Source: Candidatus Binatia bacterium (lineage in GTDB: Bacteria > Desulfobacterota > Binatia > UBA9968 > JAJDTQ01). Taken from it: a stretch of DNA of 60,558 bases. The notes beneath the pieces are model-generated. The model saw only the letters and a list, made by a program, of their open reading frames with translations. It was not told the origin of the DNA and searched no databases. Where the stretch lies: assembly GCA_022823055.1 (NCBI GenBank), contig JAJDXX010000050.1, forward strand, positions 1 to 60,558. The letters run 5' to 3'. The position numbers and the translations under genes are program-made. Within the stretch, counting starts at the first letter, position 1, and every line of letters begins with the position of its first letter. Of the stretch, positions 1 through 60,558 are shown in pieces.

Positions 1-1769
1 TCGGCGGGCGCCTCGCGCTCCTCCAGCCCCTCGGCGGCGCCCGCGTGGGCCTGGGCCGCCATGAGGCGGGCGTAGGTGCCGCCCCCCGCCAAAAGCTCGG
101 CGTGGCCGCCGGTCTCGGCCACCTGCCCGCGCTCCAGCACCAGGATGCGGTCGGCGTGGATGACGCTCGACAGGCGGTGCGCGATGATCAGCGTGGTGCG
201 CCCCTCCATGAGCTTGCGCAGCGCCTCGTTGATCACCGCCTCGCTCTGGGCGTCCACGCTGGAGAGGGCCTCGTCGAGCACCAGGATGGGCGCGTCCTTG
301 AGGATCGCCCGGGCGATCGCGATGCGCTGGCGCTCGCCGCCTGACAGGCGCGCGCCGCGTTCGCCTACCACGGTTTCGTATCCTTGGGGCAGCCCGCTGA
401 TGAAGTCGTGGACGTTGGCCGCGCGCGCCGCCGCCTCGATCTCCTCCGGCGTCGCCTCCGGCCGGGCCATGCGCAGGTTGTCGGCGATGGTGCCGTAGAA
501 CAGGTACATGTCCTGGGCCACCACCGCGATGTGCCGGCGCAGCACGTCCAGCGGGATGGCGCGGATGTCGCGACCGCCCAGGAGCACGCGCCCCTCCTGC
601 GGGTCGCCGAAGCGCAGCATCAGGTTCACCAGGGTGGACTTCCCGGCGCCGCTGGGGCCCACCACGCCGAGCTTCTCGCCGGGGTGGAGCTCGAAGGAGA
701 CGCCCCGGAGCGCGGGCCGGGCGCCTTCCCGATACGCGAAGTTCACGTCCTCGAAGCGCACCTCGGGCGTGAACGCCGTTTCGGTGGCGGCCTCGGCGGG
801 CTCGGGTTCGCGCACGGTCACCGGCGCCTCCAGCAGCTTGAAGATGCCTTCGGCCGAGGCCATGGCGTCGATGCCCTGGTGGTAGAGGATCATCAGCTCG
901 CGCATGGGGCGGAAGATCTCCGCGCCCATGAGCAGGATGACGATGAGCGAGCGCAGCTCCAGCTCGCCCGCGCTCACCTTGAGGGCGCCCCAGCCCAGGG
1001 CGCAGGCGGTGCCGCCGAGGATACCGAAGGTGGTGATGCCCACCGACACCATGTTCACCGCCAGCACCCCCATGGTGGTGCGGTAGAGATGGCGCGCCCG
1101 CTCCGCCAGGCGCGCGCCCTGGGCGCGGCTCCGGCCGAAGATCTTGAGGGTGGCGATGCCCTGGATGCTGTCCAGGAAATCGGCGCTGAAGGCGCCGTAG
1201 GAGGTGCGCCGGCGCCGGCTGGTCTCCTCGTTGTAGACCATGAACAGCGGCGTGGTCACCAGCGTGATCAGCGCGAAGACCACGAAGATGATCCCGATGA
1301 CCACGTCGAAGGAAGCCATGAGGAAGAAGATCAGCACCGGCGCCACCGACGCCACCACCATCTGCGGCAGGAACTGGCCGTAGAAGACCTGGAGGCGCTC
1401 CACTCCCTCTCCCAGCGACAGCAGCACGTCGCCGGTGCGCTCCTGGTTGAAGTGGCCGGGACCCAGGTCGAGGGCATGCTCGTAGAGCTTGCCGTGGAGC
1501 GTGTTCTTGACCCGCGCCGCGGTCTCCTGGCTCACCACGTCGCGCAGGTACTGGAACACCGCGCGCAGCGCGATGAAGCCGGCCACCGCCCCCAGGTAGG
1601 GGATCAACGACGAGAACGGCTGCCCGGTGAGGACGCCGGCGATGACCAGACCGGAGAACGCCAGCCGCGAGATGCCCGCGGCCACGGCGCACAGGCCGAG
1701 CACGACGGCGGCGCCGATGCGCACGCGCACGCCGCGGGTGTGGGTCAGCAGTCGCCGGTCGAGGTACAT
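1..1769 (-). CDS. ABC transporter, fused permease + ATPase (exporter fold; CydD/IrtA/YbtP-like); 3' end lies outside the window
   Basis: Not in the ORF track (no stop in window). Manual translation from ATG 1769: MYLDRRLLTHTRGVRVRIG..., TM region, Walker A GPSGAGKST, signature LSGGERQRIAIARA, Walker B ILVLDEALS, IAHRLS; frame open to position 1. Confidence 0.9.
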   Translation of the reverse strand, partial: MYLDRRLLTHTRGVRVRIGAAVVLGLCAVAAGISRLAFSGLVIAGVLTGQPFSSLIPYLGAVAGFIALRAVFQYLRDVVSQETAARVKNTLHGKLYEHALDLGPGHFNQERTGDVLLSLGEGVERLQVFYGQFLPQMVVASVAPVLIFFLMASFDVVIGIIFVVFALITLVTTPLFMVYNEETSRRRRTSYGAFSADFLDSIQGIATLKIFGRSRAQGARLAERARHLYRTTMGVLAVNMVSVGITTFGILGGTACALGWGALKVSAGELELRSLIVILLMGAEIFRPMRELMILYHQGIDAMASAEGIFKLLEAPVTVREPEPAEAATETAFTPEVRFEDVNFAYREGARPALRGVSFELHPGEKLGVVGPSGAGKSTLVNLMLRFGDPQEGRVLLGGRDIRAIPLDVLRRHIAVVAQDMYLFYGTIADNLRMARPEATPEEIEAAARAANVHDFISGLPQGYETVVGERGARLSGGERQRIAIARAILKDAPILVLDEALSSVDAQSEAVINEALRKLMEGRTTLIIAHRLSSVIHADRILVLERGQVAETGGHAELLAGGGTYARLMAAQAHAGAAEGLEEREAPA

Positions 1770-1830
1770 GAGGGCATCCGTCTCCGTTTCTGGAAATTAG
1801 AAGGTCGCCGCCGGGAATACAAGGCCGCAT

Positions 1831-1865
1831 GCCCGCCCCCCCAATGAGTCATTGGGGGGGCAGGC
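1831..1865. other. GC-rich hairpin GCCCGCCCCCCCAATGAGTCATTGGGGGGGCAGGC in divergent intergenic region
   Basis: Near-perfect inverted repeat; the CCCCAATGAGTCATT core also flanks repeat copies at ~4520-4540 and ~7268-7282. Confidence 0.6.
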
Positions 1866-1880
1866 CGACGTATTAGGAAC

Positions 1881-1905
1881 AAAAATTAGAGTATGCTAAC
1901 TTTTT
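1881..1905. promoter_or_regulatory. Putative DtxR/MntR/SirR-family operator AAAAA-TTAG-N6-CTAA-CTTTTT
   Basis: Palindrome TTAGAGTATGCTAA with A/T flanks matches the TTAG-N6-CTAA core of DtxR-family boxes; a DtxR-family gene lies in the downstream operon. Confidence 0.7.
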
Positions 1906-1908
1906 CTC

Positions 1909-1937
1909 TTGCATTAAAGATATAAACTGAGTATGGA
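1909..1937 (+). promoter_or_regulatory. Putative sigma70 promoter TTGCAT-N17-TATGGA
   Basis: 17-bp spacing, AT-rich, between the operator and ATG 1972. Confidence 0.45.
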
Positions 1938-1971
1938 GGCCAGAAATAACTTGTGAAGGGAGACCTAATCA

Positions 1972-3006
1972 ATGGCAGGAAGACAGTTGGCGAACAGGAT
2001 GCTGGTGTCCTTGGCGGCGATCGTTGGCCTCTCCATCAGTGTCGCGGGGACCGCCGTCGCGGACGGCGAGGTCAACATCTACTCCTACCGGCAGCCGTTC
2101 CTCATCAAGCCGATGCTGAACGCCTTCACCCAACAGACCGGCATCAAGGCCAACGTGGTGTTCGCGCCCAAGGGAATGATCGAACGCCTCAAGCGCGAGG
2201 GCAGGAACAGCCCCGCCGACATGATCCTGACCGTGGACATCGGGCGGATCAACGACGCCGTGGAAGCCGGGGTGCTGCAGCCCGTCACAAGCAAGAAGCT
2301 CGCGGCCAACATTCCGTCGCACGACCGGGACCCGTCGGGCCTGTGGTACGCGCTCACGAGACGGGCTCGCGTGGTCTACGCCTCCAGGGAGAGGGTGAAG
2401 CCGGGCGACCTTTCGACCTACGAGGCCCTGGTCGATCCCAAATGGAAGGGCCGCATCTGCATCCGTTCGTCGCAGCACTCCTACAACGTGGCCCTGCTCG
2501 CGTCCCTTGTGGCGCACCACGGCGAGGCCAAGGCCGAGGAATGGGCGCGGGGACTCAAGGCCAACCTGGCGCGCAAGCCTCAAGGCAACGACCGCGCGCA
2601 GGTCAAGGCCGTCTTCGCGGGCGAATGCGACCTGACCCTCGGCAACACCTACTACATGGGCAAGATGCTCACCAACGAGAAGCAGATCGCGTGGGCGGAG
2701 TCCGTGTTTCTATTCTTCCCCAACCAGGACGGCCGCGGCGCCCACATGAACATCAGCGGCGCCGGCGTCACCAGGCACGCGGCGCGCAAGGAGAACGCCG
2801 TCAAGCTGCTGGAATTCCTCAGCGACGACCTGGCGCAGAAGATGTACGCGGAGCAGAACTTCGAGTATCCGGTGAAGCCCGGCGTGCCTTGGTCCGGCCT
2901 GGTGGAGTCCTGGGGCAAGTTCAAGGCCGACAGCATCGACATGATCAAGGTCGCCAAGAACCGCCCGACCGCCATCCGGATCTTCGACCGCGTGGGCATT
3001 CCGTAG
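1972..3006 (+). CDS. Fe(3+) ABC transporter substrate-binding protein (FutA/FbpA family)
   Basis: Signal peptide; VNIYSYRQ, EGRNSPAD, PQGNDRAQ, GNTYYMG (tandem Tyr iron ligands), HMNISG; RBS GGGAG. Confidence 0.92.
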   Translation: MAGRQLANRMLVSLAAIVGLSISVAGTAVADGEVNIYSYRQPFLIKPMLNAFTQQTGIKANVVFAPKGMIERLKREGRNSPADMILTVDIGRINDAVEAGVLQPVTSKKLAANIPSHDRDPSGLWYALTRRARVVYASRERVKPGDLSTYEALVDPKWKGRICIRSSQHSYNVALLASLVAHHGEAKAEEWARGLKANLARKPQGNDRAQVKAVFAGECDLTLGNTYYMGKMLTNEKQIAWAESVFLFFPNQDGRGAHMNISGAGVTRHAARKENAVKLLEFLSDDLAQKMYAEQNFEYPVKPGVPWSGLVESWGKFKADSIDMIKVAKNRPTAIRIFDRVGIP

Positions 3007-3062
3007 AGATCCGTTTCCCGCTAAAGTGACCGGTGAACCCCTTTGACAGAGGAGGAAAGCAC

Positions 3063-3557
3063 ATGAAAGGCGACCCCAGGGTCCTCAAGGCGCTCAACGA
3101 TGTCCTGCGGAAAGAACTAACCGGGATCAACCAGTACTTCATGCATTCGCGCATGTGCCGGAACTGGGGCTACCAGGTCCTGGACGACGTCATCTTCAAG
3201 GAATCCATCGAGGAGATGCAGCACGCGGATAGGATCATCAACCGCATCCTGACCCTGGACGGGGTTCCCAACGTTGCCGGTTACGACAAGATCATGGTGG
3301 GGAAGACCGTCAAGGAGCAGTTCGAGAACGATCACGGCCTGGAAGAGGAGGCCATCAAGGTGCTGCAGGAGAGCATCGCGACCTGCCAGGAACACGCCGA
3401 CCACGTGAGTCGCGAGCTGCTGGAGCAGATTCTCGCGGATGAGGAAAATCACGCGGACTGGATCGAAGCGCAACTCCGCCTGATGGAGGAGGTCGGCCAG
3501 GAGAACTATCTGGCGCAACAGATCTACAATACCGGGGGCGGCGGAGGCGCCGCCTGA
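3063..3557 (+). CDS. bfr: Bacterioferritin
   Basis: MKGDPRVLKALNDVLRKELTGINQYFMH, ESIEEMQHAD (heme Met, ferroxidase ligands), DEENHADW; RBS GAGGAGG before ATG 3063. Confidence 0.96.
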   Translation: MKGDPRVLKALNDVLRKELTGINQYFMHSRMCRNWGYQVLDDVIFKESIEEMQHADRIINRILTLDGVPNVAGYDKIMVGKTVKEQFENDHGLEEEAIKVLQESIATCQEHADHVSRELLEQILADEENHADWIEAQLRLMEEVGQENYLAQQIYNTGGGGGAA

Positions 3558-3596
3558 GCACGCCGCCGGGTTCGTCATCGACAGGGTGGAACCATC

Positions 3597-4262
3597 GTGG
3601 CCGAAAAGCGTTCGGAAGCGACCGAAGACTACCTCAAGGCCATCTACAGCCTTGCGGAGGAGAACGACCAGGTCATCGCCGCGCGGGTGGCGGAAGACAT
3701 CGGCGTGACGCCTTCGACCATGTTCAGCGCCCTGCGGCGGCTCGAGAAGGAAGAGTTCGTGCGCGTGGAGCGGCGCAAGAACATCTACCTGACCTCCAAG
3801 GGCCGGGACGTGGCCGAGGCCATCCTGCGACGGCACTTCCTCACCGAACGGCTGCTGACGGACCTGTTGGGGCTCGACTGGGTCACGGCGCACCAGGAGG
3901 CGCACCACCTGGAGCACGCCATTTCGCCGGTGGTGGAAGAGCGCCTGGCCGCGATCCTCGACAATCCTTCCACCTGCCCCCACGGCAACCCCATCCCCGT
4001 GAAGGGAGAGGCCTCCCCGCGCCGTCAGTGGATCCCCCTGAACACCGCGGAAGCGGGCAACTCGGTCATCTTCCGCTGCATCACCGAGACCGGGGAGCGC
4101 GACGAGCGGCTGCTCTCGTTTCTGTACGACCACAACGTCCGTCCCGGTGCGAATATCGATGTTCTCGACGTCGCCCCATCCCTCGGGACCATCAGCCTGC
4201 GGGTAGGGGAGGACGAGGTGGTCCTCGGTCTGGAGGCGGCCAAGAAGATCTACGTGCAGTGA
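3597..4262 (+). CDS. DtxR/MntR-family metal-dependent repressor with C-terminal FeoA/SH3-like domain
   Basis: EDYLKAIY wHTH, RRHFLTERLL, EAHHLEH, CPHGNPIP linker. Confidence 0.93.
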   Translation: MAEKRSEATEDYLKAIYSLAEENDQVIAARVAEDIGVTPSTMFSALRRLEKEEFVRVERRKNIYLTSKGRDVAEAILRRHFLTERLLTDLLGLDWVTAHQEAHHLEHAISPVVEERLAAILDNPSTCPHGNPIPVKGEASPRRQWIPLNTAEAGNSVIFRCITETGERDERLLSFLYDHNVRPGANIDVLDVAPSLGTISLRVGEDEVVLGLEAAKKIYVQ

Positions 4263-4292
4263 CCGGAGCGTGGACGCGAGCTCCTTCTTTCC

Positions 4293-4555
4293 GTCATTCC
4301 CGCTTTCCAGGTTGTGTCAAAACCCCGCACGAATAGGGAATGGCACGGCCGCCCCGAATCGTCATTCCCGCGGAAGCGGGAATCCAGGGGTGGAGAGGGG
4401 CCAAACGGGCGTATTCCCCGCCTCGCCCCCGCCTGGATTCCCGCTTCCGCGGGAATGACGGTATGGGGGGTTGCTACCTATTCTCATCCGAGCGGGGTTT
4501 TGACACAGCCTGTTTCGCGGGCATGACTCATTGGGGTGTAGCGGGATTCCGTAAC
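4293..4555. repeat. Nested palindromic REP/MITE-like element, copy A
   Basis: Outer arms ...AGGTTGTGTCAAAAC / GTTTTGACACAGCCT... enclosing inverted GTCATTCCCGCGGAAGCGGGAATCCAGG / CCTGGATTCCCGCTTCCGCGGGAATGAC. Confidence 0.9.
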
Positions 4556-4600
4556 GCCTCCGAGTGGACCCGGACGCCGCCAGCGAGGTGACGGACTGGG

Positions 4601-5464
4601 CTACACCAGCGAGGCCATGGCCACGCCCGCGGCGACTACCGCCATCCAGAGCATCCGCCGGACGCCGATCCGGTCCCCCAGCCAGATGCGCGCGGCCACC
4701 GCGGTGACGGCGGCGAAGCAGGAGAACCCGATGGCCGCGCCGACCCTCCCGCCGCCGGCGGAACCGGTCAGGAACAGGCCCAGGGCACCCGTTTCCAGGA
4801 ACGCCTGCACGAGCACGAGCGACCAGGTCGTCCCGCGCGGCCAGGCCAGCGGGCTGCGTCGCCGTTCGAGAGCCATGAAGCCCAGCGCGCCGGCCAGGGC
4901 GAAGGCGCGGTTCAGGTACACCGCCGGGACCGGGCCGAGCGCGGTGCCGGCCTCCTGCGCGAGGAACATGCGCACCGCCACCGTGACGGCGGCGCCGAGC
5001 CCCAGGAGCGCGGTGACGCGCAACCAATGCCGGTCGTAGCGCTCCTTCCCCGGCCGGTCGGGCCGGGCCAGCATGGCGACGCCCGTGAAAACCGTGAGCG
5101 CCGCGACCCCTTGCAGCCAGTGATACGGATGACCGGCCAGGACGTTGAGCCCCACGAGCATCACCGTGAAGCTCGACGTGGCGGGGGATGCCACCGTCAC
5201 CGGCCCTCGCACCAGCGCACGGAAGAGCAGCGCCAGCACCGCGACGTTCAGGAAACCGGACACGGCCGAGGCGCCCCAGCCCCAGGTGTTCCACGCGGGC
5301 CAGCCGCCGCTCGCCGCGAACCAGGTCGTCATGACGGCGAACGGGGGGACCATGATGAGGGCGATGAGCACGGACAGGGAAATACGGCTCGCCGTCACCC
5401 GCGCCACGCAATCGGAAACGCCGATCAGCGTGGCGCCGCACAACCCCCACAACAGTCCGTTCAT
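4601..5464 (-). CDS. EamA/DMT-family transporter
   Basis: About 10 hydrophobic segments in two repeats (GPVTVASP; WLGDRIG); likely start MNGLLWGL at 5464 with RBS GGAGG; the longer track ORF is a spurious extension. Confidence 0.85.
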   Translation of the reverse strand: MNGLLWGLCGATLIGVSDCVARVTASRISLSVLIALIMVPPFAVMTTWFAASGGWPAWNTWGWGASAVSGFLNVAVLALLFRALVRGPVTVASPATSSFTVMLVGLNVLAGHPYHWLQGVAALTVFTGVAMLARPDRPGKERYDRHWLRVTALLGLGAAVTVAVRMFLAQEAGTALGPVPAVYLNRAFALAGALGFMALERRRSPLAWPRGTTWSLVLVQAFLETGALGLFLTGSAGGGRVGAAIGFSCFAAVTAVAARIWLGDRIGVRRMLWMAVVAAGVAMASLV

Positions 5465-5686
5465 GACATTCCTCCGTCTCCGGCCTCCTTGGCTTCTCCT
5501 TCCCACGTTCCTTTCAGACTCTCCGGCCGCCGGCAAACGCGGACTCGAAATGTCCCCGAGACTGTGGTACGGCTCAAAGGAGAAGGCCCGTTCCGAGGTG
5601 GTTCCGGGAAGGAACTCCCCGGGCTTGGAACGGGCATGACACGGGTCCCCTGAAGCAGGCGCGAACGGACGAGAAGGGAGAACGGG

Positions 5687-7120
5687 ATGCAGCCGGTAAC
5701 CGACATGCGGAGCTACCTTGAGCGGCTCGACGAGATGGGCGAGATCAAGCACATCGAGGGGGCGGACCTCGACACGGACGTGGGGGCGCTGACCGAGCAC
5801 ATGGGCGACATCGAGTCGCAGGCGCTGCTGTTCGACGGCTTCGCGGGGTTTCCCAAGGGTTTCCGCATCATCTCCAACCTGTTCCGCACCTGCCCGCGCT
5901 CGGCGGTGGCCATGGGTCTGCCCACGGACGTGAAGGGAGTGGACTTCCTTCACGCCTGGCGCAAGCGCGCGCTGGAGTTCCAGCCGCTGCCCTACGAGCA
6001 GGTGGAAGGCGGGCCGGTGTTCGACAACCAGATGGAAGAGGACGAGGTGGACCTGACCCGGTTCCCCACGCCCATGTGGCACGACCTCGACGGCGGGCGC
6101 TACATCGGCACCGGGTGCGGCATCATCACCAAGGACCCGGAGTCCGGCGGCATCAACATCGGCACCTACCGGGTGATGATCCAGGAGAAGAACAAGGTCT
6201 CGGTCAAGATGAACAAGGGCAAGCACGGGCGCCTCGCCATGGAGCGCGCCCACGCCCGCGGCGAGGCCCTGCCCGTGGCCATCACCCTGGGACAGGAGCC
6301 CAGCGTCATGCTGTCGTCGCAGATGCCGTTGCCGCCGTCGGTGAACGAGTACGAGTTCGCCGGCTGGATGCAGGGCAGCCCCATCCCGGTGGTGCGCGGC
6401 GCCGTCACCGGCCTGCCCATCCCGGCCAACGGCGAGGTGGTGCTGGAAGGGGAGATCCCGCCGCTGCCGCCGGAGCAGCTCCCCAAGGAGGGTCCCTTCG
6501 GCGAGTGGCCGGGCTATTACACCGAGGCCACCGAGGGCGACGTGCCGCTCATGACCGTCAAGCGGGTGTACTACCGGAACGACCCCATCATCCTGGGCGC
6601 CCCGCCGGTGCGGCCGCCCAACAGCTACCTGCCCATTCCCCTAGGCGCCATCACGCTGTGGGAGCAGTTGGAAAAGGCCGGCATCCCGGACGTGAAGGGG
6701 GTCTGGGGTTTCGTCTACGGCGGCCAGCCCGGCCCGTTCACGGTCATTTCCATCAAGCAGCGCTACACCGGCCACGCCAAGCAGGCGCTGCTGGTGGCCG
6801 CCGGCGCCCGCGCCGGCGCCTACGGCGGCAAGATGGTGGTAGTGGTGGACGACGACGTGGACATCACCAACCCCGGCGAGGTCATCTGGGCCATCTCCAC
6901 CCGCTGCGACCCCCGCGAGGGCATCGACATCGTGAAGAACGTGTGGGCCTCGGTGTGCGAGCCGGTCATCTCCCCCATGGACCGGGACACCAAGGGGTAC
7001 GTCACCGACCGCGTGCTCATCGACGCCTGCCGCCCGTACCAGTGGATCGACCGCTTCCCGCCGGTGAACGCGTTCGAGCCAAAGTACAAGCAGGACGTCG
7101 CCAAGAAGTGGGGAGTTTAG
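5687..7120 (+). CDS. UbiD-family (prFMN-dependent) decarboxylase
   Basis: DMRSYLERL, RFPTPMWHDLDGGRYIGT, NIGTYRV, EGPFGEWPGYY, VVVVDDDVDI, WAISTRCDP, IDAC. Confidence 0.93.
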   Translation: MQPVTDMRSYLERLDEMGEIKHIEGADLDTDVGALTEHMGDIESQALLFDGFAGFPKGFRIISNLFRTCPRSAVAMGLPTDVKGVDFLHAWRKRALEFQPLPYEQVEGGPVFDNQMEEDEVDLTRFPTPMWHDLDGGRYIGTGCGIITKDPESGGINIGTYRVMIQEKNKVSVKMNKGKHGRLAMERAHARGEALPVAITLGQEPSVMLSSQMPLPPSVNEYEFAGWMQGSPIPVVRGAVTGLPIPANGEVVLEGEIPPLPPEQLPKEGPFGEWPGYYTEATEGDVPLMTVKRVYYRNDPIILGAPPVRPPNSYLPIPLGAITLWEQLEKAGIPDVKGVWGFVYGGQPGPFTVISIKQRYTGHAKQALLVAAGARAGAYGGKMVVVVDDDVDITNPGEVIWAISTRCDPREGIDIVKNVWASVCEPVISPMDRDTKGYVTDRVLIDACRPYQWIDRFPPVNAFEPKYKQDVAKKWGV

Positions 7121-7141
7121 GAGGGCAATAACCCCCGAATC

Positions 7142-7439
7142 GTCATTCCCCGCGAAACAGGCTGTGTCAAAACACCATCTGAGAGAGGCGCCAACCCCCG
7201 GAATCGTCATTGATATGAAAATAAAATCTGGTTCAATGATTTCTGGTAGTTATGGAATCCCGCTACACCCCAATGAGTCATTCCCGCGGAAGCGGGAATC
7301 CAGGCGGGGTGGGGCCGGGCAATGAGGCCGCCACACCCCCACCCATGGATTCCCGCTTTCGCGGGAATGACGACTCGGGGCGTTGGCGCCAATTCTTGTT
7401 CGGGCAACGTCTTGACACGGCCTGTTCCGCGGGAATGAC
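7142..7439. repeat. Nested palindromic element, copy B (interrupted by AT-rich segment ~7211-7248)
   Basis: GTCATTCCCCGCGAAACAGGCTGTGTCAAAAC ... inner doublet ... GTCTTGACACGGCCTGTTCCGCGGGAATGAC. Confidence 0.9.
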
Positions 7440-7492
7440 GTATGCGGCGCGTCGGCGCCCCTGGAGGCCGGTCCCATGAAGGGATGGAGCGC

Positions 7493-8116
7493 ATGAAGGC
7501 TATTCTCTGCAGGACGTTGACGGCCGCGGCGCTGGCCTTGTCGGTCGTGCTGGCGCCGGCCACGGATGCGTCCGCCCACAAGTCCGTCCTCAAGGTCGAG
7601 TTCGCGGAACGGCGCGAGTTCGACGTCCTCATCGAGGACTTCACGCTAACCGACCAGAACGGCGAGCGCGTGCGGTTCGGGAACCTCCGGGGCAAGCCGG
7701 TGGTGATCAACTTCATGTACACGTCGTGCCCGGACATCTGCCCGCTGCTGACCGCGAGCCTCAAGATCCTGCGCGACCACATGAAGCCGGTGGAGGCCCG
7801 GGACATCCGTTTCCTGTCCATCACCACCGACCCCGAGGTGGACACGCCCAAGGTGCTCAAGGCCTACAGCCGGCGCCACAAGGCGGACGCGCCCAACTGG
7901 TCGTGGCTCACGGGCGACGCCCGCGAGCTGGCGCCGGTGTGGCAGGGCTTCGGCGTGAGCGTGGAGCGCATCGCCAAGGGACTCATCGAGCACACCACGC
8001 TGACGGTGGTGGCGGACGCCAAGGGGTACATGCGCTTCGCCTACTTCGGCTCCGCGCCGGATCCGGACGTGCTGCTCAAGGACCTGCGGGCGCTGGCCAA
8101 GGAGCCCGCCGCCTGA
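7493..8116 (+). CDS. SCO1/SenC-family copper-binding thioredoxin-fold protein
   Basis: Signal peptide, DFTLTDQNG, FMYTSCPDICP (CxxxC), DPEVDTP, conserved His in IEHT. Confidence 0.92.
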   Translation: MKAILCRTLTAAALALSVVLAPATDASAHKSVLKVEFAERREFDVLIEDFTLTDQNGERVRFGNLRGKPVVINFMYTSCPDICPLLTASLKILRDHMKPVEARDIRFLSITTDPEVDTPKVLKAYSRRHKADAPNWSWLTGDARELAPVWQGFGVSVERIAKGLIEHTTLTVVADAKGYMRFAYFGSAPDPDVLLKDLRALAKEPAA

Positions 8117-8220
8117 CTTCCTGCCTCCCCGATCCCTTCGAAGCGCATCCTCCACGGGAGGTGGTGGATCGGTTTGACTCACTACCTCCTGGTCGGCGTC
8201 GTTGACCCGCCTCGGGCGGC

Positions 8221-10401
8221 GTGCGATCGTGGAGGGAACACCTGCCGGAGCTGGACCGAGTCGTGGAATCGCTGTTGAACAGCATCGTCTGGGAGACCGT
8301 GGGGGTCTTTTACGAGGCCTCGGTGTATCTCCTCGCCGGGTTCTTCGTGGCGGGCCTCCTGCACGTCTACCTGCCGGCGGACCTCATCGCGCGCCACCTG
8401 GGCCGGAACGACGCGCGCTCGGTGGGGCTGGCGGCGCTGTTCGGCGCGCCGATTCCGCTATGCTCGTGCGGGGTCCTGCCGGCGGCGGCCTCGCTGCAGA
8501 AGCAGGGAGCCGGCCGCGCGCCGCTGGTGTCGTTCCTGATCTCGACTCCCGAGACCGGCGTCGACTCGGTGGCGCTGACCTACGGGCTCATGGGTCCGGT
8601 CATGGCCGTGGTCCGTCCGGTGGTGGCGGTGGTGACGGCGCTCGTGGCCGGCATCGCTTCCATCGGCGTGCGCGAGGATGAGACGGCGCCGGGTTCTTCG
8701 GCGGCGGCGCTTTCCGACGATGCGTGCGCGGACCCCGCTTGCGACGACGCGTCCGCGCCGGCCGCCGGCCGGGACTCATGCGACGAGACCCACGCGCCGG
8801 GCGCGGCGGCCTCGTCACCGGCGCATCGTTTCTTCCACTCCCTGGAGTACGGCTTCACCTCGGTGCTGGACGACATCGCGCTGTCGCTCCTCGTCGGCAT
8901 GCTGCTGACCGGGGTTCTCGCGGGGCTTCTGCCCGACAACTTCTTTGACGAGGTGCTCGGTTGGGGTTCGGGGATCATGCCGATGCTGGCCATGATCGTG
9001 CTCGGGCTGCCGTTGTACCTGTGCGCCAGCGCCTCCACTCCCGTTGCCGCCGCGCTCATGGTCAAGGGGCTCTCTCCGGGAGCGGCGCTCGTGTTCCTGC
9101 TTGTGGGTCCGGCCACCAACCTCGCCACCATGACCGTGGTGGGCCAGCTCCTGGGCCGCCGCCTTCTCGGCGTCTACCTTGGGGCCATCATCCTCGTGAG
9201 CCTGATGGCCGGCCTCCTGGTGGACGCGACCTTGGCCGACTCCATTCAGGTGGCGGGCTTCGGCGACCTGGGGCAGGACGTCGACGCGGTCTTCGTGCTC
9301 AAGGCGCTGTCGGCCGTGGGCCTGGTCCTGCTGTTGCTGCGAAGCTTCGTGCGCAAGGGCTATCGCACGGTCTGGCGCGACGCCGCGGAACAGCTTCTCC
9401 AGACCGGCCGTGCGCTCAAGGCCTTCCGCCCCGGCAACCTGTTGCGCGGCCCCGTCCTCGCGGCCGCCGTGGCCATCGCGGCGGTGGCGTCGGTCCCCGC
9501 GTTCACGCTCATCGTCGACCCCGGCCAGCGCGGCATCATCCAACGCTTCGGCCGGGTGGTGGCGGCGGATCTCGAGCCCGGCCTGTATTTCCATCTGCCG
9601 GCGCCCTTCGGCCGGGGCACCGCGGTGGACGTGGGGCTGATCCGCCAGGTCACGGTGGGCTTCCGGGGCGGCGTCAACGGCGCCCGGCGGGTTGTCGACG
9701 AACAGGCCTTCTACCTCACGGCGGACGGCAACGTCATCGACATCCGGGCGGTGGTGCAGTACCGCGTGCGCGACCCCGCGGTGTACGCGCTCGGCGTCGA
9801 GGAGACTCCCGCGGTGGTGCTGGGGCTGGCCCGGCGCGAGTTGGTGAGCCTCCTGAGCCGCAAGCCCATCGACCGGATCTACACCGTGGACCGGCGCAGC
9901 ACGGAGCGGGAGCTGCGGGACCGCCTGGCCCGGCGCCTCGCGTCCCTGGGCATCGGCAGCGAGATTTTGGACGTGCGGCTCCTGGACGTGCACGCGCCGG
10001 GCCGGGTCCACGACGCGTTCCGCGACGTGGCCAGCGCGCTGGAGGACCGCCAGCGCGACATCCACGTGGCCACCGGGGCGGCGACCCAGTCCACCACCGC
10101 GGCCACGGGCGAGGCCGAACGCATCACGCAACGGGCCGAGGGCCGCGCCGTGCGCGAGATGCGCCGGGCCGAGGGCCGCTCCGCGGCGTTCCGGGATACC
10201 GCGGCGGTGCATCGGACGAGCCCCGGGGTTACCGAGGCCCGCCTCTACCTTGAAACCCTCGAGCGGTCGCTGGAGCTGCCGCGGAAATACATCTACATGC
10301 CCGAAGCGGACGGCGGCGGCGACGTGGACCTCTGGATCGGCGCGCCGTCCTCGGACTTCCTGAACCTGGGCGCGCCCGAGCCCAGGAGCGGACAGAGATA
10401 G
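8221..10401 (+). CDS. ArsP/DUF318 (SO_0444-type) permease fused to C-terminal HflK-like SPFH/Band7 domain, copy 1
   Basis: GAPIPLCSCGVLP, TPETGVDS, GLPLYLCASASTP, GPATN permease motifs; then TM + VDPGQRGIIQRFGR, PGLYFHLP, LTADGNVIDI, VQYRVRDP, AFRDV, RLYLETLE, all in one frame. Start uncertain (GTG 8221 or 8263). Confidence 0.88.
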   Translation: MRSWREHLPELDRVVESLLNSIVWETVGVFYEASVYLLAGFFVAGLLHVYLPADLIARHLGRNDARSVGLAALFGAPIPLCSCGVLPAAASLQKQGAGRAPLVSFLISTPETGVDSVALTYGLMGPVMAVVRPVVAVVTALVAGIASIGVREDETAPGSSAAALSDDACADPACDDASAPAAGRDSCDETHAPGAAASSPAHRFFHSLEYGFTSVLDDIALSLLVGMLLTGVLAGLLPDNFFDEVLGWGSGIMPMLAMIVLGLPLYLCASASTPVAAALMVKGLSPGAALVFLLVGPATNLATMTVVGQLLGRRLLGVYLGAIILVSLMAGLLVDATLADSIQVAGFGDLGQDVDAVFVLKALSAVGLVLLLLRSFVRKGYRTVWRDAAEQLLQTGRALKAFRPGNLLRGPVLAAAVAIAAVASVPAFTLIVDPGQRGIIQRFGRVVAADLEPGLYFHLPAPFGRGTAVDVGLIRQVTVGFRGGVNGARRVVDEQAFYLTADGNVIDIRAVVQYRVRDPAVYALGVEETPAVVLGLARRELVSLLSRKPIDRIYTVDRRSTERELRDRLARRLASLGIGSEILDVRLLDVHAPGRVHDAFRDVASALEDRQRDIHVATGAATQSTTAATGEAERITQRAEGRAVREMRRAEGRSAAFRDTAAVHRTSPGVTEARLYLETLERSLELPRKYIYMPEADGGGDVDLWIGAPSSDFLNLGAPEPRSGQR

Positions 10402-10414
10402 CGGAGAGTTCACC

Positions 10415-11575
10415 ATGGGCAAACCCATCGTCGCGGTGCTCGTCCTGGCGCTGCTCCTCTTCGGCGCCGCCACCTCGTTCGTGGTGGTGGACGAGAAGAG
10501 CCACGCGGTCATCACCCAGTTCGGGAAGCCCGTGTCGGTGCTGAGCGAGGCGGGCCTCTACCTCAAGCTGCCGGTGCCGTTCCAGCGGGCGAACCTCCTG
10601 GACAAGCGCATCCTGATCACCAACACGCGGGAGACGGAGCTGCTCACCGCGGACAAAAAGAACGTCCTGGTCTCCACCTACATCTCCTGGAAGATCGCCG
10701 ACCCGGTGCGTTACCTGGCGGCGCTGCGCACCCGGGACTTCGCGGAGAACCGGCTCGCCGCGCTGGTGCAGTCCGAGTTGGGCAGCGCGCTCGGCGGCCG
10801 GCCCTTCGGCACGATCCTGGGAACTTCCGGCAACGGTGCCAGCCTGGCGGAGTTGGAAGGTTCGGTAGAGCGGGCGGTGGCCGGGGTGACGCGGGAGGAC
10901 CTCGGCATCGAGGTGGTGAGCCTCGGCGTGACGCGCCTCATCTTCCCGCGACAGAACCTCGACAGTGTGTTCGCGCGCATGCGCGCCGAGCGCGCGCGCA
11001 TCGCCCGGGGGTTTCGCTCGGAGGGGCGGGCCGAGGCGCAGAAGATCGCCGCCCGCGCCGAGAAGGAACGCGCGCGCATCATCGCCGAGGCCGAGGCCAA
11101 GGCGGCCATGCTGCGGGGGCGCGGCGAGGCCGAGGCGGCGCGCATCTACGCCGAAGCCTACCAGGGGCACGCCGACTTCTATCGGTTCCTGCGCACGCTG
11201 GAAGCCTACAAGAAGGTGCTGAACGAGAAGACCACCCTGGTCCTGCCGGCGGATTCGCCGTTCCTGGAGATCCTGACCTCCAGGATTCCCGGCGCGCCGG
11301 CGGCGCCCGGGCGGAGCGGCGGCGGTGCCGCGCCCGCCGATGCCGCCGCCGCGAGCCCGGTGGCGCGGAAACCCGGGCCCGCCAATACCGCCGCGCCTCC
11401 CGAGGCCCGGAACCCCGCGCCCGCGAGTCCGGCGGACGCGAACTCCGTGTCCGCGAAGCCCGTTGCCGCAAACCCGGCGCCCGGTGGTCGGATCGCCGAT
11501 GGTCCGGTGCGGGACCCGCTGGAGCGGGATTCGGCTCCCGCGCCGCCGCCCGCGCGGCGGAGGGTGTTCCGGTGA
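10415..11575 (+). CDS. HflC-like SPFH protein with long Pro/Ala-rich C-terminal tail
   Basis: N-terminal TM, ITQFGKPV, LLTADKKNV, WKIADP, RMRAERARIA..RSEG, FYRFLRTLEAY, LPADSPF. Confidence 0.9.
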   Translation: MGKPIVAVLVLALLLFGAATSFVVVDEKSHAVITQFGKPVSVLSEAGLYLKLPVPFQRANLLDKRILITNTRETELLTADKKNVLVSTYISWKIADPVRYLAALRTRDFAENRLAALVQSELGSALGGRPFGTILGTSGNGASLAELEGSVERAVAGVTREDLGIEVVSLGVTRLIFPRQNLDSVFARMRAERARIARGFRSEGRAEAQKIAARAEKERARIIAEAEAKAAMLRGRGEAEAARIYAEAYQGHADFYRFLRTLEAYKKVLNEKTTLVLPADSPFLEILTSRIPGAPAAPGRSGGGAAPADAAAASPVARKPGPANTAAPPEARNPAPASPADANSVSAKPVAANPAPGGRIADGPVRDPLERDSAPAPPPARRRVFR

Positions 11576-12483
11576 CGGGACGCGGGCGACGGTACCCTGT
11601 GCTCCTGGGCTGTGTCGGCGTGCTCGCCGGCTGGCTCGCCCTCGGCATCTACAACGTCGAATCGGACGAGAGCGCGGTGGCCTACTTCCTCGGCAAGGCC
11701 GTGGGCCGCGACGTGCTCCCGGGCATCCACTGGAACGCGCCGTGGCCGTTGGGGCAGGTGGTGGTGGCGCGCACGGCCACGAACTTCCTCATGCCGGTGG
11801 AGCATGGGGCGGCGGCAGGCAGCGCGGCGGGCGCGTCCGAGTCCCTCTGGCTGCTGGGTGACACCAACGTCATCGTCGGCCGGCTGGGCATCCAGTACAG
11901 CATCGGCAGCCTGACGCGCTTCGAGGTGTCGCACGAGGACCCGCGGGAGCTGCTGCGCCGGGCCGGGCGCCGGATCGTGACCCGGTTCCTCGCCGGCGAG
12001 AGCGTGGACGCCGCCCTCACCACCCGCCGGAACGAGCTCCTGGACGCGGTGCAGCGGCAGGTGCAGTCGATACTCGATGATCACGGTTCTGGAATCGAGA
12101 TCCAGTCGGTGAACGTCGAGGCGCTGGCGCCGCCGGAGCAGGGAGGTGTGCGGCAGGCCTTCCAGGAGGTGCAGAGCGCGCTGGCGGACAAGGAGCGGGT
12201 GGTGGACGAGGCGCGCGCCGACCGCGCCCAGATCCTCGCGGAAGCCGAGGGGGAGTCGGAGCATCGCGTGACCCAGGCCGAGGCCGCGCGCCACCGGCGC
12301 GTGGAGATCGCCAAGGGCGAAGGCGAGCGTTTCCTCCGCCTCGCGCGGGAGCACCGCAAGACCCCCGGGCTCACCGAGGAACGGCTCTACCTGGAAACCA
12401 TCGAGGAGATCCTGCCGCGCATGGACACCTACGTGGTCCAGTCCGGCCCGGACGGCAAGGTCAACCTGCGCGTGGTCCGGTGA
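11572..12483 (+). CDS. HflK-like SPFH protein
   Basis: GTGA overlap with the previous stop; PGIHWNAPWP, LLGDTNVI, VRQAFQEV, AKGEGERF, RLYLETIEEIL. Confidence 0.87.
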   Translation: MTGRGRRYPVLLGCVGVLAGWLALGIYNVESDESAVAYFLGKAVGRDVLPGIHWNAPWPLGQVVVARTATNFLMPVEHGAAAGSAAGASESLWLLGDTNVIVGRLGIQYSIGSLTRFEVSHEDPRELLRRAGRRIVTRFLAGESVDAALTTRRNELLDAVQRQVQSILDDHGSGIEIQSVNVEALAPPEQGGVRQAFQEVQSALADKERVVDEARADRAQILAEAEGESEHRVTQAEAARHRRVEIAKGEGERFLRLAREHRKTPGLTEERLYLETIEEILPRMDTYVVQSGPDGKVNLRVVR

Positions 12484-12507
12484 GAACGAAATGTCTTGGC
12501 GTAGCGC

Positions 12508-12542
12508 TTGACAAAAGAGAAAGCCATGAGAATATATTCTCA
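12508..12542 (+). promoter_or_regulatory. Promoter (-35 TTGACA) with perfect palindrome TGAGAATATATTCTCA over the -10 region; putative Fur/Zur-family operator
   Basis: TTGACA 12508-12513; 16-bp palindrome 12527-12542 resembling Fur-family TGA(T/G)AAT-n-ATT(A/C)TCA; directly upstream of a Znu-type operon. Confidence 0.7.
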
Positions 12543-12570
12543 ATTGCTTTTTGGTCAGGAGGATTGTGCC

Positions 12571-13671
12571 ATGAGGAGAACTGTGAGGCTGTTCCTTGCC
12601 ATTCTTGCGGGCTGTTGGATCGGCGCGGTAGCGGTCCCCGCGAGCGGGGAGCCGTTGAACGTCGTTACCAGCGTGATCCCGGTGGCGTATATCGTCGAAG
12701 AGTTGGGTGGCGAGCGAGTCGAGGTACATGCGCTGGTGCCGCCCGGGGCCAGCCCCCACACGTTCGAGCCCGTGCCGAGCGACCTGCGAACGCTTGCCGG
12801 GGCGCGCGTTTTCGTCGCCATCGGGGGAGGCTTTGACGGGTGGTCCGACAGGCTGCTCGGAGCGGCCCCGAAGGGAATCGAGGCCATGCACCTGATCGAG
12901 GCGCCGAACCTGAACCCCGTGGAAGGAGAGGACGATCACCACGGTGAAGAGAAGGCTGCCAAGGAAGAAGATCACCACGGTGAGGAGAAGGCTGCGAAGA
13001 AGGAAGAGGACCATCACGGCGAGGAGAAGGTAGCCAAGAAGGAAGAGGACCACCACGGTGAGGAGAAGGCTGCCAAGAAGGAGGAGGATCACCACGGCGA
13101 GGAGAAGGTAGCCGCAAAGGAAGAGGATCACCACGGTGAGGAGGAGTTCAACCCGCATTTCTGGCTGGACCCGATCCGCGTGAGAGACGTGCTCGTGCCG
13201 GTGCTGGTACAGGGGCTGATGGCGGCGGATCCCGCCGGCAAGGATCACTACGAGAAGCGCCGGAAGGACTTTCACCAGCGGTTGACGGCACTGGACCAGG
13301 AGATCAGAACGGAGCTCGGCAAGGCGAAGACGCGCAAGTACATCGCCTTTCACGCGGCGTGGCCCTACTTCGCCGAACGCTACGGCCTTGAGAAGGTGGC
13401 GGTGGTGCAGGAGTTCGGCGGCGAGGAGCCGACTCCCAGGGAAGTCGCCACTTTGGTGCGGGACGCCCGCGCCGCGGGGGTCGGGGCCATCCTGGTGGAG
13501 CCGCAACTGAATCCCCGAGTGGCGCAGACCATCGCCGCGGAGTTCGGCGCCGGAACGGTGGTGGTGGATCCGGTGGGCGACCCGGGCGATCCGGCGCGCG
13601 ACAGCTACGAGGATCTGATGCGGTTCAATGCCCGCGCCTTCGGACAGGCGCTGCAGGGAAAACGCAATTGA
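12571..13671 (+). CDS. znuA: Zn/Mn ABC transporter substrate-binding protein (cluster A-I) with tandem His-rich repeats
   Basis: Signal peptide after RBS AGGAGG; PPGASPHTFEP, NPHFWLDP, FHAAWPYF, VEPQ. Confidence 0.9.
   Translation: MRRTVRLFLAILAGCWIGAVAVPASGEPLNVVTSVIPVAYIVEELGGERVEVHALVPPGASPHTFEPVPSDLRTLAGARVFVAIGGGFDGWSDRLLGAAPKGIEAMHLIEAPNLNPVEGEDDHHGEEKAAKEEDHHGEEKAAKKEEDHHGEEKVAKKEEDHHGEEKAAKKEEDHHGEEKVAAKEEDHHGEEEFNPHFWLDPIRVRDVLVPVLVQGLMAADPAGKDHYEKRRKDFHQRLTALDQEIRTELGKAKTRKYIAFHAAWPYFAERYGLEKVAVVQEFGGEEPTPREVATLVRDARAAGVGAILVEPQLNPRVAQTIAAEFGAGTVVVDPVGDPGDPARDSYEDLMRFNARAFGQALQGKRN
12928..13146 (+). repeat. Intragenic tandem repeat, six units of (E/D)DHHGEE(K-A/V-A-K-K), 36-39 nt each
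   Basis: Visible in DNA and translation; units differ at synonymous positions. Confidence 0.95.
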
Positions 13672-14453
13672 ACCACGACAACGTGGTAGTCGGCCTGAGC
13701 GGCGTGACGGTGGAGCTCGATGGCCGTTGCGTGCTGCACGACATCAACTTCGACGTGCACGCGGGCGGGTTCGTGGGCATCGTCGGACCCAACGGAGCCG
13801 GCAAGACGACGCTGATGCGCACGATCATGGGGCTCATGCCGGTGGTGAGCGGCCGGGTGGAGGTGTTCGGCTCCCCACCCGGCGGGAAGGGCTCCGACGC
13901 CATCGGTTACGTGCCGCAACGCCAGAGCATCTCTCCCGAGTTTCCGGCGACGGTCGGCGACGTGGTGATGATGGGGAGGCTGCGGCAACTCGGCGCATTC
14001 GGGTTCCCGCGCAAGAAAGACTGGGAGCGGGTGGACCGAAGCCTCGAGCTGGTGGGCATGCAGGACCGCAGGGACCGTCCCGTGGGGCGGATGTCCGGAG
14101 GCGAGCAGCGCCGGGTCATGCTGGCCCAGGCACTGTGCGCCAGCACGCGGTTGCTGGTGCTCGACGAGCCCACGGTGGGCCTCGATCTTCCCGCCGAGCA
14201 CGAGTTCTATGCGCTGCTCCGAAGACTCATACAGGACTTGACCTTGACCATCGTGGCGGTGTCCCATGACCTCGTGGCCATGGCCGGGCAGTCCGATGAG
14301 CTGATCTGCATCAACCAACGCATGCACATTCACGGGAACGCCGAGGAGGTGATCCACAGCCACGCCATCCGCGAGGCCTACCGCTGCGAGTTCGACTTCC
14401 TGGGCGGCGAGCTTGCCCATCACGAAACGCCGGGCCATCAACATGACGGGTGA
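13668..14453 (+). CDS. znuC: Metal ABC transporter ATP-binding protein
   Basis: GPNGAGKTT, IGYVPQ, MSGGEQRRV, LDEPT, His-rich C-terminus; TTGA overlap with upstream gene. Confidence 0.9.
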   Translation: MNHDNVVVGLSGVTVELDGRCVLHDINFDVHAGGFVGIVGPNGAGKTTLMRTIMGLMPVVSGRVEVFGSPPGGKGSDAIGYVPQRQSISPEFPATVGDVVMMGRLRQLGAFGFPRKKDWERVDRSLELVGMQDRRDRPVGRMSGGEQRRVMLAQALCASTRLLVLDEPTVGLDLPAEHEFYALLRRLIQDLTLTIVAVSHDLVAMAGQSDELICINQRMHIHGNAEEVIHSHAIREAYRCEFDFLGGELAHHETPGHQHDG

Positions 14454-14509
14454 CACGCCGGCGGCGCTCCGACACCTCGGCTGACGGCCTGTCATACGGA
14501 AACTCTCTG

Positions 14510-15343
14510 ATGTTCGATTTCGCCTTCATGCAACGCGCGCTGGCCGCGGCGGTCCTGGTGGGTGTGCTATGCGGGATCCTGGGCTTTTTCGTGGTGCTGC
14601 GGCGTCTGGCCTTCATCGGCGTCGGGATCTCCCATTCGGCCATCGGGGGCGTTGCCATCGGCATCCTGGCGGGATGGAATCCGCTCCTGACCGGCGCCGT
14701 CTTCGCCATCGCCGTGGCGCTGGGAATCGCCCTCGTGAGCCGGAGCGACAACATCAGCGAGGACACGGTCATCGGCGTGTTCTTCTCCGGGTCCATGGCC
14801 TTGGGCGTCGTGCTCTTCAGCATGAAGAGCGGCTACCAGCAGGATCTCTTCAGCTACCTCTTCGGCAACGTGCTGGCCATCTCCACCGTCGAGCTCGTGG
14901 CCCTCGCCTGCGCGAGCGCGGTGATCATGGTGATCATGCTGTTGACGTTCAAGGAGCACATGCTGATCTCGTTCGATGAAGAGGTGGCGGCGGCCTACGG
15001 CCACAAGGTCCTGGCGATGAACGTGCTGCTGCTGGTGGTGCTGGCCCTCACCGTGGTGATCGGCGTAAGGCTGGTGGGTCTGCTGCTGATCCAGGCCCTG
15101 CTGGTGGTGCCCGCCGCGATCGCGACCCTGTGGGCGTTGAACTTCCGCTGGCAGGTGTTGCTGGCGACCTTGATCGGAGCGCTTTCAGGCGTGGTGGGGC
15201 TCGTGCTGGCGTATCAATTCGACCTCGCTGCCGGCGGCTCCATCGTGATGGTGGCGGTAGCGCTCTTTTTCATTACCCTTCTGGCTCACTTCATCCACCG
15301 TCAGTTCCGGACTCCGCCGTCTGTCTCCCTGGATCAACCGTAG
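14510..15343 (+). CDS. znuB: Metal ABC transporter permease
   Basis: FMQRAL, VVLRRLAFIGVGISHSA, YLFGNVL, SFDEEVA, VGLLLIQALLVVPAA. Confidence 0.9.
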   Translation: MFDFAFMQRALAAAVLVGVLCGILGFFVVLRRLAFIGVGISHSAIGGVAIGILAGWNPLLTGAVFAIAVALGIALVSRSDNISEDTVIGVFFSGSMALGVVLFSMKSGYQQDLFSYLFGNVLAISTVELVALACASAVIMVIMLLTFKEHMLISFDEEVAAAYGHKVLAMNVLLLVVLALTVVIGVRLVGLLLIQALLVVPAAIATLWALNFRWQVLLATLIGALSGVVGLVLAYQFDLAAGGSIVMVAVALFFITLLAHFIHRQFRTPPSVSLDQP

Positions 15344-15389
15344 GAACCGAGGAAGACACCGAGCCCCATTGCGGTCGAGCATGGTGATC

Positions 15390-16349
15390 ATGAATCGAAC
15401 CATGGTTGCGGCGGTTCTTCTTGCCTGTTCGTTCATCGTGCCGTCGCAGGCCCGCGCCGCGGATCGGGTCGTCGCGACATTCAAGCCGGTGCACTCACTG
15501 GTGAGCGCGGTGATGGCCGGGGTGGGTGAACCTTACCTGCTCATGCGCGGTTCCGAGTCGCCGCACACCTACCGCATGCGCCCTTCCGACGCCGGTGTCA
15601 TCGGCAAGGCCCGCGTCATCTTCATGATCGGTGAACGCACCGAGACGACGCTGGTGGGCCCCATCCGCAAGCTCGGCGGCAAGGTCCGCGTGGTGGAGCT
15701 GGCCGAAGCGCCCGCGCTGGTTCGCAGGCCGCTACGCATGGGTGGCGCTTTCGAAGACGACGGTCACGGGCATTCCCATGGTCATGGTCACAGTCACGGC
15801 CGCGGCCGCGGGCTTGGAAAGGACGACGCGTTCGACATGCACGTTTGGCTGGACCCGATAAACGCCGGGTGGATGACGCTGGCGATCGCCCGTGCCCTGT
15901 CCGAGACCGATCCGGCCAACGCCGCGAAGTACGACGCCAACGCGGATGCGCTGATCACCCGGCTGGAAGCCTTTCGGGTGGAGTTGGACACGGAGCTGGC
16001 GCCGGTGCGCAGGAAGCCCTTCATCGTGTTCCACGACGCTTATCAGTATTTCGAGAAGCGCTTCGGGCTGACCGCCGTGGGCTCGGCCGTGGTCACCGCC
16101 GGCCGGGCGCCGGGCGTCCGGCGCGTCCGTGAGCTGCGCCGCAAGGTGCGCGAGCTGGGCCTGGTATGCGTGCTCGCCGAGCCTCGCTACGATCTCCGTT
16201 TCGTGAGGCTCATCACGGAAGGCACCGACGCACGCGCCGGCACCGTCGACCCCACCGGCGCGACGATCAAACCCGGCCCCGATATGTACTTCAGCCTGCT
16301 GCGGAACATGGCCGCGTCCTTCAAGGCCTGCCTGGCACCCTCGGGCTAG
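15390..16349 (+). CDS. Second Zn ABC transporter substrate-binding protein (proteobacterial ZnuA-like)
   Basis: VVATFKPVHSLVSAVM, ESPHTYRMRPSD, HGHSHGHGHSH loop, DMHVWLDP, FHDAYQYFE; start among 15381/15390/15402. Confidence 0.9.
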   Translation: MNRTMVAAVLLACSFIVPSQARAADRVVATFKPVHSLVSAVMAGVGEPYLLMRGSESPHTYRMRPSDAGVIGKARVIFMIGERTETTLVGPIRKLGGKVRVVELAEAPALVRRPLRMGGAFEDDGHGHSHGHGHSHGRGRGLGKDDAFDMHVWLDPINAGWMTLAIARALSETDPANAAKYDANADALITRLEAFRVELDTELAPVRRKPFIVFHDAYQYFEKRFGLTAVGSAVVTAGRAPGVRRVRELRRKVRELGLVCVLAEPRYDLRFVRLITEGTDARAGTVDPTGATIKPGPDMYFSLLRNMAASFKACLAPSG

Positions 16350-16363
16350 GACGTGCCCAATGC

Positions 16364-16399
16364 GTCATTCCCGCGAGGGCATGCTTTCGCGGGAATGAC
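16364..16399. repeat. Minimal hairpin copy of the repeat family between convergent genes (possible terminator)
   Basis: GTCATTCCCGCGA-GGGCATGCTT-TCGCGGGAATGAC. Confidence 0.85.
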
Positions 16400-16402
16400 G
16401 TT

Positions 16403-17863
16403 TCAGGGGGTACTGCGCGACAGATCGAGGGCGAACCCTTCGTTGCGAACGCGTATGTGCGCGTAGTCCCCGCGCTTGGTGAAGCCCTCCACCAGCCGGG
16501 TCAACGGTTCGGCGTCGAAGGGGTAGTCGCGGGGCGGGCCGGCGGCGCGCATGGTGTCGATCTCCTGCCGGGTCAGGAAATAGCGCAGCAGCAGCTCCTC
16601 GTCCGACACGCCGGGGCCGCCGTACCGGGCGCGCAGTTCCTGGATGGTGGGCTCCGGCGGCTCCCACGCCGCCAGCTCCCTGGCGCGCGGACAGGCGAGG
16701 ATACGGTCCTTGACGTCGGGGTCCATGGAGTCGCTGCCTTCCCGGCCCCAGCGCCCCAGGGCGTAAAGGATCACCTGGTCGGTGATCTCCTTGTAGCGCT
16801 CGCCCACGATGATGTTGATGGCCGCCTGGCTGCCCACGAACTGGGACAGCGGCGTCACCATGATGGGATAGCCCAGTTCCTCGCGCACCCGCACCACCTC
16901 CTCCAGCGCCCGTTCCATGTGGTCGCCGAGGCCCACCCGGGCGAGCTGGTGGCGCAGGTTGGAGATCATGCCCCCCGGCACTTGGTGCAGGTACTGGCTG
17001 CAGTCGTACTCCACGGGCGCGCCGATGGGCAGCCCCTCCCGCCGAGCGGTCTCGTAGAAGTACGCGGACACCGGCCGCAGCACATCCTCGTCCACCGCGG
17101 TCTCGTAGCCCAAGCTCCGGGCGTTGGCGGCGACGTTGAACAGCGACGGGTTGGACGAGCCGTTGGCCAGGGGCGGCAGCGCGGTGTTGATGATGCGCAC
17201 CCCCTGCTTGATGGCCTCCAGGGCGCATAGCGGTCCGAGGCCGGTGGTGCAGTGGGTGTGGAACTCCAGCGGGATGTCGCCGATGTTCGCCCGGATGAGC
17301 GGCACCAGCGCGCGGGTACGGTCCGGCGTCAGGAGGCCGCCAGGGTCCTTGAAGCAGATCCGCGCCACCGGCACCGTCGCCGCTTGCCGCGCCCGCTCGG
17401 CGAAGTAGGCGTCGGTGTGCTTGGGCGATACCGAATAGATGATGTTCAGGATGGGCTCGAGCCCCGCCTCGGTGGCGATGCGCACCGTCTTGCGCCACCC
17501 CGCGACGTCGTTCCACTCGTCGGAGATGCGCCCCTGGCGGACGCCGTTGGCTGCCATGCGCTCCAGGAAGATGCGTTGGATCACTTCCGGCGTCAGCTCG
17601 AAACCGTTGCGGCTGCCGATGATGACCCGCAGCGGCGTTTCGCGGATGACCCCGGCCACCAGCCGGATACGCTCCCAAGGGTCCTCGTGCAGCTCGCGCA
17701 CACACTTCTTGATGTGCGAGCTGGACATCAGCTCCATGCCCCTGAACCCCGCCCTGTCCATGCGCTCGCCCACCGCCAGCATCATGCCCGTGCGCATGGA
17801 CTCCGCCCACAGGCTCTGGTGCCCGTCTCGCAACGTCGTGTCCACGAATTCAATGGGTTCCAT
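16403..17863 (-). CDS. Carboxyltransferase of pyruvate carboxylase subunit B / oxaloacetate decarboxylase alpha family, no biotin-carrier domain
   Basis: DTTLRDGHQS, EDPWERIR, FKDPGGLL, FHTHCTTG, HQVPGGMISNL, GYPIMVTPLSQFVGSQA; no MKM motif. Confidence 0.9.
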   Translation of the reverse strand: MEPIEFVDTTLRDGHQSLWAESMRTGMMLAVGERMDRAGFRGMELMSSSHIKKCVRELHEDPWERIRLVAGVIRETPLRVIIGSRNGFELTPEVIQRIFLERMAANGVRQGRISDEWNDVAGWRKTVRIATEAGLEPILNIIYSVSPKHTDAYFAERARQAATVPVARICFKDPGGLLTPDRTRALVPLIRANIGDIPLEFHTHCTTGLGPLCALEAIKQGVRIINTALPPLANGSSNPSLFNVAANARSLGYETAVDEDVLRPVSAYFYETARREGLPIGAPVEYDCSQYLHQVPGGMISNLRHQLARVGLGDHMERALEEVVRVREELGYPIMVTPLSQFVGSQAAINIIVGERYKEITDQVILYALGRWGREGSDSMDPDVKDRILACPRARELAAWEPPEPTIQELRARYGGPGVSDEELLLRYFLTRQEIDTMRAAGPPRDYPFDAEPLTRLVEGFTKRGDYAHIRVRNEGFALDLSRSTP

Positions 17864-17961
17864 GGGTGTTTCCTTCTCACGTCCGTCGCACCGGCACAAC
17901 CCCGCGATCGGGCGTTTCCTCCACTTGAGAGGCGGCGAGGACTAACGAAGGGGACAGGGCA

Positions 17962-18450
17962 CTAGAAGAACACGACCAGCAGGATGAGGCTGATCAGGCC
18001 GCCGAGCATGAAACACGCGGCGCTGATGGTGCCGGCCAACGTGGTGTAGTCCGCGAGGCGGAAGGTCTCGCTTTCGACCGAGAAGAGGACATTCGTGCGA
18101 TCCAGGTTGCCGTCGACGAACTGTTTCAGGCCGTTTTCCGCCCCCTGCGCCTCTTTCACGGAGACCATGGTCACGAGGATCAGGGTCAGCGCCGACATGA
18201 GGATTCCGGTTCCGAACACGACCAGGGCCAGCAGGAGAGACCAATGGTAGAACGCGCTTTCGGTCCTTGCCGCATTGCTCATGAACCCGATGATCAAGGC
18301 GCTGCCGCCCGCGTTCCCGTAGAGCAGCATGCGCCCCGACTCGGTGATGAGCCGGAACATGGTGCCGCGCCGCAGCGCAATGACCTTGTACAGCTCGCGC
18401 AACCACTCCTCGCCGACTTCTTCGGTGGAAAACTCGTCGATCCTTTTCAA
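17962..18450 (-). CDS. Small hypothetical membrane protein (about 3 TM)
   Basis: Hydrophobic segments; TTG start overlaps the stop of the upstream binding-protein gene. Confidence 0.7.
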   Translation of the reverse strand: MKRIDEFSTEEVGEEWLRELYKVIALRRGTMFRLITESGRMLLYGNAGGSALIIGFMSNAARTESAFYHWSLLLALVVFGTGILMSALTLILVTMVSVKEAQGAENGLKQFVDGNLDRTNVLFSVESETFRLADYTTLAGTISAACFMLGGLISLILLVVFF

Positions 18451-19634
18451 GGCTGCCCTCTCCCCCCGTCGATTCGCTGCCCCAAGTCGGTCAGCCTGAC
18501 GAATTTCGCTCCGACGTTCGTTCCGGGCTGGAACTCGACCGCCCAGTCATCGATGAGCACGACGCCGGAGGCCAAAGCCTGCTGCAGGAAACGCTCCCGC
18601 GTCCACTCGTCGCCCAGGCGCTCCAGCACCGTGATGACGAAGCGGCCGAGAATGTAGCCCTCCAGGGACAGTTCGTTGAACACGGGTGGAGCCGACCCCG
18701 CCTCCCGTTCGCTCGCCGCTAGAAGGGCGCGCTGATAGCTGCGGACGATCCGCCTCTTCGTGTCCGTCGGGTTCGGCATCACCTCGGTCACCAGGATCCT
18801 GTCGCTCGGCGTCTCGACTCTCTTACGCAGCTCGGAAGACAGGACAAAGGACAGGTTGCCGATGATGTAGTCGTGCCCCAGGCCGTTCGCCAGGTTGATG
18901 ATCTCCGCGTTGGCCGCGTAAGGCCCGACGATCAGAATGGCGTCGAGATCGGCCTTCGCCAGGATGAAGAGGCCCGCGTGGACGGCATGCGTATTGCGCG
19001 AAAAGGCCGATTTCGCGAGGATGTGAAGTCCGTGTTCCCTGAGCACGGTCTGGTAGTTCTTCAGGACCGAGCGCCCGAAGGCGTCGTCCTGGTAGAGGAT
19101 GCCGAAGCGCTTCTTGCCGCGTTTGCGAACGACGTGGTCCACCATCGCGCGGAGTTCCTGGAGGTAGCTCGCCCTCAGATTGACCACGTGCGGATTCCGC
19201 TTGAAGTCCCCCAGGAAGTCGGCGCCCGTGATGTGGCCCACGAAGGGGATGCCGGCCGCTCGCAGCACCGGCACGATGCGCTTCGCCGTCGGCGTCCCCA
19301 CCCCGCCGATGACCGCGAGCACATCGTCCTTGGAAGCGAATCTCTCCGCGTTCGCCGCCGCCATCTCCGGCTCATAGCCGTCATCGAGCGAGATCAGCTC
19401 CAGGGACCTCCCGTTGACTCCTCCCTTGGCGTTGCGTTCCCCGAACGCCGCGAGGAGGCCCGCGCGATAGTGGATTCCCAACTGCCTGTTGGGCCCGGAG
19501 AAACAGGCGCTTTGCCCGAAAACGACCGCTTTCGCATGGACTCCGGGGGCGGCCGCCGAGACGCCCGGAGCCAGCAAGCATCCGAACACCAGCAGCGACA
19601 ACCATCGAAACGCGCGGGACGCCCGGTCCGTCAT
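18447..19634 (-). CDS. Periplasmic binding protein, LivJ/branched-chain amino acid (type 1) family
   Basis: Signal peptide, FGQSACFSGP, GGVNGRSLELISLDDGYEP, GGVGTPT, LRASY, YQDDAFG, SLEGYI. Confidence 0.9.
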   Translation of the reverse strand: MTDRASRAFRWLSLLVFGCLLAPGVSAAAPGVHAKAVVFGQSACFSGPNRQLGIHYRAGLLAAFGERNAKGGVNGRSLELISLDDGYEPEMAAANAERFASKDDVLAVIGGVGTPTAKRIVPVLRAAGIPFVGHITGADFLGDFKRNPHVVNLRASYLQELRAMVDHVVRKRGKKRFGILYQDDAFGRSVLKNYQTVLREHGLHILAKSAFSRNTHAVHAGLFILAKADLDAILIVGPYAANAEIINLANGLGHDYIIGNLSFVLSSELRKRVETPSDRILVTEVMPNPTDTKRRIVRSYQRALLAASEREAGSAPPVFNELSLEGYILGRFVITVLERLGDEWTRERFLQQALASGVVLIDDWAVEFQPGTNVGAKFVRLTDLGQRIDGGRGQP

Positions 19635-19638
19635 GGCT

Positions 19639-20928
19639 TCAGTTCCCTCCGTGTTGCCCGCGGCCCGGGCCGTCGTTGAGCGTCTTCTCCACCATCGACC
19701 TCAGATTCGCCTGCTGGGCGGCGCTGCGGCGGCGGGAACCGCCGTGACGATGGGAAAAGATCGAGGGCGTGTCGAATATGAGCGACCGGGGATTGGCCTC
19801 CCTCGTGTGGTCACGCTCGGCTCGCGGGCTGTGGAAGCGGCCCTCGATCAACGGCTTGTCGGCCGTGACGCTCTCCAGGGCATGCACGTTCAGCGGCATG
19901 GTCGATCTCGACAGCCGCTCGCCGGGAGCGGCGGGTGAAGGCGGGGTGTGCGCCGCGACCGCCGTCGGGGGGACTCCCGCGGCGCCGTCGATCATGTTGA
20001 TGTCGATGTTCGACGCCTCGCCCGGGTTGACGACCGACAGGCTCGCCTCGGCGAAGATCGTGCGCATCCGTTGCCAGTAGCGTGTGATGGCAACCTGGTT
20101 CGGGTTTTTCCTGTATTCGGCCAGCAGGTCCGTGAAGACCTTCGCGCTGCTGCGCGCCTGGACGAGCCGCGTCCGGGCGCTCGCCCTGGCGTCCGTCACC
20201 AGCGCTTCGGCCTGCCCCTTGCTGCGCGCAAGCAGTTGCTCTCTCTTGCGATTCGCCACGCTCGCGACTTCTTCCCGCTCCGCGATGGCGTCGTTGACGT
20301 CCCGGAACGCCTGGAGCGTCTCCTGGATCGGGCGCACGTCGACGATGTTGAGCGAGACGATCTCCAGACCGAAATCCAGCGCTTCGAGGCGCTTGACCAC
20401 GTCTTCGAGCAGATGTTGTTGAATGACGTCGCGATTCGAGGTGAAGATCAGGTCGATGAAGTTCTGCCCGAGGATATTGATCAGTTCCTCGCGAACGAAC
20501 GCGGTGAGCAGCGAGACGGGGTCGGCGGACGCGAACAGGTACGCCCTCAGGTTGTCGATCTTGTACTGGATGGCGACGTCGGCCTCGATGAGGTTGGTGT
20601 CTCCGGTCAGGATGGTGAAGTTCGCCTGATTGCCTTTCGTGCTCGACACCTCATGCCCGAGGATCCGTTTGACCTTTCGAATATGCATCCGCTCGACGAG
20701 CGGAACGGCGTAGCCCAGCCCCGGACCGACCTGCGCATCGACCACTTTCCCGAAACGGGTGCGTACGCCCTGCTCCTCTTTCTTGACGACGTAGAAGCCG
20801 GTGAGCAGGTAGCCGAAAACGGCGATGGCGACAAGGATCCAGAGGATCGTCTTGTAGCGCCCCTCGAGGAAGTCGAAGGCGGCGTAAATGGCCCGCGTGC
20901 TCGGAGGCAGGGAGTGTGCTTCGCTCAT
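19639..20928 (-). CDS. HflK-like SPFH protein (copy 2) with ~110-aa C-terminal extension
   Basis: TM, GFYVVKKEEQGVRTRFGK, LTGDTNLI, IQYKI, AFRDVNDA, EYRKNP. Confidence 0.88.
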   Translation of the reverse strand: MSEAHSLPPSTRAIYAAFDFLEGRYKTILWILVAIAVFGYLLTGFYVVKKEEQGVRTRFGKVVDAQVGPGLGYAVPLVERMHIRKVKRILGHEVSSTKGNQANFTILTGDTNLIEADVAIQYKIDNLRAYLFASADPVSLLTAFVREELINILGQNFIDLIFTSNRDVIQQHLLEDVVKRLEALDFGLEIVSLNIVDVRPIQETLQAFRDVNDAIAEREEVASVANRKREQLLARSKGQAEALVTDARASARTRLVQARSSAKVFTDLLAEYRKNPNQVAITRYWQRMRTIFAEASLSVVNPGEASNIDINMIDGAAGVPPTAVAAHTPPSPAAPGERLSRSTMPLNVHALESVTADKPLIEGRFHSPRAERDHTREANPRSLIFDTPSIFSHRHGGSRRRSAAQQANLRSMVEKTLNDGPGRGQHGGN

Positions 20929-20942
20929 CGGATGAATCCGCC

Positions 20943-21836
20943 CTACCGAGGTATTTCCTTGCTGTCGAGATACTTGAACAGCTCGTTGTCCGCGGGCAGC
21001 ATGAGGGTCGTGTTCCCGTCGATGATCCGGTCATAGCTGTCGAGCGCACGGAGGAATTTGTAGAACTCCGGGTCCTCCTCGTAGGCCTTGCCGAGCAGCG
21101 CCATCGCCTCGGCTTCCGCCTTTCCGAGAATGGCGGTGGCCTCGGCGTGGGCTTCGGCGATGATCTTCTCGTGCTCGTTGATGGCCCGGGCCTCGATGCG
21201 GATCGCCATCTCCTCGCCCTCGCTGCGATAGCGCGCGGCGATGCGGGCGCGTTCGGAGATCATCCGTTGGATCACGCTCGGCCGGTTCGACACCGGCAAG
21301 GTGTACTCGACGATTCCCGTCCGCAGCACGTCGATGCCGTAGTCCTTCTTCGCGACCGGAGCGATGAGCTCCTGAATCTTGTTGGCGGCCGCGGTCAGAT
21401 TCTCGTGCTCCAACCCCAGGCTGATGAAGGCGTCCTGGGCCTCGTTGCTGATGACGATGCCGCTGCTCGACATGTAGAGGTCCTTGAGTCGCTGGATGGC
21501 GTTCTGGCCGGTCCGGATCGCCTCGACGTAGAGGATGGGGTCCCGGACGCGCCACAGCAGATATCCGTCGACATGAACGCTCTTCTGGTCCTCCGTGATC
21601 AGTTCCTGTGTCAGCCCGGTCATGGCGTGAATGCGCCGGTCCACCTTGTATATCCTGGATATGGGCCGGGGCCATTTCAGGTGGAGTCCGGGTTGCCTGA
21701 CGGGAGGCGATATCTTCCCGAAGTGGGTCAACACGCCCTGCTGCGTCTCGTCGACGATGTAGAAGGAATCGTACGCTATGACGAGCAGGATGATCGCGGC
21801 AATGGATGCGGCGATTTTCCTTGATCTCGAGGTCAT
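20943..21836 (-). CDS. HflC-like SPFH protein (copy 2)
   Basis: SFYIVDETQQGVLTHFGK, LITEDQKSV, WRVRDP, RMISERARIAARYRSEG, DPEFYKFLRALDSY, LFKYL. Confidence 0.92.
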   Translation of the reverse strand: MTSRSRKIAASIAAIILLVIAYDSFYIVDETQQGVLTHFGKISPPVRQPGLHLKWPRPISRIYKVDRRIHAMTGLTQELITEDQKSVHVDGYLLWRVRDPILYVEAIRTGQNAIQRLKDLYMSSSGIVISNEAQDAFISLGLEHENLTAAANKIQELIAPVAKKDYGIDVLRTGIVEYTLPVSNRPSVIQRMISERARIAARYRSEGEEMAIRIEARAINEHEKIIAEAHAEATAILGKAEAEAMALLGKAYEEDPEFYKFLRALDSYDRIIDGNTTLMLPADNELFKYLDSKEIPR

Positions 21837-24337
21837 TTCGCTTCTCCCCGCTTCTCCCCCGATTTCTCCGTCTGCTCAGGGCTCGCGGTCCTTTTGCCTT
21901 GGGCGCCGGCGAGTTTTCGGGGTTCTTCCGGCTTTCCCTTGGCGCTGCTCTGTTCGCCATGGTTCGGAGGGTTGGCCGGGCTCTTGGCGGATTCTTCGGG
22001 TCTTTTCTCCCCGGCAGCCCCGTTGCGATGGTTCATGCCGTCGGCCGCTCCGTTCTTCCCGTGCGCCGGACGCATGTGTCCGCTACCCGCCGGCGATTTC
22101 CTCTTCCACAGCGCGACCTTTCCGAGGCTGTCCTGGTTGGGAACGATGATCTTCGGATTGCGGGAAAGCGCGATTTCCAGCTTCTCGCGCCACAGCATGT
22201 TCCGAAGCACGTCCGGCGAGACCTGCATGGCCTTCGCCACCCTCCGGATCGCATCGGCTTCCGCGCCCGATGTCGCCACCCGCGAATACGCCCGGCCGTC
22301 GGCCTGCTTCACCTCGTAGTCGGCATTGCCGTGCGCCTGGGGAATCATCGACACCAGGAGCCGCTGCGCGTTGACGATGATCCTCTCCTTGTCCTCCTGC
22401 GCGGTGGACACCTCGCGGAATGCGCTTGTGGTCTCGGCCACGGGGCGGATCTCCGACAGGCTCACCTTGACCAGCTCGACACTCTCGAACACCGAGGGTC
22501 CCGCGTCCTGTGCTGGATCCTTCCCCGTGAACAAGCCGCCGACGTGCCCTTCGAGGGTCCCGCGATGGACGGTGAGCAACTGCTCCAGGGGTCTGGCGGA
22601 TACGAAGGAACGCACATGGTCCCGGACAGCGTCCCGGATGAGGCTCGGCGCGTCGATGATCCGGTAGTGGTAGGTGTACGGGTCTTTCACTCGATATTGC
22701 ACGTTGACGGTGAGGGAGACGAGGTTCAGGTCGCCGGCCACGAATTCGCGTGATTCCCCGCCCATCATGGACTTCACTTCCCGGACCGGCCATTTGTCGA
22801 TCCGGGCGAAGGGCGGGGGAGCGAGGTAGTGCAGCCCCGGCTGCAGATCCTTCCAGTAGACCTTGCCGAAAAGGCGGCCGTAGCCGACCGAGCCCGGGGG
22901 CACGACCGCGAAACCGTTGGCGAGGTAGACGGCGACGATCAGGGCGAGGACCATCATGCCCAGAGGCGTCTTGGGGGAGATGGCGCCCAGCGCGGGGCGG
23001 CCCCGGCTCAGTCGCGTCCACGTCCGCACCAAGGGTTCGGACATGTTGCGGACGTTTTTCGTCAAATCCGACCAGCCGGTTCGCAGGGCGCCGGCGCGGA
23101 ACCGCCAGACGACCAGGGAGATGAAGGCGAAGGTGCTCACGTACTGGAAGAACAGGATGTTCGGCGAAGTCGAGGCGCTCAGGTTCAAGGGCAGCGTCAG
23201 GGCGGCGGCGGCCAACAGGACGTCCACGAGGATGGCCACGAGGACGGTCACCACGATGACCACGGTGACGTAGATGGACGCGAAGCGCGTGCCGAACTGG
23301 TGCATGATGACCGCGATGGTTCCCGAATTCGTGGCCGGCCCCGTCATGAGAAAGATCAGCGCCGCTCCCGGACTGAAGCCCTTGGCCACCAGCGCGGCGG
23401 CGATGGGCGTGCTTGCGGAGGCGCAAATGTAAAGCGGGACGCCGATCAGGACCATGATCGGGTAGGCCGCCCACTGGGCGTATTCGTTGTCCATCAGGGT
23501 GTCGGGAATCGCCAGATAGAGCAGTCCTCCCACGGCGACGCCGAAGAGCAGCGAGAACAGGATGTCGTCGGCGATCTCCACGAAACCGTGGTGAAAGATG
23601 TGCCTGACGATGGTCTTGAAGCTGGGCAGGTTGTATCCCGCGGGGAGTTCGACGTCTGGAGTGTCCTGCGGCTCTTCCTCGGCCGCCATTTCCTCGCGAT
23701 AGAACTCAGGCTTGACCCAGAAGGTGATCCTCCGGTTGGCAACCTTCGCCAGGAGCGTCCTGAGGCCGTAGCCCATGGCAATCTTCAGTTGTGAAGGGCT
23801 GATGCAGCAGTCGTCTTCGCTTGGAATGAGATGTTCGTGCGGGCCGTGATCGTGGTCATGGTCGTGATCGTGGCTGCCGTCGTGCTCTTCCTTCAGAATA
23901 CCGCCGTCGCCTCTGATGAGACCGATGCAGAAAATGCCGGCCACGACCGCGGTGATGAAGCTGATGACGGGCCGGACGATCGCCGCCACCCATCCGAAGA
24001 AGGCGTTGGTGACGAGAATCGAATCCGCTCCCGTTTCGGGAGCGGTGATCAGGAAAGACATGCAGGAAGAGCGGGAGGCACCCTTCCGCCGCATCTCGGT
24101 GACCACCGGCACCACCGAGCAACTGCAAAGCGGCACGGGCACGCCGACGGCCGCGCTGACGCTGACCGACTTCAGACTGTCGTCACGAAGCCACCGGAAA
24201 ACCGCCTGGCGGGATATGAATACGTGAAACAGTCCCGAGAGGAACAGCCCGAGCAGGAGCATGGGCGACAACAGAAGCAGCGACATCCACAGAAAGTGGA
24301 AGAAATCGACCAGCAGGCTCCACAATTGAACAGACAT
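21833..24337 (-). CDS. ArsP/DUF318 permease fused to HflK-like SPFH domain, copy 2
   Basis: GVPVPLCSCSVVP, APETGADS, His-rich loop, GVPLYICASASTP, GPATN; then TM + VVPPGSVGYGRLFGK, PGLHY, AGDLNLV, VQYRVKDP, AFREV; ATGA overlap with the hflC-like gene. Confidence 0.9.
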   Translation of the reverse strand: MSVQLWSLLVDFFHFLWMSLLLLSPMLLLGLFLSGLFHVFISRQAVFRWLRDDSLKSVSVSAAVGVPVPLCSCSVVPVVTEMRRKGASRSSCMSFLITAPETGADSILVTNAFFGWVAAIVRPVISFITAVVAGIFCIGLIRGDGGILKEEHDGSHDHDHDHDHGPHEHLIPSEDDCCISPSQLKIAMGYGLRTLLAKVANRRITFWVKPEFYREEMAAEEEPQDTPDVELPAGYNLPSFKTIVRHIFHHGFVEIADDILFSLLFGVAVGGLLYLAIPDTLMDNEYAQWAAYPIMVLIGVPLYICASASTPIAAALVAKGFSPGAALIFLMTGPATNSGTIAVIMHQFGTRFASIYVTVVIVVTVLVAILVDVLLAAAALTLPLNLSASTSPNILFFQYVSTFAFISLVVWRFRAGALRTGWSDLTKNVRNMSEPLVRTWTRLSRGRPALGAISPKTPLGMMVLALIVAVYLANGFAVVPPGSVGYGRLFGKVYWKDLQPGLHYLAPPPFARIDKWPVREVKSMMGGESREFVAGDLNLVSLTVNVQYRVKDPYTYHYRIIDAPSLIRDAVRDHVRSFVSARPLEQLLTVHRGTLEGHVGGLFTGKDPAQDAGPSVFESVELVKVSLSEIRPVAETTSAFREVSTAQEDKERIIVNAQRLLVSMIPQAHGNADYEVKQADGRAYSRVATSGAEADAIRRVAKAMQVSPDVLRNMLWREKLEIALSRNPKIIVPNQDSLGKVALWKRKSPAGSGHMRPAHGKNGAADGMNHRNGAAGEKRPEESAKSPANPPNHGEQSSAKGKPEEPRKLAGAQGKRTASPEQTEKSGEKRGEAK

Positions 24338-24399
24338 TCTGAATTACCAGTTCTTATTCGACGACACCGGCACTCTCGATAGACAAGGGCTATTGCGAA

Positions 24400-24530
24400 C
24401 TCATGGAAGACAAGAATATAATCAATATTGATATTGGAAAATTGATATCGAAAAACTATGTTAAATTCTCTTCTGGTTTTTGCCGGAAAACTACATTAAG
24501 TTCTTTTTTTGGTTTTGACAAGCATATTCA
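24400..24530. promoter_or_regulatory. AT-rich divergent promoter region with palindrome ATCAATATTGAT and an imperfect ~30-bp direct repeat
   Basis: Palindrome 24421-24432; AAAACTATGTTAAATTCTCTTCTGGTTTT (24452-24480) vs AAAACTACATTAAGTTCTTTTTTTGGTTTT (24487-24516); TTGACA at 24515-24520. Confidence 0.6.
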
Positions 24531-24587
24531 TCGCTTTGAGGAGAACGTTTCAACGGTACACCTACAGTACAAGGTCGGGGGAATTGC

Positions 24588-25757
24588 ATGAACGGCAAGC
24601 GAGAGAGCCAAGAGGGTGCTGAATCATCCGAAGCGCGGACTCCCCTTGTCGCCTGGTGCGTCGTCGCCGTGATGATCTACCTGCTGCTGCTGGCGGTCGA
24701 TCTGATCAACCACGGCTTCAAACAAGCGACCGGCGGCGCCGAAAGCGCCCAGGCGCTGTTCGCCTTCGCCACGAACCCGTTCATGGGCGTCCTGCTGGGC
24801 GGCCTGGTCACGGCGCTCGTACAATCGTCGAGCACCGTCACGTCGATCATCGTCGGAATGGTGGCGGGAGGGTTGCCCGTCTCGGTCGCAATTCCCATGG
24901 TGATGGGCGCCAACCTCGGCACGACGATCACCAACACCCTGGTCAGCTTCGGTCATGTCGGCAACCGTGACGAGTTCCGGCGCGCGTTCGCGGCGGCCAC
25001 CGTGCACGATGGGTTCAATCTCCTGAGCATTCTTATCTTCTTGCCGCTGGAGATGGCGTTCGGCCTTCTGGAACGCCTGAGCGGCGCCCTCGTAGGTCTG
25101 GCGAAGCAGTTCGGCTCCCACGATTTGGGGGGGCTGGACTTCGTGGAAGCCGTGGTGGAACCGGTAAGCGATCTCATCGAAATTCTTGTGTCTCCCCTTC
25201 CGGGACCTTGGGCCGGCGTCGCGTTGATCGTCCTGGGCGTCGCTCTCATCCTGGTGGCGATCATCCGGCTGAGCGCCGCGCTCAGGACGGTGATGGTCGG
25301 AAAGGCGAATCAGCTCCTGCACACGGCGGTCGGGCGGGGACCCATCTCGGGCATCGTGTCCGGGACGGTGGTGACCGTAGTGGTGCAATCCTCCTCGACG
25401 ACCACCAGCCTGATGGTGCCCCTGGCCGGCAGCGGCGTGTTTCGATTGGGTGAAGTGTATCCGTTCACTCTCGGCGCCAACATCGGCACCACCATCACGG
25501 CGCTGCTGGCCGCGACGGTGACCGCGAGCGGCAGCCTCGAGACCGCTCTCCAAATCGCACTGGCGCACTTTCTCTACAACCTGCTGGGTGTCGTGTTGAT
25601 CTACGGGATACCCTGGCTGCGGACGCTGCCGATGCTGGGGGCGGAGTGGCTCGCCCGCGTAGGGAGCGAGCGCAAGGGGCTGGCGATCGCCTATACCCTC
25701 GGGATGTTCTTCGTCGTTCCGGGCGTTCTCGCTTTTGTCGGCACGCAGTTGTTTTGA
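24588..25757 (+). CDS. nptA: Na+/phosphate cotransporter (NptA/SLC34-like)
   Basis: Two QSSS motifs (VQSSSTVTS; VQSSSTTTS), GANLGTT/GANIGTT, AATVHDGFN. Confidence 0.92.
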   Translation: MNGKRESQEGAESSEARTPLVAWCVVAVMIYLLLLAVDLINHGFKQATGGAESAQALFAFATNPFMGVLLGGLVTALVQSSSTVTSIIVGMVAGGLPVSVAIPMVMGANLGTTITNTLVSFGHVGNRDEFRRAFAAATVHDGFNLLSILIFLPLEMAFGLLERLSGALVGLAKQFGSHDLGGLDFVEAVVEPVSDLIEILVSPLPGPWAGVALIVLGVALILVAIIRLSAALRTVMVGKANQLLHTAVGRGPISGIVSGTVVTVVVQSSSTTTSLMVPLAGSGVFRLGEVYPFTLGANIGTTITALLAATVTASGSLETALQIALAHFLYNLLGVVLIYGIPWLRTLPMLGAEWLARVGSERKGLAIAYTLGMFFVVPGVLAFVGTQLF

Positions 25758-25803
25758 GACGGGGAATTGTTCGTGGTCGTAACCGGGAAGGTGCCCTGAG
25801 AAA

Positions 25804-28026
25804 ATGCGCTGGATACGAACGAATCCGTCCGTCGGCTGGCTCCTCGCGGGATGCGGGGTGCTGGCCGCGGGGGTCGCTCTCTTCCTCCTGCTGTCGGTGG
25901 AAGCCGGTCTCGCGCTATGCCTGGTCGGCGCCGGCGCGCTCGGTTGCGCGGGGGGTCTCACGCGCTCCGCGGTCGCGGACCGGCGGCTCGTCGCGGCGAT
26001 CGAGCAGCATATCGACGAACGGCGCGGGCGCGAGCTGAGAGAAGCGGAGAGGCGCTGGCTCGCCGAGGGCGTCTCGCCCGTGGAGCAGAACTGGCAGGCG
26101 CTCCAGCCGTCACCGGATGCCGAGACCGAAGAGACCCTGGCGGAACTGGACGTGCGGCTCGGAAAACTGATCCAGGCCCGCTGCGACCGCGTCTGGGACG
26201 GCATCCGCGACCGGCGCTACGTGAAGCAGGAGCACGGAGAGATCGGCGGCCTCGACGGGCGCGCCATTCTGGATGAACTCCGCGGCGTGGTGCAGGAAGT
26301 CGCGCGCCTGTACGGGAAGGACGCCGAAAAGGCGGAACTCGATGCGCGCGTCGGCGACGTCGCCCTCGCCGCGCGTTCCGCCATAGCCGAACTCCTGCAA
26401 GTGGCCGGGCAGGCGCCGGTGGTCAACGTGGCCGGTCTGACGGTCAGGGAAATCGTGACGCGGCTGGAACAGGTGCAGACGGTGCGCAACCTCTACCGCA
26501 GGCTGACGCCATACCAGCATTACATACAGGGCGCGACACTGGCCGCGCGCATCGCCATGGGCGTGAACCCCGTCACGTTTGCGGCGTCGACGCTCGGCTG
26601 GGAGGTGTCCAAGCAGGTGGGCAAACACGTCCTCAAGCGCTACGCCGAGGGCTGGATGAAGGAGTTGCTGGAGGGTTCCGTCGCGCTGGTCTACCTGCAT
26701 GTGGCGCGCGCCTACGATCCGCGCCGCACGTACCGGAGCGCTGACTGGCTGGCGCTCGTCGAGGCGCTGCGCATTCACAACCTGGTCCCGGGCGTGGACC
26801 ACAACCGCAAGCTCCTGATGGACCGCATCCTGCGGGCGCCGACCCCGGACGAGTTCGCCAAGCTGACGCTGCTGCGCGCGCGGGCCGGCGACGGCGAACC
26901 GGACGCCAGGCTGACGCCGCCCGACGACCTTGCGTCCCTGCGCCCCGCGCAACGGCAGGCCGTGGCGGCGTGTCTGGGCGGGGTCCTGCGGGACATGCGC
27001 GGTTTGAACGAGCCGCGGGCCAGCGCCGCCATCGAGGAACTGGAGAAACGGCTGTCGATGGGTCTGCAGGTCGATCTGATCGACGCCGGCAGCCGCGAGG
27101 AGATGCGCATCGAGGAGGGGTTCGCGCAACTTGCGATGCTTGCCCGCGACTGGTGCCGGCTCGACATCGACGAAGCGCGGCAGGCCATCAAGGCTAGCCC
27201 GCTGGCCGCGGCCGCGGGCAAGCAGACCGGGGACGCCGGCATGAATCGCGCGCTGTTGGAGAAGGCGCTGTCCATGGCGTTCGACGACTGCGCGTCCGGG
27301 GCGGGCCGCGTGGGAGAAAGCGAACAGCACCTGATCGAGCCCTCGCGCGATCTGGTCGGAGACCCACTGGCCGAGCCGCTGCTCGCGTCCTTCGTCGATC
27401 TGCTGGCGGCGAAGGCCGCGGCGGATTGGCCGCTGGAACACGACCACATGGTGCTGCTCAACGCTTCGGTGCTGCTCCTGGAGACCAGGCAGGTCAACAC
27501 GCTTTGGTCGCGGTACCTGACGGCCGTGGAATCGCGGCTGCGCGGCCGCCTGGAGCACGCGAAGCCGTCAACCGTCCCGACGGGGTCGGCGCCGGCCATC
27601 CTGCGGCAGATCGGCCAGCGGGAACCCGCGCCGCCGCCAGTCATCCTGCAGCAGATCGGCGACCTGGAACCCGCAATGCCGTCGGGGCGAGGCGCCGCCG
27701 CGGCCGCTCGCAACCGGGCCGTTGCCGTGTTCGAAGCGTCGTCCGGCAACTCGCGGGCGCACTGGGTGCTCCTGTGTGCCGACCGCGTCGTCGTGGGGGA
27801 CGTTCCCAAGGAAGCGCTCTCGCTGGACGACGGCGAGCCGGAAACCTGGCCGAGAGGCGAGGTCCGCTTCAGCCGTGAGTCACGTACCTTGGCGGATGCA
27901 CTCGTGATCCATTGCGGCGGCAAGCAGCGTCTGACCGTCGAAGGTTCCGTGACGAGCACGTTTGCCGCGTACTTCGGTCCCATGCTCGAATCGCTGGGCC
28001 TCGACGCTGCCCTCGACAACGCCTGA
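25804..28026 (+). CDS. Large hypothetical protein with two N-terminal TM segments
   Basis: 740-aa ORF with gene-like codon bias filling the gap between identified genes; no family recognised; 15-aa tandem duplication at ~27592-27681. Confidence 0.7.
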   Translation: MRWIRTNPSVGWLLAGCGVLAAGVALFLLLSVEAGLALCLVGAGALGCAGGLTRSAVADRRLVAAIEQHIDERRGRELREAERRWLAEGVSPVEQNWQALQPSPDAETEETLAELDVRLGKLIQARCDRVWDGIRDRRYVKQEHGEIGGLDGRAILDELRGVVQEVARLYGKDAEKAELDARVGDVALAARSAIAELLQVAGQAPVVNVAGLTVREIVTRLEQVQTVRNLYRRLTPYQHYIQGATLAARIAMGVNPVTFAASTLGWEVSKQVGKHVLKRYAEGWMKELLEGSVALVYLHVARAYDPRRTYRSADWLALVEALRIHNLVPGVDHNRKLLMDRILRAPTPDEFAKLTLLRARAGDGEPDARLTPPDDLASLRPAQRQAVAACLGGVLRDMRGLNEPRASAAIEELEKRLSMGLQVDLIDAGSREEMRIEEGFAQLAMLARDWCRLDIDEARQAIKASPLAAAAGKQTGDAGMNRALLEKALSMAFDDCASGAGRVGESEQHLIEPSRDLVGDPLAEPLLASFVDLLAAKAAADWPLEHDHMVLLNASVLLLETRQVNTLWSRYLTAVESRLRGRLEHAKPSTVPTGSAPAILRQIGQREPAPPPVILQQIGDLEPAMPSGRGAAAAARNRAVAVFEASSGNSRAHWVLLCADRVVVGDVPKEALSLDDGEPETWPRGEVRFSRESRTLADALVIHCGGKQRLTVEGSVTSTFAAYFGPMLESLGLDAALDNA

Positions 28027-28155
28027 ACGAAAAGGAGCGGAGGAACCCGGCGGCGACAAGGTCATCTTCTGGAAGCAACTCTGAGGACTGGCACGGTCGA
28101 TTCGGGCGACCGAATGGTTAGAACGGGCACAACGCCCCCTTTGCCGAACCGCGCG

Positions 28156-29622
28156 TCATGCCCGCGGGGTTTCCGTAGCGGCGTAGCGGCCGGCGACGCG
28201 GCCGAAGGCCAGCACCTCGGTGAGGTTGCCGGCGCCGGGGTAGTTCTGGGACCACATGGAGCCCAGCTCGCCGGCGCTGTAAAGGCCCGGGATGGGGCGG
28301 CCCCAGGCGTTCAGCACCTGGGCGCGGGCGTTGCGCCGGGGGCCGCCCTGGGTGTTGAACAGGCTCGGCCACAGGGCGGCGCCGTAGAACGGAGGGCGCT
28401 CCAACGGTCGCAACGTGTCGGGAGATCGTCCGAAGGCTCCATCCCGGCCCTCGGCGCATGCCCGGTTGTATTCGTCCACGGTCCGTTCCAGCGCCGCCGC
28501 GTCCAGGCCGAGATCGGCCGCCAGCGCAGCCGGGGTGTCGCCCCTCTTGATCCAGCCCTTCCCCACCTCGGCGGCGTTGTCGTCGCTCCAGCGGTAGTGC
28601 TCGGCCACGGCGCCCCGGCCGGTGTTCGCCACCGGGCCGGCCGCTCGGGTCTCCTCGTCGAAGATCACGAAGCAGGGGACGCGCGACCGCTCCATGGTCT
28701 CCAGGTCCAGCTCGGTCACCAGCGAACCCTCGGCGTGGGCGTCCATGGCGGTCTCGTCCACGAAGCGGCGTGCCTGCCGGTCCACGTAGATGAAACCGGG
28801 GCCGGGCATGGCGTGGATGACGGCGCCGTCGAAGCCGTCCACGAGGTAGCCGAATCCCGCGGCCACGGCGTTCATGTGCCATAGGGAGGCGCCCACATCC
28901 GCCGCCAGCTGGATGCCGTCGCCGGTGTGGCTGGAGGCGCCCAGGGACCAGTACCGCTGTCCCAGGAACTGGAGTTGCATGTCCGGGCTCCATTCAAAGC
29001 CGCCGCAGGCGAGGATCACAGCCTTGCGCGCCTGGATGACGATCTCCTCGCCGCCCCGGCGCGCAGTCAGCCCGGTGACCGCGCCGTCGCCGTCCCGCAG
29101 CAGCCGCACCGCCGGGCACTCGAACAGCACCGGGATGCAGCGCTCGTCCACGTTCCGGTCCAGAAGCTCCCACAGGTCGCGGCCGTTGGCGGTGGTCTCG
29201 CCCTTGACCCGGAGCCGGGGGCCGACGCCGTCGGCGCCGGGCTGCTCGGGCGAGGCCGCGCCGGTGGGGTAGACGGGATAGCTCGCGGGGGCGGCCTGGA
29301 GCGGGTCCACGGCCACCTCGCCGCCGAGGGACCGCAGCCAAGGCTCGTTGTCGTGGCTCTCGCGCACCAGGGTTTCGATGACGTCCGGGCCGGTGGCACC
29401 GCCGCACAGGAAGGTGATGTGCTCCACGGCGCGCTCCAGCGCGCCGAAGGTGCGCACCGAGCCGGCGGAGAGGCGTGTGTTGCCGCCGCCCGCGGCGGCC
29501 TTCTCCACGATCAGCACCTTGGCGCCGAGGTCGGCGGCGGTGATGGCCGCGGTGGCGCCCGCGCCGCCGTAGCCCACCACGGCCACGTCGGTCTCGCGCG
29601 ACGACACCATGGCCTTGCTCAT
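28156..29622 (-). CDS. FAD-dependent oxidoreductase (fumarate reductase flavoprotein / 3-ketosteroid dehydrogenase / TcuA-like)
   Basis: VVGYGGAG, EK..GGNT, VILACGGFE, TGDG, NTQGGP, IPGLYSAGE, GNL...FGRVAG. Confidence 0.9.
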   Translation of the reverse strand: MSKAMVSSRETDVAVVGYGGAGATAAITAADLGAKVLIVEKAAAGGGNTRLSAGSVRTFGALERAVEHITFLCGGATGPDVIETLVRESHDNEPWLRSLGGEVAVDPLQAAPASYPVYPTGAASPEQPGADGVGPRLRVKGETTANGRDLWELLDRNVDERCIPVLFECPAVRLLRDGDGAVTGLTARRGGEEIVIQARKAVILACGGFEWSPDMQLQFLGQRYWSLGASSHTGDGIQLAADVGASLWHMNAVAAGFGYLVDGFDGAVIHAMPGPGFIYVDRQARRFVDETAMDAHAEGSLVTELDLETMERSRVPCFVIFDEETRAAGPVANTGRGAVAEHYRWSDDNAAEVGKGWIKRGDTPAALAADLGLDAAALERTVDEYNRACAEGRDGAFGRSPDTLRPLERPPFYGAALWPSLFNTQGGPRRNARAQVLNAWGRPIPGLYSAGELGSMWSQNYPGAGNLTEVLAFGRVAGRYAATETPRA

Positions 29623-29771
29623 TGCGGCGTCACCCGCATTGCGGGGTCTTCCTCGTGCCGGCCCGCCCCTCTGCCGCCCCGATCCTCCTCCGGCGTCACC
29701 CGCATTTCGGCGTTACCCCGCCGCGGTGTTGTCCTCATTCCGGCGTCATCCTCCTCCGGCATCACCCTCAT
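29619..29771 (-). CDS. Possible 50-aa repeat peptide translationally coupled at both ends
   Basis: MRVMPEEDDAG-MRTTPRRGNAE-MRVTPEEDRGGRGAGRHEEDPA-MRVTPQ; ATGA overlaps with the nitrilase stop and with the oxidoreductase start. Confidence 0.4.
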   Translation of the reverse strand: MRVMPEEDDAGMRTTPRRGNAEMRVTPEEDRGGRGAGRHEEDPAMRVTPQ

Positions 29772-30817
29772 TCCGGCTTCACCAGGCTTCCTTCCCGCAC
29801 CAGCCGCTCGATGATCTTGCGCGCCTCGGCGCGGGTCTCGACGGTGTCCTGCAGCATGCGGTCGCGCCAGCCGTCGTTGGGCCAGCGCTTGGCCTTGGCG
29901 TAGACCGGCGCGTACATGTCGCTGCGCAGCTCGATGAGGAAGTTCCACACGTGGCCGGAGTCGGCCATGCGCGTGCGCTCCCAGCGCAGGTTGTCGATGT
30001 CCACCATGCCGGTGACCACCGCCTCGCCGGGGGCGTTGGCCGACGCCTGCACGTGGCCCATGTAGTCGATGAGCTGGGTCATGCCGCGGTAGCCGCCGGT
30101 GGGGCGGTTGGAGCCCACGAAGGCGCCGCAGTTGACCGACAGGAAGTAGCACAGGTTCTCGTAGGCGCGGGCGCGCCGGAGCACGTCCCAGGCCTCGCCC
30201 TCGGGGGCGTATGGCTCGGCGGTGGGGTGGATCAGCAACTCGGCGCCGCGCAGCGCCAGGCAGCGGGACATCTCCGGGAACACCACGTCGGTGCAGGTGA
30301 GGCAGCCGAGCCGGCCGATCTCGGTGTCGGCCACCGGGAACATGGAGTCCTCGCCGTAGCGCTCGGTGTACTCGGTGTAGACGTCGCCGGGGCCGGTGTA
30401 GGTAGTGTTGAGGTTGTTGGGTCCGTTGTTCTTCCGGTACTTGAGGATGATCTCGCCGTCCGGGTCGATGATGAAGCTCGTGTTGAACAGGCGCCCGGGC
30501 CAGTCGTCGTCGCGCTCGTAGAGGTTGCCGGCGATGTGGCAGCCCCGTTCCCGCGCCTTGCGCGCGATCTGGTCGGTGACGTCGCCGGGGATGGTCTCGG
30601 CCAGGGCGAGCCACTCGTCCACCGAGCGCGGGCGGTACTGGCCGATGATGCCGTACTCCGAGAACACCGCCAGCTTCACGTCCCCCAGGCGCAGCGCGGT
30701 CCAGTCCAGCAACTCGAAGATGCGCCCGAGGTTCTCGTCAATGATGGCGTTGCGTTCCCTGGGCTCGACGATGACCCGTGTCTGTTGCTGAATCAGTGCG
30801 ACTCGATACGGTCTCAT
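29768..30817 (-). CDS. Nitrilase-superfamily carbon-nitrogen hydrolase
   Basis: Catalytic triad FSEY / YRK / LTCTDVVFPE; FNTSFIIDPDG, RARAYEN. Confidence 0.92.
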   Translation of the reverse strand: MRPYRVALIQQQTRVIVEPRERNAIIDENLGRIFELLDWTALRLGDVKLAVFSEYGIIGQYRPRSVDEWLALAETIPGDVTDQIARKARERGCHIAGNLYERDDDWPGRLFNTSFIIDPDGEIILKYRKNNGPNNLNTTYTGPGDVYTEYTERYGEDSMFPVADTEIGRLGCLTCTDVVFPEMSRCLALRGAELLIHPTAEPYAPEGEAWDVLRRARAYENLCYFLSVNCGAFVGSNRPTGGYRGMTQLIDYMGHVQASANAPGEAVVTGMVDIDNLRWERTRMADSGHVWNFLIELRSDMYAPVYAKAKRWPNDGWRDRMLQDTVETRAEARKIIERLVREGSLVKPE

Positions 30818-30831
30818 GGATCCTCCCTACC

Positions 30832-31341
30832 CCTGGATTCCCGCTTTCCAGGCCGTGTCAAAACCCCACACGAACAGGGAATGGCACGGCCGCCCCGAAT
30901 CGTCATTCCCGCGGAACAGGCTGTGTCAAAACTCATGAGGCAGAACCCCCCGAGCTCATGAGGCAGAAACCCCCGAATCGTCATTCCCGCGAAGGCGGGA
31001 ATCCAGGGGTGGAAGGGTGTGGCGTGCATCGCAGCAGCTCCACTCCACCCCGCCTGGATTCCCGCTTCCGCGGGAATGACGATTCGGGGGGTTGGTGCCA
31101 TTTCGTGTCCGAGCAGAGTTTTGGCACAGCCTGGAAAGCGGGAATCCAGGCGGGGTGGGGCCGGGGCAATGGAGCCGCCACACCACCACCCCTGGATTCC
31201 CGCTTCCGCGGGAATGACGATTCGGTGGTTGGTGCCATTTCGTGTCCGAGCAGAGTTTTGACACAGCCTGCTCTGCGGGAATGACGTTCTGTTACGTAGT
31301 TGCGTGATGAGTTTTGACATCGCCTGTTCCGCGGGAATGAC
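30832..31341. repeat. Compound cluster of the nested palindromic element (copy D) with internal duplications
   Basis: Several GTCATTCCCGC/GCGGGAATGAC units and GTGTCAAAAC/GTTTTG(A/G)CA arms; duplicated GTTGGTGCCATTTCGTGTCCGAGCAGAGTTTTG and CTCATGAGGCAGAA. Confidence 0.92.
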
Positions 31342-31375
31342 GATTCGGAACGTCAGCAAAGTCCTGGCATAAAGT

Positions 31376-32272
31376 CTATCCCCCGGTCACCGTTTCCAGG
31401 AACCACTCCGCCATTTCCTCGCGCTTGGGATACCATACCCCGTCGAAGGATTTCACGTAGTCCACGAACTCGCGCAGGGCACGGATGGCGTAGGCCTGGC
31501 CCATGACGTGGGGGTGCATGCCCACGTTCATGATGCGGCCGCTCTCGGCCCCTTCGAGGTAGAGCTGGTCGAACTGCTCCCTGAACAGCTCCAGCGCCTG
31601 GGAGGTGGTGCGGCCGCCGCGGGAGAACACCGCGAAGTCGTTGACGTCGTTGGAATAGGGGATGCACACCAGCGGGCCGTGGCGCGTGTTGAGGAGATAG
31701 GGCTGGTCGTCGTTCAGGTAGTCCGCCTGGAACAGCAGGCCCAGCTCCTTCAGGATGTGGGGCGTCTCGTGGGTGCTGCGGAGCGACGACGACAGCCAAC
31801 CCCGGGCCGGCCGCCCCACCGTCTCGGCGTAGACGTCCAGGGTGCGTCGGATGATCTCGCGCTCCTTGTCCGGCTGGTAGGCGTAGTAGGTGAGCACGTC
31901 GTTCTGGGCGTAGTTGTGCGCCAGGATCTCCCAGCCGCGCTCGTTGACGGCGTCGATAATGCGCCGGCGCTCAATGCCCGTGAGCGCGTTCATGGTGCAC
32001 GTGGCGGGTACCCCGGCCTTGTCGAACACGTCGATGATGCGCCACACGCCCACGCGCTGGCCGTACTCGCGCCAGGTCCAGTTGGCGTAGTCCGGGACGT
32101 TGCCAGGGATCACGTGGGGAATGGTCGCCGGGCCGCCGGGGTAGAGCGGCTCCTCGCTGTCGCGGGTGATCTCCCAGTACTCGATGTTGATGGTGAAGAT
32201 CAGGGCCACCCGCGCGCCGTCGGGCCAGCGCAGCGGCGGGCGGTCGGGAAGCGGAACGTAGTCGTAGAGCAT
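31376..32272 (-). CDS. Polysaccharide deacetylase / PuuE-like (CE4) hydrolase
   Basis: LRWPDGARVAL, WREYGQRVGVWR, EILAH, RGWLS, NDDQPY, MHPHVMGQ; start MLYDY with RBS AGGAG. Confidence 0.9.
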   Translation of the reverse strand: MLYDYVPLPDRPPLRWPDGARVALIFTINIEYWEITRDSEEPLYPGGPATIPHVIPGNVPDYANWTWREYGQRVGVWRIIDVFDKAGVPATCTMNALTGIERRRIIDAVNERGWEILAHNYAQNDVLTYYAYQPDKEREIIRRTLDVYAETVGRPARGWLSSSLRSTHETPHILKELGLLFQADYLNDDQPYLLNTRHGPLVCIPYSNDVNDFAVFSRGGRTTSQALELFREQFDQLYLEGAESGRIMNVGMHPHVMGQAYAIRALREFVDYVKSFDGVWYPKREEMAEWFLETVTGG

Positions 32273-32390
32273 GGCGGACTCCTTCGGGGGGAGGATCGGG
32301 TCGAAGAAGGGTAGCGTAGCAAATTGGAGGCGGTCAATGTTTGCGCACACCCGGCCACACGTGCACAATGACCGTAGGAGGGGGAAACAC

Positions 32391-32921
32391 ATGCGACGAT
32401 TTCAGACCAAGGCGCGGGCCTTCGCGGTAGCGCTGCTCATGGCCTTCGCGGTCCTGGCGGCGGCCGGGAACGCGGGAGCCTCGCTGGTGGGCAAGCAGGC
32501 GCCGGAGTTCACGAACGACACCTGGATCAACTCCGAGCCCCTCAGGCTCAAGGACCTCAGGGGGAAGGTGGTCCTGATCGAGTTCTGGACCTACGGCTGA
32601 TACAACTGTGTCAACACACTCCCATCGTTGGTGGGATGGCACCAGGAATACGGTCCACGGGGCCTCGTCGTCGTGGGCATCCACTCGCCGGAGTTCTCCC
32701 ACGAGCACTCGCTCGAAAACGTCAAGAACGCCTGCAAGGAGCTGGGGATCAAGTTCCCGGTAGCGCAGGACAACGACTTCGCCACCTGGAAACGCTACGG
32801 GACCCGCTACTGGCCCACCCTTCACATCATCGACAAGAAGGGCGTGATCCAGTACACGCGCTTCGGCGAGGGCGGCTACGACGAGATGGAGGAGATCATC
32901 CAGCGGCTGCTGGACGAATAG
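32391..32921 (+). CDS. Exported thioredoxin-fold redoxin (DipZ/TlpA-like), probable selenoprotein with UxxC active site
   Basis: Signal peptide, [21 protein letters not shown]-[TGA 32598-32600]-[31 protein letters not shown]; the TGA sits at the first Cys of the family FWTYxCxNC motif and the frame continues to TAG 32921. Confidence 0.88.
32620..32636 (+). promoter_or_regulatory. Putative bacterial SECIS hairpin
   Basis: UCCCAUC-GUU-GGUGGGA stem-loop, G-U starting the apical loop 26 nt after the UGA. Confidence 0.6.
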
Positions 32922-32931
32922 CCGCGCTGGC

Positions 32932-33576
<645 letters not shown>

Positions 33577-33769
33577 CGGTTTTCTCCTTTCACCAGGAAT
33601 TGCGCGCGGCGCCAGTCTCCGATCTCTTAACCATGCCACGTTGGGAGGTGGTTGCAAGACGGGAGGCGAGGATCGGATGGAGATGGAATCCTGGCGGAGC
33701 GGAAAGCGGGCTGTACCAAATGCCAGTTTATTTGCGTTTAGTAGCACTATATGCAAATATGCTGCGCAC

Positions 33770-34903
33770 ATGGTACGGCGGAACTACTGGATCGAAACCA
33801 TCGAGTCGCTTTGGCTCGCGAAGTCCGTGGTCTGGCTCGCCGGCGTCCGCAGGGCGGGCAAGACATTCCTTTGCCAATCCTTGTCGGACGTCGAGTATCT
33901 CGACTGCGAGCTTCCGAGCACGCGCCGGGCGTTGGAGGATCCGGAAGGCTTTCTCCGGGACGTGGGGCCTCGTCGGGTGATCCTGGACGAGGTCCACCGC
34001 CTGCCCAATCCGTCCGAGTTCCTGAAGATCGCCGCGGACTACCACCGCGACACCAGGATCATCGCCACGGGGTCCTCCTCGCTGGGAGCGTCTCGAAGAT
34101 TCCGGGACACGCTCACCGATCGAAAGCGCGACCTGTGGCTGTCTCCCATGCTGATGCAGGACGAGCAGGAGTTCGGTGCCCGGGGGCTCGATCACCGTTT
34201 CCAGTTCGGCGGCCTTCCGCCGTTCTACCTGGCCGAGACGGTACCGGAGGACGGCTTTCAGGACTGGATCGATTCCTACTGGGCCAAGGATGTCCAAGAA
34301 CTGTTCCAGGTGGGGCGCCGCTGGTCCTTCATGCGGTTCGTCGAACTGATGTTCGCCCAGAGCGGCGGAATGTTCGAAGCCACACGGTTCGCGGCCGACT
34401 GCGAGGTTGCCCGCACGACCATCGCCAATTATCTGCAAATCCTCGAAGACACGTTGGTCATTCAGGTGATCCGGCCCTACAGCACACGACGCGCCACCGA
34501 GATCGTCGCGGCGCCGAAGGTTTACGGCTTCGACACGGGATTCGTCTGCCTGTTCAAAGGGTGGGAGGGGTTGCGCAACGAGGACCGCGGCGCCCTGTGG
34601 GAACACTACGTCCTGAACGAGTACCTGGGTCGCCGGCAGAAACGGGACCTGCACTACTGGCGCGACAAGCGCGGCCACGAGGTGGACTTCGTCACCCTCA
34701 GACGCGGGAAGCCGATCGCCATCGAATGCAAGTGGCGCGCCGACGGTTTCGATCCGCGCAACCTTCACGCCTTCCGCAAGGCGTATCCCGAGGGAGAGAA
34801 CTTCGTGGTTACCCCCGATGCGGGGCGATCCTACACGCGGCGGGACGGGGACCTCCAGTTCCGGTTCGTGGGCTTGGGTGATCTCATCCGGCGGCTCGTG
34901 TAG
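33770..34903 (+). CDS. AAA_14 ATPase with C-terminal DUF4143 (PD-(D/E)xK-like) domain
   Basis: [48 protein letters not shown]. Confidence 0.92.
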
Positions 34904-34953
34904 CGAGGGCACCGTCGCTTCCGGCCCGCTCCGCGCGGTGCTATCCCCTAGCC

Positions 34954-35844
34954 ATGGAAACCGGCATCGCCTATGCGCTGGCGGCGGCGCTGTTCTGGGG
35001 CATTTCGCCGGTGCTGGTGAAGCGCGGGCTCAGGGACGCCAACGTGAGCGGCGCGGTGTTGCTGCAGCAGGCCGGCTCGGTGCTGACCATGCTGCTGATC
35101 ATCGTCCTGTCGTTCGGCGCGGTGCGGCTGCGGATGCCCTGGACGGCGGCTGGGGTGTTCGTTTCCGTGGGTCTGGTTGGGAGCTTCCTGGGCCGCACTT
35201 TCGTGCTCAAGGGCATCGACGAGATCGGCGCCTCCAAGGCCCAGTCCATCGCCAACTCCGCGCCGCTGCTCACCGCGGTCTATGCCGTCGTGCTGCTGGG
35301 CGAGACCGCCACGCCGTTCATCCTCGTCGGGGTCGTGCTGATCGTGGGGGGACTGCTGCTCATCACGCGCGGCGCGCCGGACGGCGATCCGCGCGGACCC
35401 GTGCCCTACAAGGCCTTTCTCAACCCGCTCCTTTCCATCATATTCTTCGGCTTCGGCCCGATCCTCAAGAAGGTCGCGATCCTCTCCGGCGGAACGCCCA
35501 TTCCCGGCGCGCTGGTGACGCACCTCACCGGCCTGGTGCTGGTGGTCACCTGCGGGCGCCTCCTGCGCATCGACTGGCGGGAGGGAATCCGCATCTCGGC
35601 GAAAGGCTACGCGGTCCTGTTGCTGTCGGGAGTCGCCCAGGGAGTGGGATCGGTGCTCACCTACCTCGCCGTGACCCACGCCCCGGCCATCATCGTCGCG
35701 CCCGTCTGGAACGTGCAGCCGCTGATCACGTTCTCCCTCGCCCGGCTGATCCTGCGCGAAGACGAGACCGTGACCCTCAAGGACGGACTGGCCGCGGCGC
35801 TGGTGGTGGCCGGCGTCTTCTTCCTCTTTCAGGCGCGAGGATAG
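34954..35844 (+). CDS. EamA/DMT-family transporter
   Basis: About 10 TM; AALFWG, IGASKA, LLGE, QPLITF..LILRE. Confidence 0.88.
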   Translation: METGIAYALAAALFWGISPVLVKRGLRDANVSGAVLLQQAGSVLTMLLIIVLSFGAVRLRMPWTAAGVFVSVGLVGSFLGRTFVLKGIDEIGASKAQSIANSAPLLTAVYAVVLLGETATPFILVGVVLIVGGLLLITRGAPDGDPRGPVPYKAFLNPLLSIIFFGFGPILKKVAILSGGTPIPGALVTHLTGLVLVVTCGRLLRIDWREGIRISAKGYAVLLLSGVAQGVGSVLTYLAVTHAPAIIVAPVWNVQPLITFSLARLILREDETVTLKDGLAAALVVAGVFFLFQARG

Positions 35845-35893
35845 TCGTCGATACCCTTGCCGGGCCAGGCCGCGGCGGATACGAACGTCGTAT

Positions 35894-37474
35894 ATGAAAC
35901 CGCGACTGGACGTCCTGTTGCACGCGCGGGAGCCGGACGACCGGCCCTGGAAGTACCTGCCGGCCGTGCTCGCGCTCGCCTTCGCGGCGCGCGCTATCGT
36001 GGCCTTGTCCGGCGACTTCGTCCTGCATCCGGACGAGATCATGCAGTACCTGGAACCGGCACACCGCCTGGTCTTCGGCAACGGCGTCACCTATTGGGAG
36101 TTCTTCTACGGCGCACGTTCGTGGATCGTTCCGGGAGCGGTAGCGGCTGTCTTGAAACTGCTGGACGTCGTCGGCCTTGGCGAGCCCCGGTGGTACGTCG
36201 GCGCGGTCAAGCTGATGTTCTGCGCCATCTCCCTCGGGATTCCCGCGGGCATGTACTTCTTTGCCCGGCGACACTTCGGCGAGGCGTCGGCGCGGGCAGC
36301 GTTGGTGGCCGGCGCGTTCTGGTACGAGCTCGTCGGCTTCGCGCACAAACCCATGACCGAATTCGTTGCCACCGTTCCCCTTGTGGCGCTGCTGGCGCTC
36401 TGCGTGCGCCCCGCCTTAGACGATACCCGGACGGTCTGGCAGGCGGCCTTCCTCGCCGCCATCGCCTCCGCCATAAGGATGCAGTACGCGCCGCTCGCGC
36501 TCGTATTGCTGGGCATCGTGTTTCTGCGCACCCGGAAGAAGACACCGCTCGTGGTGGCCACGGTGGCATTCCTCTTCGCGGTGGGGGTGTTCGACGCGGT
36601 GACTTGGGACGCTGGCCTGTTCCACTCGTACCTCACCAACCTTCGCGTCAACCTCGTTCTCGGCCCGATGCGCGCCGGCGAGAGTCCGCCCTGGCAGTTC
36701 ATTCTGTGGTTCGTCCTCGCCGGCGGCGGCCTGAGCGTACTATGCGTTGCCGCGTCTCTCCGCCAATGCCGGCGCTACGGGCTGCTCCTGGCGTTGACCG
36801 CCCTGATCCTGCTGCTCCATTCCCTGCAAGCCCACAAGGAGTACCGCTTCGTCTTCGTCATCGTCCCGCTCTGGCTTCTGATCGGCGCCGACCTCGCGGC
36901 GCGCCTGGCGTCACGGGTGGGCGGCCCGCACCGGCTTGCGGCAACCGTGGCGACCGTGTTTGCAGCCGTTTCGCTGGCGGGAATCATGAATGTCCTGCCG
37001 TACCAGGACCGGGTGTACCGGGCGTGGTCGAGAGAGACGCGCTACATGGGCTTCGTGCGCAACCAGGACCCCGTCTTCGCTGCCTACCGCTACCTCGCCC
37101 GCGCGTCCGGCGTCACCGGGGTGTGGCAGCCCGACCGCCCGTACTACAGACTGCCGGGGTACTACTACCTGCACCGCAAGATACCGTTCTACGATCAATT
37201 CTCCGGAAAGGCCCTCGGGACTGAGGCGGCCCCCTCCGCCCTGGTGAGCCACATCGTGTCCGCCGACCCGGACTTTTCCGTTGCCGGCTACTCACTTGAC
37301 CGGGAATTCACGGGCATGCGCGTTCTGCGCCGAAACCGGGACGAACAGCCGGTCCGCCAGTGGCTCGACTACGCCCCTACCATCCCAGCCCATCGACAGG
37401 CCCGGATCATGGCCCGTATAGACCCGGCCGCTCCCGTTTCCCCGGCCAACTTCGGCATCCGCCTCGCGCCCTAG
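35894..37474 (+). CDS. Multi-TM GT-C glycosyltransferase (Alg9/PIG-B-like, GT22-type)
   Basis: HPDEIMQYLEPAHRLVFG..WEF..RSW and HKEYRF motifs. Confidence 0.8.
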   Translation: MKPRLDVLLHAREPDDRPWKYLPAVLALAFAARAIVALSGDFVLHPDEIMQYLEPAHRLVFGNGVTYWEFFYGARSWIVPGAVAAVLKLLDVVGLGEPRWYVGAVKLMFCAISLGIPAGMYFFARRHFGEASARAALVAGAFWYELVGFAHKPMTEFVATVPLVALLALCVRPALDDTRTVWQAAFLAAIASAIRMQYAPLALVLLGIVFLRTRKKTPLVVATVAFLFAVGVFDAVTWDAGLFHSYLTNLRVNLVLGPMRAGESPPWQFILWFVLAGGGLSVLCVAASLRQCRRYGLLLALTALILLLHSLQAHKEYRFVFVIVPLWLLIGADLAARLASRVGGPHRLAATVATVFAAVSLAGIMNVLPYQDRVYRAWSRETRYMGFVRNQDPVFAAYRYLARASGVTGVWQPDRPYYRLPGYYYLHRKIPFYDQFSGKALGTEAAPSALVSHIVSADPDFSVAGYSLDREFTGMRVLRRNRDEQPVRQWLDYAPTIPAHRQARIMARIDPAAPVSPANFGIRLAP

Positions 37475-37541
37475 GAACGGCCGGTGGTCCGGCCCGGACG
37501 AGACCAACCCGGCTTGCGGGAGGATCGCCAAGGACACCACA

Positions 37542-37865
37542 CTAGCTCAATCGTCCGAACACCGCGATCCATATGCACGGCGGCGTACGGCTCGTGTAGT
37601 CGACGCGGTGGCATTGATGGGCGGGGATGAACACGTGGTCACCGGCGTTGAGTCGGAGCCTTGTGCCGTCCTCGTATTCCAGCACGGCCTCGCCCTGGAT
37701 CAACACAACCCATTCATCACGGTCCTGGTCGCACCATTCGCCCGCGGGTGAGGTCTGTCCGCCGGAGACGATGCGCTCGATCTTCACACCCCGGTCGGGA
37801 ATGAGGTCGGTGAACTCCTCGTCGTCCGGGAGCGGATCGGGCAGGTCGTAGAGGTTAGGGGACAT
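37542..37865 (-). CDS. Cupin domain protein
   Basis: IERIVSGGQTSP, DQDRDEWV, GDHVFIPAHQCHRV, WIAV. Confidence 0.88.
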   Translation of the reverse strand: MSPNLYDLPDPLPDDEEFTDLIPDRGVKIERIVSGGQTSPAGEWCDQDRDEWVVLIQGEAVLEYEDGTRLRLNAGDHVFIPAHQCHRVDYTSRTPPCIWIAVFGRLS

Positions 37866-38922
37866 GCTCCAGCGGCCGGAACAGCGCGAACACCTTGTCG
37901 GAGTTGGAGATCCACGATTCCAGGAAGACGATGTCGTCGGGCTTGCGGTCGATCTCGGACATGGCGCCGGCCAGGGCGAACCAGTTGAGCAGCTCGTGGT
38001 GGCCGCGGTCCTCGGCCTCGGGCAGGCTGGTCTTGCGCCAGGTTTCCCAGTCGCCGTCCCTGAGCGCCTCGAAATAGCGCTTGTCCGACTCCACGTCGGG
38101 GTACATGAACGAGTGCTTGGCGGTGAGGAACGAGTGGGACCAGCTCGACGAGGCGATGAGGGCCACGCGCCACGGGCTTTCGGCGAAGGCGCGGGCGGTG
38201 GCCGCGCCGATGTCGAAGCAGCGCCAGGGCTGGGGTCCCGGCGGGTCGAACTCGTCGGCGATCTTTTCGGCAGCGGAGGGCGTCAGCGGCACGCCGCGGC
38301 TGCCCACGAGCTTGCGCCCGTAGCTGTTCACGGTGAAGGGCACCAGCGGGTAGGGGAAGCCCTGCCGGTCCCAGTCGAGGTACAGGATGGAGTTGACGAA
38401 GGCGTGTCCCAGGCCGCGGTGCAGCGGCTTGTAGGAATAGGCCACGTCGAAGCCGTTGTCGAGGAGGCTCGACGCCAGGTACTTGCCCGCCTCCTGGTGG
38501 CCCTTGATGGTGAAGACCTTGTCGTCGGGCTCGTCCCACATGTTGGCGCCCCGGCGGCTGTGGGTCCACGGCTGCGCCTCCACCGAGTCGTAGGCGAGGA
38601 TGGAGAAGGCCGGCACGCAGTCTTCCTTAAAGTTCTCGTACTGGTCGTCGCCCCACAAGACGCACAGGTCGGGCTGGAACTCGTCGAGGGCGCGCCGGGC
38701 GACGCGGAAGCGGTCGATGAGGTCCCGGCGGTGCGCGTCCGAGTGGGCCGCGCCGTTGTCCGTGCTCCACTGGTCACGCATGGGCGCGGGCCAGTTCTCC
38801 GGGTGGCGCAGCCGCTCCGGCAGCGCGGGATCCTCCAGGCACATCTTGATGCGGCGGGTCATGTTCCCCTGGAACCCGAGTCCGGGATAGTGCGTGATGC
38901 CGAGTCCGAGTATCTCTGCCAT
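37855..38922 (-). CDS. LigB-family (class III) extradiol ring-cleavage dioxygenase
   Basis: GITHYP, WGDDQYENF, GHAF, SSSWSH, GHHELLNW..LAGAM. Confidence 0.88.
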   Translation of the reverse strand: MAEILGLGITHYPGLGFQGNMTRRIKMCLEDPALPERLRHPENWPAPMRDQWSTDNGAAHSDAHRRDLIDRFRVARRALDEFQPDLCVLWGDDQYENFKEDCVPAFSILAYDSVEAQPWTHSRRGANMWDEPDDKVFTIKGHQEAGKYLASSLLDNGFDVAYSYKPLHRGLGHAFVNSILYLDWDRQGFPYPLVPFTVNSYGRKLVGSRGVPLTPSAAEKIADEFDPPGPQPWRCFDIGAATARAFAESPWRVALIASSSWSHSFLTAKHSFMYPDVESDKRYFEALRDGDWETWRKTSLPEAEDRGHHELLNWFALAGAMSEIDRKPDDIVFLESWISNSDKVFALFRPLEHVP

Positions 38923-38971
38923 CTTCCTTTTCCCTTTCTTGGGCGGATCTCCTTCCTGGCCCTGGCTTGCG

Positions 38972-39041
38972 CCCTTCGACTTCGCGCCGTTGCGTGTCGC
39001 TACGCCTGTCCTGAGCCTGACGAAGGGCTCAGGACGAACGG
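38972..39041. repeat. Palindromic element of a second family
   Basis: CCCTTCGACTTCGCGCCG...GTCCTGAGCC-N8-GGCTCAGGAC-GAACGG; shares TTCGACTTCGCGCCG with the hairpin at 48160-48208. Confidence 0.6.
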
Positions 39042-39069
39042 TGTGGTTTCCGGACTTGCCGGCCGCTGC

Positions 39070-39789
39070 TCACGGCAGCGTCCGCAGCAACCGTCCGAAG
39101 CCTTCCACGGGCTCATCTATCCCCAAGCGCTTCCGGGTCGCCCAGACCTCCGCGTTGAGATTGGTGATTACCGGCACCCCGAGTTCCTCCTCGAGGGATT
39201 CGATGACCGGCAGACAGTCCCAACCCGCACCCAGGAGACAGATTCCCTCGCCGCCGTGATCGAGGAGGGCCTTTTTGGCCCCGTCGTAGATGTCCTCGGC
39301 GGGGATGTCGCCGACGTCCTCGAAGGCCACGCCCTCCAGTTCCGGGATACCGGTCACCGTGAATCCGGCCTGCTCGAAGAAATGGGCGAACTTCGCGTTC
39401 ATGGCGCCCTGGATGTAGGAGAGGATCACGAACCTTTCCACGCCCAGCACGCGGAAGGCCTCGACCTGCACGGTGGTCGCGGTGAGGATCGGGACTCCGT
39501 GCTGCCGGGTCAGGCGCTCGGTCAGGTCACCGTCGAAGCGGTAGCCCTTGAGCAGGATCGGCGGCGTCCCCTGGATCAGCACCAAGTCCACCCCCAGCTC
39601 CACCAGCTCCGCCACCCTGGACTCGGCGACGGCGATGGCCTCGTCGAATTCCGCCTCCGTGCCGGCGCGGACTCCGACGTAGCGCGGCGCCACGCACACC
39701 CCCTCCGGAAGGAGCCTAATGTAGGTTTCCAGCGAGCCGAGACGGAACGTCGGCTTCACCACGCCCACGGTGCCGCGCGAGCAATACAT
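39070..39789 (-). CDS. Asp/Glu racemase / maleate isomerase superfamily protein
   Basis: GVVKP, LPEGV, LVELGVD, GVPILT, LEEELGVPVIT, EGFGRLL. Confidence 0.8.
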   Translation of the reverse strand: MYCSRGTVGVVKPTFRLGSLETYIRLLPEGVCVAPRYVGVRAGTEAEFDEAIAVAESRVAELVELGVDLVLIQGTPPILLKGYRFDGDLTERLTRQHGVPILTATTVQVEAFRVLGVERFVILSYIQGAMNAKFAHFFEQAGFTVTGIPELEGVAFEDVGDIPAEDIYDGAKKALLDHGGEGICLLGAGWDCLPVIESLEEELGVPVITNLNAEVWATRKRLGIDEPVEGFGRLLRTLP

Positions 39790-39816
39790 GGCCTTGCCTC
39801 CTGTCCGGCGACCCCC

Positions 39817-40641
39817 TTACACCGCGATGGTCTGTCCTCCGTCCACCACCAGCGCGTGGCCAGTGACGAAGGAGGCTTCGTCGGACACCAGGAACAGGAC
39901 GCCATAGGCCATCTCCTCGGGCCGCGCCATGCGCAGCAGCGCCTTGTTGCTGTCGGCCATGCGTTTGCGCTGCTCGGGGGTGGCGGCCTGCAGCGACGGC
40001 ACCGGCGGATGCCCGCGGAAGCGCGGGGTCTCCGTGGCGCCGGGGCAAATGCAGTTCACGCGGATGCCCTTGGGGCCGTAGTCCAGCGCCATCTGCTTGG
40101 TCAGGCCGATGACCGCCGCCTTGGTGGCGCAGTACGCCGGATAGTTGGCGGAGGCCAGCAGTCCGAAGGTGGAGGCGGTGCTGACGATGTTGCCGCTGCC
40201 CTTCTCGATCATGTGGGGCACCGCCGCCCGAACGCTCCGCTGGATGGCGTTCAGGTTGAGGCTCATGATGAAGTTCCACTCCTCGTCCGAGTGTTCATGC
40301 GCCTGCTTGCGGATGCCGCCTCCGGCGTTGTTGTAGAGGATGTCCACGCCGCCGTACCGTGCGATGGCGGTCTGCACCATCTCCTCGGGACCGCCGTCCG
40401 CGGTCACGTTCACGTTCAGGAAGGTGGCCTCGCCGCCCTCGTCGATGATGAGCTGGTCCACCCGTGGCGTCAGGGTCTCCTGGATGTCGCAGCACACGAC
40501 GCTCGCGCCCTCGCGCGCGAACAGCCGGGACGTGGCCCGGCCGATGCCGCTGTTGGCTCCGGTGATGATGGCCACCTTGCCCCGCAGCCGCCCCCGTCCC
40601 TCTCCCAGCATGGGATGCTCGTCGTTGTTGGCGTTCGCCAT
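39817..40641 (-). CDS. Short-chain dehydrogenase/reductase
   Basis: TGANSGIG, NNAG, YCATK, IRVNCICPG, VDGG. Confidence 0.95.
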   Translation of the reverse strand: MANANNDEHPMLGEGRGRLRGKVAIITGANSGIGRATSRLFAREGASVVCCDIQETLTPRVDQLIIDEGGEATFLNVNVTADGGPEEMVQTAIARYGGVDILYNNAGGGIRKQAHEHSDEEWNFIMSLNLNAIQRSVRAAVPHMIEKGSGNIVSTASTFGLLASANYPAYCATKAAVIGLTKQMALDYGPKGIRVNCICPGATETPRFRGHPPVPSLQAATPEQRKRMADSNKALLRMARPEEMAYGVLFLVSDEASFVTGHALVVDGGQTIAV

Positions 40642-40727
40642 GGTTTGCCTCCTTGGAATGTGCGCCTTGCGGCTCATTCTCCCTTATCGGATCGGCTGGT
40701 GATTGCCAAGTGACGCCCCTTCTGATC

Positions 40728-40962
40728 GTCATTCCCGCGGAACAGGTTGTGTCAAAACACGACTCGGATCGGATACGGCACCGACATCCCATACCGTCAT
40801 TCCCGCGGAAGCGGGAATCCAGGTGGGGTGGGGCCGGGCAATGAGGCCGCCGCACCTCCCACCCCTGGATTCCCGCTTTCGCGGGAATGACGATTTCGGG
40901 GTATGGGTGCCGCCTTTTGTGGCCGAGCGGTGTTTTGACACAGCCTGTTCCGTGGGAATGAC
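40728..40962. repeat. Nested palindromic element, copy E (most complete, 235 bp)
   Basis: 31-bp outer arms GTCATTCCCGCGGAACAGGTTGTGTCAAAAC / GTTTTGACACAGCCTGTTCCGTGGGAATGAC enclosing the inverted doublet. Confidence 0.93.
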
Positions 40963-41069
40963 GGAGGAAGGGACGGTCCGCGCGTTAACCTTGCCGGAAC
41001 AAATCCGCTAAGGTAGGACGGGTCTGAACAGAGGACACGGGATCCACCCAGCCCACCAGGAGGAATCGC

Positions 41070-41951
41070 ATGGACCAGGCGGACGAAAGATTCGTGGACG
41101 TGGACGGCATCCGCACGCGCTACTTTGAGAAGGGCAGCGGCGAGCCGCTGGTGCTGTTCCACGGCGGCAACTTCGGCTCCAACGACGCCGCCGACTGCAG
41201 CCTCGACTGGGGGCTCAACTTCGACGGCCTGGCGCAGTGGTTCCACGTCTATGCGGTGGACAAGCTGGGACAGGGGCTGACCGACAACCCCAAGAGCGAC
41301 GACGACTACACCATGGCCGCCGTGGTGCAACACGCCTTGGCCTTCCTGGAAACCCTGAAGCTCGGCAATGTCCACCTGGTGGGCCATTCCCGCGGCGCCT
41401 ACCTGGTGGCGCGCATGACCCTGGAGCGGGCGGACCTCGTCAAGTCGGTGATCCCGGTGGACACCAACACCCTGGCGCCCGGCGTCGGGCGCAACGACAT
41501 CGTGTTCGCCAACGCGCCGCAGCCGCGCCTGGGCCGGGAGTGCCAGCGCTGGGTGTACGAGCGCTACTCTTACGGCCACGACCACATCACCGACGACTGG
41601 CTCGACGCCTGCGTGGCCATCGCGCAACTGCCCAAGTACAAGGAGGCGGTGGAGAAGATGGAGATGCAGGGGCTCAAGACCAACCTCTTCCTGGCCGCCC
41701 ACGCGCGGCAGAAGGAGGAGACCCTGGGCTGGATCCGGGACCGCGGGTTTCAGCGGCCCACGCTGCTGGTGTGGGGCTACAACGACCCCACCGCCACCCT
41801 CGACCAGGGCCTGCGCCTCTACGATCTCATGGCCGGCAGCGAGCGCCGCACCCAGATGCACATCATCAACCAAGCCGGCCACTTCTCGTACCGCGAGCAT
41901 CCCGCGGAGTTCAACGAGGTGCTGCGGGCGTTCATCGCGGCGCAGCAGTGA
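41070..41951 (+). CDS. Alpha/beta hydrolase (meta-cleavage product hydrolase-like)
   Basis: LFHGG, DKLGQG, GHSRGA nucleophile elbow, WGYNDP, AGHF. Confidence 0.9.
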   Translation: MDQADERFVDVDGIRTRYFEKGSGEPLVLFHGGNFGSNDAADCSLDWGLNFDGLAQWFHVYAVDKLGQGLTDNPKSDDDYTMAAVVQHALAFLETLKLGNVHLVGHSRGAYLVARMTLERADLVKSVIPVDTNTLAPGVGRNDIVFANAPQPRLGRECQRWVYERYSYGHDHITDDWLDACVAIAQLPKYKEAVEKMEMQGLKTNLFLAAHARQKEETLGWIRDRGFQRPTLLVWGYNDPTATLDQGLRLYDLMAGSERRTQMHIINQAGHFSYREHPAEFNEVLRAFIAAQQ

Positions 41952-42035
41952 AGGCCGAGCCGCATCCGGGTCGAGGTTGCAAGAGCGGCCGTTTTGAACG
42001 ATCTTTATGAGAACAAAATCTCGGGAGGTATACGC

Positions 42036-42377
42036 ATGGGCAAGTACATGTTCCACACGACGTACACCGCGAAAGGGCTTCCGGGCCTGCTCAAGGAGGG
42101 CGGGAGCCGGCGACGGGCGGCGTTGACCCAGACCATCGAGGGGATGGGCGGCAGCGTGGAGGGGCTCTACTACGCCTTTGGCGACACGGACCTCTACATC
42201 ATCGCCGATCTTCCCGACGACGCCACGGCGACGGCCGTCTCGCTCAACATCGCCGACGCCGGCGCCCTCAACATCAAGTGCACGGTGTTGATCACGCCGG
42301 AGATGGTGGATGAGGCGGTGAAGAAGAAGGTGCCGTACCGGCCGCCCGGCGCGCGGGCGACACGCGGACGAAAGTAG
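42036..42377 (+). CDS. GYD domain protein
   Basis: YTAKGLPGLLKEGGSRR, YYAFGDTDLY, YRPPG; RBS GGAGG. Confidence 0.85.
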   Translation: MGKYMFHTTYTAKGLPGLLKEGGSRRRAALTQTIEGMGGSVEGLYYAFGDTDLYIIADLPDDATATAVSLNIADAGALNIKCTVLITPEMVDEAVKKKVPYRPPGARATRGRK

Positions 42378-42475
42378 GGCGTAGCGGCGGCAGCGTGCCG
42401 CCGCACCGGCTCGAGCGGGCGCCGGGGTCCTGTCCGGTTCGTTCGTAGGCCATGTGACCGGACAGTACCCGAACC

Positions 42476-44380
<1,905 letters not shown>

Positions 44381-44387
44381 CCATGAT

Positions 44388-44604
44388 GGGCGCGAAACAG
44401 GCCGGTCAAAGACTCCACTCAAGCTGGAAACAGCACCGCCACCCGAAGCGTCATTCCCGCGCAAGCGGGAATCCAGGGGTGGGGAGGGGCTGAAAAGGCC
44501 CGTTTCCCCGCCTCACCCCGCCTGGATTCCCGCTTGCGCGGGAATGACGTTCTGTTACGTGGTCGCCTCATGAGTTTTGACACAGCCTGTTTCGCGGGAA
44601 TGAC
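44388..44604. repeat. Nested palindromic element, copy F (degenerate left arm)
   Basis: Inner doublet 44450-44548; right arm GTTTTGACACAGCCTGTTTCGCGGGAATGAC. Confidence 0.88.
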
Positions 44605-44681
44605 GTTTCGTAGGATCCGTACGGTCAGGCGTCATTGCCTGCCCCTGGAACTTCCGATAAGAAGGTGGGCGGAGACAACCC

Positions 44682-46979
44682 ATGAGAAAACAACGACTGT
44701 CAGTGGCCGGGCGCAGTTCCATGCGCGTGGACGCGGTGGAGAAGGTTTCGGGGTCGGCGTTCTACACCGGCGACATGGAGCTTCCGGGGATGGCCTACGC
44801 CAAGATCCTGCGGAGTCCCCTGCCGCATGCGCGCCTGCTCGCGGTGGACGCGGCCAAGGCGCGGGAGCTGCCCGGGGTCATCGACGTGCTGACCCGGGAC
44901 GAGTTGGGCGGCCTCAACTACATGTACGGCGCCACCTACAAGGACCAGGCGGTGGTGGCGGTGGACAAGGTCCGCTACGTGGGCGACCCGGTGGCGGCGG
45001 TGCTGTCGGCGGACGAGCTGGTGGCCGAGGAAGCCCTGTCGCTCATCGATGTGGAGTACGAGGAGTTGCCGTTCGTGGACAACGTGGACGACGCCCTCGC
45101 GCCGGGAGCGCAGCAGGTGCACGAGGGCGACGTGGCCAAGGCCGAGCTTCGCGGCTCCACCTACGGTGCGCCGGAACGGTTCAAGGGCACCAACGTGTGC
45201 TACTACTTCGGGTACTCCCGCGGCGACGTGGATCAGGGCTTCGCCAAGTCGGACCATGTATTCGAGGACGTCTTCCGCTTCTCCAAGGTGCAGCACTACT
45301 CGCTGGAGCCGCACATCTGCGTCGCCCACTACGACGGCGAGCGCCTGACGGTGTGGAGCTCGTGCCAGGACCCGTTCACGCTCAGGGGGCACTTGGCGGG
45401 GATCTTCAAGCTGCCGCTCAACCGGGTGCGGGTGGTGGTGCCGTACGTGGGCGGCGGCTACGGCGGCAAGCTCTACGTCAAGGCCGATCCCATCGCCGCG
45501 GCGCTGTCGGTGCGGAACCGCCGCCCGGTCAAGCTGGCCATGAGCGCCAACGACAGCTTCAAGACCGTGACGCGCCATCCCGCGCGCATCCGCATCAAGA
45601 CCGGGGTCACCAGGAAGGGCGAAATGGTGGCGCGGGAGCTGGAAGTGTACATGGACACCGGCGCCTACGCCGACGCCGGCCCCCGGGTGACCCAGAAGGC
45701 GGGCTACCGGGCGGTGGGGCCGTACCGCGTGGCCAACGTCAAGATCGACGCCCACGGGGTCTACAGCAACACGGTGCCGGCGGGGGCATTCCGCGGCTTC
45801 GGGGCGGTGCAGGTGGCCTGGGCCTACGAGTCGCAGATGGACATGATCGCCAACCGGCTCGGCATGGACCCGCTGGACTTCCGCCTCAAGAACCTGCTGG
45901 AGAAGGGCGAGCCCTACACGCCAGGCGACACCCCGGTGGACTGCGACCTCAAGCAGGGGCTGCGCAAGGTGGCGCGGACGCTGGATTGGAAGAAGCCGAC
46001 CCCGCCCAACGTGGGCCGGGGGCTGAGCGTGTGCCTGAAGGACGCCGGCGGCACCTACAAGGTGGCCGGCGCCACCGTGAAGATGTCGTCGGACGGCAGC
46101 GCCGTGCTGCTCACCGGCACGGTGGAGGTAGGCCAGGGCTGCCGCACGGCCTTGAGCCAGGTGGTGGCGGAAGAGTTGGGCATCGAGCTGGAGCAGGTGT
46201 CCGTGGCCCAGTTGGACACGGACGTGACGCCCTTCGACGTCTCCACCAGCGCCAGCAGCTCCATGACCGTCATGGGCCTCGCCACCCAGCGGGCCGCCCA
46301 GGACGTGAAGAAGCAGTTGCTCAAGGCCGCGGCCAAGGTCATGGGCGAGAAGGCGGCCGGTCTGACGCTCAAGGGCGGGCAGGTTCGCCCGGCCAAGGGA
46401 CGCGGGGTGCCCTACAGCCAGGTCATCGCCGGCTACTACGGCAGCTCGGCCACCGAGATCGTCGGCCGCGGCGTCTACCAGGACAAGAAGAGCAAGACCG
46501 CGGTGCTGGGCTCCCCCACGACCTTTTGGGAGGTGGGCTGGGGCGGTGTCGAGCTGGAGGTGGACCCGGATACCGGCGTCATCCGTATCCTCAAGTACGT
46601 GTCCATGGCCGACGTGGGCCGGGCCATCAACCCCTTGCAGTGCGAGGGCCAGGACGAGGGCGGCGTGGTGTTCGCCATCGGGCACACGCTGCTGGAAGAC
46701 ATGGTGTACGAGGACGGCCAGCCCTTGAACCCCAACCTCATCGACTACCGTGTGCCCAACTTCCACGACCTGCCGGAGAACTTCATTTCGGAGCTGGTGG
46801 AGAGCGGCAACGGCCCCGGCCCGTTCGGCGCCAAGGGCATGGGCGAGGGCGGCGTGCTGCCGGCCGCGTCCGCCATTGCCGCGGCCGTGGAAGACGCCGT
46901 CGGCGTGCGCATCTGCGACCTGCCGCTGTCCCCCCCGAAAGTGTGGCAGCGGCTGCAGGAGAGGGAGAGCGCGGGCTAG
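44682..46979 (+). CDS. Xanthine oxidase-family molybdopterin-binding large subunit
   Basis: RVDAVEKVSG, LRSPLPHA, VRYVGD, GGGYGGK, AFRGFG, EVGQG, DVGRAINP, GPFGAKGMGE. Confidence 0.95.
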   Translation: MRKQRLSVAGRSSMRVDAVEKVSGSAFYTGDMELPGMAYAKILRSPLPHARLLAVDAAKARELPGVIDVLTRDELGGLNYMYGATYKDQAVVAVDKVRYVGDPVAAVLSADELVAEEALSLIDVEYEELPFVDNVDDALAPGAQQVHEGDVAKAELRGSTYGAPERFKGTNVCYYFGYSRGDVDQGFAKSDHVFEDVFRFSKVQHYSLEPHICVAHYDGERLTVWSSCQDPFTLRGHLAGIFKLPLNRVRVVVPYVGGGYGGKLYVKADPIAAALSVRNRRPVKLAMSANDSFKTVTRHPARIRIKTGVTRKGEMVARELEVYMDTGAYADAGPRVTQKAGYRAVGPYRVANVKIDAHGVYSNTVPAGAFRGFGAVQVAWAYESQMDMIANRLGMDPLDFRLKNLLEKGEPYTPGDTPVDCDLKQGLRKVARTLDWKKPTPPNVGRGLSVCLKDAGGTYKVAGATVKMSSDGSAVLLTGTVEVGQGCRTALSQVVAEELGIELEQVSVAQLDTDVTPFDVSTSASSSMTVMGLATQRAAQDVKKQLLKAAAKVMGEKAAGLTLKGGQVRPAKGRGVPYSQVIAGYYGSSATEIVGRGVYQDKKSKTAVLGSPTTFWEVGWGGVELEVDPDTGVIRILKYVSMADVGRAINPLQCEGQDEGGVVFAIGHTLLEDMVYEDGQPLNPNLIDYRVPNFHDLPENFISELVESGNGPGPFGAKGMGEGGVLPAASAIAAAVEDAVGVRICDLPLSPPKVWQRLQERESAG

Positions 46980-46992
46980 GAGCCCCTGAACC

Positions 46993-47110
46993 GTCATTCC
47001 CGCGCAAGCGGGAATCCAGGGGTGGCGGTGGGGTACTACGGCGGTATTCCCCGCCCCGCCTGGATTCCCGCCCCCGATCGGCGTCGAGGGCAAGCTTGCG
47101 CGGGAATGAC
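46993..47110. repeat. Palindromic doublet, copy G (second unit with inserted loop)
   Basis: GTCATTCCCGCGCAAGCGGGAATCCAGG ... CCTGGATTCCCGC-[insert]-TTGCGCGGGAATGAC. Confidence 0.88.
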
Positions 47111-47133
47111 GAATACAAGCGTAGGAGCGTACT

Positions 47134-48138
47134 ATGTCAGACCCCACCCGTTTCCGAGCCATGGTCGTCAGCGAGAACGAGGACAAGACCTTTTCTCGCG
47201 GCATCACGGAGAGGTCGGCGGATGACCTGCCGGAGGGCGAGCTGCTCGTCTCGGTGGCCTACTCGTCCCTCAACTACAAGGACGCGCTGTCGGCGTCCGG
47301 CAACAAGGGTGTGACCCGCAACTATCCCCACACACCGGGCATCGATGTCGCGGGCACCGTGGTGGAGAGCGCCGTGGGCGACTTCGCCAAGGGCGACGAG
47401 GTGGTGCTCACCGGCTTCGACCTGGGCGCCAACACCGACGGGGGCTTTGCCGAGTACGTGCGCGTGCCGGCTGCGTGGGCGGTGAGACGGCCGGACGGGC
47501 TGAGCCTCAAGGAGAGCATGGTGTACGGCACCGCTGGCTTCACCGCGGCCCTGTCGGTGCTGCGGCTGCAGGAGGGCGGGGTCACGCCCGAATCCGGCGA
47601 CGTGCTGGTCACCGGCGCCACCGGTGGGGTGGGTTGTCTGGCGGTGGCCATCCTGGCCCAGGCGGGCTACCGCGTGGTGGCTTCCACGGGCAAGGAGTCG
47701 GAGAAGGATTTCCTCACGGGATTGGGCGCGGCCGACGTCATCTCGCGGGAGGACGCCGACGACCAGTCGGGGCGGCCGCTGCTCCGGGGCGTGTGGGCCG
47801 GCGTCGTGGACACCGTCGGCGGCAACATCCTCGCCACCGCCCTCAAGTCCGCCAAGTACGGGGGCGTGGTCACCTGCTGCGGCAACGTGGCGTCGATTGA
47901 GCTGAACACCACGGTGTTCCCCTTCATCCTCCGGGACGTGCGCCTCGTCGGCGTGGCCACGCCCGACTGCCCGGCGGACATCCGTGCCACCTTGTGGGAG
48001 AAGATGGCCGGCGAATGGAAACTGCCCAACCTCGACGCCGTCACCATTGATTGTTCGCTGGACGAGCTGGACGGGCACATCGAGAGCATCCTCAAGGGCG
48101 GCGTGCGCGGCCGCGTGGTGGTGGACCTGTCGCGCTGA
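47134..48138 (+). CDS. YhdH/AcuI-family NADPH-dependent reductase (acryloyl-CoA reductase-like)
   Basis: YSSLNYKDAL, PGIDVAG, GTAGFTA, TGATGGVG, VDTVGG, TVFPFILR. Confidence 0.93.
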   Translation: MSDPTRFRAMVVSENEDKTFSRGITERSADDLPEGELLVSVAYSSLNYKDALSASGNKGVTRNYPHTPGIDVAGTVVESAVGDFAKGDEVVLTGFDLGANTDGGFAEYVRVPAAWAVRRPDGLSLKESMVYGTAGFTAALSVLRLQEGGVTPESGDVLVTGATGGVGCLAVAILAQAGYRVVASTGKESEKDFLTGLGAADVISREDADDQSGRPLLRGVWAGVVDTVGGNILATALKSAKYGGVVTCCGNVASIELNTTVFPFILRDVRLVGVATPDCPADIRATLWEKMAGEWKLPNLDAVTIDCSLDELDGHIESILKGGVRGRVVVDLSR

Positions 48139-48159
48139 CGAGGCTCGATCCGTGAGGAC

Positions 48160-48208
48160 GGCGTCTTTCGACTTCGCGCCGCTGGCGCCGTGAAGTCGAA
48201 GGGACGCC
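48160..48208. terminator. Long GC-rich hairpin downstream of the YhdH-family gene
   Basis: GGCGTCTTTCGACTTCGCG-loop-CGTGAAGTCGAAGGGACGCC; no U-tract, so terminator role uncertain. Confidence 0.45.
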
Positions 48209-48251
48209 ATGGCGCGCGTTGGCAGCCGGTAGCAGAATCGGGGAGATCGCC

Positions 48252-50321
48252 ATGGCATCGTGGATGGTAGGCATCGATACCGGAGGCTCCTTCACCGATC
48301 TGATCGCGTTTGATCCCGAGAGCGGCGAACGGCGGATTGCAAAGGTTCCGTCGAGGCCGGATGATCCTTCGGCCGCGGTGATGGATGCCCTGGATGAACT
48401 GTTCCAGTCCGGCGTCGACCCCGGCGGCATCGAGTTCCTGGTCCACGGCACCACGGTGGCCACCAACGCCATCCTGGAAGGCAAGGGCGCGCGCACGGGT
48501 CTCCTGATCACCCGCGGGTTCCGGGCGGTGTACGAGGGGCGCGGCTGGTCGCAGCCGGCGCCGGAGGACTTGGCGGATCCCTATTACGTCAAACCCACGC
48601 TGCTCGCGCCCCAGTCGCTCACCGATGAGATCACCGAGCGCCTGGACTACCTCGGCAACGTGCAGACGCCGCTCGACGAGGACGACGTCCGGCGCGCGGT
48701 TGCCAGCCTGAAGGAGAAGGAAGTCGACGCGGTGGCCGTCAACTTCCTCTTCAGCTTCCGGAACTCCGGGCACGAGGAGAGGACGGCCGGGATCATCGCC
48801 GAGATGGCGCCGGAGTGGCGCGTGTCGGTGTCGTCGCGCATCCTGCCCACCATCCGCGAGTATCCGCGGCTTTCCACCACGGTCATCGACGCCTTTGTGG
48901 GCAAGGGCATGGAAACCTACCTGCTGCGGCTCGTGGACCGGCTGCGCGCCGCCGGCATCGAGACGCCGCAGATCTTCCTGATGCAGTCCAACGGCGGCCT
49001 CATGCGCATGAACGTCGGCGCCCGCTATCCCAACCAGACGCTGCTGTCGGGCCCGGCGGCCGGGGTCGTCTCCGGCATCGAGCTGGCCGGGCGCCTGGGG
49101 CGCCGGAACCTCGTCACCTTCGACATGGGCGGCACCTCCACCGACATCAGCGTGATCCGCGACGGCCGCTCCGAGGAGACCACCGCCGGGCGGATCGCCG
49201 GGCAGGACCTCGCCACGCCCATGCTGGCTGTCCACACCCTGGGCGCGGGCGGCGGCACCATCGCCTGGATCGGCAAGGACGGGCTCATGAAGGTCGGGCC
49301 CCGGAGCGCCGGCGCTGACCCGGGGCCGGCCTGTTACGGCAGGGGCGGGGAGCTTCCTACGGTCACCGACGCCAACCTGCTGCTGGGCGCCCTGGGCGAC
49401 AGCAGCGCCCTGGGCGGGCGGCTGCGGCTCGACCGGTCCTGCGCCGAAGCGGCCGTGCGCGCGAGTCTGGCCGAGCCCCTGGACCTCGACGTGATGCAGG
49501 CTGCGGCCGGGATCCTCAGGATCGTCAACAACAACATGGCGGTGGAGTTGCGGCTGGCGCTGCAATACCGCGGCGTCGATCCGCGGGACTTCGTGCTGGT
49601 GGCCTTCGGCGGCGCCGGTCCGCTGCACGCCGGCGTGTTGGCCGAGGAACTACGGATGCCCGCGGTGCTGGTGCCGCCGAACCCCGGCCTCAACAGCGCC
49701 CTGGGGCTGCTCCAGACCCAGGTGCGCCATCTCTACCTGATATCGGATCTCGGCCTGGTGAGCGGCTACGATGCCGCGCGCATGAACCAGCGTTTCGAGG
49801 AGTTGCGCCAGCGGGCCGTGGAGGACGTCCGGGAAGAGCACTTCGAGCTGTCGGACGTGGTGTTCCGGCGCCAGGTGGACATGCGCTATCTGCACCAGGG
49901 GTACGAGCTATCCGTGGACTGCCCGGACCGGGAGATCGTGGAGGCGGACAAGGCCGGGCTCAAGGCGGCCTTCGATGATCTCCACGGCAAGGTGTACGGG
50001 TTGAGTGCCAAGGACGAGGACGCCGAGATCGTGACGTTCCGGCTGCTGGCGGAGATCGCGGTGCCGCGGCTCACGCCGCCGCCCCTGGAAACCGGGGAGC
50101 CGGGCGTCGAACACGCGGTCATCGGCCGCAGGCCGCTGTTCGACCTGAAGCGCGAGGAGTTCCTGGAGGCCGTGGTGCTGGACCGCGGGCGGCTGTTGGC
50201 CGGCAACCATATCGACGGACCCGCCGTCATCGAACAGCTCGACGCCACCACGGTGGTGCCAGAGTCGCAGCATGCCACGGTGGATGCGTTCGGCAACATC
50301 GTGATCGAGAGGAAGCTGTAA
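48252..50321 (+). CDS. Hydantoinase/oxoprolinase subunit A
   Basis: IDTGGSFTD, HGTTVATN, SGPAAG, DMGGTSTD, GAGGG, SAGADPGP, FGGAG. Confidence 0.95.
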   Translation: MASWMVGIDTGGSFTDLIAFDPESGERRIAKVPSRPDDPSAAVMDALDELFQSGVDPGGIEFLVHGTTVATNAILEGKGARTGLLITRGFRAVYEGRGWSQPAPEDLADPYYVKPTLLAPQSLTDEITERLDYLGNVQTPLDEDDVRRAVASLKEKEVDAVAVNFLFSFRNSGHEERTAGIIAEMAPEWRVSVSSRILPTIREYPRLSTTVIDAFVGKGMETYLLRLVDRLRAAGIETPQIFLMQSNGGLMRMNVGARYPNQTLLSGPAAGVVSGIELAGRLGRRNLVTFDMGGTSTDISVIRDGRSEETTAGRIAGQDLATPMLAVHTLGAGGGTIAWIGKDGLMKVGPRSAGADPGPACYGRGGELPTVTDANLLLGALGDSSALGGRLRLDRSCAEAAVRASLAEPLDLDVMQAAAGILRIVNNNMAVELRLALQYRGVDPRDFVLVAFGGAGPLHAGVLAEELRMPAVLVPPNPGLNSALGLLQTQVRHLYLISDLGLVSGYDAARMNQRFEELRQRAVEDVREEHFELSDVVFRRQVDMRYLHQGYELSVDCPDREIVEADKAGLKAAFDDLHGKVYGLSAKDEDAEIVTFRLLAEIAVPRLTPPPLETGEPGVEHAVIGRRPLFDLKREEFLEAVVLDRGRLLAGNHIDGPAVIEQLDATTVVPESQHATVDAFGNIVIERKL

Positions 50322-50346
50322 GGTCCGTCGACTCGCCCTGCAATAC

Positions 50347-50505
50347 GTCATTCCCGCGCGGAACAGGCTGTGTCAAAAACTCGTGAGCCAAGGACCTTAC
50401 GAATCGTCATTCCCGCGGAAGCGGGAATCCAGGGGTGGAGTGGCAGGGAAACGCCGCTGTAGTGCCACTCCCCCGCCCCTGGATTCCCGCTTCCGCGGGA
50501 ATGAC
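50347..50505. repeat. Nested palindromic element, copy H, between hydantoinase A and B genes
   Basis: Left arm ...GGAACAGGCTGTGTCAAAA plus inner inverted doublet. Confidence 0.9.
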
Positions 50506-50545
50506 GTTCTGTGACGTGAGTCACACTAGCGACGGGGAGGACGCC

Positions 50546-52225
50546 ATGAGCCTGGACCCCATCACAAGCGAAGTCGTGCTGAGCCGGCTGCGGGAGATCA
50601 CCGCATCCATGGCGCACGCGCTGTTCCACAGCGGCTACTCGCCGATCCTGCGGGAATCGCAGGACGGCACCGCCGGGCTGACCGACGGCACCGGCCGCGT
50701 GATCATGGTCGGCGGCGGCCTGCAGTACCATTCCCTGCTGTACACGCAGGCGGTGACCGGCGTCCTGGAGCGTTACCCGGCGGAGAAGATGAGCGAGGGG
50801 GATTCGTTTGTTTCCAACGATCCCTACAAGGCGGGAAACAGCCATGTCCCCGACATGGTGGTGGTGACGCCCGCCTTCCACCAAGGCAAGGTGGTCGCGT
50901 TCGGGGTGAGCGTGGCCCACAAGGCGGACGTCGGCGGGCTGGTGCCGGGCTCGAGCGGCGCCGGTGCGCGCGAGATCTTCCACGACGGCATCCTGCTGCC
51001 GCCGGTGCGCTTCACCACCGCCGAGGGCGTGCTGCCAGAGGTGGAGGCGATCCTGCGCAACAACAGCCGCATACCGGACGTGGTGCTCGGCGACCTGCGC
51101 GGACAGGCCGGCGCCACGAGACTCGGGGCGATCCGGTTCCAGGAGCTGCTGGAGGAGTATGGCGCGGAGACCCTGCTGGGCACCATCGACGAGCTGATGA
51201 CGCGCACGACGGCGCGGGTGCGGGCCGAGATCGCTTCGTGGCCGGACGGAGAGTTCGAGGCGGAAGGCTTCCTCGACCACGACGGCGTGGACCGCTCCAA
51301 GCCGGTGCGCATCCACGTGCGCGCCATCAAGGCCGGGGACCGGCTGACACTCGATTTCTCCGGCACCGACCCTCAGGCCCCCGGACCCATGAACACCACG
51401 CGGGTCACGGCCCGGGCGGTCTCGACGCAGGCGGTGCTGGCGGCCTCGGACCCGAGCATCCCGATGAACGCGGGCGCGTTCGAGGCCGTGGACTTCCACA
51501 TCCCGCCGGGACTCATCATCAGCCCGCAGTTCCCGGCCACTGTCAACCACTACTTCCCGACCTCGCACCTGGTCTACAACTGCGTCCTCGCCGCCATCGG
51601 CAAGTTCAACCCGCACCGGGCGGTGGCCCCCTCCGGCCTCGGCACCGGCGCCATCGCCGTCGGCTACAAGGAAAGCCGTTCCGCGGGCCGTCCGACGGTC
51701 CAGTACGAGATCATGATCACCTCGCTGGGCGGCACCAGCGACCACGACGGCGCGGCCATCGTCATGCCGGTCAACCACTTCGCCCCCGGCACGCCGGTGG
51801 AGATCCTCGAGACCGAATACCCCGTCGCCGTCCGCCGTTACGAGATCTGGCGGGATTCCGCCGGCGCCGGGCGCTGGCGCGGCGGCACGGGCTTCGTGCG
51901 CGAGTACGAGTTCCTCACCGACTGCATGCTCACCATCCGCTCCGCCAACCACCGGCAGGCGTCGTGGGGCCTCAACGGCGGCGGCCGCCCGCCCACCTCC
52001 CGCACCACCATCCAGAACCCCGGCGAGGACCCGTCCGACGCCGATATCCTGGAAAGCCGCGCGCTACGCGCCGGCGCCCGCCTCGCCGTCTTCCGCAGCG
52101 GAGGCGGCGGCTACGGCGACCCCAGGGAACGCCCCGAAGAGCTCGTGCGGCAGGATGTCGAAGACGGATACGTATCGCGGGAGAAGGCGCGGGAGGTGTA
52201 TGGGTTGGGGGGCGGCGAGGGCTGA
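50546..52225 (+). CDS. Hydantoinase B/oxoprolinase subunit
   Basis: LDPITSEV, NDPY..HVPD, HKADVGG..PGS, TPVEILE, GAGRWRGG, GGGGYGDP; RBS GGAGG. Confidence 0.95.
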   Translation: MSLDPITSEVVLSRLREITASMAHALFHSGYSPILRESQDGTAGLTDGTGRVIMVGGGLQYHSLLYTQAVTGVLERYPAEKMSEGDSFVSNDPYKAGNSHVPDMVVVTPAFHQGKVVAFGVSVAHKADVGGLVPGSSGAGAREIFHDGILLPPVRFTTAEGVLPEVEAILRNNSRIPDVVLGDLRGQAGATRLGAIRFQELLEEYGAETLLGTIDELMTRTTARVRAEIASWPDGEFEAEGFLDHDGVDRSKPVRIHVRAIKAGDRLTLDFSGTDPQAPGPMNTTRVTARAVSTQAVLAASDPSIPMNAGAFEAVDFHIPPGLIISPQFPATVNHYFPTSHLVYNCVLAAIGKFNPHRAVAPSGLGTGAIAVGYKESRSAGRPTVQYEIMITSLGGTSDHDGAAIVMPVNHFAPGTPVEILETEYPVAVRRYEIWRDSAGAGRWRGGTGFVREYEFLTDCMLTIRSANHRQASWGLNGGGRPPTSRTTIQNPGEDPSDADILESRALRAGARLAVFRSGGGGYGDPRERPEELVRQDVEDGYVSREKAREVYGLGGGEG

Positions 52226-52247
52226 CGCACAGTCGGGCACGACAGGC

Positions 52248-52276
52248 TTGACCTTCCCCTGCCAGGACCCTACACT
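52248..52276 (+). promoter_or_regulatory. Sigma70 promoter TTGACC-N17-TACACT
   Basis: Near-consensus hexamers with exact 17-bp spacing. Confidence 0.75.
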
Positions 52277-52281
52277 AATGG

Positions 52282-52341
52282 CAATACCCCTTGCGGTTTC
52301 GACCGCAGGGTGCGGGGCCTCTTCGGAGGCCCCTGCTTTTT
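52282..52341 (+). ncRNA. Putative ~60-nt structured RNA or leader: two UUCG hairpins, the second terminator-like
   Basis: CCTTGCGGT-TTCG-ACCGCAGGG then GGGGCCTC-TTCG-GAGGCCCC-TGC-TTTTT, between the promoter and NYN ATG 52354. Confidence 0.6.
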
Positions 52342-52353
52342 CAGCGGGCCTGC

Positions 52354-52980
52354 ATGCGCACCATCGTCTATGTAGATGGCTTCAATCTCTACTACGGAGC
52401 CCTCAAGGACACCTCGTGGAAGTGGCTGGATCTGGTTGCGCTCTTCGAGAAGGTGCTCCAGCCGCAGCACCAGATACTCGCGGTCAAGTACTTTACGGCA
52501 CGGGTTTCGGGAACCGCCCGGAACCCGTCGAAACCGCAGAGGCAGGACATCTATCTGCGTGCGCTCCAGAGGTACCGGCCCAACGTCGCAGTCTATTTTG
52601 GACATTTCCTCAGTCACGCGGTTAGAGCTCCCCTCGTGCAACCGTTGGGGAACCTGCGTACCGCAGAGGTGATCAGGACCGAGGAGAAAGGTTCGGACGT
52701 CAATCTCGCCGTGCACTTGGTCAATGACGGCTGGTTGGGGGTCTATGACTGCGCAATTGTCGTGAGCAATGACAGTGACCTAGCGGAAGCGATGCATCTG
52801 GTCAAACAGCACCATGGCGACAAGCGGATCGGGCTGATCACGCCACGCACAGGACGTCCCTCCCAACAGCTTATGGCTCACGCGGACTTCTCACGGCATA
52901 TTCGGCTGAATGCCCTACAGATCTCGCAGCTGCCGAACCCGATCCCCGGTACCAACATCCGCAAGCCCGCTCGCTGGTAG
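52354..52980 (+). CDS. NYN-domain (LabA/DUF88, PIN-like) putative RNase
   Basis: YVDGFNLYY, KYFTA, EEKGSDVNLA, VSNDSDL acidic motifs. Confidence 0.92.
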   Translation: MRTIVYVDGFNLYYGALKDTSWKWLDLVALFEKVLQPQHQILAVKYFTARVSGTARNPSKPQRQDIYLRALQRYRPNVAVYFGHFLSHAVRAPLVQPLGNLRTAEVIRTEEKGSDVNLAVHLVNDGWLGVYDCAIVVSNDSDLAEAMHLVKQHHGDKRIGLITPRTGRPSQQLMAHADFSRHIRLNALQISQLPNPIPGTNIRKPARW

Positions 52981-53042
52981 GCAACTTGCCTGGAATCCAA
53001 CGGCAACGCGGGCGAATGTTCACGAGGAATGCACAGACCTCC

Positions 53043-54749
53043 TCACGTCGGCGGGGCGGCGAGGAACTCGTTCAGGCGCTCGCTGACGAGCCTGCGTCGT
53101 TCGGCGAGGAAGTCCTTGTAGGCTTCAACCTCAAGGAGTCCGCCGTTCGTAGGAATGCACTGGGCCTCGAATACTGTGTGGCCCAACTTCCCAATCAACC
53201 CTGGAAAGTACTGGCTCGGAGGCTTGTCGCTAATCTGGCGGTTGGTCTTGCCGCCCACGAAGGCCAGATTAGCGATGTCATCGGCCTCGCGGCTCGAGTA
53301 GCTGTTCTTTAACACCGCCTTCGGGAAAATGTGGTGAAACTGGAGCCTATGTTGAGCACCGCGGTGTCCGAGCGAAATGGCGAGGTTTGAATGCCAGTCG
53401 TGGGCTTCGGCCGCGCGGAATGCAAGGAACATGGTCTTGAATAGGGCGCTACGCTGGTTTCGGCCTTCGAGTTCCTCTGGCTGAATGTCGAGACGCCCCA
53501 CTTGTAACCGCAGGCGGTCGACGAGTTCGGTTGCTCCGCCACGCTGACGCAGTGTCGAAAGGTCCTGGTCCAGTATCGTCTCGCTCGATCCTCGCGAGTA
53601 CCGCCCCTTGGCATTCGCCACCAGCAACCAGCGACGTAGTTGTCGTTCCTCCTCGGTACGGATTTCGTAGCGTCTAATATGTCCGTAATAGCTGAGGGTA
53701 ACGAGCAGGAATGGCGATGAAAGCAATGCAGGGCTGTCGAGTCTCGCGTTGCTCTTAAGGAAGTTAATTGCGAACTCCATCCCTCGCACGCATTCCTCCC
53801 AAGCCCGCTGTAACGTGTCCATGGGAAGATTGCCGACCGTGAGAAAGCGCGACTGTCCTGTCGCGAAGACAATCAGATTCTTCAAATGGAGACCGAGATC
53901 TAAATCGAAGTCTGCCTGGACACACTGTTTCTGGAACTCTTGCAGGATCTTTAGCGCGCCACGCCACTTGGCGGTGATTTGGGCAAGCGCGAGATCTGAG
54001 CTGCGCAGTTTCGCCCCGAGCGAGTTGACGCGTACGAAGATCTCCGTCACTTCGTCATATGAGAGTGAGCGTTCGAGGATGTCCATGCGATAAACGTACT
54101 TTCGCACTGCACGCAGGCGCGCGAGACGGCGACTGTACTTTTCGGCTCGGGGGTCATCGATGTCCGTGATGCCGGCACGCTTCAGGAACGGACTGTCGCT
54201 GTCGCTCTTGAAGACCTCTGACACCTGGACCCACTGTGGCATCTGCTCAAGCTTCCTGGTGGCCACGACGAACGTCATGCGGTTGAAACGTCGCTGAAGT
54301 TCGTCGTCGGTGGAGTCCACTTCGTCCTCAATTCGATCCTGCTCATCTTCCTCTACTCCGTCTTCATTTACTTCCGTCACGACCTCAAGGTCTTCGGGGT
54401 GGTCCAGATTGAAGAGAATCTCAATGGGTCGTCTGCGACCACGCACTCCCACGGGTTGCCCACGAACCACTGCAGAAAGTGACGTCAAACGCTGCTGCCC
54501 ATCAAGCAGCAGTCGGGTGCTTCGGTAGGGATTGTTGTGTTGGTCGAGGGCGAAGTCCTGTATAGGGACTCCCTCGTCTGTCTCCCACAAGAGAATGGCG
54601 CCAGATGGATAACCGCGATAGAGCGAATCGAGCAGGTCGCGAACGCGGGTCGAACGCCAAACGTAGCGACGTTGCATTTCCGGCAGACGTAGCTCCCCGC
54701 GTTCGATCATCCCCACCAACTCTTCGACCGTGGCCTCAGCCTTCGCCAT
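53043..54749 (-). CDS. GmrSD-family (DUF262 + DUF1524) type IV restriction-like protein
   Basis: QRRYVW, LLDGQQRLT, IFVRVNS; C-terminal HHIFPK..IANL..N HNH-like motif. Confidence 0.9.
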   Translation of the reverse strand: MAKAEATVEELVGMIERGELRLPEMQRRYVWRSTRVRDLLDSLYRGYPSGAILLWETDEGVPIQDFALDQHNNPYRSTRLLLDGQQRLTSLSAVVRGQPVGVRGRRRPIEILFNLDHPEDLEVVTEVNEDGVEEDEQDRIEDEVDSTDDELQRRFNRMTFVVATRKLEQMPQWVQVSEVFKSDSDSPFLKRAGITDIDDPRAEKYSRRLARLRAVRKYVYRMDILERSLSYDEVTEIFVRVNSLGAKLRSSDLALAQITAKWRGALKILQEFQKQCVQADFDLDLGLHLKNLIVFATGQSRFLTVGNLPMDTLQRAWEECVRGMEFAINFLKSNARLDSPALLSSPFLLVTLSYYGHIRRYEIRTEEERQLRRWLLVANAKGRYSRGSSETILDQDLSTLRQRGGATELVDRLRLQVGRLDIQPEELEGRNQRSALFKTMFLAFRAAEAHDWHSNLAISLGHRGAQHRLQFHHIFPKAVLKNSYSSREADDIANLAFVGGKTNRQISDKPPSQYFPGLIGKLGHTVFEAQCIPTNGGLLEVEAYKDFLAERRRLVSERLNEFLAAPPT

Positions 54750-54755
54750 TGCAAA

Positions 54756-55555
54756 TTATCCTCCTATCTTGTGTTCGTTGCCGAGTTCCATGAGTAGTTC
54801 TCTTGAGCAACCCGCGACGGCCTTCCAACTCTTCCGGTATATCCAGCGGTTGACATCGGTGATCATCGAGACGTCCGTGTGTCCGATGCCAACGATGTTG
54901 GAATCACCGTAGCCAGTCGATAGAGACAGGCACACGTCGTATGAAATAGGGGCGAGTAGCAGCCGTTCTGTCGCCATCCCATTAGGGTTCGGATGTGCGG
55001 TTACGGGCATGTCTCCTAGAATGTAACTATGGACGGGATCTCCGTCGCTGCGGTAGAGGCTCATTCCCATAGACTGCATCTCCTTCTTCGACCTATTTGG
55101 CCAGAAGATGGAGTATCGTTGTAAGTCTCTAACGGCCGCCATATCACTTTCCACTTCCACAAGGCCACGATCCAGTATCGCCGTAGCTGCTTTTTCGCGC
55201 GTTCTAGGATTGCGAGAGTACAGAGTGGTCAAGAACTCACAAAGAATCACTTTCTCCTCAGACTGCACGCAAATTGCGCTTCTCCAATCGCGTACTTCGC
55301 CTATCATTCGCTGAATGATGGGTGCAGCCATTCCTTCAAGGCGGGCTAATTGACTTTCGATCGAGTACCGTTGCTCCGTGTCGTTAGCCTCCAGCGTATA
55401 GTAGTCTTTCTTGATAAACAGCGTCTCTGGGCTCACGGGCACGGGTGTACTCTCGGGGTCGGTCTTCTCGAGCCGAAAGAGACAATCTTCTTTCGCGAAA
55501 CCCTTAATCAGGAACTTGGGAATGTAGTGTTGACGTCTAGTGTGTGTCCAGACAT
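54756..55555 (-). pseudogene. DUF4238-domain gene with apparent 2-nt frameshift in an (AC)4 tract just after the start codon
   Basis: RRQHYIPKFLIKGF is in frame with track ORF 54756-55442 but has no in-frame ATG/GTG/TTG; deleting one AC at 55540-55547 joins ATG 55555 to give MSGHTRRQHYIPKF; ILGDMPV and APIS motifs downstream. Confidence 0.7.
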
Positions 55556-55645
55556 GGCACCATATCCAGGATGGAAACTTGCGCGCTGGCTAGTCGAGTT
55601 CAATCAGGGGATGGCCGGCCGCCCGAGCCTCCTCCGGAAACACCT

Positions 55646-56809
55646 TCACCCGTCCAGCTTGAACAGCCGCTCGGCGTTGCCGTGGCGGATGAGTTCCTTG
55701 GTGTCCTCGGAGAGGTTCTTGTTGACGGCCAGGAGCTGGACGTCGCGGAACTTCATGCTGCCGCCGGGGTCGTCGTGAGGGTAGTCGGTGGCGAACAGGA
55801 AGCGCTCGGCTCCGAGAAAGTCGATGGCGTCGGGCAGCGCGGCCTCTTCGGTCTCGATGGTGAAGTAGAAGTTGTTGCGGAAGTAGTGGCTCGCGGGCTG
55901 CTTGTTTTTCTCCAGGAACACCTCGGGGCCGTAGAATGCCCGGTGGCGGCGCAGCTTGGCCTTTACTCCCCGCATGACGTCGGCATCGGCATCCCCGTCG
56001 TAGTCGACGGGAGGGCCGGCGAAGGCGGCGTCGAGCCTTTCCACGAGGGGCCTGATGAAGCCCGTCCCCGCCTCGGTGAAGATGAACTGGAGGCCGGGGA
56101 AGTCGTCCAGGAGGCCGCTGGTCACCAGCGATACCAGGCTCACCTGGCCCTCCTGGGGCGCGAAGAGGTAGAGGCCGTCCTTCTGGAAGTTGGGCAGGTT
56201 GCTGATGCGGTGGCCGTGCTGGATGTTGTGGAGGAAGATGGGCATCTCCATCTCCTCCGCCCGGGCGAAGAACGGCCACAGCTCCTTGTGGCTGCCGAGG
56301 CTCTCGCCGTAGGGGTGGTCCTGCACCGGGAAGACCTTGTCCAGCACCACCGCGCAAAACCCCTCCTTCTGCGCCCACTCCATCTCACGGATAGCGGCGG
56401 GCACGTCCTGGAGCTGCACGATGGCCACGCCGACGAGGCAGTCGTGGCGCTCCATCATGCGCAGGTTGGACAGGTTGTAGGAGCGGGCGATGGCCGAGGC
56501 CAGCTCCGGCTCGATCATATAGGTCCACCAGCCGGAGAACTGCGGCAGCACGAACTGCTGGTCCACGCCGAGCACGGGCATCTCGTCGAGCCGCACCTGG
56601 AGGTCCACGAGCCCCTTCATCTTGGCGCCGGAGCCCGGCGCCCCCAGCGGCGTCACGCCCGGGACTTCGGGCGGCCCGCCCGGAAACTCCATGTCGATGA
56701 GCAGTCCTTCCTCGCTGTAAACGGGGATCGGGGCCTTGTCGCGGAACTCTTCGGGCATGTAGTCGAAGGCGTCCTCGGGCATGATGTGGGTGTCGCAGTC
56801 GATGATCAC
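55646..56809 (-). CDS. Amidohydrolase-2 family protein
   Basis: IIDCDTH, PIFLH, LDDFPGL..EAG, FATDYPHDD; GTG start with RBS AGGAGG. Confidence 0.92.
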   Translation of the reverse strand: MIIDCDTHIMPEDAFDYMPEEFRDKAPIPVYSEEGLLIDMEFPGGPPEVPGVTPLGAPGSGAKMKGLVDLQVRLDEMPVLGVDQQFVLPQFSGWWTYMIEPELASAIARSYNLSNLRMMERHDCLVGVAIVQLQDVPAAIREMEWAQKEGFCAVVLDKVFPVQDHPYGESLGSHKELWPFFARAEEMEMPIFLHNIQHGHRISNLPNFQKDGLYLFAPQEGQVSLVSLVTSGLLDDFPGLQFIFTEAGTGFIRPLVERLDAAFAGPPVDYDGDADADVMRGVKAKLRRHRAFYGPEVFLEKNKQPASHYFRNNFYFTIETEEAALPDAIDFLGAERFLFATDYPHDDPGGSMKFRDVQLLAVNKNLSEDTKELIRHGNAERLFKLDG

Positions 56810-56930
56810 GGGCAGGTCCTCCTGGTCGAATGAGTAGCTATTAGCCCTGTTGGGCGGCGTTATCAAGCCGGCGGGACCGTCGTGTGGGGGATCCTTCGGT
56901 TGCCCGTGCGACGCACGAAACGGTAAGAAG

Positions 56931-59729
56931 ATGCCCATGAGCAGGCCACAGGACACGGTTGCAAGCGGTCGCAAGCGGGAGACGAAGGAGCGCCCGCCGG
57001 CGTTCCGGGGCTGGATCTCGACCGACGAGGACGAGGTCCGCCGGCGGGAGTGGCGCGGCCGGACGGAGATCAACGGGGTAAGTGCAATCGACCCGGAGCA
57101 CTGGCCGTTCGGCGATTATCGTGTCGCTTCGTCGAGCGGTGGCCTCTATGTGGTCGAGCTGCGCTCCCTCCGGGAGCGGATCAACTCCTGCGAGTGCCAC
57201 GACTACCGCACCAATCGTCTGGGGACCTGCAAGCACATCGAGGGGGTGCTGCGCCATCCGGAGGGCGCCCGCTCCAAAGGTGCGGCGAACCGTCGAGCGA
57301 GCGACCGTATCGAGGTCTTTCTCGATGAGGGCAACGGGCGGGCGGTGCGATTGGCCCTCCCGGAGGGGAATGCGCGCGCCGCCCACGGGCTCGTTGGGGA
57401 AGTGGAGCGGCTCGTTCGCGGCCTGCGTCGCGGCTCCGCGAAGGCGCTCGCCGGCCTGCGCCGGATGGCGCAGGACCAACCGGACGTCCTGCGGGTGTCA
57501 CGCCTGCTGGAAAGCTGGGTCGAGGCCCGGCAGGCGTCGGAACGCCGGCGCCGCGAACGGGCGCGTTTCGCTGCCGCGCTCAAGGCCGGCCGCCGCGCGC
57601 TCGACTTTCTCGAGCGTCCGTTGCTGCCCTACCAGGTGGAGGGCGTTCTCCACTTGGCGTTCGGCGAGCGCGTGCTGCTTGCCGACGACATGGGCCTCGG
57701 CAAGACTGTGCAGGCGATTGCGGCCTGCGCGCTGCTACGCGAGTTGCGCGGGATCGAGCGGGTGCTGGTGGTGTCGCCGGCTTCGCTCAAGGCGGAGTGG
57801 GAGGAACAGATCGCGACCTTCTCCGATCTCCCCGCCGCTGTTGTGTTCGGGGGACCCCCGGCGCGCCGCGCGGCCTACGCGCAGCGCACCTTCTTCACGC
57901 TCTGCAACTACGAGCAGGTCGTAGCGGATCGGGATGAGATCCTCGAGACGTTCCATCCCGACGTGGTGATTCTCGACGAAGCCCAGCGCATCAAGAACTG
58001 GCAGACCCGGACGGCGAACGAGGTCAAGAAGCTCCACAGCCGTTACGCCTTCGTCCTCACCGGCACTCCGCTGGAGAACCGCATCGACGAGATCTACTCC
58101 ATCGTCCAGTTCCTGAATCCCGATCTCCTCGGACCGCTGTTCCGTTTCAATCGAGAATTCTACGAGTTGGACGAAAAGGGCCGTCCCGCGGGTTACCGAA
58201 ACCTGGACGTGTTGGCGGAGCGGGTGTCCTCGGTGATGCTCCGCCGGCGGAAAGAAGACGTCGAGAGCCAGCTCCCGGGGCGGACGACCAAGACGTTCTT
58301 CGTTCCCATGACCGAGCCCCAGCTCGACGACTACGAGGGCTACGAGTACCTGGCGCGCCGGCTCGCGGCCATTGCCGTGCGCCGGCCGCTCACGCCGGAG
58401 GAGTTCAAGTCGCTCCAGGGGAATCTCGCCTGCATGCGCATGGTCTGCGACACTCCCTACATTCTCGATGGGCGAAGGCGTGACTGCCCCAAGATGGAGG
58501 AGATCGAGCGACTCCTGCCCGACCTGCTGGAGGACCCCGCGCGCAAGATCATCATCTTCTCCGAATGGGTGCGGATGCTGGAGCTGATCCGCGACTACGC
58601 GGTGGAGGGCGGGATCGAGTTCGCATGGCACACCGGCAGCGTCCCCCAGGTGCGGCGTCGCGCCGAGATCCGGAGGTTCCGCGAGGACCCCGAATGCCGG
58701 CTGTTCCTCTCCTCGGAGTCCGGCGGCGTGGGGCTGAACCTCCAGGCGGCCGATACGGTCATCAACGTGGACCAGCCGTGGAACCCGGCCCGATTGGAGC
58801 AGCGCATCGCCCGCGCCTGGCGCAAGCACCAGACCCGCACCGTCAACGTCATCCACCTGGTGAGCGAGAACACCATCGAGCACCGTATGCTCGGGCTGCT
58901 GGACCAGAAGCGGGCGCTGGCCGAGGGCGTTCTCGACCGCAAGGGCGACCTTGCGGACCTCCGCATGCCCAACAGCCGGGCCGCGTTCATGGAGCGATTG
59001 CAGGCCGTGCTCGGGGGGGCCGGAGCGGAAGACCGGGAGGCTGCGGCCGAGACGCCGTCCGAGGTCACGGTGCTCGACCGCCTGCGCGACGTCCTGCTGG
59101 CCGAGCACGGCGCGGCATTGCAGAGGATCCTCGCGCACGAAGGCGCGGAAGCCGCCTTGGTTGTGCTCCGCCTTCCACCCTCTCGAGCCGCGGAAGAAGA
59201 ACGCCGCCTCAGCGAATCGACGGGACTGACGGTCAAGGTGATCGACCCTGACGCCTACGAGTCCATGCGGCGTCTGGCGGAAGCCGGGTTGATCTCGATG
59301 CCGGCCGAGGACCTCCGCGAGGTGTATCCCGCGCCTGACGAGGAAGACGACGGGCGCGCCGGCCGCATGGCCCGCGCCAGGGCGCTGGCGGAGCGTGCGG
59401 AACACAAGCTCAGGGCGGCGGTGTTGCTCGAAGGCGGCGGGTTCGCCGAAGAAGCACGGGCGCCGGCCGTGGAGGCGGCCCGACTCGCCGCCGGATGCCT
59501 GGCCGCCGCGGGGAGAGAGCCCGAGCCCGAGGACGCCGAAGCCGCGGAGGCGTTTCTGCTTGAACACGATACGGGTAATGGCGGCCTGCCGCTGGACGCC
59601 ATACGCGTCCTGTCCGGGGAGGAGTCGGCCGCGGGAGTGGCCGCGCCCGTGCGCAACCTGCTGGACGCGGTCCTGCAGCACATCGAAGGCCCCGGAAAAG
59701 GCGGGGAACGCGCTTCCGCGCCGGCGTAG
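56931..59729 (+). CDS. SWIM zinc finger + SNF2-family helicase with degenerate MNT/HEPN-like C-terminus
   Basis: CECHD...TCKH (SWIM); LADDMGLGKT, LDEAQRIKN, LTGTPLEN, LRRRK, GGVGLNL, WNPARLEQRIARAWR. Start 56931 or 56937. Confidence 0.92.
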   Translation: MPMSRPQDTVASGRKRETKERPPAFRGWISTDEDEVRRREWRGRTEINGVSAIDPEHWPFGDYRVASSSGGLYVVELRSLRERINSCECHDYRTNRLGTCKHIEGVLRHPEGARSKGAANRRASDRIEVFLDEGNGRAVRLALPEGNARAAHGLVGEVERLVRGLRRGSAKALAGLRRMAQDQPDVLRVSRLLESWVEARQASERRRRERARFAAALKAGRRALDFLERPLLPYQVEGVLHLAFGERVLLADDMGLGKTVQAIAACALLRELRGIERVLVVSPASLKAEWEEQIATFSDLPAAVVFGGPPARRAAYAQRTFFTLCNYEQVVADRDEILETFHPDVVILDEAQRIKNWQTRTANEVKKLHSRYAFVLTGTPLENRIDEIYSIVQFLNPDLLGPLFRFNREFYELDEKGRPAGYRNLDVLAERVSSVMLRRRKEDVESQLPGRTTKTFFVPMTEPQLDDYEGYEYLARRLAAIAVRRPLTPEEFKSLQGNLACMRMVCDTPYILDGRRRDCPKMEEIERLLPDLLEDPARKIIIFSEWVRMLELIRDYAVEGGIEFAWHTGSVPQVRRRAEIRRFREDPECRLFLSSESGGVGLNLQAADTVINVDQPWNPARLEQRIARAWRKHQTRTVNVIHLVSENTIEHRMLGLLDQKRALAEGVLDRKGDLADLRMPNSRAAFMERLQAVLGGAGAEDREAAAETPSEVTVLDRLRDVLLAEHGAALQRILAHEGAEAALVVLRLPPSRAAEEERRLSESTGLTVKVIDPDAYESMRRLAEAGLISMPAEDLREVYPAPDEEDDGRAGRMARARALAERAEHKLRAAVLLEGGGFAEEARAPAVEAARLAAGCLAAAGREPEPEDAEAAEAFLLEHDTGNGGLPLDAIRVLSGEESAAGVAAPVRNLLDAVLQHIEGPGKGGERASAPA

Positions 59730-59739
59730 GTTCGCGGAC

Positions 59740-60429
59740 ATGTGCGGCCGGTACACTCAGACGGCGAAACTCGACGACCTCGTCGACCGCTTCGGCATCG
59801 AAGAGCCGGACTTCGATTTGTCGCCCCGGTACAATCTCGCCCCGAGCCAGGATGCACCGGTGGTGGGCGTCAACCCGAAGACCCCGGACACCCGCACCCT
59901 GCGGCTGATGCACTGGGGCCTTGTGCCTTACCATGCGAAGGACGCCGCCAGGCCCATCATTAATGCGCGAGCCGAAACCCTCGCCCAACGGCCCGCTTTC
60001 CGGTGGCTTTTGCCGAAGCGGCGCTGCTTGGTGCCGGCCGACGGCTTCTACGAATGGCGCAAGGAAAGCCGTATGCGGACGCCCATACGCTTCACCCTGC
60101 GGAGCGGCGCACCCTTCGCCTTCGCTGGCTTATGGGACCGCTGGTTCCGGCCCGACGGCACCCCACTCTATTCCTTTACCATCGTGACCACGAGCCCCAA
60201 CAGCCTTCTCGAGTCGGTCCACAACAGGATGCCGGTCATCCTGCGTCCGGAGGAGGAAGCCAAGTGGCTCGACCCCGCCAACACGGATCCGGAGGCCCTG
60301 TCGTCGTTGCTCAAACCCTATCCAGCCGAGCTGATGGAGGGATACTGCGTTCCGCGGGCCGTCAACTCGCCCGTGAACGATTCTCCAGAATGCATCGCGC
60401 CGGACGACGCGCCGCTTAGGAAGGTCTGA
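59740..60429 (+). CDS. SRAP/HMCES (YedK-like) abasic-site protecting protein
   Basis: N-terminal MCGRY, RYNLAPSQ, WGL, INARAET, RCLVPADGFYEW, HNRMPVIL. Confidence 0.96.
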   Translation: MCGRYTQTAKLDDLVDRFGIEEPDFDLSPRYNLAPSQDAPVVGVNPKTPDTRTLRLMHWGLVPYHAKDAARPIINARAETLAQRPAFRWLLPKRRCLVPADGFYEWRKESRMRTPIRFTLRSGAPFAFAGLWDRWFRPDGTPLYSFTIVTTSPNSLLESVHNRMPVILRPEEEAKWLDPANTDPEALSSLLKPYPAELMEGYCVPRAVNSPVNDSPECIAPDDAPLRKV

Positions 60430-60558
60430 ACAAGCGGCATTTCCGCTGGTTTCAGCCTTCACATGTTCTTGTTTCGACCGGGAAGGCGTCCGGCAATGGC
60501 CTGATCGCCGGGTAGCCGCCCCGTTCCGCCGCCAGGCGGCGGGCTGAGGGCGCACTCC

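Follow-up and report, generated by a model that had tools for sequence, protein, structure and literature searches.

The window, a 60,558-nucleotide stretch of a Candidatus Binatia bacterium contig, carries on its forward strand an open reading frame of 726 aa (8221..10401) that holds two Pfam domains within one frame: ArsP_1 at residues 28-334 (149.9 bits) and Band_7 at residues 431-619 (68.3 bits). The GTG at 8263 is the likelier start, because orthologues start with MESLL; the GTG at 8221 is a possible alternative, upstream start. Counted from 8263, residues 1-365 (8263..9357) form an SO_0444-family Cu/Zn permease. A K/R-rich linker helix (residues 366-395) and an HflK-type anchor helix (residues 396-414) follow at 9358..9504, and the fused HflK-like part, in which an SPFH domain and a long coiled coil precede C-terminal strands, occupies 9505..10401. 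The stop codon TAG (10399-10401) is separated by a 13-bp gap from the ATG (10415) of an HflC-like gene (10415..11575, forward strand, 386 aa), which is preceded by GGAGAG. This gene overlaps by GTGA (11572-11575) a free HflK-like gene (11572..12483, forward strand, 303 aa); both junctions were read directly. Upstream, at 7442..8116 on the same strand, lies a gene for a SCO1/SenC-type periplasmic thiol/copper chaperone (Pfam SCO1-SenC, 92 bits), whose CxxxC motif is CPDIC and which has an alternative start near 7493. Downstream, 25 bp past the HflK-like gene and on the same strand, a Znu block (12508..16349) encodes ZnuA, ZnuC, ZnuB and a second ZnuA (Pfam ZnuA, ABC_tran, ABC-3 and ZnuA), the first ZnuA having a His-rich repeat loop. 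The first-pass annotation had described this arrangement, and open reading frames, Pfam matches and direct reading located its motifs, partner genes, gap, overlap and SCO and Znu flanks where it had placed them.

A second copy, also claimed at that stage, is present on the reverse strand at 24337-19639. It consists of a fusion gene (21833..24337, 834 aa; ArsP_1 150.9 bits, Band_7 53.1 bits), an HflC-like partner (20943..21836, 297 aa) and a free HflK-like partner with a long C-terminal tail (19639..20928, 429 aa). The two fusions share 31% identity across 729 columns. Downstream of copy 2, on the same strand, are genes for a Peripla_BP_6 binding protein (18447-19634, Pfam 155.5 bits) and for a conserved membrane protein of 162 aa (17962-18450), which had no Pfam match in the profile search and is conserved at 39-64% identity in five loci.

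The reading of the fusion as an artefact, in which separate genes were joined by error during assembly or gene calling, is almost certainly wrong. The copy 1 junction was bridged independently by a contig of 2179 nt that spans 9299-11465 and comes from a different study (run X6), and contigs of run X2 span 8000-9404 and 9375-9732. The window itself holds two diverged copies. PF01145 and PF03773 were both found in 120/120 homologues among the matches listed and in 116 of the best 150 representatives of 50%-identity clusters, and an ESM Atlas cluster of 1191 members has ArsP_1 in 100% and Band_7 in 99%. The fusion was also found in 29 species genomes from many phyla. A few short relatives with the SPFH part only, at least 49% identical, all lie on contigs of at most 8 kb.

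The domain-architecture and neighborhood survey proposed in the first-pass annotation kept 80 loci from the species genomes, 29 with fusions and 51 with unfused SO_0444 genes. The order fusion, HflC-like, HflK-like was conserved in all 27 fusion loci with enough downstream DNA, and an SPFH neighbor was seen in none of the 51 unfused loci. Within the window's own phylum, the full-length fusion was present in only 2 of 201 sampled genomes; this patchy distribution indicates an accessory system. The claim that no example had been characterized agrees with our literature searches, which found no published description of a permease-SPFH fusion; nevertheless, the architecture is common, already carries automatic database names and is apparently unstudied.

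The permease was initially assigned to the ArsP/DUF318 family. The ArsP_1 match supports this, and the assignment was refined by the equivalog model NF033936 (SO_0444 family Cu/Zn efflux transporter, cut-off 300 bits), which copy 1 passes with 359.6 bits and copy 2 barely, with 301.0 bits. The PLCSC, YLCASASTP and GPATN motifs are all present in the copy 1 translation, and PLCSC also occurs in copy 2, so that both copies have the Cys-Ser-Cys motif of the family, named its most conserved feature in Haft's preprint (10.1101/2022.07.06.499078). C67, C69, E97, Y252, C254 and P283 are invariant in 87/87 fusion sequences. The copy 1 permease, predicted alone by AF2 with a pLDDT of 87.2 and a pTM of 0.86, is built of two homologous halves (an internal repeat), each with two pairs of short helices; the motifs lie at helix breaks, PLCSC and STPETG in one half and CASASTP and GPATN in the other. 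Its central loop is acidic with many Cys and His residues, and that of the copy 2 permease, also of SO_0444 type, is His-rich. SO_0444 mutants are reported to be sensitive to ZnSO4 and CuCl2, and efflux as the named function of SO_0444 rests on this mutant fitness in one organism, S. oneidensis (PMC3219624). The likely substrates of the fused permeases are zinc and/or copper.

In the AF2 model of the whole copy 1 fusion (pLDDT 86.1), helices at residues 367-387 (linker) and 396-414 (anchor) lead into the SPFH domain, which is followed by a helix some 70 residues long and by C-terminal strands. The linker is positively charged, with a mean over 86 sequences of 4.16 K/R vs 1.66 D/E. A phmmer search of the PDB with the copy 1 fusion found HflK alone, E. 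coli HflK matching with 6.2e-20 (query 394-679 to HflK 76-344). The best Foldseek matches of the fused domain were HflK chains of HflK/C cages (7vhq_E, 1.3e-12, target TM-score 0.68). AF2, Foldseek and phmmer thus all recover the architecture of HflK, with one anchor helix, an SPFH domain, a long coiled coil and C-terminal strands. All six SPFH proteins of the two copies exceed the Band_7 (PF01145) gathering score of 23.6 bits, with 40.3 to 71.7 bits. The K-type proteins score below the cut-off of the HflK equivalog TIGR01933 (159.4 bits), with 141.7 and 120.1 bits for the fused parts of copies 1 and 2 and 143.9 and 147.9 bits for the respective free proteins, and canonical HflK behavior is therefore not to be assumed. 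With 190.0 bits for copy 1 and 166.1 bits for copy 2, the HflC-like proteins exceed the cut-off of the HflC equivalog TIGR01932 (134.4 bits).

Besides its N-terminal anchor helix, the copy 1 HflC-like protein has a C-terminal tail of about 85 residues that is rich in Pro and Ala, and the copy 1 free HflK-like protein has only 7 residues ahead of its anchor helix by hydropathy. The free partners carry K/R ahead of the single N-terminal helix, which fits proteins with the N terminus inside and the SPFH domain outside; the SPFH domains of the system would face the periplasm. Structure prediction of the fusion with both partners had been suggested; for the pair of the fused K-type domain and the HflC-like protein, an interface was predicted from alignments built in this analysis. 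It scored 0.64, vs 0.00 for the best of three controls, a pass that may reflect memory, since a similar HflK/HflC complex has been solved. This mark was attained by 58 of 80 solved complexes and by 2 of 110 mismatched pairs. Runs shared at least 94% of the contacts, and the pLDDT of the partners was at least 81.

In a tree of 90 SPFH sequences, the HflC-like proteins fell on one side together with the genome's own HflC (support 100), while the free HflK-like proteins formed one group (94) adjoining the genome's own HflK (98). The fused domains split into a type 1 and a type 2 group, and this split is repeated in all three SPFH lineages. The parallel phylogenies indicate that the three proteins have diversified together. 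The housekeeping hflKC pair, whose presence the first-pass annotation had asked about, is located outside the contig of the window, with 290.9 bits for hflK and 249.9 bits for hflC, well above the triad proteins. As also stated there, the window (contig C84) has neither ftsH nor hflX: the only match of the genome to FtsH (Peptidase_M41) lies on contig C106, and HflX is matched above the cut-off on contig C62.

The neighbors of the triads are mostly uptake-type: ZnuABC, ZIP and binding proteins. The order ZnuA-ZnuC-ZnuB followed the triad in 8/23 type 1 loci and Peripla_BP_6 in 6/6 type 2 loci; the 74 downstream ORFs scanned included ZIP in 2 and Peripla_BP_6 in 6. An SCO orthologue with 81% identity occupies the same place in locus L001, the closest relative of the window, and no SCO gene was seen upstream in the remaining fusion loci. 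With mostly uptake-type neighbors, a simple efflux or detoxification role fits awkwardly. No ars genes were seen beside copy 1 or copy 2, and a search upstream of the fusion loci gave no shared regulatory or operator-like site.

Taken together, we favor, with a probability of roughly 55%, the reading that each module is a dedicated HflK/C-type assembly in which a metal permease is a covalent subunit and which functions in Zn/Cu homeostasis. The proposal that the three proteins belong together, with the transporter built into such an assembly, is thus supported but not proven by the conserved order, the lack of SPFH neighbors at unfused genes, the parallel trees and the predicted interface. The permease would end in the positively charged, cytoplasmic linker helix, which leads through the single anchor helix to a periplasmic HflK-like SPFH/coiled-coil domain. 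Like HflK with HflC, this domain would form a side-by-side pair with the HflC-like protein of the operon, and the free HflK-like protein would occupy the K-type positions left over. We propose that each ring or cage would consequently contain fewer permeases than K positions. The assembly may keep its permeases in one fenced membrane patch beneath a periplasmic dome, and the fencing may control their activity, lateral contacts or lifetime. It would act with the adjacent uptake genes, namely ZnuABC and SCO for copy 1 and the binding protein and the small membrane protein for copy 2.

A different use of the same parts, also raised in the first-pass annotation, would be turnover by FtsH, in which the dedicated K/C proteins bind the cell's single FtsH, the cage places it beside the tethered permease and regulated proteolysis sets the level of the permease, for example when the supply of metal changes. 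FtsH sits inside the HflK/C cages of the top fold matches (7wi3, 9cz2). Only one ftsH occurs in the genome, neither module encodes a protease, and the HflC-like proteins pass their equivalog cut-off. The authors of the P. aeruginosa studies also read Zn-induced HflK/C-family genes as FtsH modulators (PMC9431628, PMC11761036). We nevertheless regard this explanation as rather unlikely: a canonical hflKC with much higher family scores is already present, the K-type proteins of the system are under the HflK cut-off, and a permease bound covalently to a protease cage would be its substrate at all times, barring further control.

The dome might instead, as was the main idea of the first-pass annotation, shut off a small periplasmic volume above the permeases, in which exported or incoming metal would be held and passed to ZnuA or SCO, unmixed with the bulk periplasm. 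The probable periplasmic orientation of the SPFH domains would allow this, and genes for periplasmic metal-binding proteins lie before or after the triad. A His pair (HAPxxVH) at the junction of the SPFH domain and the coiled coil in copy 1 is consistent with it, being conserved in type 1 fused domains (H577 in 77/79, H583 in 73/79) at positions occupied by R and K in E. coli HflK; type 2, however, lacks the second His (0/8). A closed cage would also exclude proteins of the size of ZnuA, and SCO is found upstream only in the window and L001, making such a chamber doubtful. Slightly less probable again is a plain regulatory or oligomerization domain, with the SPFH part multimerizing or gating the permease as in stomatin, the partners acting as modulators and no large closed cage being formed. 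SPFH proteins do bind channels non-covalently, one example by its title being the aquaporin 1-stomatin entry 9zd2_E among the fold matches, and deletion of a three-SPFH operon in P. aeruginosa is described as giving only subtle phenotypes (PMC13086221). Yet the fused part retains the entire cage-forming set of SPFH domain, long coiled coil and C-terminal strands in the AF2 model, and two more full-length SPFH partners in 27/27 loci go beyond the needs of a simple gate.

A dedicated HflK/C-type assembly with a covalent permease, our preferred reading, would bear on wider questions. The role of SPFH cages (HflK/C, stomatin, prohibitin and flotillin) toward the membrane proteins that they enclose is still debated, partly because binding of the clients is weak and their numbers are unknown. 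In the modules, the fusion ties a defined client, the metal permease, to one cage subunit, and two dedicated subunits are kept across many phyla; expression of the three genes should accordingly yield a cage with a known client. Such a system would be suited to cryo-EM and transport assays and could show how cages affect the proteins they hold. A long shot is that the three SPFH proteins build a closed dome over several covalently attached permeases and so form a sealed nano-compartment of the inner membrane, where zinc or copper would be held and handed to ZnuA-type proteins, SCO or a corralled FtsH, bypassing the bulk periplasm. If true, this would be a bacterial SPFH cage with a gene-fused client serving compartmentalized metal handling. 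For metal biology, the system would be a further component of Zn/Cu homeostasis, widespread but unstudied, and might explain HflK/C-family paralogues within zinc-starvation regulons. If no assembly forms, the finding shrinks to an unusual, automatically annotated domain fusion.

Among known systems, E. coli HflK/HflC (7VHP, 7WI3, 9CZ1/9CZ2), whose K and C subunits alternate in a large ring or cage that binds and modulates FtsH, resembles the modules in that both K-type proteins, fused and free, can be aligned with HflK from the anchor helix through the SPFH domain and coiled coil to the C-terminal part, an HflC-type partner gene comes next, and a side-by-side K:C interface was predicted here. 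In contrast to E. coli, the window system has three SPFH genes rather than two, its K-type proteins are under the HflK equivalog cut-off, and the fused one carries a permease of nine or more helices where HflK has a cytoplasmic N-terminal tail. The modules also have no hflX or hfq link and are extra to the canonical hflKC of the same genome.

ArsP, the organoarsenical efflux permease of Campylobacter (TCDB ArsP family), shares with the permease parts Pfam ArsP_1 and a vicinal-cysteine motif within a membrane helix. The window copies differ in having no adjacent ars genes and in their NCBIfam assignment to the Cu/Zn subfamily. They are closer to SO_0444 of Shewanella oneidensis MR-1, since both permease parts pass NF033936 and the CSC motif is kept in 87/87 sequences. 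SO_0444, however, is described as a stand-alone permease adjoining a ZntR-like regulator (PMC3219624), whereas the window permeases are fused to SPFH domains and lie beside uptake-type genes. Stomatin-type assemblies (QmcA-YbbJ, 8Z5G; stomatin with aquaporin 1, 9ZD2), both among the fold matches and judged here by their titles, likewise combine SPFH rings with membrane proteins or operon partners. Their clients are bound without a covalent link, and an NfeD protein takes the place of additional SPFH paralogues as the partner. The usual description of stomatin-type proteins has them facing the cytoplasm (PMC2636767).

The closest parallel described so far is the Zur-regulated P. aeruginosa operon PA2439-PA2438-PA2437 (PaFlo5-7), which shares its locus with HmtA (PA2435), a P-type ATPase importer. 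By description alone, the operon consists of three HflK/HflC-family genes next to a gene for a Zn/Cu transporter. The published account, in the part available, makes no mention of a permease fusion. Loss of znuA is reported to induce the genes 9- to 14-fold (PMC4542158, Table 2), zinc depletion to raise the amounts of their proteins (PMC11761036), and Zur to shift the PA2439 promoter (10.1101/2021.05.28.446167). Their distribution is described as patchy, suggesting horizontal transfer (PMC13086221). PA2439-PA2437 is possibly analogous to the window triad.

The copy 1 module is encoded on the + strand, downstream of a SCO1/SenC gene (7442-8116, +). Its fusion ORF (726 aa, 8221-10401, +) has an ArsP_1 domain (residues 28-334) and a Band_7 domain (residues 431-619). 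The orthologues of this fusion begin at MESLL, indicating that translation more likely starts from the matching GTG at 8263; residue numbers for the predicted structure and the conserved sites are counted from this codon. As read from the DNA, the HflC-like ORF (10415-11575, +) follows after a gap of 13 bp, and the HflK-like ORF (11572-12483, +) overlaps it by GTGA. Downstream of the triad are genes for ZnuA, ZnuC, ZnuB, and a second ZnuA, extending to 16349 (+). By the NCBIfam models, the permease part belongs to the SO_0444 Cu/Zn efflux family (359.6 bits versus a cut-off of 300) and the HflC-like protein scores above the HflC cut-off (190.0 versus 134.4), while the fused (141.7) and the free (143.9) HflK-like domains are both just under the HflK cut-off of 159.4. 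Within the first ZnuA gene, a 39-nt unit is repeated 5.5 times in tandem (12934-13143); it encodes a His/Glu-rich peptide (EEDHHGEEKAAKK-like) where the metal-binding loop sits.

The copy 2 module is located on the - strand and begins with a fusion gene (834 aa, 24337-21833), whose HflC-like (21836-20943) and HflK-like (20928-19639) partner genes are followed by those for a binding protein of the Peripla_BP_6 family (19634-18447) and for a 162-aa membrane protein without a Pfam family (18450-17962). The two fusions share only 31% identity and are therefore either old paralogues or separate acquisitions. The partners also carry C-terminal tails: in copy 1, the last 85 or so residues of the HflC-like protein are Pro/Ala-rich (11315-11575), and the free HflK-like proteins of copy 2-type (type 2) modules, with a total length of 429 to 507 aa, have tails of 120 to 200 residues (19639-20000, -, in copy 2). 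The C-termini are located at the apex in an HflK/C-type dome.

The first-pass annotation regarded an assembly artefact as unlikely, and this was borne out by the two diverged copies, by fused homologues in sequence clusters and species genomes, and by contigs of other runs that cross the junction. Both Pfam domains were present in 120/120 of the copy 1 homologues listed, which are named SO_0444 family Cu/Zn efflux transporter by NCBI and HflK protein by JGI. Among the best 150 representatives of a 50%-identity cluster library (BLASTP), 116 had both parts, 102 of them closer to copy 1 and 14 to copy 2; the remainder matched in the permease only (32) or in SPFH only (2). Of the 1191 members of one ESM Atlas cluster, 99% had Band_7 and 100% had ArsP_1. 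The public runs holding the stretch are labelled sponge metagenome, and three, from two studies, were compared. One contig of run X6, whose study differs from that of the possible source run, crosses the junction (9299-11465). Contigs of run X2 cover 8000-9404 and 9375-9732, and contigs of run X20, an RNA library, match 8815-9450 and 9431-9883 with a likeness of about 92%. The X20 contigs are evidence of presence in an RNA library and not of transcription; 8/30 bins had no cover in X20, gaps to which no meaning is attached, and no listed piece of any run spanned the whole stretch.

A scan with one genome per species returned 80 loci, of which 29 were fusions. Their record titles name Binatia (closest, 81%), Deltaproteobacteria, Myxococcota, Eiseniibacteriota, Spirochaetales, Gemmatimonadota, Holophagales/Acidobacteria, Thermoanaerobaculia, Alpha- and Gammaproteobacteria, and Latescibacterota, and two of the loci (L016 and L017) are from cultured Bradyrhizobium species, B. 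erythrophlei and B. australiense. The fusion is rare among genomes of the phylum to which the window belongs, with a full-length match in 2/201 sampled genomes, the window's own genome counted. The gene order fusion, HflC-like, HflK-like was found in 27/27 fusion loci, the other two running off a contig end. An SPFH gene was found in the flanks examined of 0/51 unfused SO_0444 loci. ZnuA-ZnuC-ZnuB follows the triad in 8 of the 23 copy 1-type (type 1) loci, and the binding protein comes next in 6/6 type 2 loci. A small membrane protein of about 160 aa without a Pfam family, 39 to 64% identical, is encoded 3' of the type 2 binding-protein gene in the five loci aligned (L022:12701-13183, L023:12778-13263, L026:13190-13663, L028:12906-13391, and L049:12655-13143). 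Because it always follows that gene, type 2 modules look like five-gene units. Pfam families among 74 downstream ORFs included ZnuA (at least 5), ABC-3 (at least 5), ABC_tran (at least 7), Peripla_BP_6 (at least 6), and Zip (at least 2); those among 53 upstream ORFs included Fe/Mn superoxide dismutase (at least 4), formamidase (at least 4), TonB-dependent receptor (at least 2), and Band_7 (at least 3). These counts are lower bounds, since the crude gene caller used for the neighbours mis-calls some ORFs in high-GC DNA.

An extra HflC-like gene is located about 1 to 2 kb upstream of the fusion in four alphaproteobacterial loci, from two Bradyrhizobium species (L016:4851-5744 and L017:4846-5646), an Acetobacteraceae MAG, and another MAG (MAG loci L018:575-1402 and L024:4972-5826). 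In L024 (8255-10182), the match to the SPFH part of the fusion is broken into two pieces in different frames, and so is that to the HflC-like gene, which points to decay or sequencing error. Of 120 listed homologues of the gammaproteobacterial fusion of L026, 119 have both domains, and none bears the name Pseudomonas. Among the matches listed for 201 genomes sampled from the order around the genome of another locus (L055), the fused form was absent, and the five loci inspected from that sample were K-C pairs, not triads. SPFH-only relatives numbered at least 120. Those at least 49% identical may be cut fusions because all are on contigs of 8 kb or less; the identity of the next ones is 37% or lower.

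The AF2 model of the whole copy 1 fusion (87-row alignment) had a pLDDT of 86.1 and a pTM of 0.65. The permease opens with a long helix, which is followed by two short-helix pairs with PLCSC and STPETG at the breaks and by a further helix. An acidic, Cys/His-rich loop, disordered over about 50 residues, separates this half from a second one, which repeats the pattern of the first, with CASASTP and GPATN at the breaks, and ends in one more helix. Beyond the permease, a K/R-rich helix (367-387) and then an anchor helix (396-414) lead to the SPFH domain, which is followed by a helix of about 70 residues and by C-terminal strands. The best PDB fold matches were HflK chains (7vhq_E, 1.3e-12; 9cz2; 9paw; 7wi3), followed by stomatin, prohibitin, erlin, QmcA, and flotillin; the sequence search finds HflK only. 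The permease alone (residues 1-395) was predicted confidently (pLDDT 87.2, pTM 0.86). None of its 281 Foldseek matches to the PDB at E <= 10 reached E <= 0.001, so that library contains no solved structure related to this fold; the top query TM-scores were 0.34 for NaS1, 0.29 for TRAP SiaQM, and 0.27 for CNT.

Residues C67, C69, E97, Y252, C254, and P283 are invariant in 87/87 fusion sequences. At the SPFH/coiled-coil junction, type 1 sequences carry a His pair (H577 in 77/79 and H583 in 73/79) where E. coli HflK has R and K; in type 2 sequences, the first His is present in 6/8 and the second in 0/8. The linker is strongly positive, with 4.16 K/R versus 1.66 D/E in a tally over 86 sequences, and both free partners have K/R ahead of a single N-terminal helix. 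In the simplest reading, the linker would be cytoplasmic and all three SPFH domains periplasmic, as for HflK. If the two halves are inverted, the K/R tally over the 86 sequences mildly favours a cytoplasmic central loop; this is not claimed. The side on which the loop lies would follow from whether or not the pairs of short helices span the membrane.

We read the triad as a dedicated HflK/C-type assembly in which a metal permease is a covalent subunit and which would act in Zn/Cu homeostasis, with a probability of roughly 0.55. The complex of the fused domain (385-697) and the HflC-like protein (1-300), predicted with 29-row alignments of each, scored 0.64, and the best of three controls scored 0.00. 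Of solved complexes, 58/80 reached this mark, and of mismatched pairs, 2/110; since HflK/HflC is solved, the score may reflect likeness only. At least 94% of the contacts agreed between runs, the partner pLDDT was at least 81, and the interface follows the SPFH domains and the coiled coils. That the fused part is a plain regulatory domain without a cage is quite improbable, given the two partners kept in 27/27 loci. A periplasmic metal chamber is also quite improbable; it would share the periplasmic placement of the SPFH domains. A further alternative is that the module couples permease turnover to FtsH, which we regard as unlikely.

The first-pass annotation reported neither ftsH nor hflX in the window, and consistent with this, the only ftsH of the genome is on contig C106 and hflX is on C62. 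A separate housekeeping pair, for which it proposed a search, is present on contig C88 (hflK, 290.9 bits; hflC, 249.9 bits). In a tree of 90 SPFH sequences, built by a quick maximum-likelihood method, every HflC-like row groups with housekeeping HflC (support 100), and the free HflK-like rows cluster together (94) beside housekeeping HflK (98). The fused domains split into type 1 and type 2 groups, and this split, with similar branching, is repeated across all three SPFH lineages. We read this parallel branching as suggesting that the three genes were long co-inherited, and the starred branches of the tree are compatible with a single origin of the fusion. Since the fused gene of locus L024 is split between two frames, as is its HflC-like gene, this locus was excluded from the tree and from alignments A6 and A7.

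Copy 2 and a divergent Na/Pi cotransporter gene share an upstream region (24338-24587) that is AT-rich within a window of 65% GC. It contains a palindrome, perfect and AT-rich (ATCAATATTGAT), as well as a promoter-like site (24393-24422). The palindrome is a possible operator without backing from other loci, being found in 0/85 compared, and a scan for AT-rich palindromes upstream of 29 fusion loci gave nothing common. Promoter- and terminator-like sites between 7000 and 25000 were no more frequent than in shuffles, and the window had no Rfam match. A 24-nt palindromic element, GTCATTCCCGCGnAnGCGGGAATC, occurs in 14 intergenic copies versus 0 expected (4361-4459, 7277-7371, 30980-31218, 40796-40891, 44450-44548, 46993-47016, and 50406-50505). 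The copies are mostly inverted pairs about 75 bp apart, one of them just upstream of the SCO gene, and the element looks like a REP/MITE-type repeat. The stretch 25804-30961 holds four long + strand ORFs (740, 256, 295, and 450 aa) with no Pfam match at E <= 0.01; it carries long ORFs on the opposite strand too, and the four are candidate genes.

The architecture is already in sequence databases under automatic names; what appears to be new is the joining of an SPFH/HflKC assembly type to an SO_0444 permease, together with two dedicated partners. In line with the earlier statement that no characterised example was known, no paper describing a permease-SPFH fusion was found in the literature searched, most subscription journals and supplements being outside its scope. 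In text-term searches, "permease" and "transporter" were absent from the accessible text of a 2009 survey of prokaryotic SPFH proteins (PMC2636767) and of a 2026 P. aeruginosa SPFH study. According to the accessible text of PMC3219624, S. oneidensis needs SO_0444 for growth under ZnSO4 or CuCl2 stress, which is why the protein is annotated as a Cu/Zn efflux protein. In the fusion loci, however, the conserved neighbours are uptake-type genes. Several unfused SO_0444-type matches in genomes sampled from the window's phylum (G148, G096, G059, G058, and G006) have a single in-frame TGA, which fits the selenocysteine variants noted for the family, along with its CSC motif, in the accessible part of the Haft preprint (10.1101/2022.07.06.499078).

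In P. aeruginosa, the three HflK/HflC-family genes PA2439-PA2437 (PaFlo5-7) share an operon with that of the Zn/Cu importer HmtA (PMC4542158, PMC13086221). As far as the accessible texts report, these genes are induced on zinc depletion (PMC4542158, PMC11761036), Zur binds the PA2439 promoter (10.1101/2021.05.28.446167), and deletion of PA2439-PA2437 had only subtle phenotypes under the conditions tested (PMC13086221). They are the nearest described parallel to the fusion triad, as an analogy and not as a demonstrated homology.
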